Positions 1 to 64,000 of a stretch of DNA of 64,000 nt are shown piece after piece. The DNA is from Mustelus asterias (Eukaryota). The notes beneath the pieces were generated by a model that was not told where the DNA came from, did not search any database, and worked only from the letters and a program-made list of their open reading frames with translations. The stretch lies in contig NC_135809.1 in assembly GCF_964213995.1 (NCBI RefSeq), positions 91,946,001 to 92,010,000 of the forward strand, in the 5' to 3' direction. Every line of letters starts with the position of its first letter. Within the stretch, counting starts at the first letter, position 1. A program made the position numbers and the translations under genes.

Positions 1-1249
1 ATATATTTCCAAGTCAGGGTGGTGAACCTGAGGGGGGAACCTCCAGGTGGGAGATGTTCCCAGCTATTTGCTGCGGTTGTCCTTCCAGATGGTAATGGTG
101 GTGGGTTTGGAAGATGCTGCCTAAAGAACCTAGGAGAGTATGTTTGTGCCAGGAACAGTTGCTGCACTGCATTAATGTGAATACCAACGGAGTTCCACGC
201 TATTTTGAGTTTTTTCTGATTTGGAATCCAGATCCTCAATACAGTGTTGTTGCTGCTACTGTCGGAATTGAAGCTTCCACCAAGCTTCCTGACTCATTCA
301 TGATGTGCCATTGCAGAGGGAAGGAAAATGACTCAGCTCTGCCGCAATAAATGTGATGCCCTGTTACTGATTTGCCTGCTCAATCGCATTACCTTGCGCA
401 CTGGCAGAGCAAACTTCAACAGTGGGAATTTATTTCAGCTGCTGCAAACCTTCTAAACTTGAACGAGTGCTCAATGGGACCCAATGAATAACTTAACTCC
501 ACACTTAAATGGGTAGAGCCCAAAAATGTTCAGAAGCTGTCAAAGTTGACAGATTGTACACATCACCTGATTAAATTGGGCCAATGCAAAAAAATGTCTT
601 CAGGAGGCGGGGAGAGAAAGGTGAGTGGGTGAGGGGCTGATGTATGCGGCCACATACTTTAGTGGCTTTGTAATTTCTGTTAGATGCAGTCTGCTGATCG
701 AATGTACTTTACATTTTCCAGCGGGGGCAATTCCTGTCTCGTGTAACTCATCAACCAACCGCAATAGATAGGGGTTTAGTCTGTGAAGGGAAGATTCTCC
801 AGTCTGTTTTATAGACCGACAAGATGTTTTTGTGGATGAGGCTTCCAGACAGGAACCTGCTCCGGTGCCTCTCAACATCCCCTGGACTGGCATTTAGCCG
901 CCTTACACTGGCTTGCAGAGACTGATTCTTATTCTTCGCATATAAGTCAGGCAGTCTCTGCCTTGCTTGTCCTGAGTGTTTTGTGTGGAGCGGAAACGCC
1001 GCTAATCGCCTTTACGCTGCAGTGTCGAGTTACAGAGTGACGCATTCTCCAAGCTGTGGGTGGAGAGCAGCCTGAGCCTCACACCAACCCTCACCCCTCC
1101 CTCTGTCCCGGCTCCACATCAACCCCCCCTCCCTCCCAGCTCCACATCAACCCCCCTCCCTCCCTCCCAGCTCCAGACCAACCCACCTCTGGGCTCACAC
1201 CCTCCCCACCCCCCCCGGAAAATCCAGATGGTCACCGGCAGCCTGAACA

Positions 1250-1679
1250 ATGGCGAGGAGAGCAAGTAAAAATTGGGCGGACGAGGAGATCCGAGGCTTG
1301 TTGTCCATTTGGAAAGACAGGTCCATCCAGGATCAGCTGGCCGGGGCAGTGAGGAATAAAGATGTGTTCGTAAGGATCTCCAACAGCCTTCACGCCTTAG
1401 GGGTCAGCCGTGACTGGAAGCAATGCCGGGCTAAGGTGAAGAACCTGAAATACGAATACAGGACCATGGTTAACCAGAGGAAATCCGGCAGGAGGTGCAA
1501 ATCGATGCGCTTCTACAGTGAAATTGACGCGGTGCTGGGGTGCCGACCTCTCCAGGCCGAAGCAGCTCAGGACAGAACATTCCTCAATGTGGCTATCAAA
1601 CAAGAAGAGGAAGAGAAAGTGGAAGAGAAAGTGGAAGATGGACCACCACAGGCTTGTCCGCCCCCCGAAAACATCACAG
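1250..1679 (+). CDS. MSANTD-like coding exon 1 (Myb/SANT domain)
   Basis: acaATGg strong Kozak context; donor ACAG|GTAACC at 1680. Confidence 0.88.
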
Positions 1680-4600
1680 GTAACCTTTTCATTCAGTCTG
1701 CAGCAAGGCAATCATAAATAACGGAGTCATTCGATAAATGAGAAATAGCACTTCCTGAATGTTTTCTCCAAATTAAATTAAAATCAATTATTTATAAAAT
1801 GTACAGGAAGCAATGTCTGAGAACTCTCAAAATATCAGATATGGGTTTTTGAGGAAGTCGAAGCTTTTGATGCTTTCTCTTTGAAATATACAACTCTTCA
1901 ATTAGTGCCCACTCACTGCACAGCTTGAATGCGAGGTAGTAAGAAGGCATGTCCACAAAACAGCAGAGCTTTCAATTTTTATGATATTAAAATAAATGGA
2001 AGATTGTCATAAAGAAATGACCACAATTATTGATATCAATTTGATAGGTCAAATGTTTAATGTTTCAGATGCAGTCATGCGTCCTTTAATTTCATTGCAC
2101 TTATCCATCAAGTCACCATCTCCTTCACATCCTGAGCACAGATTCCAGCATCAGAAGAGCTGGTTTGCTGATCACGTGTTCCTGTTGAGGCATGGTCTTC
2201 ACAGGAGCAGCTGCAGTCCCGTACCTGGTTTTCCATTTACTAATTCGGGGCATTTTCCTGTGTGAAAGAAATGAAGCAAATTATTAATCAAAATGTATGG
2301 AAAATTGAGGACTGTTGAATTTCTGACATCAATGCTCTCTACCAGCGCAGCTCCATGTCATAAGCACCTGATGGGAGAATAATTTTTCCCTTAACATTCA
2401 AAGCACCAACCTCAGTAGTTGTCATCCTCTTTAATATTCACAGCAGGTTATAGAAGTCCTAGGTGTAAACTAATCAGCCTTCATCTCCCTCCAGCCAAAT
2501 AAGTGTCCGTTGGCTGTTTTTTGATATGCCTGTTTCTTCTCTTCCTCCAATTATAAATGTGTCTCTTGGCATTCATTAGGAATGAAGATCATTAATATGA
2601 AAGAAAAAACTGCCTTTAAAAAAAAAAATGCCCTGTGACATCGCACAGAAAAATTTCATGCTATTAATTATTTTGAAATCCAGTGACTACTTTGATCTAC
2701 TCAGACATATATCATTTAAATTCATGCACAGCTGTATCGTGTTAGGGGAATATGTAATCATAGAAATTTCCAACACTGAAGGAGACTATTCCAACAAGTA
2801 GATTTCCAGCCTAATCCCTCTTTCCAGCTCTTGGTCTGTAGCACTTCAAGTGCATATCCAAGTACTTTTTAAATGTTATGAAGGTTTCTGCCTCTACTGC
2901 CCTTTCAGAGCTCTGACGAAGGGTCATCCAGACTCAAAATGTTGGCTCTATTCTCTCCCCACGGATGCTGTCAGACCTGCTGAGATTTTCCAGCATTTTC
3001 TGTTTTTGTACAGAAACAAGGAGCTGGTGTACACAGCCTGAAGTTATATTCCTAATGAGTGCCAAGCTACTGATCTAATTCAGGATGGTAATAACGGTCC
3101 TGATTCAGGGAAGAGAAATATAGTTGGACTTTTCTGACTGGCCTCCAGTGAACCTGGACATAATGTGCATGAGTGGATGTTGGGTAAGGACAGGATTGGA
3201 TTTGAATAGATATTTAGGTTAAATACCCTGCTGATTCACACTATCATAAATAAATAATGGCCACTGGGTGAGTTATCAAAACAATACCGTGTTCCTGTGA
3301 AATTGTATCCCAATAAATAACTTGGGATGTGGGAGAAAATTGTTTAGAAAAAAAATGGTTTGCAGATATGAACCTTCATGAGAATGGTGTGAGCTGTATG
3401 CTCCATGCTCAAACTACTGATCTCTCTACACATATTTGTAATGAGGGAGGAGAACACGTCTTGCCATTAAAATTGGCTGAAAACTGACACACTAAATCTT
3501 CACTCCCACAGCATGCCACGTCCAACCAATTGTTGCCATCAACAGAGATGAGGAAGAAGGTAAAGTTCTGCCTGAACCACAGTCTGAAGCAGACAGTGTT
3601 ACAGGTACGCATTAACAATAATGATGGAAAAGCAAAGAATATATGCCAGCATTACCCAAACTAGTGATTGATGCAAATAATAATATTGTGAGCATCCACT
3701 TTTTAGGGGTGGGATGTGGGTGGAGAAATGGTAAGAAGAATCTCTTTGTGATTGCTTTCACAGAATGGAAAATTGGAATTAACAATGGAAGATTGAAATT
3801 CATTCTCTTTCCTGTGGCAGAATCCATAATTTGATCTGTCAGCTGGAAAGGTCAACAGTTCCCTTGAGATCGATTGCTGATTGCCAGCCAACCTTTCACA
3901 TTGTTGGAATGTAGAGGGACAGAATTGGCTAGGTTTTTCTCATTCAGTAGCAGGCCAATGTTTTATTGGGTAGAGTGATCCGAGCTGAACAAAAGTGGAA
4001 AGCTTACTGTTATGGTGAACTGCATGGTTTTAGATTATTAAACTCTTGTAATATTCTTACAAGTGCTTAGATGTCCCTTAGCTTTACTTGTTATTAACTT
4101 CCTCCTAAACTGTTTGGACTTAACTGGGTTGGGGGAGGAGGGGCGAGGTGCCCCTATAGGGGCAGGATGTGTATCCCACATCAGGAAAGCAGAATCTCTA
4201 CTTGTGAAAATTTCGAAGTGGTTTTGGAGACTGTCAGATCTGGCGATAGGTTTCTGAACGTGTGAGATAAAATGGCTGAGTGAAAGAGAGGCGAAGGTGA
4301 GATTCATTAAATTCAGTTCTTGATTCCCTGTTTTCACATCTCTGAGGAAATGGTCAAAATATATTCAAGTTTAACCTGTTACCTTCACTCGTCTTAGTGT
4401 TTATATTCTAGACAAATCCTGCTTCCCATTTTTCTTCTGGTGTTTCCTTAAGGTGCTGTTTTGCCATATATATTAGGTTGAACAGACAAGCAAAATATGA
4501 AATTGATTTCCATAAGAGGAAATAATTAATATTCTTTAACAACAGTGAAAAGGATGCACGATCCATGAACTAAGGAAGATCAGATTGAAGTGGTAGACCA

Positions 4601-7600
4601 GAAGATTGGGTAAATTTTAGAAACCAGCAAAGGATGGCTTAAAAAACAAGAGAAATTAGAGTATGAGAGAAAACTAGCAAGAAATATAAAAACTGACAGT
4701 AAAAGCTTTGACAAGTACACAAAAATGAAAATAATGGCCAGAACTTTCCAACTGTTCATGCTGGTGGGATCTTCTGGTTCTGCCTACGTGCACTCCTGCC
4801 ACAGGTTTCCCGGCAATGTGGGGTGGAGTCAGTGGGAAATCCCATTGACAGTGGTGGGACCAGAAGATTCCACCGCTGGCCAAAGGCATGCCACCTCCTG
4901 CCATGGGAAAGATGCTGCTGGGAGGCCAGGGAATCCTGCCCAATTGCTAAAGTGAGCATTGGACCCTGAGAGATTGGGGAATTAAAATGGGAAATGAGGA
5001 AAAGTATTTTGGGTAAATTTTCTGGTCCTGCCCACAGCGGGAATCAACATGGGAGGAATAGAAAATTTAACGGACCATTTAAAGGTCCATTGATCGCTGG
5101 CAGGAATTTCCAGTCTCTGGGTAGGCACAACTGGAAAATCCTGCCCTTTGTATCTGTCTTCACAACAGAAGACGCAAAAAGCTATCCAAGAATAGTGGAA
5201 AATCAAAAGGCAAAAGGGAGGAACTCAAAGCAATCACGATCATCAGAAAAACTACAGGGAAAGCTGACAAAGCCTAGCCCTGGTGGCCTGCGACCTAGGG
5301 TTTTGGACAAAGTGGTTTTAGAGATGGTGGATGCATTGATTAGAATCTTCCCCAAGTTTCCTAGATTCTGGAAAAGTCCCTGCAGATTGGAAAAGCACAA
5401 ATTTAACATCTCTAATTAAGAAAGGAGACAAAGAGCAGGAATCTGTATGCCAGTTAACCTATCATTTGTATTTGAGAAAATGCTTGAATCCATTATTAAG
5501 GAGGTTGTAGCAGGACATTTGGAAAATCATAAAACAATCAGGCAAAGTCAACATGGTTTTGTGAAAGAGAAATCATGTTTGAGAAACTTATTGGAGTTAT
5601 TTGAGAATGTAACTAGCAGGACGGATAAAGGGGAACCAGTCGATGTAGTATATTTGGATTTCCAAAAGACATTTGATAAGGTACCACATAAAAAGGTTAG
5701 GGCACAAAATGAGAGCTCATGGTATTGGGGTGATTTTTAAAAATATATTCATTCATGTGATGTGGGCGGCACTGGCTAGGCCTGCATTTATTACCCAACT
5801 TTTGAGTAAGTGGCAGTGAACTGACTTCTTGAACAGCTTCAGTCCCTGTGGTGTAGGTACACCCAGTGCTGATGGGGAGAGTGTTCCATTATTGACCCAG
5901 CAACAATAAAGGAATGGCAATATATTTCCAAGTTAGGATGGCAAGTGGCTTGGAGAGGAACTTCCACATGGTGGTGTTCTCATGCGTCGGCTCCCCTTGT
6001 CCTTCTAGATTCTAAATGGTAGCAATCATGGATTTGGAACGTGCTGAGGAACCTGGGTGAATTCTTGCAGTGCATCTTGGAGATGATACATATGCTGCCA
6101 CTGTGCAGCAGTGATGGAGGGAGTGAATGTCTGTGGATGGAGTGTCAGGCAAGCGGGCTGCTTTGTCTTGAATATATAGCATCGTTAGAGGGTTGGCTAA
6201 CAGGAAGCAGAGAATTGGGATAAAATGTGTCATTTTCAGGTTGGCAAACTAAAAAGTGGAGTGTGATAGGGATCAGTGCTGGGGCCTCAATTATTCACAA
6301 ATTGTATTTGTGACTTGGATGAAAGGAATGACTGTTCTGCAGCCACATTTACTGATAATACAAAGACAGGTAGGCATACAAGTTTTGAGTCGGGTACAAA
6401 GAGTCTGCAAAGGGATTTACACAGGTTAAGTGAGTGGGCAAAAGATTTTTCAGATTGAAAATAATGTGGGAAAATAAGAAGTTGTCCATTTTGGCAGAAA
6501 GGATAGAAAACCAGAATATTATTTAAATAGAGGGACTAGAATGTTGTGGTACATGGACATTTGGGTGTCCCTTTACATGAATCACAAAAGGTTGAAGTTT
6601 ATTTATTAAAGTTTGTTTATTTATTAGTGTCACAAGTAAGGCTTACATTAACACTGCAATGAAGTTACTGTGAAAATCTCCTAGTTGCCACACTCCAGCG
6701 TCTGTTCGGGTACACTGAGGGAGAACTTAGCATGGCTAATTCACCTAACCTGCATATTAGCATGCAGGTATAGCAAATAATAAGGAAAGCAAATTGAATG
6801 TTGCCCTTCATTGCAAAGGTGATGGGTTATGAAAGTAAGGAAATCTTCCTACAACTGTGCAAGTCCTTGGTGAGACAACACTTGGAGTAGTATGTACAGG
6901 TTGGGTCCTCTAACTTAAGGAAAGATGTGCTTGCATCAGAGGCAGTTCAGAGAAACTTCACTTAGCTGATTCCTGGGATAAAAAATGATGACACCCAAAT
7001 CTCCTTGTACCACTACATTCTACAGTCTCTCTATTTAAATAATATTCTGGTTTTCTATTCTTCCTGCCAAAATGGACAACTTTTTATTTTCCCACATTAT
7101 TCTCAATCTGAAAAATCTTCTGCCCACTCACTTAACCTGTGTAAATCCCTTTGCAGTCACTCCTTTCATCCAAGTCATTATGGTGAAAAATTGATCAGGT
7201 TAGGCCTATAATCATTGGAGTTTAGAAGAATAAGAAGTGATCTTATTAAAACATTTATGGTTCTGAGGAGGCTCGATAGGGTAGATGCTGAGTGGATGTT
7301 TCCCTTCATGGAGGGCTCTAGAACCTAAGGGGCACAGTTTCAAAATAATGGGTCTCCCATTTAAGACATAGATAAGGAGGAATTTCTTCTCTTTTTGGTC
7401 TTTGGAATTCCCTTCCCTACAGAGCAAAGGAGGGTGGGTTCAAGTTATATAGATTTTTGATCTACAAAGGAATCAAGGGTTATGAAGGGTAGGCAGGAAA
7501 GTAATCCATATTAGGAGCAGCTTAGAATTTGTCATTTGTGTCTGAGGTTTAAGACATAGTGTAACACAAATTAGATAAAGGATTAAGGTCCTTTTGTAAT

Positions 7601-10600
7601 GTCCCATGAAGCACCTTCAGGTGAAGAGTTGTTGAATTTGTTGGGCTCTAATGGAACACATTGTATTTTGTGAGTTCTAATGAAATCGGTTCATCTGAGT
7701 TTTTTCGAGGTCTAATGAGAAAAGTTTGGTTGAGTCCTGTTGTGTTCTAATGGGACTGATACAACTTACTGCTGTCATTTACTATTTTTCTTGATTCCTC
7801 ACGTAGCAGAAACAGAAGGCCCTGTGGAAGAGGAGATGATTAGCACAACCTCGGAGACCCCTGCTGCAACAAGCAGAAAGAGAACTGAAGCTGAGCATGG
7901 TGCGTATCTAAGCAAATATGCCACAATTATGTTTACTATGAGCTGGATAATTAAATAATTATTTTAATAATTAATTATTTATTAATTCATGGGACATGGG
8001 TGTCACTGGCTGGCCAGCATTTATTGCCCATCCCTAGTTGCCCTTGAACTAAGTGGCTTGCTTGGTCATTTCAGAGGGCAGTTGAGAGTCAACATTGCTG
8101 TGGCTCTCAAGTCACATGTAGGCCGGACCAGGTAAGGACGGTAATTTCCTTCCCTCGAGGGCATTAGTGAACCAGATGGATTTTTCCGATAATCAACAAT
8201 GGTTTCATGGTCATCAGTAGATTTTTAATTCCAGATATTTTTATTGAATTCAAATTCCACCATCTGCCATGGCGGGATTCGAACCTGGGTCCCCAGAACA
8301 TTAGCTGAGTTTCTGGGTTAATAGTCTAGCGATAATACCACTAGGCCATCGCCTCTCCCTCGTCTTGCCATGTAAGTGTCAGGAAATAAACATTCCCAAC
8401 AAAAGAGAATCTAACCATCTCCCTTTGATATTCAATGCCATTACCATCACTGAATCCCCCCATTATCAATATCCTGGTGGTTACCTTCGACGAGAAACTG
8501 AACTAGATCTTCCATATAAATACTGTGGCTACAAAAGAAAGTCAGAAGGTGGTATCTTGAGCCCACGTTTGCCCATAACAGGCGTGGAACCTGCTTTACA
8601 TTAATTTAAATAAATTTTAATATAATTGACACATTCCCTCTCAATATCTTCAAACCGCACTGACGTGATGTTTACAACAGGTTTACACAGACGTGAACCT
8701 GTCGGGGGGTCTTCCTGGGGGTGTATAGGTAAGCAGAGCCCCTGGGGGAGAGGGACATGGTCAGGCAGTGCCCAAGCAATGGCCCTGGCACAGGTTGGCA
8801 CCATGTCACCCTGGCAGTACCAACCTGGCAGTGCCACCCTGTGCCAAGGGGTGGGCTCCAGCAGGAATCTCATGTGTTTGGGGAGGGCGGAGGGGAGGTG
8901 GTTCATGCAGATGTGGTTGTGGGCTGGGAATGGACAGACGGGCAGGGGATGCCAGCGATGGCCGGTATGGGGGTGCGGCCCCAACCATTGGGGAAAGGGT
9001 CCGATGATCATGGAGCAGGGGGGCTCGGAGTGAATGCTGGCTGTAATCGGGGGTGGGGATGGGAGCCCCTCAGGCCTCCATGGTGGGGTGGGGGAAGGTT
9101 TATCTCTGCTCTGAGAGGGGCACCCCGATCTCTGTGCAGCTGGGTTTTGCCGGTGTGTGTTTAGTTCCCATCCCCCTGTATAACATTGTGAATCACACCC
9201 CCTTGATTTTTTTTTTTGGCAGTGTGTCATAATACCTGGAGAGAAAAACAACCAGTCTCTCTGGGGAAAAACACGCCGGTTTTCTCGCCAGAACCAACAC
9301 TGCCATTTTTCGGTAAGATTTTGCCCACAGACTGGGAATTCTGTAGTGACTATATCATCTCCTGACTCCCCAAAGACTGTACATTATCTAGAAGGCAAAA
9401 GTTAGGAGTGTGATGGAATGCTCTCCACTTGCCTGGATGAGTGCAGCTCCAGCAACACTCCAGAAGTCAACGCTGTCAAAGCAAAGCAGTCTGCTTGATT
9501 GGTATTCCATCCACTACATTGAATATTCACTCCCTCCACCACTGATGCACAGTGGCAACAGTGTGTACCATCTACAAGATGCACTGCAGAAACTCTTCAA
9601 GGCTTCTTCACCTCCTAAACCTGTGATCCCTATCACCTAGAAAGACAAGGGCAGCTGATACATGGAAGACTGCAAATTGCCATCCAAGCATCACCTCCTG
9701 AGGTGGAGCAATATTGCCCTTCCTTCATTGTTGCTGGATCAAAACCCTGGAACTCCCTTCCGAACAGCCTGTGAATATCAGCAGTGCATGAAGGTGGCTC
9801 ACCTCCACCTTTTCAAGGACAATAAGGCATAGACAATAAATGCTGACCTATGTCCACATCCTGTGAAAGGATAAAGAAAAAATCCTGTAAACTGTCAGGA
9901 AATATTGTGACAGTCAATAAAGGTACAAGATTATGACCTGGTGATGAAAACCATATTATTTCTTTCTCTTATTTATGTATTCTTTTCACTCGGACGTCAC
10001 AATGTTGGTACTTTCCATTTGCCAGTCCCAGCCTGCTCTCTGTCTTCCCTAATCCTTAGACATTCCTAGACAGGCCTTCTCCTTGAACTTTGTCAGTCAG
10101 CCAGCACTTCAGTTATGAAAGAGCAATGAGTTGAGGATATGGATTTTAAACTAAATTGCCTTTTAAGTTGCTATGTATTGTAACTGGCCCTAAAGGGATA
10201 GTCACCAAGCCAAAACTAATGAAAAATCATTACGTGTCATCATAATCATCACCATATGTAGCATAAAGTTATAAAGGAAGAGTCCCAAGCTCGATCTTGG
10301 CTGACGTTTGCTGGGATTGCATTAAGATGTTACAACTGACTTTACCACAACTGGGCCATGTGGAGAAGCACAAACATTTCTGCTCCTGATTATTATCTGC
10401 TTTGTACATGTCAGGTGTTGATACTCTTCATAATCTATTAACCTATTGACAGTTAAGGCTCACATCAAGAATAGCTGCTTTGGTGAAGTACACCCAAGGG
10501 ATTGGCACATATAGAATTATAGAATAAATAGCACTGAAGGAGACCATTAGGTCCTTAGTTTCTTTGCTGGCCCCTTGCAGGAGCAATTCACCTTCTGCCA

Positions 10601-11457
10601 TTTTTTTCTTATATGGGCAAAAAAATTTTTAAAAATAAGAGTGTAACAGAGAAGAGCATTGAGAAAAACATAGGCTTGCACTGGCACACCGAGTGTCACC
10701 TGAGGTTTCTTGGTAGCATTCTTTTCTGTAAGTCAGAAGTTTTTGAGTTCAAGACTCACTCCATAGACCTGAGCACACATTCTGGGTTGACTGTACAGAA
10801 CTGAGAGAGTATTGCACTGTCCTTAGGGTAATATGTTAAACAGAAATCCTGTGTTACCTCACAGGAGGACATAAAATATTCCATGACACTATTTGAAGAT
10901 GAGTAAGCCAATATTTATTCTGCAATCAACATTACAAAAACAGATTATTTAGTAATGGCCACATTTGTTTATGGGAGTTTGCAATGCCCAAATTGGCTGC
11001 CTCATTTCCTATGTTATACTGACTACGCTTCAAGTGTATTTAATTGATTGTAAAGCACTTTGAAATGCCTTTGATTGTGAAAGGTACTATGTAAAATAGT
11101 ATTTTTTAATCCCAAAGAATTTAATCATATCTCACTTAAGTATAATTTTTTTGTAAACATCTAGAGTGCTCAGTGCCAAAGAAGAGGATGAAGCTGAAGA
11201 AAGGAACCATGTTTCAGAGACACATTGGCACCATTATCAACACCTTCATGGACTATCAGAGGAAAGCTGAAGAAAGGTTCTACAAATGGGAGGAAGAGAG
11301 GCGGCGAGAGGAGCGTGAGCATGAGCTGCGGATTATCCAGTTGTTGCTCGATCATTCCAGATCCTCAATGATTCAAACACCTCAGACACCGGATTATCTG
11401 AGATCACTGCACAGCCAGAACACCCACGTGTTCACACCTCCTCCCTCAAACAATTAA
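1250..11457 (+). CDS. Myb/SANT-like (trihelix) DNA-binding protein with C-terminal coiled coil, MSANTD/Harbinger-Myb type; join(1250..1679,7807..7899,11165..11457), 271 aa
   Basis: 430+93+293=816 nt in one frame, both introns GT-AG phase 1. The N-terminus (NWADEEIRGLLSIW...RNKDVFVRIS...RDWKQCRAKVKNLKYEY...MRFYSEIDAVLG) fits Myb_DNA-bind_4; the C-terminus is a charged coiled coil (QRKAEERFYKWEEERRREEREHELRIIQLL). Orthology cannot be assigned by eye. Confidence 0.85.
2907..3010 (+). mobile_element. Second-family PLE terminal fragment with decayed hammerhead (2907-2949)
   Basis: AGAGCT-CTGACGA-A-GGGTCATCCAGACTC-AAAA-TG-TT-GGCTCT, then the family tail gatgctgtcagacctgctgagattttccagcattttctgttttt. 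Confidence 0.75.
4736..4941. mobile_element. PIF/Harbinger-like MITE
   Basis: Imperfect TIR GGCCAGAACTTTCC / GGAATCCTGCCC; 3-bp AAT duplicated on both sides. Confidence 0.65.
5011..5146. mobile_element. PIF/Harbinger-like MITE; related copies at 12988-13113, 15900-16017, and 20132-22325 (split)
   Basis: TIR GGGTAAATTTTC / GAAAATCCTGCCC; TTT duplicated; removing it restores the CR1 sequence. Confidence 0.68.
7807..7899 (+). CDS. MSANTD-like coding exon 2 (acidic linker)
   Basis: Pyrimidine tract plus TAG|CAG acceptor, donor CATG|GTGCGT; 93 nt, phase 1-1; AETEGPVEEEMISTTSETPAATSRKRTEAEH. Confidence 0.72.
8365..9880 (+). mobile_element. Second non-LTR family (CR1/L2 superclade) 3' part, split by a MITE; other copies at 1-150(-), 5740-6175(-), 7980-8060(-), 23600-24860(-), 45405-46270(+)
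   Basis: Shared peptides SNKRESNHLPL, VMEYSPLAWMSAAP, IQDKAARL and a shared 3' UTR ending ...cacatcc...aataaa. Confidence 0.75.
8547..9326. mobile_element. Longer GC-rich non-autonomous element with a Harbinger-like end
   Basis: Interrupts a LINE cleanly; ends AAGATTTTGCCC like the short MITEs. Confidence 0.55.
10690..11105 (+). mobile_element. SacSINE1/Deu-SINE-like element; further pieces near 2600, 13690-13920, 51475-51590, 52560-52620 with 55853-56455, and 58640-58850
   Basis: tRNA-like head, Deu-like core (ccatgacactatttgaag...gccaatatttat...aacagattat), L2-like tail aaagcactttg...aaggtactat. Confidence 0.7.
11165..11457 (+). CDS. MSANTD-like coding exon 3 (NLS-like PKKRMKLKK plus coiled coil, stop)
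   Basis: Acceptor ctag| at 11164, phase compatible, TAA ends at 11457. Confidence 0.82.
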
Positions 11458-11830
11458 TATTTAGGATCTTTTTAATTGTTTAAATTACTTGCTGTTGATG
11501 GTGCTCTGTTGTGACATCCTATGTTAGCCAGGAGCAGTTAAATTGCTGTTTCCCTGATTTTACCCCCACCCTCATTGCCAGCTCCTACAGGATCCAAGTA
11601 TAAACCGGAAGAGGAAGTGGAAGGATGGTGAGTGGGTTAATTGAAAGAAAAGCTCCCCAGTCATTCAATTGCACCATCCACTGCCAGAAACAAACCTCGT
11701 AGATTCAAAGTTCCATCCATAGGCAGTACTGTTAGCTGATTTCAGCACAGGAGTGTTATAATTGACCTTTCTTGACTAGGGAGAAGAAAATCAGCCATAG
11801 TTCCCTCTCCGGATCATGATGCTGCCTAAC

Positions 11831-11860
11831 TGTGTGTGCATGCGTGTATGTGTGTGTGTG
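11831..11860. repeat. Imperfect (TG)n microsatellite
   Basis: tgtgtgtgcatgcgtgtatgtgtgtgtgtg. Confidence 0.8.
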
Positions 11861-14800
11861 TTGGACAAGGACAAAATCAGGCTTGGATGTAATATCACTC
11901 TCCCCAAAGTTGAAAAGCCTGTTGCCATTTGTTGCTTAGTCTCACAGGTAAACCACTTTCCTCAGCACCAGAAGCTACAAGGACCGTGGAACTGTATCCC
12001 AGCAAATCCAGAGAGGGAATATTTATTGTAATAAAACAAACAATGGAAAGTTAGGTTGACAGCATCTGAAAGAGAAAGGTTTGGGATACATTTTGGGTGG
12101 AACTTTTCTTCAGGATCTGCTCCTATGATGAAAAGTCTCACTTGGAACGCTAACTTGCTTTCTTAGATGCTGACTGACTGTTTATACACTTCCACCATCT
12201 CCTGTTTTTCTTCATAAAGTTCATGTTTAGGTGCTGCTCAGATTGGTGACACTGGCTTTAAGAGAATCAGGACAGTATCCAGAACTGCAAAGGGCAATGA
12301 GTGACACTTCACAAATAATTGATTCATTGTATAAACAACCCAACTTTTTTATAGCTCTTTGAAGATGCTTTCTCACTGAGAAACTATATGCCTGTGATTG
12401 GATACAAGGAGTCCCTATATCTCCGTAAATATATACACCATGTAATGTGATACTCTTCAGAAAAGGTGAGGATTTTGGATGTTCCAGTTTGGATTTCCTG
12501 GTCTGTACCAAGTCCACCTAATTCGCCTGTGGCAGTTTGGGGATAGTCATCCTTAATGTCACTGGGTTAAGAGAAAAAAAATCATCTCTGGCTCTTCCAT
12601 TTGCTTTCTATCCAGTGAATTCTGGTGGGAAGTATGTATATGTTGGGTAAGAACAGGATCAGGTTTAACTTTGGGGCTATAGTTGAATCACCTGCCCATG
12701 CAGGTTAATACAGTCTATTGTGTGAAGTACAATACCAACATCATAGAACCAACAAGAGCCAGAGGGAGGAAAGCTGAATGTGAAAAGAGGGTGTTCAAGA
12801 ATATTAATTTTCTTTATTGGATCAAATGAAATAGTTCACTATGTCATAATCACAACACTTAACCTCGTCTCCAAACACTGGTAATGGATGAAAAGTGTCA
12901 TGAGTGGGTGAAGCTCTCTTCATTTTTATTTTCAGATAAAACAATTGGTTTTATTTGGTCACATTCCCTTATGTTACGAAGACCATTGGGTGAATCTTAC
13001 TGTCCCGCCCACCATGGGAATCAGAGCGGGCGAGGGGTGCACCATGCAAAGGTCCATTGACCTTGGGTGGGATTTTCCGGTTTCGGGGCAAGCGAGGCCG
13101 AAAAATCCTGCCCCATGAGTAGATTGTGTTGGTGGTGGCCCGATGGGCTGAATGGCCTCCTTCTGCACTGTAAGAATTCTATGATTATGTTTTGAGGAAA
13201 CAACTTCTAAAATCTGGTAAAAGAACATGAAAACTACAGGATACTGTACTGAAATCTTGTGTAATGACACACTTTGATACAGTAACAATGCAGGATCCAG
13301 TCTTGTAAAATTATATATGTATTTGCTGCTGTATCAGTGAGTTTTTTTCATCAGAATGCTTGTATTGTTTTTTGTTTTTGTCACTCAAGTAATGAAAATA
13401 GCAAAACCAACAGTTTCACTCAAAAATTAATCAAATGTTTGTTACCTGTAAGTGGATTCATATGATTGCTGGCTGATAGATCTGTTCAGTCAATTTACTT
13501 TTTGTCATAGTCATTTTCCTTGTTTACACAGCACTGATTTACTTAAAGATATTTAAATGATAATATTAATCCTTGCATTTATTGAATCAGAGTGGCTCAT
13601 GGTGCTATGCACAAAATAAGTAGAGTGATTTAGGAAAATGTAGAAGGCTATTGTAGCACTCTGCATCCCACCAGTAGCATGAGATTATTCTATTTTTGGA
13701 AGTATTAGATAAGGGAAAAATGTTGGCCAGAACACCAAGTAGAATTCCCTGCTTATCTGACCACTGGACAGACAGGCAGCTTCTTGTACTTGCGGCTTAT
13801 GCAAAAGACAGCACCACCAATAAATAATGCAGCATCAGATTGTGTGCATAGATAATGCACACAAGTCCTAACGAGGTTGAATGCACAATTCCCTGATGTA
13901 GAGGGTGCCAGAAACTTTGCCAAGCCTTCTCAGTTAACCCATACACATCCGTTTGATGCAATAGTACTTTTAATGTGATTCCATCAGTAAAATTGCTGCT
14001 CCAATCCCTGCTTTACAATTCATAGTTCAATAGCTCTGGAAAATTAACTTGAGCAGAGATTCAGAGACAGCATATGTTTTAATAGAGGAAAATAAAAACA
14101 TGGAATTATTTTATGCTTGGTTAATAGAGTGGTCCTTGAGCAAGTTGTTAAATACATTGAGATTTATGCATGAATCTTTAATCTTCAGCTAGTCTTGTAT
14201 ACCAGATTTATTTAAATCCAGTAGGATAGTCATAATCAGAGAAATAAAAGTTAGTCATTAATGAAAGACCTGAACTTTAAGATGACTAACACATTGATTT
14301 TGTTGCATTGACTATCACCCAGGAGATGTGGTATCTCTTGTGTGCTCCAACAGTATTCTGCACAATTTGGCTGTCCTTCTGGACATTCAGTTTTATTCAA
14401 CTAGAGAACAATCCATGTCCTCCTCTGGAATGAGGAGGAGTGAGAACAATCTCCACCAAAAACTGCCAAATAATGTCTGTATCTGGATCGCCCTGGAGAA
14501 AGAGCATGTGGTTTTCACCAGCGTGTTTGGGATCTTCCCTGTCTGGTGGGCACCTCAAAGAATAAGTATCTGGTAGACATAAATAATAAACATTGTGATT
14601 TGGGTGTTTTTTCTTAAATTAAATTTTATATTTCAATTATTACATTAGTTGTATCTATAAGCAGTCATTTGTAAATTTGTTTTCCAGGTGATACCCTTAC
14701 ATGTCAATAAAAAAAAAGCTTTTCTCATTTAATAAATCTTGTTAAACATTCTGCCACATCACTCAAGCACTTTTATTCTCTTAGCCATAGGTCACAGGCA

Positions 14801-14924
14801 TCTGTCACTATTAGAGAGAGACAATTGGTTCTGGCTTGAGGATTACCATCTGTAACAAGAATGGCTGACCAAGAAACACTCCCACTCTTGCCGTCGTAGG
14901 AAGGATTAGCAAGTTGAATTTTAA

Positions 14925-15610
14925 CTTAACTAAAAGTGCTAGAAAACTCAGCAGCCCTGGCAGCATCTGTGGAGAGAAGCACAGTTAATGTTTCGAGTTG
15001 AATATGACACTTCATCTCATCCGACGCTTTAACAAAAAACTTTTTCTCCTCCTTTCAGGTGTTAAGGAGCGTAAGCTCCAATAACTTATGGGTGTTGATG
15101 TATCTCTGAATGCTTCCCTTCCCTCTGACCCCCTCCCTTCTTCCGATTCCACAGGTCTTCACATGTATTCAATATATCCTCTGACTCCCCCTCCTTGACG
15201 CTGATCGATCTGTGCTTAAAAAAAGACCAGGTTTATCCTTCATGTCCCCACGTCAATGAGTTTCAAGCTCAGCTTGATGTTGAACTCTTTATCCATCAGC
15301 TTTGCCTCCACGCTCACTTCTTTTGAGCAGTATTCTACAACCTGTGGATCCTTTCACATGTCTCCATCTTCTCCCTTTGTCCACTTACCATTCTTGATCT
15401 TTTTATTGATAATTGTCAATGTAACATCAGTCATCTTAATTTCTCTGCTCCCCTCACCTACTCTAACCTAACTCCCTCTGAACTTGCTGAACACCTCTGT
15501 TCTGAAAGTCATATTTGACTCAAAATATTAAGTCAGTTTCTCCACTGATGCTGCTAGACTTGCTGAATTTATCCAGTACTTTGTTTTTATTTCACATTTC
15601 CAGCATCCAA
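14925..15610. mobile_element. Old Penelope relic with inverted hammerhead-family termini
   Basis: 14930-15015 (-) and 15500-15610 (+) match the 2907-type tail; the interior resembles a decayed PLE ORF N-terminus. Confidence 0.55.
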
Positions 15611-15744
15611 TGATTTAGTTAGTAAAGTCATAGACAAACAGATCAGCGTCTCCCATTGTAAGTTATAATCTTTTATCCTTGCAAAGTCTGCACTTTTGAA
15701 TTAGATTGGGCATATTGTGCACATTCCTGGCTGGTCAGTGCAAC

Positions 15745-16910
15745 AGATTGGCATGATATGACAAGTGGAGTGCCACAGGGACTAGTGTTGGTATCTCAAC
15801 TATTTACAATTTTTATTAGTGTCTTGGATGAATGTATGGTTGCTAAATCTGCTGCTGACACAAAGATAGATAGGAAAGTGAGTTGTGAAGAAGATATAAG
15901 GGCTGGAATTTTACTGCCTTGCCCACCACAGGAATGGGAGCGGACAATGTGAAGGTCCGTTGACCTCAGGCGGGATTTTATGGTTTCGGGATGAGCGAGG
16001 CCATAAAATCCTGCCCAAGGGATGCGACTTTCCCCCAAAAAACACTAAGTGCCCAAAGGGTGGGAAGATGGGAGTTTTCCCACTCAAGGAGTTTGCAAAG
16101 GGACAATAGATGGGTTAAGTATTGGCAGAGTATATTTGGAAAAATTGGAACTTGTGCACTTCAGCAGGAAGAATAAAAAAGCAGCACAGTATTTAAATGG
16201 AGGGACACTGCAGAACCTGGAGGTACAAAGGGATCTTGGTGTCTTGGTACATGAATCACAAGTTAGTATGAAGGTACAGCAAGTGATTAGGAAGGTAAAT
16301 GGAATGTTGTTGTTTATTACTGTAAAAGTAGGGACGTTTTGCCACAGTTGTACATGCCATTGGTAAGACCACATTGTGGAAGTATTGCTTACAATTTTGG
16401 TACTTTTATTTAAGAAAGGATATAAATAGATTAGAAACAGTTCAGAGAAGATCCACCCAACCAATACCTGGGATGGGGGTGCTACCTTACAAGGAAAGGT
16501 TGGACAGGCTGAACCTGTATCCATTGGAATTTAGAAGATTGAAGGGTGATCTTGTTGAAACATATAACATATCTTGAGGAGACTTGAGAGGGTGGATGTT
16601 TCCCTGTGTGGGATAAACTAGAACTACGGAACACATTTTAAAAATAAGGGGTCTCCCATTTAAGACTTGAGGTGAGAAGAATTTCTTTCTTTCAGAAGTT
16701 TGAAAATCTTTGGAACTCTCTTCCCTGGAGAGTGGTGGAGGCAGGGTCATTGAATCATTTTAAGGCCGAGGTAGATAACTTTTGACTCCCTTATTAGACA
16801 AGAATCTATCAGGAGAAAGTGGAATGTGGAGTTGAGGCTGCAGTCATGATCTTGTTGAATGACTGAGAAGGCGCGAGGGGCTGCTCCTGCTCCTAATTCA
16901 TATGTTTGTA
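15745..16910 (+). mobile_element. CR1 LINE 3' fragment
   Basis: TSGVPQG, QRDLGVLVHES, RRLKGDL; interrupted by a MITE at about 15900-16085. Confidence 0.88.
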
Positions 16911-17729
16911 TATACATTCAAATGGAAGTTGGGCTTTTGACGATAGCTAATCAGAACCTGTATTGGATATAAGACCCATGTGATTTACGTTGCCATGTCA
17001 ATGCGTTTTGAGGAGGGAAGGATTTCTAAGACCTCCCCGAAAATGTAATGACATAATTAGTGTCAGGGTCTTGAAAAGAGAGAGCAGCTGGAGGCCAAAA
17101 GACTTTGAATCACTGCGTTGGAATGTGGGTGGAAGCTTGCACATGGATTGAAAAGACCACATTTTCATAGAATCCCTACAGTGCAGATTTGTGAGAAGTT
17201 AACTGGAATATGTGCCTCGCTTACGCTAGAGGGACGATCTCCAGTAATTATCTGACAGTAGAAGAGTTCTTGAGTTAGAATTGACCAAATTGGGAAAGGA
17301 AAAGAACAGAAATTAACCCAGCGGAAGTTAAAAATAACTATGGACTGATTTTGAAAGAATCGAACATCTACTTAAAGGACAGTGCAATTTATACCTATGA
17401 AATGTGCTTTTTTTTGGTTGTACAAAGTATAAGTTGCCTACAGCATTTTCAGGGAGGTCTTAAATATCATTCCCTCCTCAAAACCCATTTACATGGCAAT
17501 GTGAATCACATGGGCCTTGTATCCAATACAGATTCTGATTAGCTATCCAATCTTCTAGTCTCTTGTGACAGTATACATTTCAAAATGTGAAGTCTTGTTG
17601 TGTCATCCCTTTAGCTATTAACTGGAAGTTGGAGTTTCTCATTAAAAGTTATTGGTCTCCGGAGATCATAACAGAGTCATTGGTAACAAGAAATGAGTAT
17701 TGATTACAGAGCATTGGGGAAATTGCTCA

Positions 17730-18760
17730 TTCAAGACAGGTTGTGAGAAAAGCAGTCAGACAACACAGAAACACGAGAAGAGTTCAATGCGATGGTGGAG
17801 AGGTAGGGTTGGGTATCATCAGCTTACATATGAAAGCTAAACCCATGACTGTGGATAATGTTACCAATAAGCAGATGAAGAATAGGGGATGAAAAATATT
17901 CTTGAGGATCTTTAGAGGGATTAGTGCAGTGGCAGGAGGCAATGCCATTGCTGGAGCTGCTCTTGCCAAGATCAGATAGGAGTAGCACCAAGTGAGGGCT
18001 GAGCTTTGGAGGAAGATGGTTTGGTTACAGAGATGCTGAGAAAAGTAACAAGGGATAATGTACCATGGTTATAACCACATGATACCACTTGTAACTTTAG
18101 TTAGGATTGTTTCAATGCAGTGCCAGGAATGGAAACCTGATTCGAGAGATTCAACATGCAGTTATGGGAAAGGTAGGTGCAGATTTGGAGAAAGAATTTA
18201 AGGAGCAAATGGAGGTGAAAATGGACTGGTAGCTTGGAAGGGCTGGAATTGAGTATAGGGTTTTGAGGAGGAAGGCCAAAACGGTGGTTTTAGTAGGGAA
18301 AAGAGTGGGGATACTAGAGGGGTAAGTTTACTCTTGGGTAAGAACAAAGAAGAAACAGCTGGGGCAACTAATGGAATGGGCTGAATCATAGGGATAAAGA
18401 AGTCCATTAATTCTTTGTACTTGTTGGAGAGAGAGATAATGGGTATTATCTTTCAATTCAGAATGATCCTGGAATAGTGAACAGTTTTGGCAAAGATTAA
18501 TGAGATCCAATTGCTTTTGATGTTGTCTTGCCCGATCTAGATAGTTGATTCAACCAGTTTTGTGCCAGAATTGCTCCAGTCAGTCCTTGTTCATGAAGGA
18601 GTTAAAATGGATACTGTGCTAAGAGAATGACCAGGACGGGAACACAAGACACTGAGGGAGTGATAAAAGGACCTCAATAGTGACAAAAGCATGATGGTGA
18701 GTCAAAGACAAAGCAGTTGGGAGTTATGCCAGGCTGCATACGTGGACAAGAAAGGGGAGT
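17730..18760 (-). mobile_element. Ancient L2-like LINE fragment
   Basis: Purine-rich decayed sequence resembling L2 RT on the minus strand; a similar 3' piece lies at 46520-46840. Confidence 0.45.
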
Positions 18761-19399
18761 ACATCTTGTATCTTCTAAGCCTATTTATTCACTTTTCTGA
18801 ACCTCCGGAAACCCACGTTTCCTCGAGTTGTGTAACCATATCTTTAACAAATTCCGCCTCTCCCTCTCATATTCTGTAGTCCTCTGCACTGCCTCTCTGC
18901 TTACTCTTGTGTCTGTCTTTTACAAAGACCGTTATCCTCAACAATGTCTTCTCTATTTCAAGATAACGGGAGAAAAATGCTTGGGGCAATTAAGTCAACA
19001 GGAGGAGCAGGAAAGAATGCCACAGCTGTTTAAAGCTGCAGTTTGCTGTGTAGCTCACCAGGACCTGGACTTTACACATGCAGCTCTTTGTTCATAGCTG
19101 CAAAGGAGAGGGGGAAGCAGCAGCAAGAGCTCTGGAGCCAGAGTAAAGAAGCTCAGAGGCCACATTTGGCCCACGGATCTTTAAGGAGGCACTCACGCAG
19201 GGTGGGTAAAATGGGGTAACAATGTCATAGTGGACCCCTATCTGGAACCCGTATTGACTTTATATTATTGCATCTAAAGTGTCCTGACCCGTTCCTGAAG
19301 AACGATTCAAATCTCCGCTCTGAGGCTCGGGTTTTGTGTTTTTAAAGAAGAACCACAAGTTGGACTTTTCTTCAGTAGCACCGTTATTGCAGAGTAGTG

Positions 19400-19624
19400 G
19401 ACAGCTTTCCATGTGTACAGCAACAATCCGGGGAGTTTGCTCTGGGCGGGATCAGTGCTCCCAGTCTCTCTCAACTCCTGTCCAGACGAGGCGGGTTCGG
19501 AAGTGAGTTTATTCCGAGGCTACTCTACCTTTCGGCGGCGGGGTGCACACTCCCTATTCGGAGAGGAGGGGGAGCAGGGCACACACTCATTCCCCCAGGC
19601 CCGGGAGAGTTGTTCTGGGTGCGG
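19400..19624 (+). promoter_or_regulatory. Probable PGGHG promoter and non-coding first exon
   Basis: Locally CpG-rich; GC box GGGCGG at 19444; ETS-type CGGAAGTG at 19498; strong donor CGG|GTGAGT at 19625. The first coding exon has an acceptor upstream of its ATG, so an upstream exon is needed. TSS unknown. Confidence 0.6.
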
Positions 19625-19643
19625 GTGAGTAATATTTCAGAAA

Positions 19644-19732
19644 CCAAAATAAAAAATGCTGGAAAATCTCAGCGGGTCTGACAGAAAAAAAGAGTTGACG
19701 TTTCGAGTCCAGATGACCCTTTGTCAAAAGCT
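19644..19732 (-). mobile_element. Second-family PLE terminal fragment with mutated hammerhead
   Basis: Reverse complement TTGACAA-A-GGGTCATCTGGACTC-GAAA-CG-TC-AACTCT plus family tail. Confidence 0.7.
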
Positions 19733-20156
19733 GTAATATCTCAGTCAGGTTTATTCAGAACCAGACTTGGCTGCGGGAAGTTACTGAGAAGTGAAAGCAA
19801 CCTGGCGATGGAGTAAAAATTCAGTTAGTTTCACTGGTCGGAAATGTTTAAAGTTGTGAAGTTCTGGAGGTGGGAGCTGGCTGTCTTCCCCAATGGAGCG
19901 CGGGCTGAGCGGGAGCAGCAAGTTGGCGGGGCGGCTGGAGGATTTTATTCAGTGATTGTATCTGAACCTCGGGGTGCAGCAACATTATCAAAGTGATTCT
20001 TAAAAACCTAATAGAATAAGTTGTGAAAAGGAGTTGGTGCTTCCGGGAGCAAAATATGTTTTTATATTGTCAGGTAGGGTCTGGTAAACTTTCCAGCAAT
20101 ATTGTTTAGCCGTTTAAAAAGATCAATTCAAGGGATTCTCCGGCCGCGCTCGCCTC

Positions 20157-22242
20157 ATAGAACATAGAAAGCCACAGCACAAACAGGCCCTTCGGCCCAC
20201 AAGTTGCGCCGATCACATCCCCACCTCTAGTCCTATCTATAGCCCTCAATCCCATTAAATCCCATGTACTCATCCAGAAGTCTCTTAAAAGACCCCAACG
20301 AGTTTGCCTCCACCACCACCGACGTCAGCCGATTCCACTCACCCACCACCCTCTGAGTGAAAAACTTACCCCTGACATCTCCTCTGTACCTACCCCCCAG
20401 CACCTTAAACCTGTGTCCTCTCGTAGCAACCATTTCAGCCCTTGGAAATAGCCTCTGAGAGTCTACCCTATCCAGACCTCTCAACATCTTGTAAACCTCT
20501 ATCAGGTCACCTCTCATCCTTCGTCTCTCCAGGGAGAAGAGACCAAGCTCCCTCAACCTATCCTCATAAGGCATGCCCCCCAATCCAGGCAACATCCTTG
20601 TAAATCTCCTCTGCACCCTTTCAATGGCTTCAACATCTTTCTTGTAATGAGGTGACCAGAACTGCGCGCAGTACTCCAAGTGGGGTCTAACCAGGGTCCT
20701 ATAAAGCTGCAGCATTATCTCCCGACTCCTAAACTCAATCCCTCGATTAATGAAGGCCAGTACGCCGTACGCCTTCTTGACCGCATCCTCCACCTGCGAG
20801 GCCGATTTAAGAGTCCTATGGACCCGGACCCCAAGGTCCTTCTGATCCTCTACACTGCTAAGAATGGTACCCTTCATATTATACTGCTGCTTCATCCCAT
20901 TGGATCTGCCAAAATGGATCACCACACACTTATCCGGGTTGAAGTCCATCTGCCACTTCTCCGCCCAGTCTTACATTCTATCTATGTCTCGCTGCAACTT
21001 CTGACATCCCTCCAAACTATCCACAACACCACCTACCTTGGTGTTGTCAGCAAACTTACCAACCCATCCCTCCACTTCCTCATCCAGGTCATTTATGAAA
21101 ATGACAAACAGCAAGGGTCCCAGAACAGATCCCTGGGGCACTCCACTGGTCACTGACCTCCATGCAGAGAAAGACCCCTCCACAGCCACTCTCTGCCTTC
21201 TGCAGGCAAGCCAGTTCTGGATCCACAAGGCAACAGCCCCTTGGATCCCATGCCCTCTCACTTTCTCAAGAAGTCTTGCATGGGGGACCTTATCGAACGC
21301 CTTGCTGAAGTCCATATAGACCACATCCACCGCTCTTCCTTCGTCAATGTGTTTGGTCACATTTTCAAAGAACTCAACCAGGCTCGTAAGGCACGACCTG
21401 CCCTTGACAAAGCCGTGCTGACTACTTTTGATCATACTAAACTTCTCTGGATGATCATAAATCCTGTCTCTCAGGATCCTCTCCATCAACTTACCAACCA
21501 CTGAGGTTAGACTCACCGGTCGGTAATTTCCCGGGCTGTCCCTGTTCCCTTTCTTGAATATAGGGACCACATCTGCAATCCTCCAATCCTCCGGAACCCC
21601 TCCCATCTCCATCGACGATGCAAAGATCATCGCCAAAGGCTCCGCAATCTCCTCCCTCGCCTCCCACAGTAACCTGGGGTACATCCCATCCGGTCCCGGC
21701 GACTTACCAACCTTGATGCCATTCAATAGTTCCAACACATCCTCTTTCTTTATGTCCACATGCTCGATCCTTTCTGTCCACCGCAAACCAGCAGTACAAC
21801 CACCCAGATCCCTTTCCACCGTGAATACCGAGGTAAAGTATTCATTAAGCACCTCCGCCATTTCTAACGGTTCTGCACAAACTTTTCCCCCTTCACCTTT
21901 TAAGGGTCCTATGCCTTCACATCTCATCCTTTTACTCTTGACATATTTGTAGAAAGCCTTGGGATTCTCCTTAATCTTACCCGCCAAGGCCTTCTCATGA
22001 CCCCTTCTCGCTCTCCTAATTTCCTTCTTAAGCTCCTTCCTACATCCCATATACTCCTCTAAATCCTTAACACCTCCTAGCTCTCTGAACCTTCTGTACG
22101 CCTCTCTTTTCTTATTCACCAGGTTCATCACAACCTTCGTGCACCACGGTTCCCGTACCCTACCAACACCCCCCTGTCTCATCGGAACGTTGTCATGCAG
22201 AGCTCCAGACAAACATTCCTTGAAAATCCTCCACTTTCCTTC
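20157..22242 (-). mobile_element. Young 5'-truncated CR1 LINE (ORF2 RT, one premature stop)
   Basis: ORFs 20971..22212 and 20233..20949 are the same frame split by one [35 protein letters not shown]; tail ttctatgttctat. Confidence 0.95.
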
Positions 22243-22629
22243 AAAGCCGGAGAATCCCGCCCGACCTTTGCATGGTCCGCTCCCCCGCCCGCTACAATTC
22301 CTGTAACGGGCGGGACGGAAGAATTTGGGAATGTCAAGCGAGGATAAGAATGTGCAAGGTTATAGGAAGTGGGACTAGGTAGAATGCTCTTTCAGAGGGC
22401 CAGTGCACACTCGATGGGCCGAAAGGTCTCCTGTACTGTAAAGACTCTGATTTTTATGACGTTTTGGCAAAACACCAACTTGAGTTCTGCAACATTCCTC
22501 ACCAAAAAAATGTTTTTGTGAAAGATGAGGGTGCTGAAAGGGCAAAGAATATAAGGTGGGATTTCCTTCTCCATTGCACATACTCCCCAGTCTAGACACA
22601 AGTCGGTATGTTCCCAATCCAACAAAAAA

Positions 22630-23580
22630 GGGGGTATTGCTGAACCTGGTTCTTGGGGGTGAGGTGGGCTAAGAGGATCGAGTGTCAGTGGGTGATCATG
22701 GTATCATAAGGTTTAGGTTGGCCATGGAAAAGGACCAGGATTAATCCAGAATAAGAATAATTAACTGAGGGAAAACCAACCTGAATGGGGTAAAAATGGA
22801 TCTGTGCCTAATAAATAGGAATCACAGATTAGCAAACAAAACAGTAATTGAACAATGGACAACTTTTAGAGAAGAGAGTTTGAGCACAATCAAGGTATAA
22901 TCCCACAAAGGGGAAAGGTATGGTAGCACAGTGGGCGACACGCTGGCACAGTCATTAGCACTGCTGATTCAGTGCCAGGGACTGGGGTTTGATTCCAGCC
23001 TTGGGTGACTGTCTGTGGAGTTTGCATGTTCTTCCCATGTCCACGTAGGTTTCCTCTGGGTGCTCCGGTTTCCTCCCACAGTCCAAAGATGTGCGGGTTA
23101 GGTGGAATGGCCATGCTAAATTGCCCTTTAACGTCCCAAGATGTGTAAATTAGGTGGATTAATCGTGGTAAATGTGTGGGGTTACAGGGATAGGGCGGGA
23201 GAGAGTGCCTAGGTAAAATACTCTGTCAGAAAGTTGGTGCAGTCTCGATGGGCCGGATGGCCTCTTTCTGCACTGTAGGGATTCTATGATTCTAGGAAAT
23301 CCGGAGCTCCCTGGATAATGAAAGACACATGAGATTAAGATGAAGCAGATAAAATATGCTTATAACGTGGCTAATACAATTGAGAACACTGTTGAAGGCA
23401 GAAGGTTCAGAGGAGAATTGAAAAAGCAAGTAGGAGAAGCAAAGAGAGAGCATGAGAAGATTCTGGATGCTGACAAAGGGAATTCCAAGGTTTTCTGTGG
23501 ACATATAGATAGTAAAAGGGTAGTAAGAGAAAGAGTGGTGCTGATTTAGAGACCAAAAATGGGACTAATGTATGAAGATA
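22630..23580 (+). mobile_element. CR1 endonuclease-linker fragment interrupted by an HE1 SINE
   Basis: Decayed RGELKKQVGEAKREHEK...NSKVF similarity to the CR1 at 20157. Confidence 0.65.
22918..23294 (+). mobile_element. HE1-type tRNA-derived V-SINE
   Basis: A/B-box head, V-domain gggtgctccggtttcctcccacagtccaaagatgtg, CR1-like tail gattctatga. Confidence 0.88.
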
Positions 23581-23599
23581 AGGTAGATATAGCTAGACT

Positions 23600-24860
23600 G
23601 TAGATATTCGATCTGAGGGTTGCTTAGCTCTGTCTATAGCATGCATGTATTCCCAGGTTGGCACCATTAGGTACTGTTCCTGTCTTGAACACTTACATTC
23701 CTCATTGAACCAAGGTTGGTCACCCAGTTTGATGGTAATGTTAGAGGGAGGAATATGGTGGACCATGAGGTTACAGATTGTGGTTGTATACAATTATGCT
23801 GCTGATAGTCCACAGCACCTCATGTATGCCCAGTTTTGAGCCGTTAGATCTGTTCTGAATCTATCTAATTTAGCACTGTGGTAGTGTCACACAATGCAAG
23901 TCAGCGTGCCCTCATTATGAAGACAGGCTTTGTCTCCACAAGGATTGTGTGGCAGTGACTCCTATCAGTACTGTAATGGACAGATTTTTCTTCAACAGGT
24001 AGATTGGAGAGGATGAGGTCAAGTAGGTTTGTTCTCTTGTTCCCACACCATGTGCCACAGGCCTAATGTGGCAGATATGTTCTTTAATACTTAGCTGGCT
24101 TGGTCAGTGGTGATGCTACTGAACTACTTTTGGTGATGGCTAATCAAGTCTCCCACTCAGAGTACATTCGGTGCTCTTGCCATCCTTAGTGTCTCTTCTA
24201 AGTACTGCTCAACGTGGAGGAGTATGGATTCAGCAGCAGAGGGGGGTGCAGTTGGTTATAATCAGCAGATTTCCTTGCCTATGTTTGACCTGATGCCACA
24301 AGATTTCATGTGGTGTGAAGTTAATGTTGAGGACTCCTAGGGGAACTCTCTCTCAAGTGTAAACCAGCATCCTGTTTAGTTCTGGTGTGTCTGTCCTGCC
24401 AATGGGACAGGACATATTTAGGTATGGTGAATTTCAGGCTGTTGTTTGACTAGTTTGAGGGGCAACTCTCCAATTTTGGAACCCGTCCCTAGTTGTTAGT
24501 GAGGACGACTTTGCAGGATTGACTGGGCAGTGTTGCTTCCAGGGCTTGGGTCAATGCTGGAAATTGCATCTGGTTTTATTCTTACTAAACTTTTCTTTAG
24601 CAGTTTGATAAAGCGGGGTGACTTGCTTGCAATTTTAGAGAGCAGTTAAGAGTCAACCACATTGTTGTGGATCTGGAGTCACAAGTAGACCAGACCTGGT
24701 AAAGTCTGCAGATTTCAATCTCAAAGGGACTTGGTGAACGCGATGGGATGTTACAACAATTCAGTAACTGATATTTTATCATTATGTATATCACTGAATA
24801 TGACTTTTTATTCCAGATTTGTTTGTTAATTAAATTTAAAATCCCCTGGCTGCTTTGGTG
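23600..24860 (-). mobile_element. Second non-LTR family, endonuclease-region fragment
   Basis: HHIPPSNITIKLGDQPWFNEEC peptide; the 24600-24860 segment is also found at 8050-8350. Confidence 0.65.
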
Positions 24861-25369
24861 GATTTGAATTCTTTTCCCTGGAGTTTTGTCTGGATCTGCG
24901 GATTATTAGAGTGGATTTTTCAGACGCTGTGCTCCCTATCATCATCTCTTCTGACCCCATCAAGATATAGGTTGCAAACTCAATTTCGGTTGATAAAATC
25001 TCACCTATAAGGTATGTTAGAAGCAATTGATGCAAATTTCCTGTTATTGAGACTTTTTAATTTGACTTCATGTCTACTTTTAACAAACCGGTTTGGAGTT
25101 CATAACTTAAAGTCACAAAGTTTGGTGGAGTGTTTGTTTTTTGTCTGAAGGCAAGATAAACGTGGAAGAGGCAACACTGTTGCCCAATGTTGCATGTAGA
25201 AAACCACGTTCCCAAGCATAGGGAGTGAAGGGCTGAACAGGAAAGAAATATTGAGCAAAGTTTGAAAATTCTTGCTGGGGTTGACTCTTCTGGCTGCAGC
25301 TCTGATTAAAATCTCAGTTAGTGATTACACTTCATGCTTGGCCTATGCTTTAATCATTAGCAGTCTATT

Positions 25370-25620
25370 CAAACATGGGTTTCACAATTGAGCCTAAATC
25401 TGACCAGAGATCCACACATTCACACTTCCAGCAAGTGTCACTGGACAGTGATCGGATGGTCAATTTTCTCCCCCCTCTAATCCAAGTTCCTAAATCCAGT
25501 TGCAGCAACCTCTCTATCACCGTGGCACAGATCAGCTAACTCTGCACAGGAGGAGTCAGAACTTTTCCTGGATTGTCGCTCAGATCCCTGCTATGCAATA
25601 CCTGTGACTTTGTATTCCAG
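25370..25620 (-). mobile_element. Ancient LF-SINE-like repeat; related decayed copies near 3050-3340, 11690-12010, 12380-12770, 29220-29420, 56850-57160, 59800-60110
   Basis: Recurring motifs tcactggacagtgatc...gatcagctaactctgcacag. The family name is an inference. Confidence 0.45.
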
Positions 25621-25801
25621 TGTGAATTCCTGCCCCACCCCTGCACTCTTTGCCCAGATTATCTGGAATAAAGGAACCAGAAGAGTGAACCACCAAGGGT
25701 ACAACCATTGGTGGGAGTAGCCTTGGGAAAATGAGAGAGAATATACCACCATATTAATTTTTCCAAAACGTTTTCTTCCCTTGGTAGACAGCACGTGCAA
25801 T

Positions 25802-26054
25802 ATGTCAGATTGTGAAGATGACCCTGCAGTGTTTTCCAGCAACACCTTGCCCTCTGACCTTCGTTTTATGGCAACAGTTGCCAATGGGTACATTGGCACT
25901 AGGGTGTATGGTGACGTAATGCATATTAATGGGATATATAACGGTGAAAATGGTGACAGCTGTCGAGCAGATGTACCATCTACTGTTAATGTCAGACTGA
26001 CTGTACCTGGCGAGAGTGCTTTGAAAGAAACCTACACCTTGAACACCAGGACAG
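25802..26054 (+). CDS. PGGHG: PGGHG coding exon 1
   Basis: Acceptor at 25787, ATG at 25802, [19 protein letters not shown]...TLNTRT, donor G|GTAAAA. Confidence 0.93.
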
Positions 26055-29000
26055 GTAAAACAGATCTGCTTATTTTAAAAACATTTACAAATATTTTTTC
26101 CAGATTTTGTTCAAGCAGTGCAGATTTTCTGAGGGTAGAATTGAGACAAGCCAGAGTCTGACAATGTCAATTTTATTTGTAAATGTTTGTACTTATCAAG
26201 TGAGGGGTTTAAGTACTGCCAAGAGGGAAATTTCCCATTTTGACCCCTAATGGAGCAGTAATTTGCCTCTCCAAGATCAGTTGCAAAGTAATTAGATACA
26301 GTAAAGTTTATTGTGACAACCATGTTTTGGCTCCAAGCAAGCGAGACCTTTTCCATTTCTGCACCAGCTACTTTATAGCTTCTGTTTGAGATGGCCAATG
26401 TATGATCAGATTTATAACTTCTTTATAATCAATGAGTGGAAAATCTCGGCCTCAGTGCCAACTTGTATATCGTAGACAGATGAGCAAAGTTAGACTCGTC
26501 ATTGTGGTTAGGATAACTTCATTTCATGATGCTATTTTCCTTAACTTTTCCATAACTTATTATTTGAGATTTTTGAATCTCTGTCTTTATTTCTTCCATC
26601 CTACCGGGACCTCTGACTTTGGTTGCCCTACCTTTTCCTCCTCATGGAAACGTATCTCAATTCTACCCAAATAATCTGCTCTTTTTAAAGGAAAAGCCAT
26701 TAGGCTTTTGGTCCTGCCAATTTTTTGACATTTTTCTGGTCAGATCTGTACTCAGCCTGTTGAAATTGGCCCTCCCACCTCCAGTTTAATATTTTAGATT
26801 GCACCTGGTCCTTTTCCATGGCTAACATGGTTTATGATACCATAATTATTGGTCCCACCTCATTCCCCAGAACCGGCAATGCCTCCTTCCTCAATGGGCC
26901 AGAAAAATGCTGATCAAGAAAGTTCTTCTGAACACTTAAACTCTTTGCCCTCTCTGCTTATTGCTAATGTTGGATTATTTAAATGCCCCCCCCCCCTATC
27001 ATCACTGTACAGATTTGCATCTCTCTGTATTTTTCCTGCAAATTTGTTCCTCTATACTTTTTCCACTAGCTGGTAGTCTATGAGATACAGTCAATAGCGT
27101 ACTGATATCTTTACTGTTTCTTAGTTTAACCAAATAGATTCAGTCCTTGAGCTCTCCAGGACATTCTTTCTTACCAGCATTGTAATATTATCCTTGGTCA
27201 ATATAGCCACCAATTTTCTTCCTTTCCGTATCTTTCCTGAACACCTTGTATCCAGGAATATTTAGTATCCACTCGCCAGGTCTCTGATATCAACATTATA
27301 TCATATTCCCATGTGGCTATTTGTCCCTGCAGTTCACCAGCCTTATTACCACACTTCCTGCATTTACAAACATGCACTACAAATCTAATTTAGACTTTAT
27401 TGCATTGCTTTTTAGCCTCACCCCACCTAATATCTTCCCGTTTCTTACTCTAGTGCTATCTTCTTCTCCAGATCCTTTTGTGCACCTTGTTTATTCTTCT
27501 TAGTGCTACATCCTTGTTCCCATATCTCTTTCAAGTTAGTTTAGTGCTCTCCTCAACAGCATCGGTCCCCTTTCTGTTCAAGTGTAACCTGGCCTGACTG
27601 TATGGATCCTACTTCCCCTGAACCGGTCCTGATGTCCCACGAGTCTGAAACCCTCCCTCCTGCTTCACGTCTCCAGTCAAGCATTCATCTGCTCTATCCT
27701 TCTACTTTGATACCTACTAGCGCATGGCACAGGGATTAACCCAGAGATTGCTACCCCTAAGGTCCTGCTTGCTCATTCCTAGATCCTAAAGCTGACTGCA
27801 GGATCTTCTCCCTCTTTCTACTGATGTCACTGGCATGGACCACGGTCTCCAGCTGTTTATCCACCTCCCTCAATCCTCTGCATGTCTTGCCTTTAAAGAC
27901 CAGCTTTAGCTCTCCAGTACAGAAGGTAAATAAATGGACAAGATGCTGTTGTTCAACTGCTGCTGCGGTTTTTAAAAACAAATACATATTAACCATGTTC
28001 TGCCCATGCCTCCTAAAAACAGAATGAATAGCGATTGCTTTTACAGCACACAGGTTTCTGGCATTTAGAGTTAAAATTAAAGTTTATTTATTAGTCACAA
28101 GTAAAGCTGACATTAACACTGCAATGAAGTTACTGTGAAATTCCCCGAGTTGCCACACTCCGGTGCCTGTTCAGGTCAATGCACCTAACCAGTTGTATAT
28201 TGATTTCTGTTTTCTTTTGCCTAGGCGTGTTTTGCTGTATTATAGAGACACAGGATTTCAAAGTGACCCAGCAGATATTTGCCCATCGCACGAAGATCCA
28301 TCTCCTGGTTCTCAACATAACTTTGGAACGGTTGACCATTTCCAAGGAGCAGTTCACGTTGCAGATAAAATCATCGTTTGTTCCCCACAGCCAGAATATT
28401 GACTTTGTGAGCGGGCCAGACTTCATGGGAGCAATGTAAGGATTGGAGGATGATTCTTGTTGTTCTATGTTGCAGCCTTGGGCAGCAAATGTTTTACATA
28501 TAGTGTTCTATAGATAAAAATTTCCTCTTTTCTTCCCTCTTCCTCCAGTGGAGTTGCTGACCTCTTGTTCAGTGGACATTGTCAATCCTCCAATGTCTCA
28601 TTCAAGTGGATAGGGAATGTCAGCGAGCTGTTGGATTGTAAGGACAGTGCTGTATGCATGTTGACATAGCCTTTTCTTTAATACTTTCAACCTGAACATT
28701 CTTCCGACATAACTCATTTGGACCCTCTTATTTGGCTTATTTTTTCCCTTAATCACCGTTGCTGGTGTAATACCCTATTATGTCCCCCCAGTGATTTGTA
28801 AACTCCCAACCTCCCCTTGAACTTTAGCTATTTTACAATATTGATATCCTTATATTTTGCTCTCATTAAAAGCACGACTTTATTTTCTGCATTTTTTCTC
28901 TCTGTATGCACCAATTGAGAATCCTTGGATATTTTCACCTTAAAATATAGATGGTAGTATTTAGTCTGTCCAACTCATCTATGCAGAAAGACTGCGGCTT

Positions 29001-32000
29001 TTAACATGAATACACAACTGATGAATGATTCTCCCTCTGTCTTATCTGGAACTCCACTTCGCATGTTGAATTGATGATTGGGACTAGATACTAGAATTAG
29101 ATTACCAACAGTCACAGCCACTAATTTGATCATTCCTGTCAAATTCCCCAACAGATGATTTTTATATTTTTAATAAATGTTATTTGCTAGCCTCCAATTT
29201 TTTTCTGTTTGGCTTCAGAAGATGCTGACCCTTCCTGAAGAATACTGAATCAAATGGCTATTCTTCATATGTGCAGCGAATATTGGCAAGCTAGTCGACT
29301 CTGGTAGCCATCGCAACTAAATCTAGTCCAGTTTTCACCCCATGTCCGCACGTACTTTCTAGAACGACTCATTGTCTGATTATTATTTCTCCCTGTATGA
29401 CTCAGGTACATTGGTGCCCCACTCTGTTAATTGTTGGTTTGATTATAAGGGCAGCTATACTATAGGTATAGTTGCTATCTCATCGATGTGGGCAGCACTA
29501 TCTATCTTCCAAGCATACTTCTACTGAGGATCTTTCCCCTAAAATAGTGATCCTCAAACATTACACTTTGCATATGCCCTTCCAGATCTACCAGATCCCT
29601 GCATATTCCTAATAATGTACAAGTTTAATATTTAAATCTCCTTAGTGTCCAAGCATAGTACAAAATGTACAAATTATAATACACATGCCTTAAACTCACT
29701 ATTGATATGTTAGATGAGGTTGTTGTTTGAGTAGAGGGGTGTAGTGTTCGGAGATGGTTGGGGTTGTAAATTGGACATGAATTATTATGCCAAATGTTTG
29801 TGCAATTCACAATTGGGTGAACAAAACTTTTCTTGATGCTCTGCACCTACCTCCAACACTTCTTGACCCCAGATTATCCCCCTTCTTTAACGTCTTCCAG
29901 TCGCAGCTTTCTAAATTGTTACCAATGGTCTGATGATGGGAATGTGTTCCCTCTATCTGTTATGCATCATGTTATGCTGTAAGCACAGTTAAAGATGGAA
30001 GCTATAATGATGTTCCCTTATAATTAAGGAAACTCTCAGCCCAGAAAGTGTCAATACCAAAATCCTGATCATTTATATAACCAAAGCAATGATCCCAATA
30101 CTGAGTCTTGAGGGACTCCAAAGCAGCCTTCTCACCAAACACAAAATCATCCATTCTCTTTATCCTTAATCACATTAGCACCATCCCTTTAATCCCAAGT
30201 ACTTCTATTTCCCGAATAAGTGTGTAATGGAATATTTGGTCAAAAGCATTTTGAAAATCTACATACGCAACGTACATACACCACTTTCAACAACTCTTTT
30301 TCTTACTTCAAAGGACTTTAATAAATCGGCTTCATATTTGCCTTTGCATCTCCAGGTGGCTGGAGATTTCAGTCTCTGCAGATTGAAACAAAAGGCTGAA
30401 TTTTTCCAACTTTGGGACCAGCTGTGCATCCTGAGTCTACCTGTGTTGTCAGTGTGCCTGGCTGCCCGATTCAACTTTGTGAGGTGGAAACCTAATTGGC
30501 CACCTTCACTTAGGCCATTCAGTTCAGGATGATAGGTGGATTCCTGAGGTAGGAAGCCCAATCAGAGAACCTGCAGCTTTGGCAGCCTGACCTGGAGATG
30601 TTTGCTGAGGAAGAAAGAGTGAGGGTACCTCAAATAGAGGCCTCTGAAAATTAAAGATGGCCCACTGTTGTCAGAACCATCAGTATGGAGGGGAAACCTG
30701 CCCACAGGAATGGATTTGGTCTCGACTTTTCATGCTCGTGGCTCATTCACTGAGTCAGTGTGATGAGCCTCTAGGTTGTGGCCAGGAGGCTGCTTCCATG
30801 TAGCATTTGGACACAGCAAAGTGCCAGCCAATGCTGGGAAAATGCTGGTGGGTTCTGAAAATGGCCCTTAACTGGCTGCCCATTTCCACAGAGCAAGTTG
30901 CTGATTCCCTTGACTGCATGCTCCCTAGGTTTATTGATTTGACTTATTATTGTCACATGTAATGGGATACAGTGAGAAGTATTGTTTCTTACGCTATACC
31001 TACAATACATACCATTCATAGAGAAGGAAAGGAGAGAGTGCAGAATGTAGTGTTACAGTCATAGCTAGGGTGTAGAGAAAGATCAACTTAATGCGAGGTA
31101 GGTCCATTCAAACATCTGATGGCAGCAGGGAAAAAGCTACACTTGAGTCAGGTCGTACGTGACCTCAGACCTTTGTATTCTTTTCCTGATGGAAGAAGGT
31201 GGCAGGGAGTATGTCCGGGGTGCATGGGGTCCTTGATTTATGCTGGCTGCTTTTCCGAGGCAGCGGGAAGTGTAGACAGAGTCAATGGATGGGAGGCTGG
31301 TTTGAGTGATGGAATGGACAGGATCAGGGAGCCGTCCTAAAGTGCAACTATCTGAATATCCCCACCTCGTAAACCATCTGTGCCTTCATGGTGAAATTCA
31401 GCCCGTCCTGTGTGAATCCTTGTGATGCTATTTATACGAGCTAAGTTTTAAACAACATGTTTTAAGCAAGATCAACACCACCAATTTCCAACTGTACAAC
31501 ATTGCCAACCGTCTGCCTCAGTTCATTTTTTTGTCACCTCTAGTCTTGATTTTTCCTCTGCCCTCCCATCCTCAGTAGAAGTATCGTTGGAAGATGGATG
31601 GTGCCACTTGCATCGATGAGATAAGCAACTATACCTATCATCCATTCTTTGTCACCTCTAGTTTTAATTCTTCTTATGCCCTCCCCTTCTAGCAACTCCC
31701 ACATCCAAAACACAACAACCTGTATCTTGTTCTGCACTAAGTTCCAATTGCCTGTCATTGGCCTGTACACACATACACAAAATATAAAATTGAAAAATTA
31801 GGAAAAGAAATGTAAATGTTTGCGTTAGATCTTTAATCCACTATTAGACTATTTCTCCTGTACACCACCCCAGAGATGTCTCTCATAGCCCCAGGAATTC
31901 TCATGTCACAATTTGGGAACCGCTGCCCTAAAATAGACATTTAAGCTTTTTTTCCTGTCTGTTCTCATGAGTTCTCCCCTCGACTGTCATTGCCTGAGAT

Positions 32001-35000
32001 GAGTTAAGATCTTTATTTGGACTCTTCCCAAAAAAGCCTTCCTTTCTTTGTATTCAGGTACATCTATGGACAGACGCTTACCCCAGAGGTCAAAGGTGCT
32101 GCAAGGCAAAGTGTCCACATGATCTCAATGCCACTTTCAGAGTCTCTGACTTTGTTGCCTGAGGAGCAGAGAAATTCTTGGGTATTCCTCACTGCAGTGG
32201 CTGATACAGAAGAGCAAGTGAAGGAATGTTTTGTGGAAGGACAGACCCTGATCCGATTAAACCAGCTGTTTTCTTCACATGTGGCAGCGTGGGCTGCACT
32301 GTGGGAGCAGAGCTGCATCAAAGTGACAGGTTGCAGAAGGCTAAATCAGGCTTTGTATGGCTGTCTGTATTATCTGCTCAGTGCTCTCCCTCCTCTGGAA
32401 CCCACAGACTTCCAGTATATCGGACTAAGTCCTGGAGGTCTCTCCAATGGGGGTAACGGTGAAGATTACTATGGCCACATCTTTTGGGATCAGGTAGGAG
32501 ACAATATTCATGAAGAGTCAGATCACGCGGCTGGATTTTGTGCATTGTAGGAATTTTGGTATAACTTCCCTGGATAAGAATCCCAATGGCTGAGTGGTAT
32601 CTGATCCCACTTAACTTTCAATGGTCAGGATAACTTGCACATTACTATTTCTGTTGAGGAGCATTACCAGTGGAGGAGACACAAACTGCCTGTGGCTGTC
32701 CTCGCACTTGCAGAATATAGTGGGACTGGGGCTTCAGGGCTGAAAACAAATATTTTAAATATGTCTAAATCTGTTTTAACGTGGCTCTTTACTTTTTAAA
32801 AGTTCCTGCATGGCAACATAGTAATCAATAACCTGGTATTTCTCAAATGTAAATGACAGAGGATATGTTATATAATGCTATTCCTTTTATTTTTCAGTGA
32901 GGTTAGTTCTGTGGTGATATTGTTGCCTGAGCCACACCTCCCTCCTACATTACTTGCGTGCAGCCTGGATTGTTTGGTGACCCTCGGACTCTGGTACCTG
33001 TCCTCCCAGCTGCCTCCCCAGTGGTGCTGTTGAGCACAAGAGTTTCCAGCCTCAGTTTGGCTAGAAGCTCGGAGTAGGTGAGACTTCTTCCCTGGGGAAG
33101 GCCCACCGCTGGCCTCACCACTGCCCAGTTGGCTTGTGGTACGATGGCCCTCCCCAAAAGAGAGATAGCGTAGGTCTCTCACTGATTCTCCAGCTGGTAG
33201 CCAAGCTCTGACACCTCAGCAATGTTTCATAGAATCCCTACAATACAGAAGGAGGCCAGTTGGCCCATCGAGTCTGCACCAACTACAATCCCACCCAGGT
33301 TCTATTCCCATAACCCCACATATTTACCCTGATAACCTCTCTGACACCAAGGTCAATTTCACATGGCCAACCCGCACATCTTTGGACTGGGAGGAAACCG
33401 GAGCACCTGGAAGAAACCCATGCAGACACAGGGAGAATGTGCAGACTCCACACAGACAGTGACCTGAGGCTGGAATTGAACCTGGGTCCCTGGTGCTGTG
33501 AGGCAGCAGTGCTAACCACTGTGCTACCATGCCGCCCGTGGATTCCCAATTAGTCATATACCCAGTGGATAATGTATTGGAAAACATTAATACATTAACA
33601 TTAAGCACGGTAGCACAGTGGTTGGCACTGCTGCTTCACAGCTCCAGGGACTTGGGTTCGATTCCCGGCTTGGGTCACTGTCTGTGGGGAGTTTGCACAT
33701 TCTCCTCATGTCTGCGTGGGTTTCCTCCGGGTGCTCCGGTTTCCTCCCACAGTCCAAAGATGTGCGGGTTAGGTTGATTGGCCATGCTAAAATTGCCCTT
33801 AGTGTCCTGAGATGCGTAGGTAGAGGGATTAGTGGGTAAATATGTAGGGATATGGGGGTAGGGCCTGGGTGGGATTGTGGTCGGTGCAGACTCGATGGGC
33901 CGAATGGCCTCTTTCTGTGCTGTGGGGTTTCTATGAATATCATTTATTTTTAAATCCTTTTTTGGTGGAGCAAAGGAAAAATCACATCCATAAAAACACA
34001 ACGTTCCTCGTTCCTACTTTGTACTTGGGATGAGATCAGCTAATGTGGGCATGGATTGGAGATCAAACCTCCTCTCATCTCGTACATTAAACCACTAAGA
34101 TCAAAGAGCCCAGCTGTTACAGTTACAAATTTTAAAAACATCTGTCACAATCTCTGATCGATGGCAGGATGATATTATCATCAAATTCCTCTCGGTCATT
34201 TAATTTAATAGCCCTGTGAGCCAGTTATTAGTTGCCAGAACCCCTTTAGAATATTTCATATTGCTTGTTTCAGGAAACCTGGATGTACCCAAATGTGCTT
34301 GTATTCTACCCAGAGCTGGCACGCACCCTCCTGAAGAACCGTATTCGAACACTTCCTGCTGCCAAGCACATTGCGGGACAGCAAGGATATATGGTAAGTG
34401 TAGTAATTCAGCCAGACTCCAGTTTCCCGTCACCAAAGGCCCCTTATTGCGTACCAAAGAGAAGGATTGCACCTGTGGCTTACAGTGAGACAGTCTACAC
34501 TTCAGGATCTACAACACCGCTGTCCGCTTCTCATTGGGCGAGCCTCCACTAGCTCAATCAGGAAGCTCGTATTCCACAAAGCCCACGGGGAGATCTACTG
34601 ATGCCCTTTGTGGCCATTATAAAAGTAAGCAAGTGGTAACAGGACAGTTAAGTTCCTTTTCACATTGCAGACTCCCTATCCTACACCTGCCTATACTTGT
34701 CACAGGTATTTGCCCCCCCCTAATCTTTTCTCCTCATCATAGAATCATCATAGAAACCCTACAGTGCAGAAGGAGGCCATTCAGCCCATTGAGTCTGCAC
34801 CGACCACCGACCGTTGTGTTTTACTCCTCTCCTTCAATATACTGTCTCTGGTAGTGAAATGGTTTTACAAGCGTCTGACACACTCCCATTCTTAAAAGAG
34901 CAAAATGATTCTTTAACAGCTGAGATTTGTGCAGATGTGTTGCCTTTCATTAATTTCAGAGGAAATTAATTAATTTCCACACTGGGGTGATCCAGAGCAT

Positions 35001-38000
35001 CTGACCATAAACCTAGGAAAGTCTCATTTGATGAATCTCTGCCCATATAACTGATTTATTTTTCCATATTTCAGAGAAGAATTGTATAGACAGCACTGAA
35101 TGACTGCTATGGTTAAGTTTAATTAAGTGAATGTCGGATTATTTGTCTGTGGTAGGGATTGCGGTGTAGGAGACATTCTAACTGAACCTAATACTTCACT
35201 TCTCTCCAACCTCTCCACCAACTGCTGGCTCTATCCAGCCCTGCCCTCCTCCACCCTCCTTACCACAACAGTATACATCTTATCCTATTTTCTATTGCCT
35301 TCAGCACTGATGAAGGGTCATCCAAGCTCAACATTAGCTCTGTTCCCTCTCCACAGATGCTCTCAGAACTGTTGAGATTTTCCAGCATTTTCTGGTTTTG
35401 TTGTCAATGGTTGTTGGACTTCATATACCTGTACTATGTTGCAGAGGTGAACAGAGTACAGTTCCTTCCTCTGCCTCACAATAATAATTTCCTATTAGGT
35501 CAGTGTGACATTTATTACACAGCCTGATTTTGCTAGATGGGTAGATAATAGATTGTACACACAAGTCAGGGCAGTAACTCTGGGAGTAGACCGCAGCAAG
35601 TTTTGAGGAGGCCTCCAAATTGCCCAAGTTGTGTGACATGGATGGGCAAAATGGTTAAAATGGTTAAACCATGTGAAAGAATGAATAAAAACAAATACTG
35701 ATATCAGCTGAGTCCTGTTGTGAACATACTTTGCTCAGCAGATTCCTTTGTTCATTTGTAATATTGAATAAGTGAAAATAGCTTCTTATACCAGTTACAA
35801 TTCTCAGCACCACCTGTTCTATGTTGTGATCAATTTATGAACATTATTACTGAGCCAGATGAGAAATTCAGTCCCGGATGGCAGTCATTGCTCCCTTTAG
35901 CCTGTTATGTACTCTAAATGTGCAGGAGCTGATACTAAAATACACGTGAACCATACAATAGCAAACAGGAGTGAATTGTTCCCTTCTAACTGGTGTATAC
36001 ACTACATACATATTTTGGGACTCAAGATCTAAAACTTCATTCTAAATATCTTCTTTGGTTACCAAAATACTAAATGCTCAGAATGACCACTCCTATTAAT
36101 CTCAGCACAGTTCATTGCAGCTAGTAATGTTAAATCTGTTTTACTTAAATGAGTACAGTGAATGAAGTTTAATATCTCTTGTTTTGTAAGGGTGCCAAAT
36201 ACCCGTGGGAGAGTGCTGCAACTGGATTTGAGGTCTGTAATGAAGATATTTATGGGCTGAAAGAAATTCACATCAATGGTGACATCTCATTTGCATTTCA
36301 GCAGTATTTTTACTTCACCCAGGTGGGTATTGTACTTTGTGCTTCCGCATGCCACCTCGTTGGAGACTGTTACTAATGTTGTTGCTCTGGTTTGGAATTG
36401 GGTTTCCTTCTAATCTTTGGCAGTTTTCTATTCTTAAAGTTTCAAATTTTTGAGCAAGAAGAGAACACATTTGTGGCCCTGAAGAGAGAATTTAGGGCTG
36501 TGGACATGGTGAATTTGAGGCCTGCAGGATGGAAGGAGTCTGACTGGGTGCAAATTGGAGATACCAGGGAATAAGAGTTTAGGATTAGTGAAATGACTAA
36601 ATTTGAGCACAGATAAATTGTGAATTTGGGAGAATTGGAAGAAGTGAGTTTGGAAGTTTTGCAGACATGTTACATGCTGTTTCTGTAATCTCTGATCTCA
36701 AACCTATCAATTTATTTTTGTGTGGTATTTAATCAGTGTCACTATGGTGATTGCTGCTGTGAACTTTCCTGTTGTTTCTCATGAACTGTAATCTTGCATT
36801 GGTTGTCCCCTCCTACCCTATACCCTCACTTTTGAGATCAAGACGGATCAAATAGCCATTGTTTCCCATGATCTGAAAACTCTGGAAGTCATTACTTCCC
36901 TTCATCCTGCTATCTGAAGGATATTAAAACCTAAATTCTGAGGTATCTGATCACAATTACCTCATTTCAACTTGTTAAACTTTGGCAGTTTTCTCTCCTC
37001 AAATCTTCAAATTTTCGAGCTCTTTTATACTTGGGCAAAATGAAAACTCATTTGTGGCTCTGAAGAGAGAGTTTAGGACGTGGTGAATTTGAGGCCTGCA
37101 GGATGGAAGGAGCCTGACTGTGTGCAAATTGGAAATCAACAACACCAGGTTAAAGTCCAACAGGTTTATTTGGTAGCACACGCCACTAGTTTTCGGAGCG
37201 CTACTCCTTCGTCAGGTGAGTGGGAGATCTGCTAGCAAACAGGGCATATAAAGACACAAACTCAATTTACAGAATAATGATTGGAACGTGAGTCTTTACA
37301 GCTAATCAAGTCTTAAAGGTACAGACAATGTGAGTGGAGAGAGCATTAAGCACAGGTTAAAGAGATGAAGAGTTTAGGATTTGTGGAATGACTTGGGTTT
37401 TGAGCACAGGCAAGTTGTGAATTTGGGAGAATAGGAGGAAGTGAGGTTGGGAGTTTTTAAACCATGATTTTGTAGGGAAGTTTAATTCATTACCTGGCTT
37501 GTCTTTCTGTAAATAGTATAAATCTGCTGGAGACTTGTGTGCTTGAAATTTGAAAACACGATGCAATATCTGTGAAGTAGGTAATATTAAAAATGAGCAT
37601 TTTCCCCTCGAGCTCATTTCATCCAGAGCTCATGTTTATTCCATCGTGGTCACCCTCCCATGTACCACCTACCTGATCCTTTACATTAGGAACATAAAAT
37701 TTATTCTGCCATTTCCCCTGAACAAATTCAAGCAAGGCTGTAATTGTCTATTTTCTCAAGCTGGAACATTTGAGCCATTAAGTTAAATGTCTATCCTCAA
37801 TTATTTTCTGGGTGTTTGTTTTAATCTCACAATTTACTTTTGGTTTTAGGACCTGGAGTTTTTCCAGAAGGATGGAGGTTGGGATGTGGTTAGCAGTATA
37901 GCTGAGTTTTGGAGCAGCCGAGTCACTTGGAACCCTTTGGAGGAGTGCTACGAAATCAAAGGTAGTGGATGTGAATTCAAGCAGAACCATGCAGAGCATT

Positions 38001-41000
38001 CTTTTTGTGCTGACTGGTGAACTCACCATCTGTGCAGTTGTATTGAGAAGTTTGTAAAATGTTCTGTCAATCTCCACATCAATCTCAGTAGAGTCATAGA
38101 GATATATGGCACAGAACAGGCCCTTCAACCCAACTCATCCATGACGACCAGGTTTCCTAAATTGAACTAGTCCCATTTGCTTGCACTTGGTCCATGTCCC
38201 TCTAAACTTTTGCCATACATGTACCTGTCCAAATGTATTTTAAATGTTGTAATTGAACCTGGTTGTACCACATCCTTTGGCAAATCATTCCATGTACGCA
38301 CCACCCTCTGTGTGGGAAAAGTTGTCCCACAGGTCCATTTTAAATCTTTCCCCACTTACCTTAAACCTATACCCCCTAGTTTTGGACTTCCCTACCCTGG
38401 GGAAAAGGCTGGCTATTCACCTTATCTATGCCCCTCATGATTTTATCAACCTCTAAGTTCACCCCTCATCCTCCTACGCTCCAGGGGAAAAAGTCCCAGC
38501 TTATCCAACCTCTTCTTATAATTCAAACCTCAATAGAATTGTCTGTGATTGATTAGATAACCTGGGGGCGGGTGGAAGAAAAACACACATATTTCGCCCC
38601 ATATTCATTAGTCAGCTGCATCAATACTAAAGACGCTGAACATTGTCACAAATCTTTAATTTATTCCATATGCTACAAATTGTATCAGGAAATTAAGTAA
38701 TGAGTCAAGTGTGTGTATATTGAAAAATATGGGCAATTATTCAAAAATAAGGATAATTGGATAGTCTGCAATATGTTAACCTTTACCAATAGTGTAGGAG
38801 TTCTCAGGAATGAAGCTCCCACAGAATATTTGGGGCAAACACAAATTGCAAAATGTTTATTAAAAGCAGAAAAGTTATAGGTTAGCCAAAAGCTATTAAA
38901 GGAGAACAATGCTGTGATAACTTTAGAATTGTTAATATTGTAATTCTGCTGTTAACATTAAGTAACATTGCACTACATATTCACACTGCCTCAGAACCTC
39001 AATCGTTATGGCTCATTCCTTTTGCATGTTAACGGTTGGATAGTCACATGAGCAGCCTGGGAATGGAGGGATACAAACGATTGGTCTAGTTGGACCAAGG
39101 AGCGGCACAGGCTTGGAGGGCCAAAGGGCCTGTTTCCTGTGCTGTACTGTTCTTTGTTCTTTGATTGTTGCATCCTGACATTTTCCATGCTCCTGAAGAC
39201 AATAGAAATCCTGTTTGTTTTTTTTTCCCCCCAATGCTAAAGAACAACTTCATGTTGTTCTCAAGTCCAACCAACACTGATCACTTTTGATGTCTCCACT
39301 ATCTATTCATCTATTGCCACTGTTCATCTAAATCAGGTTTGTCCAAGGCCCAGCGGGCCAACAAGGCATTTTTGTGCACTCCAAGTCAGTGTAGCATAGT
39401 CAACTCAAAAACCTCCCTGACACAACTTTAAAAAATGCTCAGAGTCTGCTCATCCAATCACAGCTGATTTCTCCAAGCCTATCAGCAGCCAAAGTCGGGT
39501 AAAACCAGTCTGTGATTGGATGAGTGGCATGTTATTAGTTGTCACTTGAGTTTTTAATATCTCAGTTTCTGGCTGGGGACCTCAGAATGGCCAGGTTAGA
39601 TCAATGGAGAATGGGTGGGTCAGAGTGGGCGGGCAGCCAGGCTGGGGGTTGAGCAAGCTGGAGAACAGGGGGAGGGGTGGGCTAGGACTTGGACATGGCT
39701 CCGGTCTCGGACCCAGACTAAACTTTGGTGGGCTCGTGGAGGGCAAAGTTCGGATGAACCCAGGGAGGGACTGGAAGGGCACGATGTCATGGGTATGTGG
39801 GAGTAAGTATGAATGACTGATTATGTGGAGGAGATGGTGATGTTGCAGAAGTGTGTGCGAGAGACTGGGTGAGTATCCGGGGCATGTGTGCGAGTGACCA
39901 GGTGAGCGTGTATCTCGGACCTCTCACTCATTCTCACCACCACATATCAACACATACATGCACTGACTCTCTCTCACTCTGGTCATTTTTATTACTTACT
40001 ATTCTTTAACTTAATTTATTGCTGTACTTTTGCTCAGCAATTGTTTCTTTCCTTAACCTCAACATTTTTTTGAAATTCAGGTTATTGTGCAAAATCTTAT
40101 TTTTCTGAAATTTGCTCATTGGCTCCTTGAGTGCGAAAAATATGCAAATGCAGCCCCTGAATCAAAAGGTTGGACGGGCCTGCTCTAAGCAAATGTTTTT
40201 CTCTTTTTCAAAACCTGCGTTACTGTTAACTACACCCACTTCCTCTTGTTTCTTCCTCCTCGCATTGAATTAAATTTGTCTAAAATCAACATGCCACAAA
40301 TACTTTGGGACTTCCTGTAACTGTGATTCGACAGTGTATCAATGCAAGCTCTCACTGCAACTTATCAGTGTCCTACTCTAACTCATTGTTTCCCATGAAT
40401 TGAAAGTTGTGGAATGACTTGCTTCCTTTAATCTTCCCTTCCTATTACTATCTACGGACTTTACAAGCTCAGTTCATCTCACTGTTTCTGATGTATCTAC
40501 TGTTCTCTGCAGCTATTTTCAACTTTGGTTGGGTCTTACACTGTAGACTGTGAACTTTGCTTGTGTTTCTCAAAATTAAAAATTGTATTATTATATTTCT
40601 GTCCTTATTTTCTCTCTCTCTCTTCCAACCTCTGAATGTGTTTCACATATAAATTGACTCGGGCAATTATTCAGCTGGAACTATTCTGCTGCACTTATTC
40701 TGGGGACAAACACAGTATGTTAATAAAACAGGGCATCAACACAGGAGATGGAACTGTTTCACATTTAAGTCATCTGCAGTCAGTGTCAAGCATTCCATGT
40801 TAGATGCAGAAAAGGATCATCTTTATTCTTCCCTGGTAACACCTTCATGGACAGAAAGTGGGATCATAGAATCATAGAAACCCTACAGTGCAGAAGGAGG
40901 CCATTCGGCCCATCGAGCCTGCACCGACCACAATCCCACCCAGGCCCTACCCCCACATATTTACCCGCTAACCCCTCTAACCTACGCATCTTAGGATTCG

Positions 41001-44000
41001 ATGGGGCAATTTTTAACCTGGCCAATCAACCTAACCCGCACATCTTTGGACTATTGGAGGAAACCGGAGCACCCGGAGGAAACCCACGCAGACACGAGGA
41101 GAACGTGCAAACTCCACAGTGACCCGAGCCGGGAATCGAACCCGGGACCCTGGAGCTGTGAAGCAGCAGTGCTAACCACTGCGCTACCGTGCCGCCCATA
41201 TGGACTCCATATGGATGTTGGACTCCTCTTTCAAAGAGCCAGTACAGGCATGATGGGCTGAATGGCCTCTTCCTGTGCTGTACATTTCTATGATTCTATG
41301 AACTTCAACCTCAGAAGAGCAACAGTGTGACATTTCCTTGTTAACAGAAACCAATTTCATGGTCTCTTTGAATGGGCCTACCAATTAGTTGTCATTTTGT
41401 GCTAAATTTTATGCAGTAATTTGGTATGATTCCTTGGCCAAATTGTTTTTGCAGTACCTTTGTATGAGTCTTTGCCCAAATTAGGACTTTGCTTGGGAAG
41501 AACTTCTTTTCTCAAATAGTGGTTCAGTAAAGTCCTGCCTTTCATGATGACTTATTTTCTGAATTTCTTTCACCCGCACCAAAATCCCTGTACACACGAT
41601 TGCCCAATGCGGCCCAATATCTATTTGCAATTTAAACATCAAAAGTTTTTAACCTGAACATACACTGGTCCTGAAATATAGGATGAACAGCAATTAGGAT
41701 ATAGAAAACTCAAGATTTCCATGGTGTATTCCCCCACAATAGGAAGTGTGTACTGCACATGTTGCCTGCATGTGGATTGCTGTGATTTACAGGATACACT
41801 AATTCCTGACCAGTGTTCATAGTACTGGTACAGTACAGCACTTCCATGAATTATTCTTGTTTTCTTGCTTTGTTAACACAATTTCTCCAGTAAAATTGTT
41901 TTGAATTTACTCAAAAATATACCTTTAATTGCCTTAGTGTCTTTAAAACGTCAGATTTTGAGATGGGTGTAACCGAAGTAATTTACTCCATTCTAAAATA
42001 TGTTCGCTGTTAGCGATTTTGTCCTTTGCAAAAATTCACCGGAATGTAACCTCCGCAAACAGTGGCACTTTACCAAAATACCAAGCAAGGAAATAAATGT
42101 GGAAAATAATTCAAAATCAAATCAAATGTCATAATGGCGAAGTAAATGTGTTAATCGAATGAGCTTCAAAGAACCAAGCAGTCTTTTCTTGTCTCTGGTT
42201 TGACTGCCCTTAAATAATGTCTGTTACCAACATGTGAAAAGATCCCGATTAAGATGGGAATCCATATTTTATGTTGGTGACTCACTGATTATTTCACTAC
42301 ATGTAATTTCTTCAAGGAGTGATGCCACCTGATGAATATCAATCGGATGTAACCAATTCTGCCTACACTGCCGTGGTGGCCAAGTACAGGTGAGGATGGG
42401 AGGCGGGGAAATTTCATCTTCCCATTTCTTTTCCAAAGTTACTAGTCTGAGGAATGAGAAAGGGCTGAAATTGAGGCATAAATTATTATAAAAATACAAG
42501 ACCAATTATAAACTCAAATAAGAACAGAAAATGCTGTGAATATTCAGTGGGTCTGGCAGCATCTGTGAAGAGAGCAACAAAGTTAACTTTTCAGGTAGAT
42601 GATCTTTCATTGGAATATTGATTTGCTGAGAATTTTCAACACATTTTGTATTTATTTCAGATATCCAGCTCTGCTTCCATTAAATTATAAAATTACTTTA
42701 GTCTGCAGAGTGAAACACAGCAAGGGCACTTGGGATTATTTGAAATATGAACTGCAATGTTTTTTATTTTTTTTTGAGTTCAAGCGTTTTAAAGTGAATA
42801 TAACTTATTTAGATGCATGATAAAGCTATGTCCCAACCTCAGAAAAGTGACTTCCCAAGAGCACCAATGTGACATTTCCAAAGTCTAAGCAGCTCTTCTT
42901 ATGGTTCGAATGCTAATTGGAGGCAGTGTTTTGTTGTTGTTGGCCTATGCCCAATAGAACTGAGTGGATCTGCATAAACCTGCTCCACGGAAACCTTTAC
43001 AATAGCAGTGGAAGAATTTATCCTTCAGCCTGAATTGTGTTTGAACCTGAGTAGCAAAGATGAAAGTCCAGTAGGCAAATAATGCTGCACCACCCATTTT
43101 CAATTGGAGTATTAAAAAGGTGTCATAAGAACATAAGAAATAGGGGCAGGAGTAGGTCATCTAGCCCCTCGAGCCTGCCCCGCCATTCATTAAGATCATG
43201 GCTGATCTGAAGTGGATCAGTTCCACTTACCCGCCTGATCCCCATAACCCCTAATTCCCTTACCGATCAGGAATCCATCTATCCGTGATTTAAACATATT
43301 CAACGAAGTAGCCTCCACCACTTCAGTGGGCAGAGAATTCCAGAGATTCACCACCCTCTGAGAGAAGAAGTTCCTCCTCAACTCTGTCCTAAACTGACCC
43401 CCCTTTATTTTGAGGCTGTGCCTTCTAGTTCTAGCTTCCTTTCTAAGTGGAAAGAATCTCTCCACCTCTACCCTATCCAGCCCCTTCATTATCTTATAGG
43501 TCTCTATGAGATCCCCCCTCAGCTTTCTAAATTCCAACGAGTACAAACCCAATCTGCTCAGTCTCTCCTCATAATCAACACCCCTCATCTCCGGTATCAA
43601 CCTGGTGAACCTCTCTGCACTCCCTCCAAGGCCAATATATCCTTCCGCAAATGAGGGGACCAATACTGCACACAGTATTCCAGCTGCGGCCTCACCAATG
43701 CCCTGTACAGATGCAGCAAGACATCTCTGCTTTTATATTCTATCCCCCTTGCGATATAGGCCAACATCCCATTTGCTTTCTTGATCACCTGTTGCACCTG
43801 CAGACTGGGTTTTTGCGTCTCATGCACAAGGATCCCCAGGTCCCTTTGCACAGTAGCATGTTGTAATTTTTTTCCATTTAGATAATCCAATTTGCTATTA
43901 TTTCCTCCAAAGTGAATAACCTCACATTTGTCAACGTTATACTCCATCTGCCAGATCCTCGCCCACTCACTCAGCCTGTCCAAATCTCTCTGCAGACCTT

Positions 44001-47000
44001 CAACGGCCTCCACACGATTCACTTTTCCATGTATCTTTGTGTCGTCTGCAAACTTTGTTACCCTACACTCCGTCCCCTCCTTCAGATCGTCTATATGAAT
44101 GGTAAATAGTTGAGGTCCCAGTACCGATCCCTGCGGCTCGCCACTAGTTACCATCCGCCAACCAGAAAAGCACCCATTTATTCCGACTCTCTGCTTCCTG
44201 TTGGATAGCCAATCCCCAATCCACGCTAACACCCTACCCCCAACTCCGTGTGACCCAATCTTCTTCATCAACCTTTTGTGAGGCACCTTATCAAACTCCT
44301 TTTGGAAATCCAAAAACACCGCATCCACCGGTTCCCCTCCGTCAACCGCACTAATCACATCTTCATAAAAATCCAACAAGTTCGTCAAGCACAACTTTCC
44401 CCTCATGAATCCATGCTGCGTCTGCTTAATCGAACCATTCTTATCCAGATGGCCTGCTATTTCTTCTTTAATGATGGATTCCAGCATTTTCCCAACTACA
44501 GACGTTAAGCTAAGCGGCCTGTAGTTACCTGCCTTTTGTCTATTTCCTTTTTTAAACAGCGGCGTAACATTAGCCGTTTAACCTATCTTTCCTTTCTTTA
44601 TCGCTTTCTTAGTCGTTCTTTGTTGTTTCTTAAAGTTTTCTCAATCTTCCAATTCTCCACTATTTTTGGCACTCTGTACGCATCGGTCTTTAATTTAATA
44701 CTCTCCTTAATTTCCTTCGTTATCCACGGCTGGCTATCCCTTTTCTTACAGTCCTTCTTTATCACCGGAATATATTGTTGCTGAGTACTGAAAATGATGA
44801 TCTTAAAAATGCTCCACTATTCCTCAGCTGTCCTACCTACCAGTCTGCTCTCCCAGTCCACCTTAGCCAATTCAGCCCTCATCCTATCGTACTTCCCTCT
44901 GTTCAAACAGAGGACACTGGTATGGGACCCTACTTTCTCCTCTTCCATTTGTATCAGAAATTCGACCATATTGTGATCACTTGACCTAAGAGGGTCCTTC
45001 ACAAGAACATCCTTAATTCTACCTACCTCGTTACACATTACCAGATCTAAGATAACTCGTTCCCTCGTCAGTTCTGTAACATACTGTTCAAGGTAATTAT
45101 CCCGACAGCATTCTAAGAACTCTTCCTCCATCCCACCCCTTCCAACTTGAGTCAGCCAATCAATATGCAGGTTGAAGTCCCCCATGATTATTGCCGTTCC
45201 GTTTTTGCACGCATCCATTATTTGCTTGTTTATAGCCCTCCCCACCTCAACATTATTATTTGGGGGCCTATAGACCACGCCTATTTAGTGTCTTTCTCCC
45301 CCTACTATTCCTTATCTCTACCCATAACGATTCCACGTTTTGTTCCTTAGAGCCTGTCATCCCTCACTACTACCTTGATATTATCTTTTATTAACAGATT
45401 AACATTAACAGTGTCCCTGGACATTGTTGCTGGTGTTCCTCAGGGCAGCATCTTAAGCATAACTATCGTCAATTACTTCATCAGTTACTTTCTCTTCGTC
45501 CTAAGGTCAGAAGTTGGGCTGTTGCCCCGTGATTGTAGAACATTCAATTCCATTCACAATTCTTCAGGTAATGAATTAGTACATGTCAAAATACAGCAAG
45601 GCCGGGACAGCATCCAGGCTTGGGCTGAAAAGTAGCAAGCACCACACCAGTACAGGCACTGACCATCTCCAACAAGAGAAAACCTAACTATCCAGCTTTA
45701 ATATTCAATGGCATTACCGTTGCCATATCCCCCAAAATCAATATTCATGCATTCATTATTGACTAGAAAATCAACTGGACCAACTATATAAATATCATGA
45801 CGATGATAGCAGGTTAGAACTCTGTATTCTGCAAAGAATAGTAGAGAATAGTCCACCCTTAGACCCCTTAAACCTCTCTATTGCCTAAAAAGCAGAAGAA
45901 GTCAGGAATGTGATGGAATACTCTCTACATTCCCAGGCAGATGCAATTGCACCAACCCTCAAGAAGTTTGACACTGTTGAGAACAAAGTATTTTTTCCTT
46001 CCTCCACCCCAACCACCAGTTTAAACACATCCACTCCCTCAACCATTTATCATGGCTGTAGTGTGTACAATAAGTCACCAAAGACTTCTTTCCAGCACCT
46101 TCCAAACTCCTAACCACTACCACCTAGAAGGATAAGAGCAGCAGGTGCATGGGAAAGCCATCACTTACAAGTACCTCTCCAAGTCGCACACTATCCGATG
46201 TTGATACATCACTGTTAGTTCATCATCATTGGGTTGAAATCCTGGGACTCCCTGCTGAACAGCAATGATTGACTGCAGCTCCTTGGGCAAAGTGGAACCA
46301 GCCAGAATTCCCATATCTGATTACCAGCCAGTGACTCTTACATGCAGACATCAGTAGAGGGAAACATTGAGGTGAAAAATATGTCCTTTGTTATGTTTTG
46401 TCGGCTAAGATCATTGAAAATAATGTACTGTGCCATTGAGGATATGCCTATGTAGATCTTCATGTATAGCTATCTGTTCTTGGAATTTTAGGAGGAGACA
46501 GTAGTCAATCTTTTTTATAAGATGTTTTGAAGCCAGATAAGGAGATATTAGGTCAAATGATCAAAAGCTTGGTCCAAGAGGTATATTTTAAGAAATGCCT
46601 TAAAGGGTGAAAGTGATATAAAGTGATACACGGAAGTAAATTCCAGAGCTTTGGGACCTCAGCAACTGAAGACATGGCTACCGATGGTGGTGTAATTTTG
46701 ATTGGGATAACACAAGACCAGAATTAGAGGAGTGCAGATATCTCAGGAGCATTGTAGGGAGGGAGATTACGGAGATGGGGATGGGCAAGGCCATGGAAAG
46801 ATTTGAAAATGAGGATGAGAAATTTAAAATCAAGATCTATTTTCTACATAGTACTACACGTAAGATTTACTATTAATCTCCATTAAATTAACAGAATTTA
46901 AATTATGTTTTTCCAGCCTCCAGTTTGCGACTGAATTGGCATCACATTTAGAAATAACAGTTCCATCAGAATGGATGAAAATAGCTGAGAAAATCAAAGT

Positions 47001-50000
47001 GCCGTTTGACCCAGTGAAGCAATATCATCCAGAATTTGATGGATATAAGTCAGGTGCAGAAGAATTTACTTAAGACATGTTTGGTTTACTCTTCTTCCCC
47101 AACAGTACACCTAGCCGCTTTTTTTTACAATTCTCTCTCTGGCCTCTCGCCTCCTTTTGATGGATGCTTTGAACATAGCCCAGGCTGGAAATGCTGTCAA
47201 AGCAGATACAATGGACAGAAACTTCTCATCTTTAAAAACGTTCAGGCATTGGGAGCATATGCGGGTCTCAACCCTGCCTGTGTAGGAGGCGCCCCTCAGG
47301 AAGAATGTTTTTGGCTGCAGCTGGGCCTGATTTAGTCCTGTGGCAATGTGATAGTGACATGGATAACAACCTCCAATGCCCCTCTGACCATCTACTGCCA
47401 TCAACATATTGCCAAGTTCCTGACGTAGGGTCCTGGTCCCTTTTGTAAGATTGCAATGCGACCCACAAAAGAAGGGCAGTTACCCTTTTGCATGCCTTGA
47501 CTAGAAAACTGCCCATGGCCAGAGGCAGGAAGACATTGGGGAGTGGATCTGACATGCCTCAGTGTGAATTTCCAGGCCCTCTTCCCAAAGCTACTTTACT
47601 GGGTTGGGCTGATTCCACTCAATAATTCCCAAACTGTGATACCGATGGGATATGATGGGCAATGTCTCCCCTCATGTGAGAATCCAGAAATAGGGACCAC
47701 AGTTTCAGAATGTTTAAATTGGAGATGAGGGTTGTTAATCTTTTGAATTAACTATTGCAGAGTGGAAGCAGTGTCATTGAATATATTTGAGGTGATTTTT
47801 GATCTATGAGGGAATTGAGGGTTATTGGGGATGGGCAGGAAAAATTGAGTTAAAGCCACAATTCGGTCCGCCGTGCTTTTATTGAATGGTGGAGCAGACC
47901 CGGGGCCACAGTGGCATACTTCTCCCATTTCCTATGTTAACGTCAGTGTATTTGTCTCCTGCAATACCAGACAAAGAAAATAATCGGCCAGGGTTTCCAC
48001 ACTCAATCACAATCCGGAAATGTGGCAATATGCCTTTAAGGGATTCTAGCATGATGTCACTCGAAAGGAAGTGTGTCATGTAATCCAGTTTTAGTTTCAC
48101 TTTTGCTGTTAAGCAGAGTGCGTGCACACAGCTTTGCTGCTGATGTATCTTCAAGCTTTTATGCCTCTGTATAAATGTTCCCATGTGCCTCGGCTCAATA
48201 AATAAACCCACAATGCATTTGCACAATCCCTTATAAGTGACTAGTGCTTTTATATCATTATGAAAAACTACAAGAAGGTGTGAAGCAGTGGTTACTCCTA
48301 AAATTGATCGTTCTCAGCCTAACAGCAAGAAAGTGCGACATGGTAAACTGTCTTAGATCATGCTATATGGCCTCCATGTGAATGATGGTCAGTTGGACAA
48401 GGCACTGTTGGTATTTGTGGGATTCAAGAGAAAGCACCTTCAGAAGAGGAAGAGAATTAGCTGGCTGGAATATGTCAATAATTTTAATTGAGTTTCCTGG
48501 TCTATATATACTGTTGAAGGTTTGGTTACAGTTTCCTGCATGTCTAAAAATGTAATTTCTCTGTTCCAGGTGATGTGGTGAAACAAGCTGATGTAGTGTT
48601 GCTAGGTTACCCACTTCTGTATCCCATGAGTTCTCAGGTGCGGAAGAATGACCTAGTGATATATGAAGCTGTGACGGATCATGATGGACCTGCCATGACC
48701 TGGGTTAGTAAAAGATGTCAGTTGAACAGACACAGGAAGGTGCTGTTTTAATCACTGTAGAACTAGTGACAATGTGGGCAAGCAATATGGAATTCTAAAG
48801 TGGTGAACCTAACATCTGTTGTAGGGAAATGGCCAGAGTCTATAATTAAGAATGGAGTGACTGGGCATGTTGAAAATTTTCAACTGATCAGAGAGCCAGC
48901 ATGGATTTGTAAAGGGCAGGTCATGCCTGATGGTTGAAGAGCTGTATAAAGTAGTGGACAAGAGAATGTCTATGAATATTACTAATATTGAGTTCCAGGA
49001 AGCATTTGATAATTTACTCAATAAGAAACTCTCAACAAACGTTGATTTATGGCAAATTATTGATCTGGTAAGGAAATAGGCTGAGTGGCTGGAGACCGAG
49101 GGTAAGGATAATGGGCAGCTACCCTAATTGGCAGGATGCGATTAATGGTTCCTCTATTCACTGTATTTAATAATGATGTGCATAATGGAACAGGGGGCTA
49201 CTGAGCCAAGTTTGTTAATGACACAAAGACGGGCAGCATCCAAAGCAGTGTTGATTGAAACATACAGTTACAAAGAGGTATTAATAGATTAAGTGGGCAC
49301 AGCTGACAAATAGGTTTCAATATGAGAAAGAGTGAGATCATCCACTTTGCGCTTTTTATATCGTGAAAAGTTAGAAACAGTGGAGGTCCAAAGAGACTTT
49401 GGAGTATATGGATCATTGAAATATCATGGAAAGATGCAAAAAGGGCAATGAACCACTGACCCTTACATGCACAAGACTAGAATACAAAGAGTTGGAAGTT
49501 GCAGCTATCAGCTAGACCAAAGCTTGGATTGGATAACAACTGGAGTATTGTATTCCATTCTGGGCACCACACCTTGGGCAGGATATATTTGCCTCGGGGC
49601 GAGAGCTGCATAAATGTACTAGAATGGATCAGAATTTGAATATGGGGTGAGCAGAGAGATGGGCAGGTGTGGCAATTAGTGTCGCTGTCCATTGTGCTGG
49701 TTTGCCATTATTATTCTGACTGCTGGTGATTTTGCTCAAGATAGAAGGGGCGACACGGTAACCTGTCTCATTCAGATTATTGGCCATTTAAGATGGTTAA
49801 CGAGGTTGTTGTTAGCTTGTCAAGAACCAGTTTGGAATTTTTGTGGGAATGCACAAGTTGCATAATTGATCAGGAACAGTCCAATGGAAGGAGATGGCAA
49901 CACAGGGGAGCCAGTCATGGCTGTGTTATTCAATTAGGTAGATTCTTAAAAGGATGCTTGTTTGAGAGGGATGCTCAGATGCTATCAGGTGAGTAGAGTT

Positions 50001-53000
50001 ACTGGAACAAACGGTCTGTGTGCACTTGGTTACTGGAGGGGATTGTGAGCTTCCAGTGATCATGATACCATCAGAGGGGAGTCCACTAAGCATTGTAATT
50101 GCAGCTGTCTGCAAGCAAAGCATCAGCTGAACTTGGGAGTAAGGTACTCCGAGATAACGCCGAGTGGCAATGAGGAGTAGCATCCTCAGAGCAGATGTGG
50201 AACCCAGAGCATGAGAAGGGCAGAGAGAGGAACGAGGGATTGGAAGGTAACAAAGGCCATATCCACAGTGTACCACAAGAGGAAGCTGCCTGGACAAGTC
50301 AGAGAATCAGTGCCTACACCCATCTAGGCAAATGGTAACTGATTTGTGCCCTCATTGATGATGACCTCTGACCTTGCTGCATTGCTCACCATGCCCTTTG
50401 GTTCCTAAAATCCAACAAAGTAAATGTAATTTTAACTGAAATTAAATCCAACTCATAAGAGGCGGTTGGAACAAAGTCTTTTTGATGAAACTCGCTTTGG
50501 CCAACTGTCTCTTCGAAATTTCTTGTTCCATTGGCTAATAATTTAATGAAGGTGACCAATGTTGTTTCAGGTTCTTATACTTCTTTTTCAGAGTATGTTT
50601 GCAATTGGTTGGCTGGAGCTGAAGGATATTAGTCAGGCTCAGCAGCAATTGAGCAAGTGTCACAGCAACATTCAGGAACCATTCAAGGTAATTGCCATGA
50701 AAACATTGAGGCACTCTCCAATTATATGCATACTAACCTATAAAATTATCAAAAGCTGACCAAGGCCTTCACGAAAGCCTTTCTAAAAACAATTAAGAGG
50801 TCAGTTTAGAACAGTGATGAATTTGGAATTTCATAAAATCCCTACAGTACAGAAGGAGGCCGTTTCGCCCATCGAGTCTGCTATAACTCTCTGACAGAGC
50901 ATCTTACCCAGCATGTATTTACCCCACTAATCCACCTAACCTATCTTGGGACAGTAAGGGGCAATTTATCAAGGCCAATCCACCTAATCTGCATATCTTT
51001 GGACTGTGGGAGGAAACTGCAGCACCTGGTGGAAACCCACACAGATACAGGGAGAACAAACTAACTCCACACAGTAATCCAAGGCTGGAATTGAACCCGG
51101 GTCCCTGGTGCTGTGAGGTAGCAATGCTAGCCACAATGCTGTCCTGAATTTACCAGGGGGATGAGTGCTGAAGGCCAGAGTTTTATTTTTTTTTCTGGGA
51201 GTTTTCACTCCGGAAACTGAGATTTTCTGGTGCTTTGTTTTTGGTGCCTTTTCAGACTAATTTAGGAAGGACGCACCTCTTTTTAGTGTGTGACCATGGC
51301 CCAGAATTGCCTTGGGGGTGTTCCCAATTGACTACCTTGCTGAAATGTGGCAAAAACACAGTTTATTAATTGCTTCCCCACTGCCCACACTTTTATCCCC
51401 TTCGCACCCTTCCCATTCCAGGATCGCTGAGGCCACCTGGCGCATGCCTGCTGCATGCCCTATGGAGATAAACTAAAAGGATGATTTGCATTTATAAAGT
51501 ACCTTTGAAGTGGAGTCACTGCTGTGATCTGGGAAACGTGGCAGCCAATACACAATCAGCAAACTCCCAGAAACAGCAATGGGTAATGTGATGTAGAGGA
51601 GAATGTAAGTGATCTGATTAGCAAGTTTGCGGACGACACAAAGATTGGGGGAGCTGCGGATAGCGAGGAGGATTGCCAGAGGATAAAGCAGGATACAGAT
51701 AGGCTGGAGACTTGGGTGGAGAAACGGCAGATGGAATTTAATCCGCACAAATGCGAGGTGATGCATTTTAGAAGGTCTCATGCAGGAGGGAAATATACAG
51801 TAAATGGCAGAACCATTAGAAGCATTAACATACAGAGGGATCTAGGTGTACAGTTCCCTTATAGTGGCAGCGCAAGTGGATAAAATGATAAGAAGGCGTC
51901 TGGCTTCATCGGTCGGGGCATAAGTAAGAAAATTGGCAAGCCATATTGCCACTGTATAGAACTTTAGTTCGGCCACATTTGGAATATTGTATACAGTTCT
52001 GGTTGCCAGAAGGATATGGAGGCTTTGGAGAGGATACAGAAAAGGTTTAGCAGGATCTTATCTGGTTTGGAGGGTATTAGCTATGAGGAGAATTGCACAA
52101 ATTTAGTTTGTTTTCACTTGAACTTCTGAGGCTGTGGGGCGACCTGATAGAAGTTTACAAAATTATGAGAGGCATGGATAGTCTTTTCCCAGGATAGAAA
52201 TGTCAATTATTAGGGGACATAGATTTAGGGTACAAGGGAAAAGGTTTAAAGGAGATGTGAAAGGCAGGTTTTTTTTGCATAGAGGGTAGTAAGTGCCTGG
52301 AATGAGTTGCCAGAGGAGGTGGTAGAAGCAGATAAGGTAGCAACGTTTAAGAGGCATTTCGACAGATACACCAATAGAAAAGGCATTGAAGGATATGGAC
52401 AGTGTAGAGGCAAAGGTCTTTAGAAAGGCGTCATGTGTTGGCACAGTCTTGGTGGGCCGAAGGGCCTGTTCCTGTGCTGTACTGTTATTTCTTTCGCAGG
52501 ATGACAGACGTAATCATTATTTATACACACTATTGTGGTTCCCATTTGTTTTTATTTGTGATGTTGATTGAGGGTCAAATATTGGATATTAGGAATAACT
52601 GCCCTGCTCTTCAAAATGGTAAGAAGTCTCACAACACCAGGTTAAAGTCCAACAGGTTTATTTGGTAGCATAAGCCATAAGCTTTCGGAGCGCTGCCCCT
52701 TCGTCAGGTGAGTGGGAATTCTATTCACAAACAAGGCATATAAAGACATAATCTAAATTTACAAGATAATGGTTGGAATGCGAGTCTTTACAGGTAATCG
52801 AGTCTTAAAGGTACAGACAATGTGAGTGGAGAGAGGGTTAAGCACAGGTTAAAGAGATGTGTATTGACTCCAGCCAGGACAGTCAGTGAGATTTTGCAAG
52901 CCCAGGCAAGTCGTGGGGGTTACAGATAGTGTGATATGAACCCAAGATCCCGGTTGAGGCCGTCCTCATGTGTGCGGAACTTGGCCATCAGTTTCTGCTC

Positions 53001-56000
53001 AATGATTCTGCGTTGTCATGTGTCGTGAAGGCCGCCTTGGAGAACGCTTACCCGAAGATCAGAGGCCAAATGCCCATGACTGCTGAAGTGTTCCCCAACA
53101 GGGAGAGAACATTCCTGCCTGGTGATTGTCGAGCGGTTCATCCATTGTCATAGCGTCTGCATGGTCTTCCCATGTACCATGCCTCAGGACATCCTTTCCT
53201 GCAGCGTATCAGGTAGACAACGTTGGCTGAGTTATAAGTGTATGTACTGTGTACCTAGTGGAAGGTGTTCTCATGTGAGATGACGGCATCTGTGTCGATG
53301 ATCCGGCACGTCTTGAAGAGGTTGCTGTGGCAGGGTTGTGTGGTTTCGTGGTCACTGTTCTCCTGAAGGCTGGGTAGTTTGCTGCGGACAATGGTCTGTT
53401 TGAGGTTGTGCAGTTGTTTGAAGGCAAGAAGTGGGGGTGTGGGGATGGCCTTGGTGAGATATTTGTCTTCATCGATGACATGTTGAAGGCTCCGGAGACG
53501 ATGTCGTAGCTTCTCCGCTCCAGGGAAGTACTGGACGACGAAGGGTACTCTGTCCACCGTGTCCTGTGTTTGTCTTCTGAGGAGGTTGGTGCGGTTTTTC
53601 GCTGTGGCATGTCGGAACTGTCGATCGATGAGTCAAGCGCCATATCCTGTTCTTATGAGGGCATCTTTCAGCGTCTGGAGGTGTCTGTTGCGATCCTCCT
53701 CATCTGAGCAGATCCTGTGTATACGGAGGGCTGTGTAGGGGATGGCTTCTTTAATGTGTTTAGGGTGGAAGCTGGAGAAGTGGAGCATCGTGAGGTTATC
53801 CGTGGTTTTGCGGTACAGTGAAGTGCTGAGGTGACTGTCCTTGATGGAGGTGCGTGTGTCCAAGAATGCAGCCATCACAAGAACGACACAATGGATGTCT
53901 CGGCACTCTCCATCAGCATCCCCGCTGACAATGGCACTGCTGCAACTGCCTCAGTACTCAACGCCGACAACAACACAAGGCCAACACACCCGGCCGTCCC
54001 ATCGTATCGGGCAATAGGACCCTGTGCGAGAACCTCTCCGGCTACGTCGAGGGCATCCTGAAACCCATTGTACAAAGAACCCCCAGCTTTTGTCGCGACA
54101 CTACGGACTTCCTACAGAAACTCAGCACACATGGAGCAGTTGAACCAGGAGCACTCCTTGTCACAATGGATGTCTCAGCACTCTACATCAGCATCCCCCA
54201 TGACGATGGCATTGCTGCAACTCCCTCAGTACTCAACACCGACAACTGCCAATCTCCAGATGCAATTTTACAACTCATCCGCTTCATCCTGGACCACAAC
54301 GTCTTCACCTTCAACAATCAGTTCTTCATCCAGACACACTGAACAGCCATGGGGACCAAATTCGCACCTCAATATGCCAACATCTTCATGCACAGATTCG
54401 AACAAGACCTCTTCACCGCACAGGACCTTCAACCGATGCTATAGACTAGATACATCGATGACATTTTCTTCCTTTGGACTCATGGTGAACAATCACTGAA
54501 AAACTATATGATGACATTAACAACTTCCATCAAACTCACCATGGACTACTCTCCGGAAGCGGTTGCATTCTTGGACACACGCATCTCCATCAAGGGCGGT
54601 CACCTCAGCACTTCACTGTACCGCAAGCCCACAGATAACCTCACGCTGCTCCACTTCTCCAGCTTCCACCCTAAACACGTTAAAGAAGTCATCCCCTACG
54701 GACAAGCCCTCCGTATACACAGGATCTGCTCAGATGAGGAGGATCGCAACAGACACCTCCAGACGCTGAAAGATGCCCTCATAGGAACAAGATATGGTGC
54801 TCGACTCATCGATTGACAGTTCCGTTGCGCTACTGCAAAAAACTACACCGACCTCAGAAGACAAACACGAGACACGGCAGACAGAGTACCCTTCGTCGTC
54901 CAGTACTTTCCCGGAACGGAGAAGCTATGACATCCCCAGAGCCTTCAACATGTCATTGATGAAGATGAACACCTCGCCAAGGCCATCCCCACACCCCCAC
55001 TTCATGCCTTCAAACAACTGCACAACCTCAAACAGACCATTGTCCGCAGCAAACTACCCAGCCTTCAGGAGAACAGTGACCACGACACCACACAACCCTG
55101 CCACAGCAACCTCTGCAAGACATGCCGGATCGTCGACATGGATGCCATCATCTCACGTGAGAACACCATCCACCAGATACACGGTACATACCCTTGCAAC
55201 TCAGCCAATGTCGTCTACCTGATACGCTACAGGAAAGGATGTCCCGAGGCATGGTACATTGGGGAGACCATGCAGGTGCGACGACAACGGATGAATGAAC
55301 AGCGCTCGACAATCATCAGGCAAGAGTGTTCTCTTCCTGTTGGGGAACACTTCAGCAGTCATGGGCATTCAGCCTTTGATCTTCGGGTAAGCATTCTCCA
55401 AGGCGGCCTTCATGACACCCGACAACGCAGAATCGCTGAGCAGAAACTGATAGCCAAGTTCTGCGCACATGAGGACGGCCTCAACCGAGATCTTGGGTTC
55501 ATGTCACACTATCTGTGACCCCCACGACTTGCCTGGGCTTGCAAAATCTCACTAACTGTCCTGGCTGGAGACAATATGTATCTCTTTGACTGTGCTTAAC
55601 TCTCTCTCCACTCACATTGTCTGTACCTTTTAAGACTTGATTACCTGTAAAGACTCACATTCCAACCATTATCTTGTAAATTGAGTTTATGTCTTTATAT
55701 GCCCTGTTTGTGAACAGAACTCCCACTCGCCTGATGAAGGAGCAGCGCTCCAAAAGCTTGTGGCTTGTGCTTCCAAATAAACCTGTTGGACTTTGACCTG
55801 GTGTTGTGAGACTTCTTACTGTGCTTACCCCAGTCCAACGCCGGCATCTCCACTTCAAAATGGTGCCAGTGCATCTTTTACCTCCATCTGAGCAGGCAGA
55901 TATAACCTCGGATTACTGTATCATCTGAGAGACATAGAAAATAGGTGCAGGAGTAGGCCATTTGGTCCTTTGCGCCTCCACAACAACTCAATATGATCAT

Positions 56001-59000
56001 ACACTTTCAGTATCGCACTTCTACTTTCTCTCCATATCCCTTGATCCCTTTAGCCACAAGGGCCACGTCCAGCTCACTCTTTAACATATCTAACAAACTG
56101 GCCCCAACAGCTTTCTATGGTGGAGAATTCCACAGGTTCACAACTCTGAGCGAAGAAGCTTTTCCTCATCTCAGTCCTAAATGGCTTATCCCTTATTCTT
56201 AGACTGTGACCCCCTAGTTCTGCACTTCCCCAACATTGGGAACATCCTTCCCGCATCTAGTCTGTCCAGTCCCATCAGGATCTTGTGTTTCTGAGATTCC
56301 CTCTCATTCTTCTAAATTCCAGTGCATGCAAGCCCAATACAAGTATTTCCAACATTATAGTGCTCTCTCAGAACTTGATTTTTGTGCTACCCTGGAGTGG
56401 GAAATTAATCCAGAATTTGCTGATTCAGAGGCAAGAGTGCCACCAACTGAGCCATGGCTGTCTTTCTATGGATTTGACAATGATTGAAATTTTAACCTTC
56501 CAGGTCTGGTCATTTTCAAGGTTGTGTACAGAATGTGAATCAATGTGGTGCTTGTTGAAAGTTTTCTTGATGTTGGTTTTTACCATTTTTTTCCTATTTC
56601 AGGTTTGGAGTGAAAATGCAGATGGGTCAGGAGCTGTGAATTTCCTGACAGGAATGGGTGGCTTCTTGCAGACCATGCTATTTGGCTACACTGGCTTCAG
56701 GTCAGTCTGAATTTAGCCAAGTTTTATTTGAGTTATTGGGATATGCAATAATCAATTTCAGTATGCACAAGAAATTTGCTTATATTACAGTTGTATACTA
56801 GGATAATGCTCTTGAATATTTTCTTCCACTCTTTCTTCCATTAAATTCCCCCTCCACTTCTGAAAGCTTCGGTGACAAACAGGTCCTTGGGTGTTGCCAG
56901 CTCACCCCTATCTCAAGCAAGTTGCTGTTGTTTGTGTGCAAACTTGGTCACTTAATATTGTTGGCTACTTGGTCATGGACAATACTACAGCAGATGTTGA
57001 TCCTGTCCTCAGCCCAAATAGAATCACTGGATGCCCATCAAGACCAGGAACCTTGACTGCTTTATCTCTCCTTAGAGCTAAACACTGCCTGCCACTGAAG
57101 TGAGAAAGACAACGTTATCCGAGGTTGGGGGTTAACTCAGTTTTCTGATCTATGTTGCTGAACTTATTGGATAGTCTAACTGAATTTTTGAAAAGTGAAC
57201 AGATGTTTTATTTTCATCGAGTTTACCAGGAGCTGACTTGAGTACAAAAAATAAATGAGGCCTTTGCTCAAGAAATGTTCCAGGATGAAGCTTAACCACA
57301 GAATTTTTGTTTTTGGAAGTAACTCATTACTTACACCTTCCCCTATAAGTGTCTTAAATTACTGTTTGAACTGTATGCTCGGCATTGTTCCAAGATGTTG
57401 TGGCTGAAAGAAATATCTCTTACTCTGTGGATTCAACTTCCTGTTGTTCTGTGATAGACCTCCAGTGATGTGACCTGGCCACTCCTTTTTCAGAGGAGTT
57501 CTGATTCTGCACCACTGAAAATAATGTCTTTACTCCCTAAGCTAATAGGAGGGTTTTGGCAAGATTTGCTTATAATTCAGAATGTTGTTTTTGCAAACAT
57601 TGAACATTTAGTATGGTCCTTCTGAGGCATGCAGATGTCATCATTAACTTCAACGTATCAGTGGGGGTCAGACTGGCATTCTGTTAGTTGAGCTCTGACT
57701 AATTAAGGGTTTGGTGTTGGCACTGGGTTGTGCAGCTGAACAGGCCAGCCTTTGTCTCTTTCACCGAAGGATTTGCCTGATACTTGCAGTTGGAACTTGG
57801 ATGGAAAGGTAGACACAACAGTACTATGGATCTATGTAAGAACATAAAAATGCTTTGGGAGGATGAAAAGGCCTTTGATCTAATAAGGCCCTTTTGACAT
57901 CTCCTCTCATAATACTGTCTGCTTCAGTATTTTTACCTGATAACTCATTAGGCTTTTTCATTATACTTCAAGTGAATAAAACAGTCTGACTTCTTGCTCC
58001 TAACTTATTTTTAAACGTATGGTGATATTTGAATTATTTTTCCATATCGAACAATTTGTTTGGATCGACTTTCCTTCATTGCCATGGATAACCGAGGAAA
58101 ATGTATTTACTGTGGTTATGACCATTTCCAGTTACTGTCACAAGAAAGATCCCACCCTCTGTCTGCAACTCTTGACTTCTGATCTGTATTTTGTGCTTTG
58201 CTTTTGCAGGATCATGAAGACCTATCTGCACTTTGACCCCATATACCCAGAGGACATGGGGGAACTATGGATTACTGGAATTAATTACCTTGGAAACAAA
58301 CTACAATTTAAGCTTTCTACAGAGAAGGTCACAATTGTTTTGACAAGGCCTTGTGGATTTCGGCACTCAGCCTTGGAAGTTGTTCTAAGTAATTCAGGAA
58401 AGAGTTTTGTTCTAAATGCAGGTAATATTAGGAAGTTCATACCGTATTTCAATTGAGACAATCTGGATTTTGATTGGTATGTTCAATTCCCTGGTCAGTG
58501 TTGCAGAGAGTTGACTTGAGAGAAGAACAGTTACGTGCAGCAGCCAACATTTCACATTTTGGGGTTTAGATCGATGTCATAGACTGACAACAATTAGCAC
58601 CAAGAAATGATTCTGGCAACCACATACTTGAAAGATTGTTTTCAAATATAGCACTTTTCACATCCTCTGGATAATCCAAAATGCCTCACAACCATTGACT
58701 TGGTTGGCAAATGTGACAGCCAATTTGCATTTGGTAAATTTCCACTCATCTGTTTTGATGTTGGTTAAAGAATATTGGCTATGATGTTTGAGAAAATTCC
58801 CTAGTCTTCTCACAATACTATGGGATCTTTTATGTCCACATTTTGCAAGATCTTGAATTAAAGAGCACTACTTTGGGTGGAGGAAGGCAATATTAATTGA
58901 GAGGGTGTGTAGGTGGAAATGACAGAATGAACTGTGTTGAATGAACAGGTTGAATTGAAGGGGATGAATGGTACCAGCTTGAGCAGAGAGGGGAAGAAAA

Positions 59001-59651
59001 GTGCTGCTTTAAATTGAGGTTGAAGAATGCTCGTTTCTACTGAGTTTTTGCAGGAATGTTTCTGTGAAAATGTCCAGAGTTGGTTGAGTAGGAGCACTCT
59101 GAGTTGTATCATAACTTGCTCCGTATATTGAAATAATACAGTCCTGAGTTATTGTATTGTTAAATATTGAGCACTAAGGACACCCCTGAATGTAAAACAC
59201 TGACTGCTTGCAGAAGGTGGCACAGTGGTTAGCACTGCTGCTTCACAGCGCCAGGAACCCGGGTTCGATTCCTAGCTTGGGTCACTATCTGTGTGGAATT
59301 TGCATGTTCTCCCTGTGTCTGTGTGGGTTTCCTCCAGGTGCTCCAGTTTCCTCCCACATTCTGAAAGACGTGCTGGTTAGGTGCATTGACCCGAAAAGAC
59401 GCCAGTCTGTGGCAACTAGGGGAATTTCACAGTAACTTCATTGCAGTGTTAATGTAAGCCTTGTGACTAATAAATAAACTTTAAGTCACTTGCAATTCTG
59501 TGTTTGAGAGAAAATCTGAGGCATAGTCCTAAACTTGTAACACCCAATTTCATTTATTTTTACAGGCCAACCAGTATCTTTCCTTCTGGAACCAGGAATG
59601 ATTCGCAGAAAATGTCTTGCTGCTTCTTCTGATCTATCAACCAAGTTGTAG
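25802..59651 (+). CDS. PGGHG: Protein-glucosylgalactosylhydroxylysine glucosidase (ATHL1, GH65); 13 coding exons, 2100 nt, 699 aa
   Basis: join(25802..26054,28225..28435,32058..32493,34274..34393,36191..36322,37850..37961,42317..42389,46917..47053,48570..48703,50592..50687,56603..56700,58210..58421,59566..59651). All introns GT-AG and in phase. Motifs [63 protein letters not shown] are collinear with vertebrate PGGHG as I recall it. Confidence 0.96.
26430..27900 (-). mobile_element. Old CR1 5' region fragments
   Basis: Decayed similarity to CR1 ORF1/endonuclease region on the minus strand. Confidence 0.5.
28225..28435 (+). CDS. PGGHG: PGGHG coding exon 2
   Basis: ctag|GCGTG...GCAAT|GTAAGG; QIFAHRT...GPDFMGA. 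Confidence 0.93.
30927..31320 (-). mobile_element. Rex1/Babar-like LINE 3' end
   Basis: Minus strand reads HPGHT..HLLPSGK.Y...[16 protein letters not shown], followed by 3' UTR ending aataataagtcaaatcaataaa. Confidence 0.65.
32058..32493 (+). CDS. PGGHG: PGGHG coding exon 3
   Basis: ttcag|GTAC...GATCAG|GTAGGA; [10 protein letters not shown]...YYLLSALP...GHIFWDQ. Confidence 0.95.
33226..33537 (-). mobile_element. HE1-type SINE
   Basis: Reverse complement of head, V-domain and tail. Confidence 0.88.
33605..33936 (+). mobile_element. HE1-type SINE
   Basis: TAGCACAGTGG A box, GGTTCGATTCC B box, V-domain, tail. Confidence 0.9.
34274..34393 (+). CDS. PGGHG: PGGHG coding exon 4
   Basis: [17 protein letters not shown]...QQGYM, 120 nt, donor GTAAGT. 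Confidence 0.94.
35205..35403 (+). mobile_element. Second-family PLE 3' fragment, decayed hammerhead
   Basis: CTGATGAAGGGTCATCCA at 35308, GAAA lost, family tail follows. Confidence 0.65.
36191..36322 (+). CDS. PGGHG: PGGHG coding exon 5
   Basis: GAKYPWESA...EIHINGD...YFTQ, 132 nt. Confidence 0.94.
36414..37458. repeat. Diverged local direct duplication (about 250-bp units at 36414-36660 and 36980-37458)
   Basis: Both carry tggtgaatttgaggcctgcaggatggaaggag; the second copy is interrupted by the Penelope repeat. Confidence 0.85.
37138..37368 (-). mobile_element. Solo Penelope terminal repeat with hammerhead motif (37183-37219)
   Basis: Highly similar to 52630-52860; reverse complement TCAC-CTGACGA-A-GGAGTAGCGCTCC-GAAA-AC-TA-GTGG. 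Confidence 0.85.
37850..37961 (+). CDS. PGGHG: PGGHG coding exon 6
   Basis: [37 protein letters not shown], 112 nt; not in the ORF track, read manually. Confidence 0.93.
38088..38530 (-). mobile_element. CR1 3' end
   Basis: [12 protein letters not shown]...[10 protein letters not shown]; CR1 3' UTR. Confidence 0.88.
39334..40182. mobile_element. Non-autonomous hAT (Charlie-like) DNA transposon
   Basis: TIR CAGGTTTGTCCAA / TTGGACGGGCCTG; degenerate 8-bp TSD ATCTAAAT / CTCTAAGC matching the NTCTARNN preference. Confidence 0.7.
40863..41197 (-). mobile_element. HE1-type SINE, young (CpGs retained)
   Basis: Full head to tail on the minus strand; an inverted CR1-type tail follows at about 41210-41301. 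Confidence 0.9.
42317..42389 (+). CDS. PGGHG: PGGHG coding exon 7 (catalytic PDEY)
   Basis: ttcaag|GAGTG...TACAG|GTGAGG; [25 protein letters not shown], 73 nt. Confidence 0.93.
43124..45395 (-). mobile_element. CR1 LINE with endonuclease and RT remnants and an internal deletion near 44580
   Basis: VYRPP/IMGDFN/SDH (44817..45278), [13 protein letters not shown] (43597..44487), frameshifted C-terminus, ttcttatg tail. Confidence 0.93.
45405..46270 (+). mobile_element. Second non-LTR family RT/3' fragment
   Basis: [10 protein letters not shown]...IQAWAEK, MEYSLH; collinear with 8365-9880. Confidence 0.75.
46917..47053 (+). CDS. PGGHG: PGGHG coding exon 8
   Basis: LQFATELA...KIKVPFD...HPEFDGYKS, 137 nt. 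Confidence 0.93.
47640..47940 (+). mobile_element. CR1 3' end, decayed
   Basis: Similar to the 3' ends at 7300-7500 and 16600-16910. Confidence 0.65.
48570..48703 (+). CDS. PGGHG: PGGHG coding exon 9
   Basis: [14 protein letters not shown]...GPAMTW, 134 nt. Confidence 0.95.
48790..49640 (+). mobile_element. Old CR1 RT fragment
   Basis: agccagcatggatttgtaaagggcaggtcatg ([10 protein letters not shown]) and ttccaggaagcatttgat motifs. Confidence 0.75.
50592..50687 (+). CDS. PGGHG: PGGHG coding exon 10
   Basis: [12 protein letters not shown]...NIQEPFK, 96 nt. Confidence 0.94.
50830..51146 (-). mobile_element. HE1-type SINE
   Basis: Same head, V-domain and tail. Confidence 0.85.
51590..52490 (+). 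mobile_element. CR1 3' fragment
   Basis: [11 protein letters not shown]...[12 protein letters not shown], ending in a gggccgaagggcctgttcctgtgctgtac tail. Confidence 0.88.
52675..52711 (-). ncRNA. Hammerhead motif in Penelope terminal repeat, core intact
   Basis: Reverse complement TCAC-CTGACGA-A-GGGGCAGCGCTCC-GAAA-GC-TT-ATGG; one mismatch in stem I. Confidence 0.65.
55727..55763 (+). ncRNA. Hammerhead motif with G12>A, probably inactive
   Basis: TCGC-CTGATGA-A-GGAGCAGCGCTCC-AAAA-GC-TT-GTGG. Confidence 0.55.
55932..56340 (-). mobile_element. CR1 3' end nested in a Deu-SINE
   Basis: [20 protein letters not shown]; catagaaaatagg tail. Confidence 0.82.
56603..56700 (+). CDS. PGGHG: PGGHG coding exon 11
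   Basis: [32 protein letters not shown], 98 nt. Confidence 0.95.
58210..58421 (+). CDS. PGGHG: PGGHG coding exon 12
   Basis: [10 protein letters not shown]...GINYLGNKL...FVLNA, 212 nt. Confidence 0.92.
59213..59482 (+). mobile_element. V-SINE with HE1 head and an alternative 3' tail; tail-only copies at 6592-6755(-) and 28075-28192(-)
   Basis: Tail gcaactaggggaatttcacagtaacttcattgcagtgttaatgtaagcc...aataaataaacttt. Confidence 0.82.
59566..59651 (+). CDS. PGGHG: PGGHG last coding exon
   Basis: tttacag|GCCAACCAGTATCT..., [31 protein letters not shown] ends at 59651. Confidence 0.88.
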
Positions 59652-59750
59652 CCTGTAGAAGGTTAATCAGTTTTTCTATCTGTAAAATATGGATCTGTGC
59701 ATTCTCTTGACCTGAAGCTTACTACATGCCACTGGAATTGCGCACCTTTC

Positions 59751-59756
59751 AATAAA
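59751..59756 (+). promoter_or_regulatory. Candidate PGGHG polyadenylation signal
   Basis: AATAAA 100 nt after the stop, followed by a T-rich tract; alternatives at about 60201 and 60272. Confidence 0.45.
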
Positions 59757-60587
59757 TTTTGTTTTCTTCCCCCTCTTCCTTTGCCACAGATGTGAACTTC
59801 TGCTGGGGCATGCCGGCACTTGAAGCTCTCCAATACTTTGCCTGGTCTTTTTTTTATCAAGTCCGTGTCTCAGACGTCAGTGATGGTAGTACATTTGGCT
59901 GATGCTGTCCTCATGTACACTTATGAGCAGAATTGCTGGATAGTGATAATTGGGAACCCCAGTTGATTTTTTTATTTTGTTCCTTCTCTCTGGATCACTT
60001 GGGTTAACTACAGCACCCTTGCAGCTGCACTGTTGAGATCAGCCAACTGAGTACAGATCGAGTCTGCAATACTTTCCAAAACAAGCTACTCCATTTATGC
60101 ATTGAGTCATTAGAATCAAATATGTTCCATTCATGTATTTATTTCATTCAGATGAATGTGAATATCTTAAAATGTGTAAAAACCAATATAAAATGGTTCA
60201 AATAAAATAGTAACAAATTATGGCTATTAAGGTGAAAGTGACTTTTTATTTGTTCAGAAAACCTATTGGAAATAAAGTGCAAGACATCACCAAGGCCGCA
60301 AAGAATATGAGAAGGGGTAAGTCAAGAAGTGGTTATGAACTGATGCTGAGTACATTTAGATTGTAGCAGGAAGTAATCTGAGGGAGATATTCAGTTTAAA
60401 GCTCCTGGGGAAGAACAAATTGCACTAAAATGTATACACGGCAAAACTATGCCATAAGCATCAGAGTTCTTTCAGTGGTCAACCTTGTAGAAACTTTTGC
60501 CATGTCTGGTACCTCTGATGTTTGAGTCATTATATATAGAATTGGAAAGAAATTGTTTGAGCCACTCTTAGTGAAGAATGGCTCACT

Positions 60588-60916
60588 GGGCAGCATGGTG
60601 GCACAGTGGTTAGCTCTGGTGCCTCACAGCGCCAGGGACCCGGGTTCAATTCCAGCCTCGGGTGACTGTGTGGAGTTTGCACATTCTTCCTGTGTCTGCG
60701 TGGGCTTCCTCTGGGTGCTGTGGTTTCCTCCCACAATCCAAAGATGTGCAGGTTAGGTTGATTGGCCATGCTAAATTGTCCCAGTGTCCCAAGATGTGTA
60801 GTTTAGGGGGGATTAGCAGGGTAAATATGTGGGGATAGGGGCTGGGTAGGATTGTTGTCGGTACAGGCTCAATGGGCCAAATGGCCTATTTCTGCACTGT
60901 TGGGATTCTAAGATTA
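60588..60916 (+). mobile_element. HE1-type SINE
   Basis: Same head, V-domain and tail. Confidence 0.88.
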
Positions 60917-60961
60917 TATATAGAATTTGAAGTAAGTTTTGGAACCATCCATTGAAACACA

Positions 60962-61670
60962 TAAGAAAAAGCTGCAAATACTCAGCAGAGTCTGTGGGGA
61001 GGAAACAGCATTAATATTTCAGGTTGATGACCTTTCATCAGAACTGAAGAAAGATGAATGTAAGTTTTTAAGCCAGTAGAAGGGGGAAATTTGGACAGGA
61101 AGAACAAAATGGAAGGTCTGTGATAGGGTAGAGGGGAGGAGAGATTCACTAACAAAAGATTTCATTATGCAAAAGCCCAATGTACAAATAGGTAAAGTGA
61201 TAGAGGTTGTGTCCAGATTAGCTAACTCATGACTATATAGCAGTCATCCAAAAGCAACATTAAGAAATAAAAAGGGATAGAAAAAAGCCAGCAAAAGAAA
61301 ACATAGAGCTAGAGGCAGAGGTTCTGATCTAAAGTTGTTGAACCCAACACTGACTCCAGAAGGCTGTAGAGTGCCGAGATGAGGTGCTGTTAATTGAGGC
61401 TATGCTGAGATTTATTGGAACAGTGTCGCAGATCATGGATAGCAAGGTCAAAGTGGGAGCAAGGTGGAGAATTAAAATGATGTGATGGGAAGCTCTGGAT
61501 CATGTTTGTGAACTGAATAGAAGCATTCCACAAATCAGTCACCCAGTCTATGTTTGGTCTCTCCAGTATAGAGGAAACCATGTTAGTGAAAATAGTGTAT
61601 TAAATTGAAAGAAGTGCAAGTAAAATGCTGTTGGAAGGAGTGTTTGAGGCCCTGGATGGTGGGAAGAGAG
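60962..61670 (-). mobile_element. Old Penelope 3' end (GIY-YIG remnant plus hammerhead at 61005-61046)
   Basis: The minus strand reads LYTGETKHRLGD...HFNSPPCSH...GTLQP...FNNFR across frameshifts; CAGTT-CTGATGA-A-AGGTCATCAACCT-GAAA-TA-TT. Confidence 0.75.
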
Positions 61671-62429
61671 GTGCAATAGCCAACCATCCTGGAATGTGTG
61701 GGAGTCTCCTAGATTTGCCATCTGTCAGTGGCTATTAAAGGTATTCCGGGAGAATTTAGAATAATGTTTCAAGAAAATGTTTGTTTTGTGCAGAGGCTCT
61801 GCTCACTCATCTTTGATGGAAAAGAGTGACCCGATTGCATTCACAGTGCAATGAAAAGTTGTAAACCAATACACTCACTAACGTCATTGCATTGCATGTT
61901 TTCCCATTGGCACTCGGTCTCGATCCTGAGGAGCCAGCACTGCTGCAAGATCAACTGAACTTTCAACCGCCCGAGCCAGCCTAGATTTGTACATGCCAGG
62001 AGTCCTGAGACTGGAGTTAAGGAAACGCTGCTGAGCTCGAAAAATTAGCCAGCAAAAGAAAACATATAGAGGCAGAGGTTCTGATCTAAAGTTGTTGAAC
62101 CCAACACTGACTCCAGAAGCCTGTAGAGTGCAGCCTAAAAACTTAGCTTTTTTGAGCTGAGGTAATTTAGTAAAAGGAATGGTGCTGCTTACATTACAGC
62201 TGGAAGAAAGCCTGTCTAATAATAGTGATGTCTGATTGATTTCTTTATTGTGTCCTGGTTTCAACAATGTAAGAAAATACCCCAAAACGTTGAACTGGAT
62301 TTATAGCTGAGGGACAAAAACAGAAAATGCTGGAAAATCTCAGCAGGCCTGACAGCATCTGTGGAGAGAGAATAGGGTAAGAAGTCTAACAACAGGTTAA
62401 AGTCCAACAGGTTTATTTGGTAGTAAAAG

Positions 62430-62468
62430 TTACTAGCTTTCGGAACAGGCTGTCCCTTCGTCAGGGGG
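62430..62468 (-). ncRNA. Hammerhead motif, core intact, stem I disrupted
   Basis: Reverse complement reads CCCC-CTGACGA-A-GGGACAGCCTGTTCC-GAAA-GC-TA-GTAA. Confidence 0.6.
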
Positions 62469-62545
62469 GTGGGGGAGTTCTGATCACAAACAGGGCACAA
62501 ACTGAGTTTGTGTCTTTGTGGTCTGTTTGTGATCAGAACTTCCCC

Positions 62546-62584
62546 CCACCTGATGAAGGGACAGCCTGTTCCGAAAGCTAGTGG
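62546..62584 (+). ncRNA. Minimal type I hammerhead ribozyme motif, intact
   Basis: CCAC-CTGATGA-A-GGGACAGCCTGTTCC-GAAA-GC-TA-GTGG. Stem I CCAC/GTGG, stem II GGGAC/GTTCC, palindromic AGCT stem III; predicted cut after A62580. Confidence 0.8.
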
Positions 62585-62879
62585 CTTTTGCTACCAAATA
62601 AACCTGTTGGACTTCAACCTGATGTTGTTAGACTTCTTACTGTGTTCACCCCAGTCCAACGCTGGCATCTCCACATCGAGAGAATAGGGCCAATGTTTCA
62701 AGTCAGTGATGGAAGGGTCATCCAGACTTGAAACGGTAGCCCTATTCTGTCTCTACAGATGTTTTAAGACCTGCATTTCTTGTTTCAGATTCCAGCATCC
62801 GCAGTATTTTATCATGGATGAGAGAGGTAACTGTAATACATTGATATGTTTTTAATTCTGTGTCTATGTGGGGCTTCTC

Positions 62880-63150
62880 AGGCTCAGCCCCCTGCGATCG
62901 TCACAGCCCGCACCGAGATGCTAAGTCACAGAGTTGTAGAGCGAAGCTAAGGCCCACCAAGTATAGGCTTCAAACTGAAGACAAGGGAACCCAGTCATTA
63001 CTCTGGGAGCGGGACGGGAAACGGATCTGAGGTAAGGGACGTACTGCGTCAGTTCCGACGCATCACGGCGGTTCCTTGGCTGCCATTGGTTCGGGGAGCA
63101 ACCGCCGCTGAATTTAAAAGTTTAAACGGGTGAGAGCGCGCGGCGGCAGC
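62880..63150 (+). promoter_or_regulatory. CpG-island promoter/first exon of a probable downstream gene (identity unknown)
   Basis: CpG-dense; TGCGTCA and inverted CCAAT (ATTGG near 63085); donor-like GAG|GTAAGG (63032) and CGG|GTGAGA (63130). Confidence 0.5.
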
Positions 63151-63158
63151 TCGGAGCT

Positions 63159-63978
63159 CCGGATCCCCGTCCCGGTGAGCGGCACTCGGTCCCGGATCCC
63201 CGTCCCGGTGAGCGGCACTCGGTCCCGGATCCCCGTCCCGGTGAGCGGCACTCGGTCCCGGATCCCCGTCCCGGTGAGCGGCACTCGGTCCCGGATCCCC
63301 GTCCCGGTGAGCGGCACTCGGTCCCGGATCCCCGTCCCGGTGAGCGGCACTCGGTCCCGGATCCCCGTCCCGGTGAGCGGCACTCGGTCCCGGATCCCCG
63401 TCCCGGTGAGTGGCACTCGGTCCCAGATCCTCCTCCCGGTGAGCGGCGCTCGGTCCCAGATCCTCCTCCCGGTGAGCGGCGCTCGGTCCCAGATCCTCCT
63501 CCCGGTGAGCGGCGCTCGGTTCCGGATCCCCGTCCCGGTGAGCGGCACTCGGTCCCGGATCCCCGTCCCGGTGAGCGGCGCTCGGTCCCGGATCTCCGTC
63601 CCGGTGAGCGGCACTCGATCCCGGATCCTTCTCCCGGTGAGCGGCACTCGGTCCCGGATCCACGTACCGGTGAGCGGCACTCGGTCCCGGATCCTTCTCC
63701 CGGTGAGCGGCACTCGATCGCGGATCCTCCCCCCGGTGAGCGGCACTCGATCGCGGATCCTCCTCCCGGTGAGCGGCACTCCGTCGCGGATCGTCCCCCC
63801 GGTGAGCGGCACTCGGTCCCGGATCCTCCTCCCGGTGAGCGGCACTCGGTCCCGGATCCTCCTCCCGGTGAGCGGCACTCGGTCCCGGATCCTCCTCCCG
63901 GTGAGCGGCAGTCCGTCGCGGATCTGCCCTCCGTTAACGGCGCTCGGTCCCGGATCCTCCCCTCCCCGCGGTGAGCGG
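63159..63978. repeat. 33-bp GC-rich minisatellite, about 24 units (CCGGATCCCCGTCCCGGTGAGCGGCACTCGGTC)
   Basis: Directly visible tandem array; 11-aa periodicity in all overlapping ORFs. Confidence 0.97.
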
Positions 63979-64000
63979 CTGCTCTGTGGCTGACGAGACG

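Follow-up and report, generated by a model that had tools for sequence, protein, structure and literature searches.

We have found that a fold-back unit of about 300 nt in the genome of the shark Mustelus asterias, which carries a hammerhead ribozyme core on each strand, is very probably a one-off, old insertion of a shark Neptune-type Penelope-like element (PLE) that was dead on arrival. The window, by which we mean the whole 64-kb stretch of DNA analysed, had earlier been read from its letters alone. That initial annotation put forward a propagating mini-element with viroid-like ambisense ribozymes and offered, as the simpler reading, a one-off and extremely truncated PLE insertion. It is the simpler reading that our analysis supports, whereas the propagating element finds little to sustain it: its junction is present in a single copy in the window, and the other fold-back of the family differs, having arms of 1.25 kb. 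Beyond what had been noticed before, the window holds three relatives of the unit, one of them part of a long coding fold-back, and the unit itself is nested in another fold-back repeat. Its parts, in window positions, are the following:

62366 to 62377, no strand: left target-site duplication, 12 bp, the final G of which is possibly arm sequence
62378 to 62501, minus strand: left arm, a tail-less copy of the PLE 3' end (pLTR), inverted and 5'-truncated, 84-87% identical to three other segments of the family
62430 to 62468, minus strand: minimal type I hammerhead with core and stem II unbroken but a stem I of only 1 bp, predicted to be dead
62496 to 62514, no strand: head-to-head junction, containing an 11-nt near-palindrome (62499-62509), with the arms overlapping by 3-5 nt
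62499 to 62640, plus strand: right arm, a sense, 5'-truncated copy of the PLE 3' end, 81-84% identical by blastn to 55678-55856, 52619-52760 and 37138-37268
62546 to 62584, plus strand: minimal type I hammerhead whose motif is complete, cut site 62580/62581
62641 to 62677, plus strand: tail of 37 nt, unpaired and at one end only, matching the tail of the long copy described below at 30 of 33 positions
62678 to 62689, no strand: right target-site duplication, an exact 12-mer repeat of 62366-62377

The 11-12-bp duplication reported by the initial annotation is present as an exact 12-mer on both sides, and its length comes to 11 or 12 bp depending on whether the final G, which can pair with the arm too, is counted. 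When one 12-mer is kept, the flanks align without gaps to all three tested copies of the repeat that hosts the insertion; when both are kept, a 12-nt gap is forced in two of the three alignments and one stops early. Because the one-copy flanks fit the host repeat ungapped and the two-copy flanks do not, the 12-mer is a true target duplication. By chance, 12 nt were shared in 6 of 5000 pairs of random 55-nt windows at the same spacing.

The inverted arms and 37-nt tail stand as first described. The arms are about 125 bp long and agree at 113 of 122 aligned positions (92.6%, with 5 gap columns, comparing 62378-62501 with 62515-62639). They fold into a rod with z scores of -22.9 on the plus strand and -24.5 on the minus strand, and on neither strand was any of 200 shuffles equally stable. 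The loop of about 3 nt that had been placed between the arms is one of two registers of the turn. It closes a 7-bp hairpin (62496-62512) at the cost of an 8-nt bulge, whereas the minimum-energy fold has a 13-nt loop; the two registers lie within 0.4 kcal/mol of each other (<0.5). The junction sequence occurs once in the window. A near match to its 11-nt near-palindrome is present in other copies of the parent family and, because the junction sits on a near-palindrome that separate insertions might reuse, a junction shared across loci would not on its own prove a family. The locus has no terminal redundancy and no tandem array, and each strand holds one hammerhead core. The unit had been called ORF-less, and its coding capacity indeed amounts to three ATG frames of 20-44 aa, on which ground we rejected a functional small ORF.

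The plus-strand minimal hammerhead is intact as a motif, as had been claimed, with a 4-bp stem I (62546-62549/62581-62584), a core (62550-62556) followed by an extra A, a 6-bp stem II (62558-62563/62567-62572) and a GAAA (62573-62576); a palindromic tetramer replaces stem III, and this architecture requires a dimer with a partner of the same polarity. On the minus strand the core and stem II are identical to the plus motif, in line with the earlier description, but stem I, there called damaged, is down to 1 bp and so destroyed. The two cut sites lie 147 nt apart on opposite strands. These calls rest on a motif scan and on the published description of minimal hammerheads (PMC4209133). Over both strands of the 64 kb the scan found five cores with a paired stem II, four of them in the focal PLE family. 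At gathering score Rfam returned no match in the whole 64 kb, recognising neither hammerhead, and a search of 61800-63200 with E up to 10 gave nine matches, all below gathering and none a hammerhead. The miRNA and flavivirus CRE models that scored below gathering were rejected as mere hairpin-shape matches.

Each arm carries a hammerhead because this motif lies within ~100 nt of the PLE 3' end, and the rod fold and the two-polarity ribozymes are by-products of the arrangement. The second ribozyme is no more than a mirror copy of the first. The proposal that the antisense arm would mask the ribozyme is borne out by folding predictions: adopting the hammerhead fold costs 58.7 kcal/mol (plus) or 55.5 kcal/mol (minus) in the full unit against 4.5 kcal/mol in the isolated plus arm, and its predicted probability within the rod is ~1e-40 on both strands. 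The rod fold is thus predicted to bury the ribozymes of both polarities, and the unit would be inactive as a ribozyme source. When two minimal plus ribozymes are allowed to cofold freely they form an extended stem II duplex, but the model cannot score the double hammerhead and we draw no evidence from this fold. In published assays a single minimal hammerhead does not cleave in vitro and dimers cleave weakly (PMC4209133; review PMC6765202). Moreover, each transcript of the unit contains one sense ribozyme, and hence no unit-length or circular RNA can be excised from it.

Three further segments of the focal family are present in the window, at 81-84% identity, two of them being the ends of one 3.25-kb insertion:

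52609 to 55864, no strand: long relative, ~7 kb upstream of the focal unit, with 12-bp duplications at 52609-52620 and 55853-55864
52620 to 53873: its inverted arm, 1254 nt
53887 to 53971: an extra direct copy of 85 nt at its junction
53974 to 55852: its sense part, with a broken reverse transcriptase (RT) and GIY-YIG frame and a 33-34-nt tail
37139 to 37367, minus strand: single-armed truncated copy of the same family, tail absent and duplication not found

The link to Penelope-like elements drawn by the initial annotation is supported by this same-family copy with RT and GIY-YIG sequence. By tblastn, the sense part of the long relative is 79.8% identical over 519 aa to the Heptranchias RT protein P0002, in which RVT_1 scores above the Pfam cut-off. 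For its C-terminal frame the best Atlas feature match is to GIY-YIG clusters (0.97), and the best of 25 listed database matches is from Mustelus asterias (88%). Pfam gave no family for the window's own broken RT or endonuclease pieces, and the endonuclease could not be named from solved structures either. Ahead of it lies a C-x4-C-x2-C linker (frame 54931-55518); a CX2-5CxxC linker between RT and endonuclease is described as a mark of Neptune and Nematis that is absent from Penelope and Poseidon (PMC8557442). From this motif, which is common to Nematis as well, and from the vertebrate host, we assign the family to the Neptune type. The RT and GIY-YIG relative, the minimal type I hammerhead in the pLTR, the one-ended tail, the inverted 5'-truncated copy and the short duplication are all found, and by these marks the focal arms are the truncated 3' end of an EN+ PLE.

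The long relative lies between exons resembling PGGHG (see below) and is thus probably intronic. The single-armed copy interrupts the second copy of a local duplication (36411-36660 and 36976-37457), and comparison of the two suggests that ~10 nt were lost, not duplicated, at its insertion site. At 45154-45192, 39 nt weakly resemble the family's 3' end (E 0.01) and are possibly an older remnant. Pieces of the coding sequence of this PLE are also contained in the shark gene models P0005, P0009, P0012, P0014 and P0016; gene models with such pieces include septin 5a, XRCC5 and a cytochrome P450, and represent annotation artefacts or exonisation.

The focal unit and the long relative share an organisation: their left arms begin at the same element base, a tail is found at the right end alone, and a 12-bp duplication flanks each. 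Their junctions differ, this being a comparison of the only two fold-backs of the family in 64 kb, as do their arms (124 versus 1254 nt). At its junction the long copy has an asymmetric spacer, 687 nt long, that includes a template jump and is no hairpin; besides the 85-nt template-jump copy, the junction contains ~13 extra bases. Hammerhead remnants are found on both strands of the long copy, both damaged.

Identity between the two focal arms (92.6%) exceeds that of either arm to the remaining segments of the family (83.7-87.1%), and each arm has private changes, among them a 3-nt gap and the loss of stem I in the left arm. Their divergence is similar to that of the dead long copy, whose arms are 91.3% alike over 1247 positions. 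On this sequence comparison, the arms have decayed independently and neutrally since insertion. Both also have a 6-bp stem II with one compensatory pair that is absent from the other three segments, and this common variant indicates that they derive from one template of another subfamily, in which the ribozyme was still kept in shape. The arm mismatches lean to G-U over A-C on the plus strand, by 6:1 in the focal unit (p 0.125) and by 53:40 in the long copy (p 0.21), but such a bias was not significant in any of six inverted-repeat arm pairs (p 0.08-1.0). Selection for a plus-strand rod and A-to-I editing of an RNA intermediate are therefore unsupported.

We envisage the insertion as follows. 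The GIY-YIG endonuclease would cut the target with an 11-12-nt stagger, and each freed 3' end would prime reverse transcription on the element RNA, the first from the end of the tail and the second 37 nt further in, at the boundary between tail and pLTR. The cDNAs would stop after ~179 nt (tail-end start) and ~124 nt (tail-boundary start), and at the 11-nt near-palindrome 62499-62509 their 3' ends would be united head to head by the pairing of a few bases; gap repair would then create the target duplication. A read-through transcript of the product would form a 124-bp hairpin in which the ribozyme is masked and stays uncleaved. L1 twin-priming inversions likewise place a truncated, inverted insertion between target duplications, with microhomology at the join, as in the focal unit, but their segments copy different parts of the RNA, whereas the focal arms copy the same 3' end with an offset of the tail.

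Several published properties of PLEs fit this scheme. Their insertions are described as 5'-truncated, in many cases next to an inverted copy, and as bearing a 30-40-bp tail at one end (PMC8557442). In rotifer examples the duplications measure 8-10 bp and the inverted junctions contain palindromes (PMC3846280); a curation guide counts inverted pLTRs and short 3' extensions among the usual peculiarities of PLEs (PMC8969392). The Poseidon protein of Anolis cuts and extends both target strands in vitro, with two RT start sites that bound the tail, ribozyme cleavage being dispensable (PMC11167929). Those data are for Poseidon in vitro, not Neptune, and the paper stops short of demonstrating how inverted copies form (PMC11167929).

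Priming from two sites is, we think, the probable route to the focal unit, though we hold this with some reserve. The left boundary is fixed in both fold-backs of the family, which favours priming at two sites over the snap-back of a single cDNA. In the latter scheme one cDNA would have stopped at the small palindrome, folded back and copied itself into the second arm; we regard this as unlikely, while giving it appreciable weight. The junction is centred on the 11-nt near-palindrome, with its 7-bp hairpin and 3-nt loop, as snap-back would have it, and self-priming has been proposed for palindromic PLE junctions (PMC3846280). Snap-back alone, however, does not account for the stop of the left arm at the tail boundary in both fold-backs, and the long copy has at its junction the asymmetric spacer with a template jump rather than a hairpin.

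It is improbable that the unit started out as a long inverted PLE of the kind seen at 52609-55864 and lost its centre later, even though long fold-backs do exist in the focal family. No internal sequence can be traced at the junction, and a fold-back that loses its centre would be expected to end up asymmetric, not with a near-perfect turn. PLE copies with microhomology-mediated deletions are nonetheless on record (PMC3846280).

Whether the product could itself move is a separate matter. A propagating non-autonomous mini-PLE would be a fold-back whose hairpin is transcribed and re-inserted whole, in trans, by PLE proteins. The focal unit retains what such an element might use, namely clean ends with a duplication, the tail, the RT start sites and the cis 3' end, and its plus hammerhead is intact, unlike the two damaged ones of the long copy; both arms, too, share the subfamily-specific stem II. 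pLTR sequences suffice for trans mobilisation in rotifers (PMC3846280), and animal retrozymes, one chondrichthyan example included, are proposed to be non-autonomous PLE derivatives (10.64898/2026.07.22.740005). Against this, the 64-kb window contains the junction only once, the layout is seen from the long relative to be a product of insertion itself, divergence between the arms is on a par with that in the dead long copy, and no promoter was identified; a 124-bp duplex would also be a poor template. We accordingly give such an element only a slender chance and think that the unit, as one more dead-on-arrival PLE insertion, has probably left no daughters. The broader proposition, that Neptune proteins re-mobilise shark PLE fold-backs as whole hairpins to give a palindromic SINE-like family with a rod RNA bearing hammerheads of two polarities, seems to us just as doubtful. 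Were it true, it would be a DNA-encoded path from retrotransposon ends to a viroid-like architecture, and daughters with arm-private variants would turn the unit into a non-autonomous element of a new kind.

We can practically discount the reading that the unit is a viroid-like or retroviroid-like RNA replicon, ambisense in its ribozymes, that became fixed as DNA. The 300-nt size, the rod fold, the hammerhead core on each strand and the lack of any protein are what had suggested it. However, the unit is linear, with target duplications and neither terminal redundancy nor tandem units, every part of it maps to the PLE 3' end, its ribozymes are one motif and a mirror copy of which the minus stem I is lost, and the ribozyme type is inactive as a monomer (PMC4209133). 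The arms decay independently and no tandem ribozymes of the same polarity are present, so the viroid-like part of the initial annotation is not supported. Viroid-like circular RNAs are circles that lack a DNA form and carry two active ribozymes (PMC10162972). The focal unit is like them in its rod fold, small size and ribozyme core per polarity, and differs in being a linear chromosomal inverted duplication with one broken ribozyme copy: the rod is explained by the inverted duplication, two functional ribozymes are not predicted, and a DNA-free circular genome is not what is found.

The comparison with animal retrozymes runs along similar lines. These are head-to-tail tandem units whose ribozymes have the same polarity and release circles (PMC7229834; 10.64898/2026.07.22.740005). 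Non-LTR animal retrozymes resemble the focal unit in being ~300 nt long and non-coding, with a type I hammerhead and an origin in the PLE pLTR, but the focal unit is head-to-head, with one site per strand, and lacks the tandem same-polarity arrangement. With one cleavage site per strand no circle can be excised, and the unit is therefore neither a retrozyme nor a viroid-like RNA.

Cervera and de la Pena (2014) described dual minimal hammerheads on opposite strands, ~100-700 bp apart, in Schistosoma mansoni and related them to truncated PLEs (PMC4209133). The focal hammerheads share with these the 4-bp stem I, long stem II, extra nucleotide before stem II and palindromic stem III; they differ in belonging to a shark family, sharks being unlisted in the accessible part of that article (PMC4209133), and in that the full insertion, with its duplication and a long sibling, can be read. 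With insertions of Neptune-clade EN+ PLEs (PMC8557442, PMC3846280) the unit shares the inverted 5'-truncated copy, the one-ended 30-40-nt tail, the short duplication, the junction palindrome and the pLTR hammerhead, as well as a parent, in the same window, with RT, CX2-5CxxC linker and GIY-YIG. It departs from them in its extreme truncation (124 and 179 nt), which leaves neither coding sequence nor a direct pLTR pair, and in a duplication of 11-12 bp compared with 8-10 bp in the rotifer examples (PMC3846280). The unit is, in short, a further instance of an already published PLE insertion pattern. Literature titles and abstracts outside subscription journals, Repbase and Dfam yielded nothing on the focal shark family or on propagating fold-back mini-PLEs, and a 24-nt conserved stretch of the pLTR had no match in bacterial and archaeal genome contigs, an expected and uninformative result.

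The unit is a clear type of false positive for screens that identify viroid-like RNAs by a rod fold with one ribozyme per polarity. Short fold-backs with readable duplications are, in addition, natural records of PLE integration, and the 64 kb contain at least three, from two families. A genome-wide catalogue of shark fold-backs could weigh two-site priming against self-priming, a step not validated in PMC11167929.

The repeat into which the unit was inserted is a fold-back in its own right:

62314 to 62815, no strand: the element that the insertion interrupts, a fold-back belonging to a second family of short repeats, in which a minimal-hammerhead-like core also occurs
62314 to 62377 and 62690 to 62704: its left arm
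from ~62707: its right arm

The host fold-back is head-to-head, and its junction differs again from that of the focal unit. By motif and layout the host repeat family would be PLE-derived, with no coding copy in the window. The family has at least eight loci in the 64 kb (62314-62815, 2910-3012, 14928-15016, 15517-15620, 19643-19726, 35303-35401, 42520-42680 and 60964-61045), which are probably 3' ends of another PLE family; 42520-42680 resembles an asymmetric fold-back. Fold-back arrangements are common in the window beyond PLEs: other interspersed repeats form long inverted pairs, head-to-head or tail-to-tail, at 6400-7161, 16942-17547 and 33226-33937, and the arms of these pairs are 86-94% alike.

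The plus strand carries exons resembling protein-glucosylgalactosylhydroxylysine glucosidase (PGGHG) at 32260-32493 and 58004-58456, with E 6e-20 to solved structures and Glyco_hydro_65C below the cut-off; the focal unit lies ~4 kb past the last such exon found. A CpG-island-like stretch at ~62880-63160, which may be a promoter, directly precedes a GC- and CpG-rich 33-bp minisatellite of 24.5 copies (63159-63966), the latter open in three long frames because its unit is a multiple of 3 without stops. Elsewhere in the window, broken LINE reverse transcriptase and endonuclease frames, which we take to be CR1-like from their motifs, lie on the minus strand at 20233-22359 and 43217-45284, and a 156-aa frame on the plus strand at 1247-1717 encodes a Myb/SANT-like DNA-binding domain (Pfam E 1.5e-17).
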